A stretch of DNA of 21,444 nt from UHGV virus genome UHGV-1982450; one strand, given 5' to 3'. The stretch is from a virus. Under the pieces are notes generated by a model. That model saw nothing but the letters and a program-made list of their open reading frames with translations. It had not been told where the DNA came from and did not search any database. The position numbers and the translations under genes were made by a program. This document shows, in pieces, positions 1 to 21,444 of this stretch. Every line of letters starts with the position of its first letter. Positions within the stretch are counted from its first letter, which is position 1.

Positions 1-35
1 AAGGCCTTTGAATAAGACAAAAGGCTGCCTCATCG

Positions 36-218
36 CTAACTTTGCAACAGTGCCCTTTTATCTCTCATAACCACCAGCGTCGATGCCGCCGGAGATTGGT
101 ATTTGAATATTCTGGCCTGCGGTGCTGGCTTTGCCTCAGAGACAGGAATAGGACGAGATTGACATGCAGTGATAAGTAACGCGGAGGCAGCAACCAGAGG
201 AAGTAATACGTGTTTCAT
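36..218 (-). CDS. Small putative lipoprotein. The ORF extends to 254, but an internal Met at 216-218 gives a signal peptide MKHVLLPLVAASALLITAC with lipobox LITAC.
   Basis: Basic n-region, hydrophobic h-region and L-I-T-A-C lipobox read from the translation. The upstream ATG at 252-254 lies inside a GC hairpin and has no Shine-Dalgarno. No recognisable homology. Confidence 0.45.
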   Translation of the reverse strand: MKHVLLPLVAASALLITACQSRPIPVSEAKPAPQARIFKYQSPAASTLVVMRDKRALLQS

Positions 219-277
219 TGTACCGAACAAAATCCTTATCTTTACGAAAATCATGGCGCCTCAAGGCGCCATAATGC

Positions 278-556
278 TCAATCGAGGCGTTTTAGAATAT
301 CGGCCAGATCTTCTTTGGTCATACCCGAGTTTTCGTAAATCTTCATGACCTTTTCACGAGCCTTTGCAGTAGTCTCTAATGACGTAGCTATCTTATCAAA
401 ATCACCCATCGTCATATTGGACAGCACCAGATTGATGATGTCTGCCTTTGACAGTTTTATGCTGCGTTCACGCAGTCGATTCTGAAAGGTCTCTAGTTTA
501 TCGTTTGCTTTTTCGGTTAACTGAACCTGGCAGTGTATAGCGCGTTTCTCGCTCAT
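278..556 (-). CDS. Hypothetical 92-aa protein, possibly a ribbon-helix-helix type DNA-binding protein
   Basis: Its start at 556 lies 3 nt from the helicase stop at 559, suggesting translational coupling. The predicted beta-alpha-alpha pattern is weak evidence only. Confidence 0.4.
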   Translation of the reverse strand: MSEKRAIHCQVQLTEKANDKLETFQNRLRERSIKLSKADIINLVLSNMTMGDFDKIATSLETTAKAREKVMKIYENSGMTKEDLADILKRLD

Positions 557-558
557 GC

Positions 559-2118
559 TTACTCTCTATTCAAAACAGTGAAATCGAATGTGCTGCCAAC
601 CGGCAAGACCCCCTCGGCAAACCCAGGCGTCGTGTCGATAATGTGTTTCCGCTCATATGAATGCGACATGAGGTATTTGTTGCTCACGTCGATGAAGTCG
701 GTAATAAAGCACACGTTAGCCTGATTCTTTTTGGCTCGAAGACCGCGACCCACACGTTGACGCATCTCCACTTCGGCTTTGCCGCCACCACCCAGAATCA
801 CCGCGCCTACGCTTGGAACGTCGACACCAACATCCAGAATGGTTGAACCAATGAGAACATCTATCTTGCCTGCCGCCAGACTATTAAGTTTTGCTTGTCG
901 GGTAGTCTGGTTTGATTCTCCGTAGATGAAATCGACCTTCAGGCCACTCTCTTTCATCATTTCCATCAAGATCTGACCATGACGCTTCAGACGAACCAAT
1001 GTCATACAGTTCAGACCGTGACTCTTGTACATTAGCGCTTCACGCACAATAGCTTCGTTGCGGCCCAGATTATAGACGATGCCTAACTGATAGGCTTTCT
1101 GGTAAGCCGTGCTCATTCCAACCCGAAAATTCAGGTGTTTTGAAGCAAGTTCGGCTCTAATCCGCGCCTCATCTGGAGTGTACGCGATTTTATGATATAA
1201 AAAGTATGGTTTCGCTAAAATACCTCTGTCGATCAAATATTTCTCCGTTACTTTTATCTCGATGCGACCCGCAACGGCCATGAGACGCATATTTGCTTCA
1301 GTCGAGTCCTTCATGAACGGCGTAGCTGTCAGCGCCAGACGGTAGTCGGCATTGATGCACAACCGGGCGATGTCGTAGAAGTTAGAACCAGATGATTCGT
1401 GTGCCTCTTCCAGAATCAGCAGAGAAACGCTGGACAGGAAGCGTTTAACCAGTTCCCGGCGCTTCAGGTGGTACTGTTTTTTCTCCGGTGATGCGTCGCG
1501 CGGTGGCTCTTCGAGAAAACTGGCCAGGGTCTGCACCGTGGCAACGTTGATATGGCGCGAGACCTGGAACTCACCCGATCCAATCACCCCAACTCTCTGA
1601 CCTTTCAGCCACGGCTCGCCATTCTCCGCGCGGTAGTCGATGGATTTCTGGAAGTTCTCTGCCATCTGGAACATCAGAACCGATCGCGTGGTTAAAAACA
1701 GCGTCATACGACCAATGCGAGCAGCAGCCTTACACGCTACGTTCGATTTACCGCCACCCGTCGCAATCTGGGCAATCATCATCCCTTCGCGCACCAGTGT
1801 TTCCACTGTCTGATCCTGATACGCGTAGTCCGGGTTATACGGGAATGGGTTAACCACCGGATTCGGCTTACCCAGCGCGGGAGCTTTTTCCTTGCGAACA
1901 TGCACGCATTTGATGCCAGCTTTCAGAAGATTGGTCGCAACTGGCTTCGCAAACCCAGCCGGGAACGCGTTTTTACTCCAGTTGAACATCGTGCTGGTCC
2001 CTTTCCAGTCACCAGCCTCCACTTCATAGCTCAACATCTCCTGAACAAGCCGTTTCACGTTGTCATCAGCGCCAGAAATCAGCGCATTGACTGCATTTGA
2101 TACAATCCGAACAGTCAT
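559..2118 (-). CDS. Superfamily-2 DEAD/DEAH-box-like ATP-dependent helicase
   Basis: Walker A ATGGGKS, DEAH-like motif II LILEEAHESS, motif III LTATPF, and arginine-finger motif VI RQRVGRGLR in the 519-aa translation. Confidence 0.85.
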   Translation of the reverse strand: MTVRIVSNAVNALISGADDNVKRLVQEMLSYEVEAGDWKGTSTMFNWSKNAFPAGFAKPVATNLLKAGIKCVHVRKEKAPALGKPNPVVNPFPYNPDYAYQDQTVETLVREGMMIAQIATGGGKSNVACKAAARIGRMTLFLTTRSVLMFQMAENFQKSIDYRAENGEPWLKGQRVGVIGSGEFQVSRHINVATVQTLASFLEEPPRDASPEKKQYHLKRRELVKRFLSSVSLLILEEAHESSGSNFYDIARLCINADYRLALTATPFMKDSTEANMRLMAVAGRIEIKVTEKYLIDRGILAKPYFLYHKIAYTPDEARIRAELASKHLNFRVGMSTAYQKAYQLGIVYNLGRNEAIVREALMYKSHGLNCMTLVRLKRHGQILMEMMKESGLKVDFIYGESNQTTRQAKLNSLAAGKIDVLIGSTILDVGVDVPSVGAVILGGGGKAEVEMRQRVGRGLRAKKNQANVCFITDFIDVSNKYLMSHSYERKHIIDTTPGFAEGVLPVGSTFDFTVLNRE

Positions 2119-2182
2119 AAACCTCTTTCCTTCGTGCCTTTTGTATGGTAATTGGCTATTATGTTAAGTAAGTGCTTACACA

Positions 2183-2611
2183 ATGTATCGTATCAAAAAT
2201 ATGGATGTGAAAATTACGATTCTACAGGTGGAAGTCGCGAACCTGCGTCCGAACCCCTGGAATACCAACTCCGTTGGGGCGCAAAACTTCGAAAAACTGA
2301 AAGGTTCCATCGAAAAGTTGGGCTTTTTTAAGCCAATTCTGGCGCGAGAGCTGGACGGCGGCATTTTTGAGATTCTCGGTGGCGAACATCGCTGGCGTGC
2401 CGCGATGGAGCAGGGCATTTCAACGGTTCCCGTCATCTCCGTGGGCAAAATTAACGACCTGGTGGCCAAACAGATGTTCCTCGTCGACAACGAGCGCTAC
2501 GGCGAAGACGATCAGGTCGCTTTGCAGCGCTTAATCGAAGAAATCCAGTCTGAAATCGACTACCGGTTACCCGAAACTGCTGCTGGCGCCTCGCCATCGC
2601 ATGTTTCCTAA
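2183..2611 (+). CDS. ParB-like nuclease domain (ParB/Srx fold) protein
   Basis: ParB N-terminal domain signature FEILGGEHRWRAA with the surrounding conserved hydrophobic pattern. Confidence 0.75.
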   Translation: MYRIKNMDVKITILQVEVANLRPNPWNTNSVGAQNFEKLKGSIEKLGFFKPILARELDGGIFEILGGEHRWRAAMEQGISTVPVISVGKINDLVAKQMFLVDNERYGEDDQVALQRLIEEIQSEIDYRLPETAAGASPSHVS

Positions 2612-3251
2612 GCTGAAGCCAACCACCAATACCACCGTGGCCAACCAGTATTGGGGGCGGTACGTGAACAACAACTTTGCGGTGATCAGCCGTTCCGTTG
2701 TGGACACTCAGTACCGCGGTGTCGGCGTCTCCTATCGAATGATTAACCTGGTTAGCAGGATGCACGACCGGCCAATCATCGAGATCCAGTCGTCGATGAG
2801 CAAATACAACCCGTTCGCCATGAAAGCAGGGTTCCAGTTCATCCGTCCGGAGCGTCCGAAGAGCTATGAGAGTGCGTTGCGCGTCTTCCAGCGTCATTTC
2901 CGTTCCGACCCTGGCGACAACGAAGCGATCGTCAAAGAGCTGTTTGCCATGAGTGAGTCTCGCCGTCGTCGTGCGCTGCGTGATCTGGTCGCTGACTACC
3001 ACAAGAACAGTTCCCTGGCCAAAGCCGGGCGTAATCGTGGCACGACGATTCAGGACATTGCCGACAGCCTGGTGGACGAGGCCAGCATCGTGAAGCTGCT
3101 CAAGGACATTCACAACCTGAGCTTCACGTCTCCGCTGTATGGCGTGTACCGAAACCCGGACTTTGGTCGTCAGCTGCCGGACACGCTGCCACTGCTGGCA
3201 TTCGACAAACAGCCTTTGAATAAACCTCTTGAAATTGCATTACCGGCATAA
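2601..3251 (+). CDS. Hypothetical protein; the N-terminal part carries a GNAT-like motif A/B pattern (QYRGVGVSYRMINLV ... NPFAMKAGFQF)
   Basis: 216-aa ORF overlapping the ParB-like ORF by 11 nt in a different frame. Frame 0 is open only from 2535, so it cannot extend further upstream. No good Shine-Dalgarno before 2601. Confidence 0.5.
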   Translation: MFPKLKPTTNTTVANQYWGRYVNNNFAVISRSVVDTQYRGVGVSYRMINLVSRMHDRPIIEIQSSMSKYNPFAMKAGFQFIRPERPKSYESALRVFQRHFRSDPGDNEAIVKELFAMSESRRRRALRDLVADYHKNSSLAKAGRNRGTTIQDIADSLVDEASIVKLLKDIHNLSFTSPLYGVYRNPDFGRQLPDTLPLLAFDKQPLNKPLEIALPA

Positions 3252-3260
3252 GGATTTGCC

Positions 3261-3527
3261 ATGACGTTGACCGACAAACAAAAAGACATCATCAAAACCA
3301 TCAATTTAGGCCATGAGCGTGGGCATCTGCTCGATCTGGACGAGCTGCTTGAAGTGCTGCCGTACAAAACGACCAAACAGAGTATGCAGTTCTCTATCCG
3401 CGCACTGGTGAAAAAGGGGCTGGTGGAGAAAGGAATGTGCCGCCAGCGCGGTGATTCCGGCTACCACCGTCGCACGCTGGGACTGACCACGTTAGGTCGT
3501 GCCAGAGCCAAATTACTGGTGATGTAA
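3261..3527 (+). CDS. Hypothetical small protein, possible winged-helix DNA-binding protein
   Basis: Shine-Dalgarno AAGGA 6-7 nt upstream of the ATG. Helix-turn-wing pattern LVKKGLVEK; weak. Confidence 0.45.
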   Translation: MTLTDKQKDIIKTINLGHERGHLLDLDELLEVLPYKTTKQSMQFSIRALVKKGLVEKGMCRQRGDSGYHRRTLGLTTLGRARAKLLVM

Positions 3528-3548
3528 GTCGGTCTGGGAGCCAGTTTG

Positions 3549-3611
3549 AGAGCCTGCTTCCGTATATATAAATACTAAGTGACTTATTAAATATATACGG
3601 AAGCAGGCTCT
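3549..3611. repeat. Perfect 21-bp inverted repeat (arms 3549-3569 and 3591-3611) around a 21-nt AT-rich spacer; a degenerate copy lies at 11519-11570
   Basis: AGAGCCTGCTTCCGTATATAT ... ATATATACGGAAGCAGGCTCT read directly. Intergenic, upstream of the terminase small subunit gene. No downstream U-tract. Confidence 0.8.
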
Positions 3612-3641
3612 GAATACTCCCCAGCCCGGTTTTAAACACCC

Positions 3642-3682
3642 AGAAAACAAATTGGTTAGGCACTGAATTAAACAAGTTGTTT
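3642..3682. promoter_or_regulatory. Two adjacent copies of a dyad motif AGAAAACAA(A/G)TTG(T/G)TT (3642-3657 and 3668-3682), 41 bp upstream of terS
   Basis: AAACAA-N-TTGTTT palindrome; the same motif recurs upstream of the parA-like and DnaB-like genes. Confidence 0.4.
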
Positions 3683-3722
3683 AGGAGCGCAAGGATGCGC
3701 TCTGAGTGTTTTAGAGGGATCT

Positions 3723-4364
3723 ATGACTATAGAAAAAGACGAGAGCAAAACTCGCCTGACACCAGCTGAGTGGGCAGAAGCCGAAGCGAAGTGGACTTCC
3801 GGCGAATACACACTCTCCAAGCTGGAGGAAGAGTACGGCATTCGTCGTGAAACGCTCTCCAGACATTTCAAAAAGCGTGGATTAGAGAAAGGCGCGGACT
3901 CCGTTGGGAAGATGGTGCGCGAGTCGCTCAAATCCGACGCAGAGCTGCGTGCGAAGGCGCGTGCAGAGAAAATCGAAGAGCGCCGGACTCGTTACGACGA
4001 TTGGGCGTTCGCACTCGGTCGTATGGTGATGCATGAGGTGGCCATAGCCAAGAAGGACGGCAGGCCACTGGCAGCCATCGAAGATGACCTGAAGAGTCTC
4101 CAGCGTGCCAGCGGCACACTCGCTAAGTGCTTCGAAATATCGTCGAAAGCGCTCGGTATGGATCGCGTGGAGAACGAGGACGACGAAATCCCGAACCTGG
4201 TATTTGGCGAACTTACGCCTTCCCAGGTGGCGCAGCTGCGTAAGGAAGATGATGAGCCGGATCTGATTGATGACGATCTGCTTGAGTCACTCGAAGAGGA
4301 AGCACTGAGCGAAGCTGAGGGCGATTCTGAAGCGTCTGGTGATGAAAGTGATGGGAGCGTCTGA
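3723..4364 (+). CDS. terS: Terminase small subunit (putative)
   Basis: Lies immediately upstream of the terminase large subunit with a 2-nt gap. HTH-like N-terminus, central helical region and strongly acidic C-terminal tail. Shine-Dalgarno GAGGG before the ATG. The call rests mainly on position and architecture. Confidence 0.65.
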   Translation: MTIEKDESKTRLTPAEWAEAEAKWTSGEYTLSKLEEEYGIRRETLSRHFKKRGLEKGADSVGKMVRESLKSDAELRAKARAEKIEERRTRYDDWAFALGRMVMHEVAIAKKDGRPLAAIEDDLKSLQRASGTLAKCFEISSKALGMDRVENEDDEIPNLVFGELTPSQVAQLRKEDDEPDLIDDDLLESLEEEALSEAEGDSEASGDESDGSV

Positions 4365-4366
4365 CT

Positions 4367-5623
4367 ATGGCCATCCCGTCGTCTCTGAGTCTCGTACAGC
4401 TGCATTCTGGGCAGATGCAAGTCTTCCAGTCGCCACATCGTTTCAAAGTGGTGTGTGCGGGTCGACGCTGGGGTAAATCCCGGTTGTCGATCTCCACCAT
4501 CATCCGCGCGGCAGCCAAAGAGAAGAAGCAACGTGTCTGGTATGTCGCACCGACTTACCAGATGGCTCGCCAGATCTTGTGGGATGACCTGCAGGAAGTT
4601 CTGCCGCGCAAATGGGTTCGTAAGAAAAACGACACCACGATGACCATCGTGCTGAAGAACGGCTCTGAAATCGCGCTGAAAGGTGCGGATAAGCCCGATA
4701 CGCTTCGTGGTGTGGCACTGCACTTTGTGGTGCTCGATGAATTTCAGGATATGAAGCCTGACACCTGGTACAAGGTACTGCGTCCGACACTGTCCTCCAC
4801 CCGTGGCGGTGCGCTGATCATCGGTACGCCAAAAGGCTTCTCCGAGTTCCACAAGCTGTGGACTATCGGTCAGAACAAAGATTTGCAACGCAAGGGGCAG
4901 TGGAAGAGCTGGCAGTTCGTTACGGCCGATTCTCCGTTCGTACCGAGCGCGGAAATCGAAGCAGCGAAGAACGATATGGACCCTAAATCGTTCGCACAGG
5001 AATACCTGGCCAGCTTCGAAAACATGTCCGGACGCGTTTACTACCCGTTCGACCGCAATGTGCATGTGAAGCCACTCCAGTTCAATCCGAAACTGCCGAT
5101 CTGGGTTGGTCAGGACTTCAACATCGACCCTATGTCATCGGTCATCCTGCAACCGCAGCCAAATGGTGAACTGTGGGCTGTGGACGAATTGGTGTTGTTC
5201 TCTTCTAACACGGCTGAAGTGTGTGACGAGCTGGAGCGTCGATACTGGCGCTGGAAATCTCAGGTCACTATCTTTCCTGACCCGGCAGGTGCGTATCGCC
5301 AGCACGCACGCGGCGAATCTGACGTCGACATCTTCAAAGAGAAAGGTTTCCTTCGAGTCGATTATCCGAAGAAGCACCCGCCGATCGCAGACCGTGTTAA
5401 CGCAGTGAACCGCATGTTGATGAGTGCCTCGGGCGAAACCCGGTTGTACATCGATCCGAAGTGCAAACACCTCATCGACTCGCTGGAGAAGGTGATCTAC
5501 AAGCCAGGCTCACGCGATATGGATAAGACTGGCGGCATCGAACACAGTGCGGATGCGTTGGGTTATCCGGTTCATCGTAGGTATCCGGTGAAAAATCGTG
5601 TTATTCTTGGTGGATCTAGATAG
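4367..5623 (+). CDS. terL: Terminase large subunit (ATPase plus nuclease)
   Basis: Walker A-like VVCAGRRWGKS, Walker B-like FVVLDEFQD, and a C-terminal nuclease region with the VGQDFNIDPMS acidic motif. Confidence 0.9.
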   Translation: MAIPSSLSLVQLHSGQMQVFQSPHRFKVVCAGRRWGKSRLSISTIIRAAAKEKKQRVWYVAPTYQMARQILWDDLQEVLPRKWVRKKNDTTMTIVLKNGSEIALKGADKPDTLRGVALHFVVLDEFQDMKPDTWYKVLRPTLSSTRGGALIIGTPKGFSEFHKLWTIGQNKDLQRKGQWKSWQFVTADSPFVPSAEIEAAKNDMDPKSFAQEYLASFENMSGRVYYPFDRNVHVKPLQFNPKLPIWVGQDFNIDPMSSVILQPQPNGELWAVDELVLFSSNTAEVCDELERRYWRWKSQVTIFPDPAGAYRQHARGESDVDIFKEKGFLRVDYPKKHPPIADRVNAVNRMLMSASGETRLYIDPKCKHLIDSLEKVIYKPGSRDMDKTGGIEHSADALGYPVHRRYPVKNRVILGGSR

Positions 5624-5638
5624 GTAAGTACTTACCTA
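5621..5638. promoter_or_regulatory. 18-bp perfect palindrome TAGGTAAGTACTTACCTA spanning the terL stop codon, 19 nt before the portal start
   Basis: Read directly. A related sequence TAGATAAGTAAGTACATACCTA occurs at 11654-11675 upstream of the ORF starting at 11689. Confidence 0.4.
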
Positions 5639-5656
5639 AGTGGAAAGGAAAATCAA

Positions 5657-7231
5657 ATGGAATTGACTGACAAGCAAATCAAAGACCTTGTGGCACGACG
5701 CCACCCTGAATATGAGAAGAAAAAAGAACATTGGGACTTCCTCGCCAGCACCTACGCTGGCGGGCGTGCCTGGTTCAACGACAATATCTTCCGTTACTTC
5801 AAAGAGGGCGATCAGGAGTTCAAAGAGCGCCTGGAACGCGCTTATCGCTTCAACCATACGCGCGAAGTGGTAAACCTCATCAACAAATACCTCTTCAAAG
5901 AGGTCATTCACCGCAACACTGATGAAGCACCGGAGCAGATCCGCAATTTCTGGAAGCGAGCCACGCGCCAGAACGCCTCCATCGATGCGTTTATGGCGGC
6001 TATCGATCTGCAATCATCCATTTATGGCCGTATCTGGGTTGTCGTGGATAGCACGATGAACGTCGATGTTGAGTCTGTTGCAGACGAGAAGAAAAATGAT
6101 GCGCGTGCCTACGCTTACTGGATTTCGCCGCAGCAGCTGCTTGATGTTGCCTGGGATGAAGACGGCAATATGTTGTGGGCGCTGATTGTTGAAATCGCGC
6201 GCGACGACGAAGATCCGTTCACTTCAACCGGGCAGGAATACCAGCGTTACCGTCTGTGGACGCAAAACGAGTGGTATCTGTTCCGTGAAGAAGTGAAGAA
6301 GGGTTCCGGAAATAGCGGTCGCCGTCAGGCCAAAGTCGTTCTGGAGGATAGCGGCCAGCATAATCTGGGCGTGGTGCCGGTGTTCCCGGTGGATTGCATT
6401 GGTGAAAGCGAGTCTCCGTATTTTAGCCCGTCGTTGATTGACGATATTGCCTATCTTGATCGCGCCGTGGCCAACTACCTGTCGAACCTTGACGCGATTA
6501 TTCAGGATCAGACATTCAGCCAGTTAGCGATTCCGGTTCAGTCCCTGCTGCCGGGCGATGAAAACCACACCAAAGTGCTCGAAATGGGGACAAAACGTGT
6601 CTTCACCTTCGATTCTGAGAGCGGTAATCAGCCATTCTATCTGTCTCCAGACCCGAAACAGGCTCAGATGATCATCACCACGATTAAGACGGTGATTAAT
6701 GAGATCTACCATTCCGTTGGTGTGGCTGGTGAGCGAACCAAGCAGGATAACGCGCAGGGTATCGACAACTCTTCGGGGGCAGCGAAGATGTACGACTTCC
6801 AACGTATTAACAGTCTGTTGGTGACAAAAGCAGAGCGCCTCGAAAGGGCAGAACGCCAAATGATGGAGTTGGCTGCGAAATGGATGGGCATCGAATTGGA
6901 TGAAGACCACTCTCTGATCGCTTACCCGGAGAGTTTCGATATTCGTGGTCTGACTGACGAATTTGCCGTCGCTGAGAAATTGTCGCTGTTACAGGCGCCT
7001 GATTCTGTACGTCGTCATCAGATGGAAATGCTCATAGAAAAGATCTTCCCGAATATTTCCGAAGCGATGCAAAAGGAATTTAAAAAAGATCTCTTGAAAT
7101 TTCCTCTAAAAAATGCTCCTGGCGCCCTTGAAAATAAGTCAGTACTTACTTATGATTGCGATACAGTCCAAGAAAGCGGACAAGATCAACCCCGAGGGAA
7201 TGGGGACTCATCTACTCAAGAGACCGAGTGA
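5657..7231 (+). CDS. Portal protein (putative)
   Basis: 524-aa protein immediately downstream of terL with a strong Shine-Dalgarno (AAAGGAAAA). Size and acidic C-terminus are typical of portals. Called mainly on synteny. Confidence 0.7.
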   Translation: MELTDKQIKDLVARRHPEYEKKKEHWDFLASTYAGGRAWFNDNIFRYFKEGDQEFKERLERAYRFNHTREVVNLINKYLFKEVIHRNTDEAPEQIRNFWKRATRQNASIDAFMAAIDLQSSIYGRIWVVVDSTMNVDVESVADEKKNDARAYAYWISPQQLLDVAWDEDGNMLWALIVEIARDDEDPFTSTGQEYQRYRLWTQNEWYLFREEVKKGSGNSGRRQAKVVLEDSGQHNLGVVPVFPVDCIGESESPYFSPSLIDDIAYLDRAVANYLSNLDAIIQDQTFSQLAIPVQSLLPGDENHTKVLEMGTKRVFTFDSESGNQPFYLSPDPKQAQMIITTIKTVINEIYHSVGVAGERTKQDNAQGIDNSSGAAKMYDFQRINSLLVTKAERLERAERQMMELAAKWMGIELDEDHSLIAYPESFDIRGLTDEFAVAEKLSLLQAPDSVRRHQMEMLIEKIFPNISEAMQKEFKKDLLKFPLKNAPGALENKSVLTYDCDTVQESGQDQPRGNGDSSTQETE

Positions 7232-7253
7232 TAAGTAACGAAAAGGTATTTCT

Positions 7254-8021
7254 ATGAATCTGTGGCAAATGCTTATGGCCCGTCGTGGCCTGATGGATGT
7301 AGCCGAAGCGCATGAGCGCGGCGGCGCTGGTGGCGGTGCTCCTGCTGGAGACAATGAGCAGAGCATTCAAGACCCAGGCAAACAGGGCGAGCAAAAAGAG
7401 CAACCGAAGGGTGACGACGATGAGTATGCCGGTATGACTCAGGAAGAGTTGCTGGCAGAACTGCGTAAGTCTAAGAAAGCCGGTGCTGATCTGTTGAAAG
7501 AGAACATGAAGCGCAAGGAGAAAGAGCGCACATTGGCCGATCAGCTGGCTCAGTACGGTGATATTGACCCGACGCGTGCTCGTCAGCTTCTCGAAGCTGA
7601 ACAAGCCGCAGAAACCGCACGTCGGGAGGCGGAGCAGGCTGAACTGGAACGTCGTGGTGAGTTCGATGCTGTGAAAAAGCAGATGATCGAAGCACACCAG
7701 ACTGAACTGGCACAGCGCGACGAACGCTACTCCGCTCTGGAGAGCGAGAACGCCGCACTGAAGGCTCAACTGGTCGAAATGACTGTTGGTGTTTCCTTCA
7801 GCAGTTCTGCTTTCCTGCGTGACAAAGTTCTGATGACTCCGGCTATTGGCCTTGCACAAATTGCTGACGTTATGCCTCAAGTTTCTGCCGCAATGGATAA
7901 AGCGCAAGGCAATATCTCCAGTGGAGATACGGTACGCATCATCTTTGGCGTAGCTACCATTCTTGTGGCAGCATTCATTGCCTGGTCCCAGGTTCGCAAG
8001 CACCAGAAAGGATTAGTGTAA
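7254..8021 (+). CDS. Coiled-coil protein with a C-terminal transmembrane anchor (possibly scaffold- or lysis-related; function unknown)
   Basis: Long charged heptad-rich helical region (EAEQAAETARREAEQAELERR) and a C-terminal hydrophobic helix IIFGVATILVAAFIAW. Confidence 0.5.
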   Translation: MNLWQMLMARRGLMDVAEAHERGGAGGGAPAGDNEQSIQDPGKQGEQKEQPKGDDDEYAGMTQEELLAELRKSKKAGADLLKENMKRKEKERTLADQLAQYGDIDPTRARQLLEAEQAAETARREAEQAELERRGEFDAVKKQMIEAHQTELAQRDERYSALESENAALKAQLVEMTVGVSFSSSAFLRDKVLMTPAIGLAQIADVMPQVSAAMDKAQGNISSGDTVRIIFGVATILVAAFIAWSQVRKHQKGLV

Positions 8022-8023
8022 GT

Positions 8024-8275
8024 ATGTTCGACGGCCTGTTGTTCAAAATGAAATCCGCTTTGTTCACTCTGGCCGCCGTCATTCTAGTCCTTGTCGGCGC
8101 ATACTCCTATGGCGGGTATATGGCCAGACGCAGTATGGAAGAGAAAGAACGGCGGGAAGATAACAAGCGTCTTCAAAGCACAGTGGAAGTGGTGAATGAG
8201 ACGAACAGTGAAATACGTCAGAAAGATGCTTCTGCCATTCATCGTGAGCTGCATGATAAGTGGGTGCGTAATTAA
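8024..8275 (+). CDS. Putative i-spanin-like protein (Rz-like: N-terminal TM helix plus short periplasmic coiled coil)
   Basis: N-terminal TM helix ALFTLAAVILVLVGAY followed by a charged helical segment. Its 3' end overlaps a lipoprotein ORF in another frame. Confidence 0.4.
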   Translation: MFDGLLFKMKSALFTLAAVILVLVGAYSYGGYMARRSMEEKERREDNKRLQSTVEVVNETNSEIRQKDASAIHRELHDKWVRN

Positions 8276-8411
8276 GCCACAGACCACCAGCGTGTTGTTC
8301 TGCGATGGCGCTGAACCTATTTATATCAGCAATGACGATGTAATGACCGAAGAAACCGAACGCCAAATCCTTTTTCACAATACGATGGGAGAGAGAGTTT
8401 GCGGTTGGTGA
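8196..8411 (+). CDS. Putative o-spanin-like outer-membrane lipoprotein (Rz1-like), overlapping the preceding gene out of frame
   Basis: Signal peptide MRRTVKYVRKMLLPFIVSCMISGC with lipobox ISGC. The short mature domain carries extra cysteines. An alternative start lies at 8226. Confidence 0.4.
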   Translation: MRRTVKYVRKMLLPFIVSCMISGCVIKPQTTSVLFCDGAEPIYISNDDVMTEETERQILFHNTMGERVCGW

Positions 8412-8421
8412 TGTCGAAGTT

Positions 8422-8437
8422 CCCCTCAAATGAGGGG
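8422..8437. terminator. Candidate hairpin (CCCCTC-AAAT-GAGGGG) between the convergent spanin-like and GNAT toxin genes
   Basis: 6-bp GC stem with a 4-nt loop, followed on the plus strand by a moderately U-rich stretch ACAUUAUUCUU. Confidence 0.35.
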
Positions 8438-8443
8438 GACACA

Positions 8444-8965
8444 TTATTCTTCGAACAATTTTTCGATAGATTTTGTTGGATAGAACAAAGAACGATCGTT
8501 GTTACCAACCAGCTGGATAAAGCCCAAACTTTTATAAAACGCCCTGGCTTTATCGTTCAACGCCTCAACGAAAAGCCCATGAATGCCTACCGCAAGAGAT
8601 GCATTGTACACAACACGCATTGCGTGAGTTACAAGCATTGAGCCAAGCCCCTGACCTTGAAGAGATTTGTCCAAAGCCAGTCTGCCTAAAGTGATACTTG
8701 GGACATGCCGATAAGGCACTTTCTTTTGCTGACTCTTTGAAGGTAAGGTTTCTTTCTCAAAGCAGCTGCCTGACAAAGTGTAATAACCTAATACCTTTGG
8801 TATTTCTTCTTTAGTGCAAAGCACATAAGCGCGAAGAATTTTTCCTTCATGCTGTCTTTTTAAGTGGTTGGTCAAAAATGCGTTTAGCGACTCTTCGCCG
8901 CAATCAAAACCGTTTAGATCATAATCTTTCTCTCCAGAGAAAATCTCGATCGTCGTATTGCTCAC
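8444..8965 (-). CDS. GNAT-family acetyltransferase toxin of the TacT/AtaT/KacT type (aminoacyl-tRNA acetylating toxin family)
   Basis: Family-typical motifs FDCG, LGRLALDKSLQGQGLG and YKSLGF. Lies immediately downstream of, and co-oriented with, a DUF1778-type antitoxin gene. Confidence 0.9.
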   Translation of the reverse strand: MSNTTIEIFSGEKDYDLNGFDCGEESLNAFLTNHLKRQHEGKILRAYVLCTKEEIPKVLGYYTLSGSCFEKETLPSKSQQKKVPYRHVPSITLGRLALDKSLQGQGLGSMLVTHAMRVVYNASLAVGIHGLFVEALNDKARAFYKSLGFIQLVGNNDRSLFYPTKSIEKLFEE

Positions 8966-8972
8966 GAGTAAA

Positions 8973-9242
8973 TTACTCCATGCTTTTCAGACGATTGGCA
9001 GCTCGTTTCAGCTTGTCGTTCGGTGCCGGAGGATTGCTTATAGCATCCATAACCAGATTCCAGGACTCTTCACTTAGAACCAGTCTACGGTGTTGCTCTA
9101 TCACCTTCACGGCACGTTCGGATGCACTGCTAACCATGAACTGGGTAATGCTCTGGTTAGACATTGCGGCAGCTTCCTCGATGATGCTTTTATCGTCATC
9201 GGTTAATCTCAAATCGATGCGCTGCTTTTTCAGTGCGGACAT
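8973..9242 (-). CDS. DUF1778-family antitoxin (TacA-like RHH antitoxin)
   Basis: 89-aa protein whose N-terminal RHH region (RIDLRLTDDDKSIIEEAAAMSNQSITQFMV) and C-terminal toxin-binding helix match the DUF1778 pattern. Separated by 7 nt from the GNAT toxin gene. Confidence 0.85.
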   Translation of the reverse strand: MSALKKQRIDLRLTDDDKSIIEEAAAMSNQSITQFMVSSASERAVKVIEQHRRLVLSEESWNLVMDAISNPPAPNDKLKRAANRLKSME

Positions 9243-9510
9243 GTGTACCCCCTGATGGCCGGTGATGTAGGAAGGCCATCATTGCTCTCTATTTAAACTG
9301 AGTTTTCGACTCAAAGGTTATTTAACTGGGCTATAGCCCATTGCGTATGTGTCATCAAATTGTGTACGGCAATTTACCGTACTCGTAATATAGAGGTGAT
9401 TGTCACTTTTTTCAACAGACAAATGAAAACAGTTACTAGCAATAGGCAATAACAACCTACTAAATAACCTTTACACCGCAGCCGTAGGCATTTAGGCTAT
9501 ATCGCATATA

Positions 9511-9526
9511 AGAAAACAAGTTGTTT
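9511..9526. promoter_or_regulatory. Dyad motif AGAAAACAAGTTGTTT, 36 bp upstream of the parA-like start
   Basis: Same AAACAA-N-TTGTTT palindrome as at 3668-3682 and 12440-12455. Confidence 0.4.
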
Positions 9527-9561
9527 CATACGACAATAATTCACGCAAAGGAAACTCACCA

Positions 9562-10227
9562 ATGACCAAGATCATTGTGGTTGGCGGCACAAAAGGCGGC
9601 CCAGGCAAATCTACCGTTGCCCAGCAAATTGCGGTATGTCTCAAAGTTAAAAAGAAAAAGAAGGTTCACGTCACCGATATCGATATCCAGCGCACCACGA
9701 CCAGCTGGTGTGAAGACCGTCGCCAGAACGAAGATCTTGAACTGATCCCGTTCGCTTATGTGCAGGACGACATCGTCAAACATCTTAAATCGCTTCAGGG
9801 GCGAACTGATTATGTAGTGGTAGATGCTGGTGGCTTTGACTCCGAAATTCAGCGTCTGGCGATGCTTATGGCTGATGTAATCATCATCCCGCTGCGCCCT
9901 AAACGTCGTGATTTGAAATCTCTGCGTGATATCGACCCGATTATCGACAACGTTCGCAATGTGAACGAGAAAGTTAAGATCCGCGCGGTAATAAACCAGT
10001 GTCCGTCATTGCCTTCCCAGGTATCACGTATTCTGGCCGCGAAGGAAATTGTCGAAACTTTCGGCATCGAGGCTGCGCCGGTTAACCTGTACAACCGTAA
10101 CGTTTATGACGATGCGGAAGAGGCAGGTCGTTCTATCTTTGAAATGACTGGCGCTGAACGCGATAAGAAGGCAGAAGCCGAGTTCGAAGAGTTTGTAGAT
10201 TACATCTTGAGTCTGGAGGAAGAATAA
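9562..10227 (+). CDS. parA: ParA/ParF-type partition ATPase (small deviant Walker-A ATPase)
   Basis: Deviant Walker A GGTKGGPGKST at the N-terminus, size of about 221 aa typical of type Ib ParA/ParF, and a coupled downstream small RHH gene. Confidence 0.9.
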   Translation: MTKIIVVGGTKGGPGKSTVAQQIAVCLKVKKKKKVHVTDIDIQRTTTSWCEDRRQNEDLELIPFAYVQDDIVKHLKSLQGRTDYVVVDAGGFDSEIQRLAMLMADVIIIPLRPKRRDLKSLRDIDPIIDNVRNVNEKVKIRAVINQCPSLPSQVSRILAAKEIVETFGIEAAPVNLYNRNVYDDAEEAGRSIFEMTGAERDKKAEAEFEEFVDYILSLEEE

Positions 10228-10586
10228 TGTCCATGAGAATGGGAGACCTTGCAAAGCGCAATGAGCCTAAAGAACCGGCCAAAAGCAGCACTCCACTGCG
10301 CCAGCCAGTCAGACCGCAGGGGCGTCCGACTCGTGGCAAAGAGAAAATTAAAAGTCGCACAATGTCACTGGAAGACGAATACTTCGAACTGCTGGAGATG
10401 ATGAAGTTCATCCCTCGTTTCGAGAAGTTCACCCGTTCTGACGTGATTCGCGCTGCTATTTTCCATCTGGCAGAGAAGTCACCGCAGGAAATCGAGGACA
10501 TCGTGAAACTTAACGAGGCGATCACAGCTGCCGATGTCACGATGCGTACCGATGAAATCAAACGAGAGTTGATGAAGAAAGGTTAA
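10227..10586 (+). CDS. ParG-like centromere-binding protein (basic disordered N-tail plus C-terminal RHH)
   Basis: Start overlaps the parA stop (TAATG). Basic N-terminal tail and C-terminal RHH pattern SLEDEYFELLEMM ... RSDVIRAAIFHL. Confidence 0.6.
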   Translation: MSMRMGDLAKRNEPKEPAKSSTPLRQPVRPQGRPTRGKEKIKSRTMSLEDEYFELLEMMKFIPRFEKFTRSDVIRAAIFHLAEKSPQEIEDIVKLNEAITAADVTMRTDEIKRELMKKG

Positions 10587-10590
10587 AAAT

Positions 10591-10623
10591 TATGCATTGG
10601 CGCAATGTACGCGCCAATGCATA
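10591..10623. terminator. Bidirectional terminator candidate: 13-bp perfect stem (TATGCATTGGCGC / GCGCCAATGCATA) with a 7-nt loop, between convergent genes
   Basis: Read directly. An A/T tract (AAAAATT) flanks it on the left, which gives a U-tract for the minus-strand transcript. Confidence 0.5.
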
Positions 10624-10638
10624 AGTACAGTGTCAGCT

Positions 10639-11406
10639 TTATGCCGCGCTAACACTATGTTCATTCCTAACCACCCCAACCTTCACAAAAGGGCTGCCGT
10701 AGCTTGGTGGCTTCTTGATTAATTTGCCTACATACAGTTTTCTAATATGCTCATCGGCTATTCTGCCAACAAATTCATAACGTTTTGTGTCGGGGCCAAG
10801 AGCTATATCCCTTGTAAAGTACTGCTGAGAACCGGCTTTGACCCAGCATTCAATCTGATAAACTTCCATTATCAGGCCCCCATATGTAGCGTAGGCATAT
10901 TTGAGATTCTCGTCTCTTGGAACCTTTGCCCATACGCCACGCGTAGCTTCATATAATGCCAGAGCGGACATTCCTGACTTGTAGGTGCTGTTTAGCAGGA
11001 AGGCAAGACCGGCGTGCTCAGGAGCAATTTCAGTTTCCTCTTGCAGCACTAAGTGATGGTAGGCGTCCAGTGATATTCTGCCCATCATGGAACCACTTCC
11101 TCGTACCTTATTCGTAAGCTCTCCGACCCCCATAAGGTCGATGCATGTCGCCTCAACAAGTTTGGCTGTGGTTTCATCCATACCATGACGAAGAATATCT
11201 ATGCCTAATTTTTTATTAGCCAAAAGTTCTTTGATCCGCATGGATTTGGGAGAGTCATCGGGATACTTGATGTGATCGAGACAACGAGTCGATTTGCCTT
11301 TTCCTATGTAAAACGGTCTTTTCATCTTGTCTTCTGTATCATAGAGACAGTAAACATAGTATTTAGCCTTATCCAATGATCTCGCGTATACCGATAAATC
11401 GTCCAT
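10639..11406 (-). CDS. GIY-YIG nuclease domain protein with an uncharacterised C-terminal domain of about 150 aa
   Basis: N-terminal GIY-YIG motif YYVYCLYD ... PFYIGKGKSTRCLDH. The C-terminal half has no motif I recognise. Confidence 0.7.
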   Translation of the reverse strand: MDDLSVYARSLDKAKYYVYCLYDTEDKMKRPFYIGKGKSTRCLDHIKYPDDSPKSMRIKELLANKKLGIDILRHGMDETTAKLVEATCIDLMGVGELTNKVRGSGSMMGRISLDAYHHLVLQEETEIAPEHAGLAFLLNSTYKSGMSALALYEATRGVWAKVPRDENLKYAYATYGGLIMEVYQIECWVKAGSQQYFTRDIALGPDTKRYEFVGRIADEHIRKLYVGKLIKKPPSYGSPFVKVGVVRNEHSVSAA

Positions 11407-11518
11407 TATTGCATCTCTTAGCTACTGACTAATGCGTTCTATTTTACACATAAGTTTTTAATCAATTTTACAGGCTCAAAGTGTAGAGCTTCTGGGTGTC
11501 TAAGACGACAAGTTATGC

Positions 11519-11583
11519 CTGTTTCTGTATATAAATAATAAGTAACTTATTAAATATATACGGAAGCAGGTCTTTTAAAAGAC
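11519..11583. repeat. Degenerate copy of the 3549-3611 inverted repeat (shared core TATATAAATA-TAAGT-ACTTATTAAATATATACGGAAGCAGG) immediately followed by a 14-bp perfect palindrome GTCTTTTAAAAGAC (11570-11583)
   Basis: Read directly. Intergenic, between the divergent GIY-YIG gene and the ORF starting at 11689. Confidence 0.7.
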
Positions 11584-11688
11584 ACCCACCAGAACAACTC
11601 CCTTCCGTTTCCACTTCCCAAAAATATCTCCAGTCGCTATGATTCGCTCACTTAGATAAGTAAGTACATACCTATTAAAGGGAATCAT

Positions 11689-12414
11689 GTGAGCCAGATC
11701 TTCTTCAACACTATCGACAATGACCAGTACGATTTCATGACAGAGTGGAACACCGCAGTCATGGATAAGTGGGTAGCGGAGAACATTGGCCTGTCACGTT
11801 GCAAGGACGAGGCGGAACTGTTCGAAACCAAATGGTTTGACTATCGCGATATGCACCCGCTCATGGCCACATGCCTTTTCACTGAGGCATACAAGCGCCA
11901 GTACTCATACATCATGCTGTCGCATGGTCGTGAACACTATGAGACGGCTCCATTCACAACCGGTCTGAAGCGTGTGCCATATCAGGAGTTGTCGACTGCC
12001 AATAAAACGTCTCTATGGAAAGCACGCCAGTTTGCTGACCGCTATTGCTGCTCATACGACTACTTTATCTCCACCGTTCTTTCCGCAGCTGCACGACGGC
12101 TGTGGGACAAATTACCGCGCCCCCAGCATCTCTGGCAGCCCGAGTTGATCGATATATTCGAAGAGAAGTTAGCCAAACGCGCTGTAACCCGTCTGGATGA
12201 CTCTCTGGTGAGTTTTAAGCATCTTGGAGACATGCAGCGTGACCCGATTCAGGAACGCTATTTTGAGTGGATTCTGGAGCGTCTGCGTGGCATTACCCGA
12301 GATAAACGCATCCGTATCATCTTCTCCGCTGTCTGGTTGATGGAAATCGTGCCTGAGCGTGTGATTTACGCGCACTTCCCGGAAGAACTGGAAGAAGCAC
12401 GGCGATTCTGTTGA
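11689..12414 (+). CDS. Hypothetical protein (241 aa, GTG start)
   Basis: Long ORF with Shine-Dalgarno AAAGGG 7 nt upstream of the GTG. No recognisable motifs. Confidence 0.55.
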   Translation: MSQIFFNTIDNDQYDFMTEWNTAVMDKWVAENIGLSRCKDEAELFETKWFDYRDMHPLMATCLFTEAYKRQYSYIMLSHGREHYETAPFTTGLKRVPYQELSTANKTSLWKARQFADRYCCSYDYFISTVLSAAARRLWDKLPRPQHLWQPELIDIFEEKLAKRAVTRLDDSLVSFKHLGDMQRDPIQERYFEWILERLRGITRDKRIRIIFSAVWLMEIVPERVIYAHFPEELEEARRFC

Positions 12415-12439
12415 TCCCCTATCTGGCTTTTTTAGTATT

Positions 12440-12455
12440 AGAAAACAAATTGTTT
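12440..12455. promoter_or_regulatory. Dyad motif AGAAAACAAATTGTTT, 20 bp upstream of the DnaB-like helicase start
   Basis: Same palindrome family as at 3642-3682 and 9511-9526. Confidence 0.4.
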
Positions 12456-12474
12456 AAGCACCAAAGGAAAGCAC

Positions 12475-13815
12475 ATGACCGAACTTTGCCACACAGGACG
12501 AGGGTTGTCTGAAGAGTTCGACGACGACTTCCAGAATAGACTCGCTGCCTACTTCTGTCGCGACCATGAGTTTCTGACTCGCGCAGGCGATCTGGTTGCC
12601 CCAAACCAGTTCTCTAATGCGGCTAACTCCATTCTGGTTAACATGGTGTCGGGCTACTACAGAATGTATAAGAGCGCACCATCATCATCAGCCATCCTCG
12701 ACATGCTCAAACGCGCCAAACGCGATAAGACGATCCGCGAAGAGCTGTTCCCTGACGTTGTTGAGGCGTTTAAGCGCATTCTCGCTGAGAAGCTGTCAGA
12801 TACGGCGTACATGGTCGACCAGGTCGCGACATTTGCTAAAAGCGTAGCGTTCGACGATGCGCTAATTAAAGCGGCTGAGATGAAAGAGAAGGGCGATTTC
12901 CAGGGCGCGATGGCAATCATGGCTAAGGTCCAGCAAATTGGCTCTAACGAAGCGACCGGCATTTACGATTACTTCGCAGAATCAGCGGAGCGTTACAAGG
13001 CCCGTGAGTACGAAGCGTCCGACGATTACGTGCCAAACAGCATCACTACCGGCCTCCCGCTGCTCGACAAACTGCTTTACCAGAAAGGCTGGGCAAAGCG
13101 TGAAATGGTGCTGTTTATGGGCTTCGCTAAGTCTGGTAAATCGACGGCGATGGGGGAGTTTTCCATCAACGCCACGCTTGCCGGTTACAACGTCCTGTAT
13201 CTGTCGCTGGAAGTTCACACCTCCATTCTGTCAGATCGCTTTGACGCCCGTCTGTCTGAGACCGAAATGTCCAGGCTGGTGGAACGTCGCGATGACGTCC
13301 ATCGCAAACTGGCGGAGCTGGGTGCGACGAAAGGCGTGGGAAGTTTGTGGATTGTTGAACGACCGTCCGGAAGCATGTCGCCCGCAGATCTGGATCGTAT
13401 GTTGGGCAGCATGAAAGCCAACGGCATGGTCCCCGATATGGTTGTGGTCGACTACGCTGACCTGATGCGTGCCAGCTACGACCTCCGCGACGACCGCGCT
13501 AACATTCGCAGCATCTACACTGACCTGCGTGCGCTGTACGACAAACACAACGTTGCCGGCATCACGGCATCGCAGACTAACAGAGAAGGTGGCGCTTCTG
13601 AGGTGGCTACAATGATGCACGCAGCGGACAACATCGAGAAGGTGCGTATCGCTGACCTCGTTATCACTATCAACAAAACGGAAGAAGAAGAAGCGAAAGG
13701 CGAAGCGCGTCTTTACTTCGCTGGTTCACGTAACCAGAAAGGCGGCGTAAGCATCCGCGTTAAGCAGAACCTCGAACAAATGCGATTCATCGAACGCATT
13801 ATGGACGTCCTCTAA
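12475..13815 (+). CDS. DnaB-like replicative helicase (RecA-fold C-terminal domain)
   Basis: Walker A GFAKSGKST followed by the DnaB-family pattern LYLSLEV ... VVVDYADLM ... ITASQTNREG. Shine-Dalgarno AAGGA before the ATG. Confidence 0.85.
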   Translation: MTELCHTGRGLSEEFDDDFQNRLAAYFCRDHEFLTRAGDLVAPNQFSNAANSILVNMVSGYYRMYKSAPSSSAILDMLKRAKRDKTIREELFPDVVEAFKRILAEKLSDTAYMVDQVATFAKSVAFDDALIKAAEMKEKGDFQGAMAIMAKVQQIGSNEATGIYDYFAESAERYKAREYEASDDYVPNSITTGLPLLDKLLYQKGWAKREMVLFMGFAKSGKSTAMGEFSINATLAGYNVLYLSLEVHTSILSDRFDARLSETEMSRLVERRDDVHRKLAELGATKGVGSLWIVERPSGSMSPADLDRMLGSMKANGMVPDMVVVDYADLMRASYDLRDDRANIRSIYTDLRALYDKHNVAGITASQTNREGGASEVATMMHAADNIEKVRIADLVITINKTEEEEAKGEARLYFAGSRNQKGGVSIRVKQNLEQMRFIERIMDVL

Positions 13816-13875
13816 AAAAGAAGGCGTGGGGAAACACTCTCCACGCCTGTCTCCAGAAGAGAACAAATTTCTCTT

Positions 13876-15087
13876 TTGCCAAAACCACAAAAGAAAAAAC
13901 ACATGAGCCTTTATGGTATTCAAATACCGAGGCTTATCAAGATATTACCTGCAAAAAATAGGGGTAAGAACGTGAGCGACTTGAAAGAATTACTGACCGA
14001 GCTGGATTTTGAGCAATGGCTCGATATGGAAGGGATCATCTACCGTCGTGGTGGAGTCAGTACTCGCGGACGAGAGGTCAACATTAAAGAGTGTCCGGTA
14101 TGCGGCAGCTCAAACTGGAAGGTTTATTTCAACCTGACCAGTGGTGTCGGCAAATGCTTTGCAGGCGATCATCCCGAAGAGATTCAGTTCAACAAGCTGG
14201 TCTTCCTAAAGCATTACAGCGGCAAATCTCGTCGCGATTTTGAAGAGTACGTCCAGAACGCGCTGATCTCACAAGGATGGGCACCGAAGAAGGAAGAGAT
14301 CGTACTGGCCAGCAAGGTTGAACTGGAAGGACCGGTAGCTCTCCCGCGCCATTACGAACTCCCCATTGACGGTCGTCTTCCTGATTATCTGGTGGAGCGC
14401 CAGATTTCCCCGGAGCTGGCCAAATACTTTGATCTGCGTTACTGCGTCGAAGGCAAGCACGCATACGTCGATCCGTACACAGACCAGGTCAAAGGACAGG
14501 TATTCGATATGCGAATACTGATACCGGTTTACGATCTGGATGGCGTGATGAAGACCTTCCAGGGTCGTGACATTACCGGTGCAGCAGAACGCCGGTATCT
14601 GTTCCCCATGCAGCTGCCAGCATCGGGTAAATTTCTCTACAACGGCCACAATGCAGTCGGCAAACAGACTGTAGTTGTCTGTGAGGGGGCGTTCGATGTT
14701 ATGGGGGTTAAACGAGCTATTTTTGATGAAGAAACATTACGCGATTACGTGGAACCGATAGGAACGTTCGGGATGCATCTATCTGGTAACACCACTCAGG
14801 ATGCAGAAGATCAGTTGGGCGCGTTCCTGACGCTCAAGGCGCGTGGATTACGTAATGTGATTATGATGTGGGATAGTGAAAAGCAAGCTATACGCAACAC
14901 GATGGCCGCAGCCAGGCGACTGACTAGTATCGGTCTTAATGTCAAAGTAGCGTGTTTGGGCGAGGAAGGACTCGACCCCGGCGATGCGACACCGGGGCAG
15001 ATTATCAAAGCCTACTATTGCGCAAAACCTTATTCACGACAGCTTGAACTTTTAAGCAAGGTAAAAGGCATAGCTGCATTAGTTTGA
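13876..15087 (+). CDS. DNA primase (zinc-ribbon plus TOPRIM); the true start is probably downstream of 13876
   Basis: Zinc-ribbon CPVCGSS ... KCFAGDH resembling the T7 gp4-type primase zinc-binding domain, and a TOPRIM-like acidic motif VVVCEGAFDVMG. Alternative starts at 13903 (ATG) or 13972 (GTG with a GGGG Shine-Dalgarno). Confidence 0.8.
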   Translation: MPKPQKKKHMSLYGIQIPRLIKILPAKNRGKNVSDLKELLTELDFEQWLDMEGIIYRRGGVSTRGREVNIKECPVCGSSNWKVYFNLTSGVGKCFAGDHPEEIQFNKLVFLKHYSGKSRRDFEEYVQNALISQGWAPKKEEIVLASKVELEGPVALPRHYELPIDGRLPDYLVERQISPELAKYFDLRYCVEGKHAYVDPYTDQVKGQVFDMRILIPVYDLDGVMKTFQGRDITGAAERRYLFPMQLPASGKFLYNGHNAVGKQTVVVCEGAFDVMGVKRAIFDEETLRDYVEPIGTFGMHLSGNTTQDAEDQLGAFLTLKARGLRNVIMMWDSEKQAIRNTMAAARRLTSIGLNVKVACLGEEGLDPGDATPGQIIKAYYCAKPYSRQLELLSKVKGIAALV

Positions 15088-15229
15088 ACCAGTATTATCA
15101 ACGGCTCGGTAGTGTCTAAATTATCCGTGGCGATTCAGTTCTTTTCGTGGGTATGTCTACTTATAGATATTTGTTTGTGTTGTGTTCTTGGTCGAATACA
15201 ATTAATCTGCATGGTTAATGGACTAAAAA

Positions 15230-16216
15230 TTGTCGTTCTTTGGGGGAGAAGTGAACATTGTAGATGCTCTTGTTCTCAAGAAGTTAATGAGCGTTGGTGA
15301 TGAAACTGTTCTGTCAATCTTAAAGTTTTCAGCGTACAGCGGAGTGTCAACACTCGAAGAACTGGTAGTTAACTCCTCCAATCTGAAAATCTCAAATGGT
15401 AAATCTCGAGCAACTCTCGAAAGTTTCTTCGACGCTGCGAACTTCCAGGCTCTCAGGGACGAAGTAAAAACAGAGATTGATTCGTTCAAAAATAAAGGAG
15501 TTGAGATTGTTATCTTCGGTTCGAAAAACTATCCAATTTCGTTATATGATCTCCCGAAACCTCCACCCTTTCTTTACTGTAAAGGCAATCTAAATCTCTT
15601 AGAGAATAGGCTTTCATTAGCTGTTGTAGGAACTCGTGAAAACACCCCCAAGGGTGAAACCCTAACGATTAAAACTATTCAAAAGTTTGCGACTTATGGC
15701 TTCACGATAGTCAGTGGACTTGCACTGGGTATCGATACAATTGCTCATCGCGCGGCATTAGATGCCAAAACACCAACGATTTCTGTTCTTGTCGATGTGG
15801 AGTCTATTTCTCCCGCAAGTAATCGGGAACTCGCTAAGGAAATATTGGACGAGGGCGGACTTCTAGTTGCAGAGAATGCACCAGGAACCAAAGCAATACC
15901 TGCGTTCTTTGCTAAGCGAGACAGGATACAAGCAGGTTTATCTACTGCCGTCTTTGCTATTGAAACTTCGATAGATGGTGGGACGATGCACGCAGTCAAA
16001 TCTGCTATCTCTATGATGCGTCCTGTCTTCGTTCCTGACGTACATAAAGCTAAGTATCCAGATCTTACTATCAAGGCAATTTCAGGAACTCAACAGCTAG
16101 TTAACGAAGGGAGGGCGATACCATACACGAGCGAATCTTATGAAGATATTCGTCTTCAATTAGAAGATATCGCGAGTTCATTTGGGTCGTTGAAAGCAAA
16201 AGGTGGCCTGCTGTGA
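15230..16216 (+). CDS. DprA/Smf-like (SLOG-type Rossmann) protein; candidate antitoxin or partner of the downstream PRTase fusion protein
   Basis: DprA signature LAVVGTR ... GFTIVSGLALGIDTIAHRAAL ... FAKRDRIQAGLSTAVFAIETSIDGGTMHA. Its stop overlaps the start of the next gene (GTGA). Start may be TTG at 15230 or GTG at 15251 (GGGGGAG Shine-Dalgarno). Confidence 0.85.
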   Translation: MSFFGGEVNIVDALVLKKLMSVGDETVLSILKFSAYSGVSTLEELVVNSSNLKISNGKSRATLESFFDAANFQALRDEVKTEIDSFKNKGVEIVIFGSKNYPISLYDLPKPPPFLYCKGNLNLLENRLSLAVVGTRENTPKGETLTIKTIQKFATYGFTIVSGLALGIDTIAHRAALDAKTPTISVLVDVESISPASNRELAKEILDEGGLLVAENAPGTKAIPAFFAKRDRIQAGLSTAVFAIETSIDGGTMHAVKSAISMMRPVFVPDVHKAKYPDLTIKAISGTQQLVNEGRAIPYTSESYEDIRLQLEDIASSFGSLKAKGGLL

Positions 16217-19200
16217 TAAAGGTCATCGTCCTCGATCTTGATGACACGCTTATTGATACATCAAGCCTCGAACCACTTCGGTTAGCTGGCCGATGGAGAG
16301 ACATACCCAGGTACTTTAATGGTTGTGTCATCAATCAGGACGTTGTCGGCCTTGTTACAACGGCTCGGTCGGTTGGAATCAAGGTTGCTATCTTCTCGAA
16401 TGCGCCTTCGAACTACGTTCAGGGGCTACTCAAACACTTCAGTATCACTGTTGATTATGTAGTAGCCTACCATGATGTAACGCAGCATAAGCCGAGCCCT
16501 GAGGGCGTTACTCGTATTCTCGAGTACTTCGGTGTTAGCGCCGACGAGTCAATTTATTTAGGAGATAGTAACCTAGATCGAGACGCTGCTTCCAATGCAG
16601 GAGTTGAGTTTTTCTCAGTAGATTGGGGTTCTGCCTCGGAGATCGATTCGTCACATAAGGGAATAAGCGGTCTCTCCGAGCTTATTGGAAAAAACTCGAC
16701 GCGGAGCTCCGCAAGAACTGGACGTTCTGAGTTAATACAATCTGGGAATAAACTTCATCTGGGATTCTATTTAGATGGTATCAAACAGGAAGTTTGGTCT
16801 TTCAAGGATAACAAGAATACTTCTGTTCGCCGCTGGGTTAACAAGACTGTTGAGCTAGCTTCTTCATTCCCAGCCATAGATATAGTTGTTCGAGCGTTAG
16901 GTCACGCTGAGCTTAGGGCTGAAGATGGCGATAAAGCATTAGATACCTTGGGCAAATCGCTGGCTGTTGCTTTAGGGGCTTCTTACCAACCTAAGATATT
17001 AGAGAAAGATCACGTATTAGATAAATCGACTAATTGCACTGCAGCACAAAGACTCCACCAGGTCAGAGGTGCCTATAAAGCCGATTTTGATTCAATAGAA
17101 GCTAATTCAAATCCGACATTTCTGATCATTGACGACGTATTAACTTCGGGGGCTACAACTGATGAGATAACACGCTGTCTATCTCAAGCTTTTCCGAATT
17201 CAAGTATTTACATTTTTACGTTGGTTAAAACTCTCTATAGATTGGAGCTATGCACTGACAGCCAAGAACAACAACACAATAACCAACTGTTTTCAGATTT
17301 GTACAACCCAATCATCGACTCGCTGGCGGACGAAAGTGAACTATCTAGACATGTCAGGTCGAAGTCTAGTAGCAGGCTTGTAAGCAAGAAGTTTTCTGCT
17401 AACTACGCGAGAACCAACCATAACTTCATTTTCCACAATCTTCTCCAGTATTCTATCTCGTCTGAAGCGGCGTCTGGACAGCTATTTGCAGCAATTCAAG
17501 TTCTTAAGAATATGCTTCAGAGAGGGAAGCCAACAATAGCCTCGCGGAAGCTGAGGAAGGCATTTGGCATTGAACTGGATCAGAACGTTCTTAATACACC
17601 AGCTCAGGCTCTTGTGTCAGATAAGCCGGTTTTTTGGAATAGATTGATTCGAGGCCACAAACAGTCAGGAAACTACCCAGCGAAAAGGTTTTTTGATGAG
17701 CTGATACCGAAGTATTTCGGTAAGTACATTTTTGTAAAACAACTAATGCTCCCTGAAGTCCAGATTTACGATATGACTCAGGTCTACGTTGAACAATTCC
17801 AGAACCGACAGGTAGATTTTTACATTCCTCAAGTTGGTTTAATTATTGAGATAGACGGTCAGCAGCACCAAAATTCTCAGCATTTAGATGAAATGAGGGA
17901 TGCGTTTACCGAAAGCCTGGGACTGAAGACTGTTCGATTCACTGTTCAAGAACTGGCATCTGAGAACCAGTCATTTATCAGTAAGATAAATTCGATTATT
18001 TCTCACATTCAGATCGTTGATGGTCTAGAGCGAAATGGTGTCCTAACGCCTCCTAATGGTATTTCTTTATTGAATTACCAAGAGGCTTACGAAAATGGAG
18101 TCGATGTTACTGACTCGCGATTGAGGCTGACCTCGGCGTTGCGTTTCCAGATACTGTTATTAGAGCTTCTTGAACGCGGTCAGATCAGACTAGGGGAGTT
18201 GAAAAAACTATTCATAGTCAATCGTGATGGAACTGATTTTGCTGAAGCGGCACTGGACGACCTGAACGATTTGTTATCGAATATCTTTCGTCTCATCGGC
18301 ATTGAAGAAAAGCGAATTGAGGTTGCGCTGATCGAATCAGATGAGCTTCCGAGCGAACGGTCTGGTGAAAATATATTCATCGACTTCAGCTTACTGGAGC
18401 GTTATGACGATTCCTTTCAAGTTAACCAAGACGTCATATATTCACGTACGGATTACTTCGATTTCTATCGAAACTTCGAAGATTCTGATGCTGTTTCAAT
18501 AGAAACCAGTCAATTGATTGACTATGACTTTTTTGAGCTTTCATGTAGTAACCCCATTACCTACAAGCTAGATCTTAGCCCAGGCAGCGAGCAGAGAGAG
18601 TCGCTGAGATACTTCCTCAGCAACCTGTTTCTACCATACCTAGAGGATGTAGATTTCAGGGAAGGGCAGGTTGGTATCATAGGATCTGCACTTTCGAAAA
18701 ACGGCACAATAGGATTGCTGCCTACAGGTTCGGGTAAGTCGATTTGTTACCAGCTGTCTGCGGTCCTGCAACCAGCCGTTAGCTTTGTCGTGTGCCCGAT
18801 AAAAAGTTTGATGTATGACCAGAAAGCAGATTTGGATAGCATCGGCTTCACTCGAAGCAATTTTATTACAAGTGATTTGAAGGCAGGAGAGAAGGCCAAA
18901 GTTCAGAGAGATTTCGGACGTGGTAAGTACTTCTTCGTTTTTATATCGCCTGAGCGATTCCAAACCCATGCGTTTAGAAAAGAGATGTTGGCTATCGGAC
19001 TAGATCTCTCATTTGCCTACGCGGTGATCGATGAAGCTCACTGTTTGTCTGAGTGGGGACATGATTTCAGGACTTCTTATCTGAACCTGGCAAATACAAT
19101 CGAACGGTTTGCTCCCAGTGCGAGTTATATAGGTCTAACGGCAACAGCATCAGTTAACGTCCTAAAGGATATTCAAACAGAGTTTGATATCCCAGATGAT

Positions 19201-20889
19201 TTTGTCCGTACCCCCATGGACTTCACTCGCGAGGAACTATCATTCCACGTCATTGACGATAAAGGCCGTAAAGGTGATGCAGTCGTCGAGCTTGTTTCTG
19301 AAATGGAGGGTAAATGGAATTCAGATGGGGAAGACGGCAATAAGGCGGGGATCATATTCACTTCTACCGTCAACGGAGCTAAGGGGTGTTATAGCTTAGC
19401 GGGCCGAATATCAACACTCTTGAAGATGGATGTTAGATATTTTTCGGGGTCGGCTCCGAAAATGGGTGGATTGCAGGGAGAGGCTTTCGATAGATATAAG
19501 CGCCAAGTTCAAGACGATTTTAAAGAAAATAAATACCGCCTACTTACTGCCACTAAGGCATTCGGAATGGGCGTGAATAAGGGAAATATTGCCTATACGG
19601 TTCACTTCGGAATACCTGGGTCGATGGAGGCCTTGTATCAGGAAGCTGGCAGGGCAGGGCGAGATAAAAAACTATTCAAGGAAGTACCCGCAGATTGCTA
19701 TGTGCTTCTCACAAAAGAGCCCAATTCAGCTATTCTCGACAAGATTTGGGACGCTAGCACGAACGTCAAAGATCTGAAGGAGTACGTGAAGTCATTGAGT
19801 CGCGATAGCGACCTGAACACAAATCTATTCCTGATGACAAACGGCTTGGGCACAATCAATGATGAGTTCAAGTTGATGGCAAATGTATACGAATTTTTTA
19901 AGTACAATCAGGAACACAACACGGTGACCATTACTGCCAGGCAGTTTGGTACGGAAAAGTTTAAATTGGAAAAGGCTATCTACCGCCTTTCTCAATTAGG
20001 TATTGTCTCTGACTGGGTAATCGAAGACTTTTTTAATGGAACGCTCTCTGTCGAGTTCCAGTGCCTATCGGAAGAAGGCCTGGAAAAGAAAATTGAGCAT
20101 ACCGTCAGAAAGTATGATCCTGAGTTTAAGCTCGCTGATGTGTTCAGTAGTGATAACCAGTACTACAAAATTCTCTGCGACAAGCTGAGAAAAGGGTCTA
20201 TCGATAAATCGCAATTTATCTTTCTTGTTCTTTTACTTTGGTCCTATGACCATTTTGTCTACAACCGCCGCCAGTCACAGAAGAACGTTTATGAACACTG
20301 TAGTTTATTTGCTGAAGGCAGGATGGATGGTAAAGAATTTAAGGAGAAGTTAGAGGGTTATTTCAGACACGACAAGTCGAGCCAACTTTTGCTCAATATG
20401 GCTGAGAATTCTGTGTCGGTGAAGTTATGGCCATCAGTTTTTTTTGAAACTGATGAAGAAGAGGGCTCGGAACATTTAGTAAGCAGCGAGAAGATGACGA
20501 TCCTACGAGGTCAGATTTCTCGATTCCTAGAGTCATACAAAGATAATGCATTCTTGAACTACTTGAGTGGTGTGCTGCGACTAGCTTCCGATGAGTTTGA
20601 TGATGCAGATGGAGAGCGAAGAATGGCATCGTCATTTGATCGGTTGATCAGTGATAATAGGGATGAAGCACTAGAGCTGGTCCGAAAAACTATGCAGTTA
20701 AAACCAATATTTTCTGAAAATGCGCGAAGTCGCTTTGCTCGTTTGGTCCATGAGAAATTTGAAGATTTGGATTTTCTTGGGGAAGTAAATGAAGAGCTAG
20801 GAGATCCGTTCTCCTATCACACTTTGTTAGCTCCACTGGCAATTAGACTTGAAAAACTTACCAGCCTATACAAGGGGATTAATTGGTGA
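16213..20889 (+). CDS. 1558-aa multidomain protein: N-terminal HAD-like phosphatase, ComF-like PRTase, Vsr/DUF559-like endonuclease-fold module, RecQ-family SF2 helicase core, and an uncharacterised C-terminal region of about 390 aa
   Basis: HAD motifs DLDDTL, FSNA, HKP, GDSNLDRD (aa 1-140). PRTase PRPP loop FLIIDDVLTSGATT (nt 17119-17160). Vsr-like pattern DFYIPQVGLIIEIDGQQH ... TVRF (about nt 17710-17997). RecQ motifs LLPTGSGKS, VVCPIKSLMYDQ, VIDEAHCLSEWGHDFR, LTATA, ATKAFGMGVNK, YQEAGRAGRD (about nt 18610-19692). Confidence 0.9.
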   Translation: MIKVIVLDLDDTLIDTSSLEPLRLAGRWRDIPRYFNGCVINQDVVGLVTTARSVGIKVAIFSNAPSNYVQGLLKHFSITVDYVVAYHDVTQHKPSPEGVTRILEYFGVSADESIYLGDSNLDRDAASNAGVEFFSVDWGSASEIDSSHKGISGLSELIGKNSTRSSARTGRSELIQSGNKLHLGFYLDGIKQEVWSFKDNKNTSVRRWVNKTVELASSFPAIDIVVRALGHAELRAEDGDKALDTLGKSLAVALGASYQPKILEKDHVLDKSTNCTAAQRLHQVRGAYKADFDSIEANSNPTFLIIDDVLTSGATTDEITRCLSQAFPNSSIYIFTLVKTLYRLELCTDSQEQQHNNQLFSDLYNPIIDSLADESELSRHVRSKSSSRLVSKKFSANYARTNHNFIFHNLLQYSISSEAASGQLFAAIQVLKNMLQRGKPTIASRKLRKAFGIELDQNVLNTPAQALVSDKPVFWNRLIRGHKQSGNYPAKRFFDELIPKYFGKYIFVKQLMLPEVQIYDMTQVYVEQFQNRQVDFYIPQVGLIIEIDGQQHQNSQHLDEMRDAFTESLGLKTVRFTVQELASENQSFISKINSIISHIQIVDGLERNGVLTPPNGISLLNYQEAYENGVDVTDSRLRLTSALRFQILLLELLERGQIRLGELKKLFIVNRDGTDFAEAALDDLNDLLSNIFRLIGIEEKRIEVALIESDELPSERSGENIFIDFSLLERYDDSFQVNQDVIYSRTDYFDFYRNFEDSDAVSIETSQLIDYDFFELSCSNPITYKLDLSPGSEQRESLRYFLSNLFLPYLEDVDFREGQVGIIGSALSKNGTIGLLPTGSGKSICYQLSAVLQPAVSFVVCPIKSLMYDQKADLDSIGFTRSNFITSDLKAGEKAKVQRDFGRGKYFFVFISPERFQTHAFRKEMLAIGLDLSFAYAVIDEAHCLSEWGHDFRTSYLNLANTIERFAPSASYIGLTATASVNVLKDIQTEFDIPDDFVRTPMDFTREELSFHVIDDKGRKGDAVVELVSEMEGKWNSDGEDGNKAGIIFTSTVNGAKGCYSLAGRISTLLKMDVRYFSGSAPKMGGLQGEAFDRYKRQVQDDFKENKYRLLTATKAFGMGVNKGNIAYTVHFGIPGSMEALYQEAGRAGRDKKLFKEVPADCYVLLTKEPNSAILDKIWDASTNVKDLKEYVKSLSRDSDLNTNLFLMTNGLGTINDEFKLMANVYEFFKYNQEHNTVTITARQFGTEKFKLEKAIYRLSQLGIVSDWVIEDFFNGTLSVEFQCLSEEGLEKKIEHTVRKYDPEFKLADVFSSDNQYYKILCDKLRKGSIDKSQFIFLVLLLWSYDHFVYNRRQSQKNVYEHCSLFAEGRMDGKEFKEKLEGYFRHDKSSQLLLNMAENSVSVKLWPSVFFETDEEEGSEHLVSSEKMTILRGQISRFLESYKDNAFLNYLSGVLRLASDEFDDADGERRMASSFDRLISDNRDEALELVRKTMQLKPIFSENARSRFARLVHEKFEDLDFLGEVNEELGDPFSYHTLLAPLAIRLEKLTSLYKGINW

Positions 20890-21374
20890 ATGACATACAG
20901 AAACTACACCGGGTAATCGATTCACTCGAAGAGCAATCGACGCAAGTGGCACAGTTTAATGGCCTGTTGAGCGCCGTCAGCGATGCAAGAACTGAGATAG
21001 AGGCTGCGAAATCAACGCTCGTAAATCTAGCTTATGAACACGCTGAATTGTTTACGAAGAACTCGAATAAATTTGAAGAGTTTGACGGCCGCCTTATGTC
21101 ACTAAATGATCTTCTAGGCCAGATCAAAGATGAACAGTTGAAACTAAGGCGTGAGGTTGCAGCCTTGAAGTTTGTAACACCAGAGCAGTTTGAACAAGGC
21201 TGCACAGCAATTGATAGCCGCATTGCTAAACAATTAGCGGAATTGAAAAGCAAGTTAGAGGCGGCGGCGGAGTCTCAGCAAAGATCGATAAGCGGGCTAC
21301 GAACCATAGTTGTTTTAGGTATCTTGGTGTTGGCTGGAGGTGTCGGATTCTTGGCTATGAATATTTTTCTTTAA
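20883..21374 (+). CDS. Coiled-coil protein with a C-terminal transmembrane anchor; possible third component of the DprA-PRTase-helicase locus
   Basis: Start (TTG 20883 or GTG 20886) overlaps the stop of the 1558-aa gene. Heptad-rich helical sequence and a C-terminal TM helix IVVLGILVLAGGVGFLAMNIF. Confidence 0.5.
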   Translation: MVNDIQKLHRVIDSLEEQSTQVAQFNGLLSAVSDARTEIEAAKSTLVNLAYEHAELFTKNSNKFEEFDGRLMSLNDLLGQIKDEQLKLRREVAALKFVTPEQFEQGCTAIDSRIAKQLAELKSKLEAAAESQQRSISGLRTIVVLGILVLAGGVGFLAMNIFL

Positions 21375-21444
21375 TTTTCAGATTGTCATTCAGTTTTTAG
21401 TTGTAATCAATAAGTTGGAATACAGAGGCTTTTTCCTCTGCTGT

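What the first reader, a model, noticed from the sequence alone, without database searches (positions are those of the whole stretch)
20883..21374. Tail-anchored coiled-coil protein overlapping the end of the giant gene; possible membrane component
The 163-aa ORF starts inside the last codons of the 1558-aa gene (coupled translation). It is predicted to be a long coiled coil ending in a single C-terminal TM helix. A second protein of the same unusual topology (7254-8021) sits after the portal gene. A membrane-anchored partner could be a downstream effector or localisation factor for the system.
Basis: inference. Interest (0 to 1): 0.45.

Follow-up and report, generated by a model that had tools for sequence, protein, structure and literature searches.

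The report
Membrane-anchored partner of a defence helicase
The small gene is real: it encodes a rod-shaped protein with a membrane anchor at its very end, and in 70 of 70 loci from many bacterial phyla it follows one family of RecQ-like helicase-nuclease genes, so it is an undescribed core subunit of a probable anti-phage or anti-plasmid system whose role as a membrane tether is inferred, not shown.

Summary
Window 20883/20886-21374 (+) encodes a 162/163-aa protein that overlaps the stop codon of the 1558-aa gene by 4 or 7 nt. It is all-helical (AF2 pLDDT 95) and ends in one transmembrane (TM) helix with no tail beyond it.

It belongs to a real family: 70 clusters at 50% identity. The first 35 residues are strongly conserved, the stalk varies in length, and the anchor is conserved only in hydrophobicity.

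Its partner is the helicase, not the DprA-PRTase part. In 70 of 70 evaluable genome loci a tail-anchored ORF directly follows the DUF559+RecQ-like helicase (background 5 of 374). This includes two-gene "short-form" loci with no detectable DprA or HAD/PRTase domain. The window holds the long form: a ShosTA-like pair (DprA-like gene; HAD-PRTase) fused onto that helicase module. This 6.3-kb three-gene cassette moves between phage-plasmids, SXT/R391 conjugative elements (ICEs), IncF plasmids and chromosomal defence islands.

The "second protein of the same topology" (7254-8021) is unrelated. It is a chimeric ORF created by a deletion in the phage backbone.

Most likely role (inferred, about 0.5): an inner-membrane tether or adaptor for the helicase-nuclease. 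No paper or library I searched describes this component. No defence function has been shown.

The parts
15146..21426 (+). Mobile three-gene cassette: the segment shared at about 97% identity with unrelated replicons.
   Evidence: Megablast covers query positions 147-6427 of window 15000-21444 in E. coli chromosomes and in Klebsiella and Raoultella plasmids. About 200 related phage-plasmids match only the primase end. The right boundary lies 52 nt after the small gene's stop codon.
15230..16216 (+). DprA-like gene of ShosA/PsyrA type, 328 aa. Its stop codon overlaps the giant gene's GTG start by 4 nt.
   Evidence: Pfam DNA_processg_A 1.9e-53. PADLOC ShosA 1.5e-67 and PsyrA 1.7e-28. It scores below the NCBIfam dprA equivalog cut-off, 159.7 against 191.15.
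16213..20889 (+). 1558-aa fusion protein. Domains: HAD phosphatase (about aa 1-165); ComF/ShosT-like PRTase (about aa 165-400); DUF559/Vsr-like endonuclease (aa 513-600); RecQ-family helicase core (aa 813-1166); helical C-terminal domain (aa 1200-1558).
   Evidence: Pfam HAD_2, DUF559, DEAD and Helicase_C. PADLOC model PDLC02868, labelled DpdF, 3.2e-112; PsyrT 8e-61; ShosT 1.4e-7. NCBIfam recQ_fam 223.6 against a cut-off of 219.8; GntX/ComF 1.4e-7. Catalytic motifs are invariant in alignment A1. AF2 and Foldseek on a short-form homologue give a RecQ core followed by an all-helical C-terminal domain ending in a long helix.
20886..21374 (+). The finding: a tail-anchored helical protein of 162 aa from the GTG start. 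An alternative TTG start at 20883 gives 163 aa.
   Evidence: PHROGs family phrog_28492, unknown function, 6e-110. No real Pfam, NCBIfam or PADLOC family.
20886..20993 (+). Conserved N-terminal head, aa 1-36: MNDIxKLxxVIxSLEEQxxxVxEFNGxL. Proposed docking surface for the helicase.
   Evidence: Highest information content in the family, 2.7-2.9 bits per column against 1.2-1.7 for the stalk. L7, L14, E15, F24 and L28 are nearly invariant and G26 is invariant.
21171..21191 (+). FVTPEQF motif, aa 96-102. It sits at the only break between the two long helices.
   Evidence: Second conservation peak, 2.4 bits. The AF2 helix break is at residues 94-98. The motif is present once or twice in homologues, with copies often 22 aa apart.
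21303..21371 (+). C-terminal transmembrane anchor, aa 140-162, preceded by R139, with no residues beyond it.
   Evidence: Hydropathy. Family-wide TM statistics and positive charge on the inside. Hydrophobicity is conserved but the sequence is not.

Best explanation
The 162-aa protein is an obligate structural subunit of a RecQ-like helicase / Vsr-type (DUF559) nuclease module.

Proposed mechanism:
- It inserts into the inner membrane by its C-terminal helix, with the N-terminus in the cytoplasm.
- It projects a variable-length helical stalk, probably oligomeric, into the cytoplasm.
- Its conserved N-terminal head binds the helicase, probably at the helical C-terminal domain. Coupled translation from the overlapping stop and start codons would place the two proteins together as they are made.
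- This tethers the helicase-nuclease to the membrane. The tether would confine the enzyme to the zone where foreign DNA enters, and away from most of the chromosome.

In the window this two-gene core is fused and coupled to a ShosTA-like pair, with HAD-PRTase at the N-terminus of the giant protein and a DprA-like gene upstream. Together they form a three-gene cassette carried as cargo by phage-plasmids, ICEs and defence islands.

What is shown: the gene is real; its topology; the conservation pattern; strict synteny with the helicase; the modular split between short and long forms; cassette mobility.

What is inferred: physical binding, membrane tethering, defence function and mechanism.
For: Synteny:
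- 70 of 70 evaluable loci across Pseudomonadota, Bacteroidota, Bacillota, Cyanobacteriota, Nitrospirota and others have a 155-379-aa tail-anchored ORF starting within -70 to +130 nt of the helicase stop codon.
- 51 of these are recognised by the family HMM. The background rate of this topology is 5 of 374 ORFs.
- Distant small-protein homologues, at 24-39% identity, also follow the helicase with 4-7 nt overlaps.

Modularity:
- Short-form loci have no detectable DprA or HAD/PRTase domain, and in the ten neighbouring upstream ORFs sampled from eight short-form loci the genes are unrelated to each other. The partnership is therefore with the helicase.

Anchor rather than enzyme:
- There is no domain other than helices.
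- The TM helix is conserved only in hydrophobicity, with a median 2-aa tail and positive charge on the inside.
- Stalk length varies through segment duplication: 154-246 aa among the 55 aligned family members, a 62-aa tandem duplication in P0001, and 22-aa motif spacing.
- Sequence constraint concentrates in the N-terminal 35 residues.
- The helicase ends in a conserved helical domain and a terminal long helix.

Mobility and context:
- The cassette moves as one unit with the small gene at its 3' edge.
- It sits next to type I restriction-modification and MZA genes, in the variable region between traN and ssb-bet-exo of SXT/R391-type ICEs, and near Cas3 or NERD genes.
Against: - No experiment or structure of a complex exists.
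- Defence activity of this cassette has never been shown. Only its relatives ShosTA, PsyrTA and DprA-PRTase have been tested.
- dN/dS of 0.39-0.65 shows weaker constraint than on the enzyme cores.
- The predicted stalk is long: about 140 helical residues, roughly 20 nm if extended (my estimate). A simple "hold it at the membrane" picture may be too naive.
- A sensing or effector role would leave the same genomic signature.
Confidence: 0.5

Rival explanations
1. Membrane sensor or signal transducer. The anchored coiled coil detects an envelope event, such as phage DNA injection, membrane depolarisation or conjugative pore formation. It passes the signal down the stalk to switch on the helicase-nuclease and, in the long form, the PRTase toxin.
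For: The synteny and topology evidence is the same as for the tether model. The conserved FVTPEQF hinge between two long helices could act as a conformational switch. Known membrane-anchored defence systems such as Zorya and Kiwa sense at the envelope; that comparison comes from my background knowledge and was not tested here.
Against: The median tail beyond the TM helix is only 2 residues and there is no periplasmic domain, so there is little to sense with outside the bilayer. The TM sequence is poorly conserved.
Confidence: 0.2
2. Abortive-infection effector. Once the helicase module detects foreign DNA, the small protein oligomerises through its coiled coil and glycine-rich TM helix, and permeabilises the inner membrane.
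For: Single-pass TM proteins are common effectors in defence operons (background knowledge). The TM helix is rich in small residues, LGILVLAGGVGFLA, which could favour helix packing.
Against: The cassette already carries two candidate effectors: the DUF559 nuclease and, in the long form, the PRTase. The TM is the least sequence-conserved part and conservation concentrates in the cytoplasmic head. A variable-length stalk fits a spacer better than a pore former.
Confidence: 0.12
3. Not defence. The cassette serves its mobile element in DNA transactions, for example processing incoming or outgoing single-stranded DNA at the membrane. This would resemble ComFA, ComFC and DprA of natural transformation, with the small protein anchoring the complex near a DNA channel.
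For: The PRTase domain's nearest curated family is GntX/ComF. DprA, a ComFC-like PRTase and a helicase recapitulate the cytoplasmic transformation set, a parallel already noted for RqlHI in PMC5512222. The carriers are ICEs, plasmids and phage-plasmids.
Against: Short-form loci with no detectable DprA or PRTase occur on ordinary chromosomes among unrelated genes. The DprA-like protein scores as ShosA (1.5e-67) and fails the DprA equivalog cut-off. The cassette sits in variable cargo sites and defence islands, and is absent from about 200 sister plasmids. It is therefore dispensable for the element.
Confidence: 0.1

Closest known systems
ShosTA (Shosta) toxin-antitoxin defence system
   Same: The upstream 328-aa gene matches ShosA (1.5e-67) and has the same length as ShosA. 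The first 400 or so residues of the giant protein have ShosT's layout, a Rossmann-type N-terminal domain followed by a PRTase with an intact PRPP loop (PMC12961424; PMC11961720).
   Different: ShosT is a free-standing protein of about 424 aa in a two-gene system. Here it is fused to an additional stretch of about 1150 aa carrying the DUF559 nuclease, RecQ helicase and C-terminal domain, and a third, membrane-anchored gene follows. Neither ShosTA paper mentions a membrane component.
PsyrTA / RqlHI (RecQ-like helicase-PRTase toxin with a DprA-like antitoxin)
   Same: A RecQ-family helicase and a PRTase share one polypeptide and pair with a DprA-like protein. PADLOC gives PsyrT 8e-61 and PsyrA 1.7e-28. 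In RqlHI the genes overlap and the proteins interact (PMC4670107).
   Different: Domain order is reversed: in RqlH the helicase is N-terminal and the PRTase C-terminal, and the protein is about 690 aa. RqlH has no HAD domain, no DUF559 nuclease, no large helical C-terminal domain and no third gene. The word 'transmembrane' does not occur in the RqlHI paper.
DprA-PRTase system from the P2 prophage hotspot (Rousset et al. 2022)
   Same: A DprA-like gene next to a PRTase gene, carried as cargo in a variable region of a phage-related element, with protection against T7 and lambda shown experimentally (PMC9122126).
   Different: It is a two-gene system with no helicase, nuclease or membrane protein.
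DpdF helicase of the Dpd (7-deazaguanine DNA modification) system, as labelled in PADLOC
   Same: PADLOC model PDLC02868, labelled DpdF, aligns almost end to end with the helicase part in both long and short forms (3e-112 to 3e-124).
   Different: The protein fails the curated NCBIfam DpdF equivalog, 139 bits against a cut-off of 550. No dpd genes appear in the neighbourhoods I inspected. The label therefore reflects helicase similarity, not membership.
Membrane-anchored defence assemblies such as Zorya (ZorAB coiled-coil tail recruiting the ZorC/ZorD helicase-nuclease) and Kiwa (KwaA/KwaB)
   Same: An analogy only: a membrane-embedded component with a long cytoplasmic helical extension, paired with a DNA-acting effector. 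This rests on my background knowledge and was not tested.
   Different: There is no homology. Only weak hits to ZorA, LeoA and JetC of the kind long coiled coils give, E between 1e-3 and 1e-5. The anchor here is a single C-terminal helix, not a MotAB-like motor or a multi-pass sensor.

Membership tests
Tail-anchored membrane protein (a topological class) | A single TM helix at the extreme C-terminus, a cytoplasmic N-terminal domain and no signal peptide. | tested here: met
   The only hydrophobic segment is aa 140-162 of 162. Across the family the median tail after the TM is 2 aa and the flank before it carries a net +1.9 charge. The N-terminus is polar and helical. All of this is prediction; there is no experimental topology.
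The small-protein family itself (phrog_28492; 70 clusters at 50% identity) | The N-terminal head motif xDIxKLxxVIxxLExQ...EFNG, a helical stalk, a C-terminal TM helix, and a position directly downstream of the DUF559-RecQ helicase. | tested here: met
ShosTA | A DprA-like antitoxin of the ShosA family. | tested here: met
   PADLOC ShosA PDLC03961, 1.5e-67, covering residues 40-283.
ShosTA | A stand-alone two-domain PRTase toxin of about 424 aa in a two-gene operon. | tested here: not met
   The PRTase region gives only a weak ShosT hit (1.4e-7, aa 254-358). It is the N-terminal quarter of a 1558-aa fusion protein, and a third gene is present.
PsyrTA / RqlHI | A RecQ-like helicase with a C-terminal PRTase domain, plus a DprA-like partner, as two genes. 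| tested here: not met
   The helicase and DprA-like parts match (PsyrT 8e-61, PsyrA 1.7e-28). However, the PRTase is N-terminal, extra HAD, DUF559 and C-terminal domains are present, and there is a third gene.
DpdF (Dpd system) | Passes the curated DpdF equivalog model and lies in a dpd gene cluster. | tested here: not met
   NF041063 scores 139.4 bits against a cut-off of 550. No dpd neighbours were seen.
RecQ family helicase | RecQ-type SF2 core, including the DEAHCxSxWGHDFR motif. | tested here: met
   TIGR00614 recQ_fam scores 223.6 against a cut-off of 219.8. The motif is invariant in A1. The top Foldseek hits are RecQ, RECQL5 and BLM. It is not a RecQ equivalog: 240 against a cut-off of 640.
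Canonical DprA (natural transformation) | Passes the dprA equivalog model. | tested here: not met
   TIGR00732 scores 159.7 against a cut-off of 191.15.
Anti-phage defence system (functional class) | Demonstrated protection against phage or other mobile DNA. | not testable with these tools
   Only context is available: defence islands, an ICE variable region, and cargo sites of phage-plasmids.

The most novel reading that the evidence does not exclude
A widespread, unnamed two-component immune module in which a RecQ-like helicase / Vsr-type nuclease is held on a variable-length coiled-coil stalk anchored in the inner membrane, so that it intercepts DNA as it enters the cell by phage injection, conjugation or transformation. 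In the long form a ShosTA-like DprA/PRTase pair is bolted on, giving a membrane-tethered counterpart of the ComFA-ComFC-DprA uptake machinery that works against incoming DNA rather than for it.
Probability: 0.25. Interest if true: 0.8.

Novelty: new variant of a known kind. Interest (0 to 1): 0.55.

Why it matters
ShosTA, PsyrTA and DprA-PRTase are studied as two-gene cytoplasmic toxin-antitoxin defences. This cassette shows that the same parts also occur fused to a helicase-nuclease whose invariable partner is a membrane anchor.

- That helicase-plus-anchor pair exists on its own in many phyla. No library or paper I searched names it.
- If the tether model holds, it adds a simple and genetically tractable example to the emerging idea that some defences act at the membrane where foreign DNA enters. 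It would also offer one way a nuclease-helicase without a modification partner could avoid the host chromosome.
- The stalk-length variation from segment duplication gives a ready-made experimental handle.
- The cassette travels on phage-plasmids, SXT/R391-type ICEs and IncF plasmids, so it may influence phage susceptibility or plasmid uptake in clinical Enterobacteriaceae and Vibrio.

Tried and rejected
1. AF2 on a fused sequence (helicase C-terminal domain, linker, small protein) with a paired alignment (A4), to test docking.
2. Foldseek of the small-protein model against the PDB gave no match with E below 6. A profile search of PDB sequences gave only generic coiled-coil hits with E near 1e-3. 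Neither is informative about function.
The viral-contig scan with A5 returned only the same phage-plasmid.
4. Searches of the phage collection found nothing, either as DNA for the cassette or as protein for the small gene.
5. PADLOC, Pfam and NCBIfam hits for the small protein (JetC, LeoA, ZorA, Rad50, CCDC90-like) are weak and look like generic coiled-coil matches, so I rejected them as homology.
6. I considered and rejected the idea that 7254-8021 is a paralogous partner; it is a deletion chimera.
7. I looked for a conserved intrinsic terminator after the gene. The simple scan finds none there. The hairpin at window 21403-21420 straddles the cassette/backbone junction and is not shared by other copies.
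8. Seven literature searches found no description of a third gene or TM partner for this helicase. The library does not cover most subscription-journal papers.
Full report
**1. What is at the coordinates**

The + strand has an ORF from TTG 20883 or GTG 20886 to TAA 21372-21374. The 1558-aa gene ends with TGA at 20887-20889, so the two genes overlap by 7 or 4 nt (…TTGGTGA…). An AAGGGG Shine-Dalgarno sequence lies at 20872-20877, 8 nt upstream of the GTG. The gene callers behind the public records use the GTG start, giving 162 aa. Some homologues begin MVND…, which corresponds to the TTG position. By ORF coordinates the upstream DprA-like gene overlaps the giant gene in the same way, with its stop codon ending at 16216 and the GTG start at 16213. 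The three genes therefore look like one translationally coupled operon.

**2. Topology and fold**

- The only hydrophobic segment is the last 23 residues, T140-L162, preceded by R139. The Kyte-Doolittle 19-residue maximum is 2.47.
- AlphaFold2 with a 55-sequence alignment gives pLDDT 95.4 and two long helices, 2-93 and 99-161. The break falls at the FVTPEQ motif, and the TM segment is the end of the second helix.
- Foldseek finds nothing in the PDB. A profile search of PDB sequences returns only weak coiled-coil matches such as HA2, spike HR1, YbgF and adhesin stalks.
- "Tail-anchored helical rod" is therefore confirmed as far as prediction can go.

**3. It is a real, conserved protein**

- The word-indexed search found 56 relatives at 70-93% identity in E. 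coli, Klebsiella, Vibrio, Aeromonas, Shewanella, Alteromonas and Marinomonas.
- The exhaustive HMMER search found 70 clusters at 50% identity. Those of full length (about 155-245 aa) match from residue 1.
- In the alignment, information content peaks at residues 1-35 (2.7-2.9 bits) and at the FVTPEQF motif (2.4 bits). The stalk and TM helix score 1.2-1.8 bits.
- The TM helix is conserved in hydrophobicity only. Its median length is 19 aa, the median tail after it is 2 aa, and 91% of sequences carry net positive charge just before it. This fits an N-terminus-in, tail-anchored protein.
- Length varies through inserted or duplicated stalk segments. TPEQF-like motifs recur at 22-aa spacing, and one close relative (P0001) has a clean 62-aa tandem duplication.
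- dN/dS against five close copies is 0.39-0.65. In the three copies where the giant gene was also compared, the small gene gives 0.39-0.53 and the giant gene 0.15-0.21, with 0.05-0.12 for its helicase core. The small protein is constrained, but less than the enzymes.

**4. Who its partner is**

I scanned one genome per GTDB species with an alignment of the giant protein (A1) and kept 79 loci.

- An HMM of the small family hit the ORF directly downstream of the helicase in 51 of the 70 evaluable loci.
- A topology test (155-379 aa, one TM helix at the extreme C-terminus, start within -70 to +130 nt of the helicase stop) was positive in 69 of 70 evaluable loci. The background rate was 5 of 374 other ORFs of 110-400 aa.
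- The single exception, L067, is a frameshifted helicase with the tail-anchored ORF still behind it. The true figure is therefore 70 of 70.
- Going the other way, three distant small-protein homologues (39%, 28% and 24% identity) each follow a giant helicase gene with a 4-7 nt overlap.

The loci fall into two architectures.

- **Long form** (about 1540-1590 aa: HAD, PRTase, DUF559, RecQ, C-terminal domain). It has a DprA-like gene upstream wherever the upstream sequence is available. It occurs mainly in Pseudomonadota, with copies in Desulfopila, Chloroherpeton and Campylobacterota metagenome-assembled genomes (MAGs).
- **Short form** (about 1100-1200 aa: DUF559, RecQ, C-terminal domain). No HAD or PRTase domain was detected, and no DprA-like gene was detected by phmmer within 4.5 kb upstream. 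The ten neighbouring upstream ORFs I sampled from eight such loci are unrelated to each other, among them NamZ, DUF2130, GNAT, Cas3, NERD and an ABC permease. This form occurs in Bacteroidota, Bacillota, Cyanobacteriota, Nitrospirota and others.

The small protein therefore belongs to the helicase module. DprA belongs with the HAD-PRTase addition.

**5. What the long form is made of**

- The 328-aa upstream gene scores as ShosA (1.5e-67) and more weakly as PsyrA.
- Residues 1-400 of the giant protein mirror ShosT: a Rossmann-type N-terminal domain plus a PRTase (PMC12961424). PADLOC ShosT scores 1.4e-7, and the PRPP loop DDVxTSGxT is invariant.
- The remaining residues match a PADLOC model labelled DpdF almost end to end. 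However, they fail the curated DpdF equivalog (139 against 550) while passing the RecQ-family subfamily model (223.6 against 219.8).
- DUF559/Vsr-type catalytic residues and the RecQ motifs are invariant across 41-68% identical homologues.
- An AF2 model of a short-form homologue (pLDDT 88.5, pTM 0.86) shows a RecQ core. This is followed by an all-helical C-terminal domain ending in a long terminal helix.
- The window's cassette thus reads as ShosA + [ShosT::nuclease-helicase] + anchor.

**6. Genomic context and mobility**

- The window is an E. coli SSU5/pHCM2-like phage-plasmid, 99.9% identical to NZ_CP086388 and NZ_CP067400.
- About 200 sister plasmids match only the end of the primase gene. 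In two of them a Phd/Doc toxin-antitoxin pair and a fimbrial operon occupy the site.
- The 6.28-kb segment 15146-21426 recurs at about 97% identity in other settings:
  - an E. coli chromosomal island between a type I restriction-modification system and MZA;
  - a Klebsiella IncFIB/IncHI1B plasmid, between insertion sequences.
- The same three-gene cassette, with the small protein at 80-90% identity, also occurs in the variable region between traN and ssb-bet-exo of SXT/R391-type ICEs in Vibrio and Pseudoalteromanas-type hosts, and in Marinomonas, Advenella and Maribrevibacterium.
- The shared DNA ends 52 nt after the small gene's stop codon, so the small gene is the last element of the mobile unit.
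- An earlier paper merely noted "dprA and accessory gene recQ" in ICEValHN396 (PMC4857294).
- Decayed copies are common. They include IS1 or IS5 insertions in the giant gene, frameshifted helicases and an in-frame DprA::small-protein deletion product, P0052.

**7. The "second protein of the same topology"**

ORF 7254-8021 has a hydrophobic C-terminal helix but no similarity to the small protein (E = 0.11).

- Its first 150-200 residues match a scaffold-like DUF6651 family (phrog_7069, phrog_206) that is present in about 800 plasmids.
- In its last 62 residues, 59 are identical to the C-terminus of a 230-aa "membrane protein". In the intact relative pLAO18 that gene lies after the tail-fibre assembly genes.
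- Only five records share the junction.
- The ORF is therefore a by-product of a deletion. By inference, the deletion removed the head-tail module lying between the two genes. It is not a component of the system.

**8. Mechanism**

*Shown:* an obligatory, translationally linked pairing of a helicase-nuclease with a tail-anchored helical protein. That protein's constraint lies in a cytoplasmic N-terminal head, and its stalk length is free to vary.

*Inferred (confidence about 0.5):* the head docks on the helicase, probably on its conserved helical C-terminal domain. The C-terminal helix fixes the complex to the inner membrane. This would place the enzyme where foreign DNA enters and limit its access to the chromosome.

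*Rivals:*
- a sensor or transducer (0.2);
- a membrane-disrupting effector (0.12), disfavoured because the TM helix is the least conserved part and the cassette already carries a nuclease and a PRTase;
- a role in the carrier element's own DNA handling (0.1), prompted by the resemblance to ComFA, ComFC and DprA noted in PMC5512222 and by the GntX/ComF hit.

I could not test binding.

**9. Comparison with known systems**

The closest known systems are ShosTA, PsyrTA/RqlHI and the P2-hotspot DprA-PRTase system. None is reported to have a membrane component. The cassette fails the architecture criteria of each, so I do not file it as a member of any.

PADLOC 2023, Pfam, NCBIfam and PHROGs have no functional family for the small protein. 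Seven literature searches found no description of it.

I rate it a new variant of a known kind: a PsyrTA/ShosTA-related defence candidate with an additional, strictly conserved membrane-anchored subunit. The stand-alone helicase-plus-anchor pair is an apparently unnamed module. Defence activity itself remains unproven.

Noticed in passing
window 7254-8021 (+), junction near 7845: Chimeric ORF created by a deletion. The N-terminal part, about 195 aa, is a scaffold-like DUF6651 protein. It is joined to the last 62 aa of a membrane protein that lies after the tail-fibre assembly genes in the intact relative pLAO18. By inference the deletion removed the head-tail genes lying between the two, so this phage-plasmid lineage (5 records) is probably defective as a phage.
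   Followed up: yes
window 10639-11406 (-): A GIY-YIG protein matching the PADLOC PD-T4-3 defence model (1.3e-23) sits in the conserved backbone. It is also present in cassette-free relatives, annotated as hypothetical.
   Followed up: partly
window 8444-8965 (-) and 8973-9242 (-): A GNAT acetyltransferase with a DUF1778/TacA1-like partner. By domain content this looks like a TacAT-type toxin-antitoxin pair in the plasmid backbone.
   Followed up: no
NZ_CP086388.1 and NZ_MG516909.1 (hits H1/H2); NZ_JBSAOW010000004.1 (H37); L015, L040, L048, L076, L086, L067, L004: Many copies of the giant helicase gene are disrupted. I saw IS1 or IS5 insertions, a split HAD domain, and internal or C-terminal frameshifts. 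This suggests frequent inactivation, perhaps because the gene is costly or toxic.
   Followed up: partly
P0052 (E. coli, 243 aa); P0001 (224 aa): P0052 is an in-frame fusion of DprA-like residues 1-159 to small-protein residues 78-162, so the whole giant gene has been deleted. P0001 is a small-protein variant with a 62-aa tandem duplication of the stalk segment that contains the FVTPDQF motif.
   Followed up: partly
small-protein family (alignment A2); window 21171-21191: The TPEQF-like motif recurs at 22-aa spacing in longer family members. This suggests a 22-residue structural repeat in the stalk.
   Followed up: partly
L092 6545-6955 and 8549-8995; L009 1072-1503: SSB genes lie immediately beside the cassette in two unrelated metagenomic contigs, and a reverse-transcriptase-domain gene sits beside it in L092. 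This is notable because ShosTA escape mutations map to phage SSB (PMC12961424), but the adjacency may be coincidence.
   Followed up: no
L094 and L095, 7222-12827 (cassette-free relatives): In two sister phage-plasmids, the position after the primase gene that holds the cassette here carries a Phd/Doc toxin-antitoxin pair and a yehD-type fimbrial operon instead. This site is a variable cargo region.
   Followed up: partly
L001 17915-19237 and 20439-20987 (downstream of the window end): On the same contig, a DNA ligase domain gene (DNA_ligase_A_M) and a Tn3-family transposase lie downstream of the cassette.
   Followed up: no
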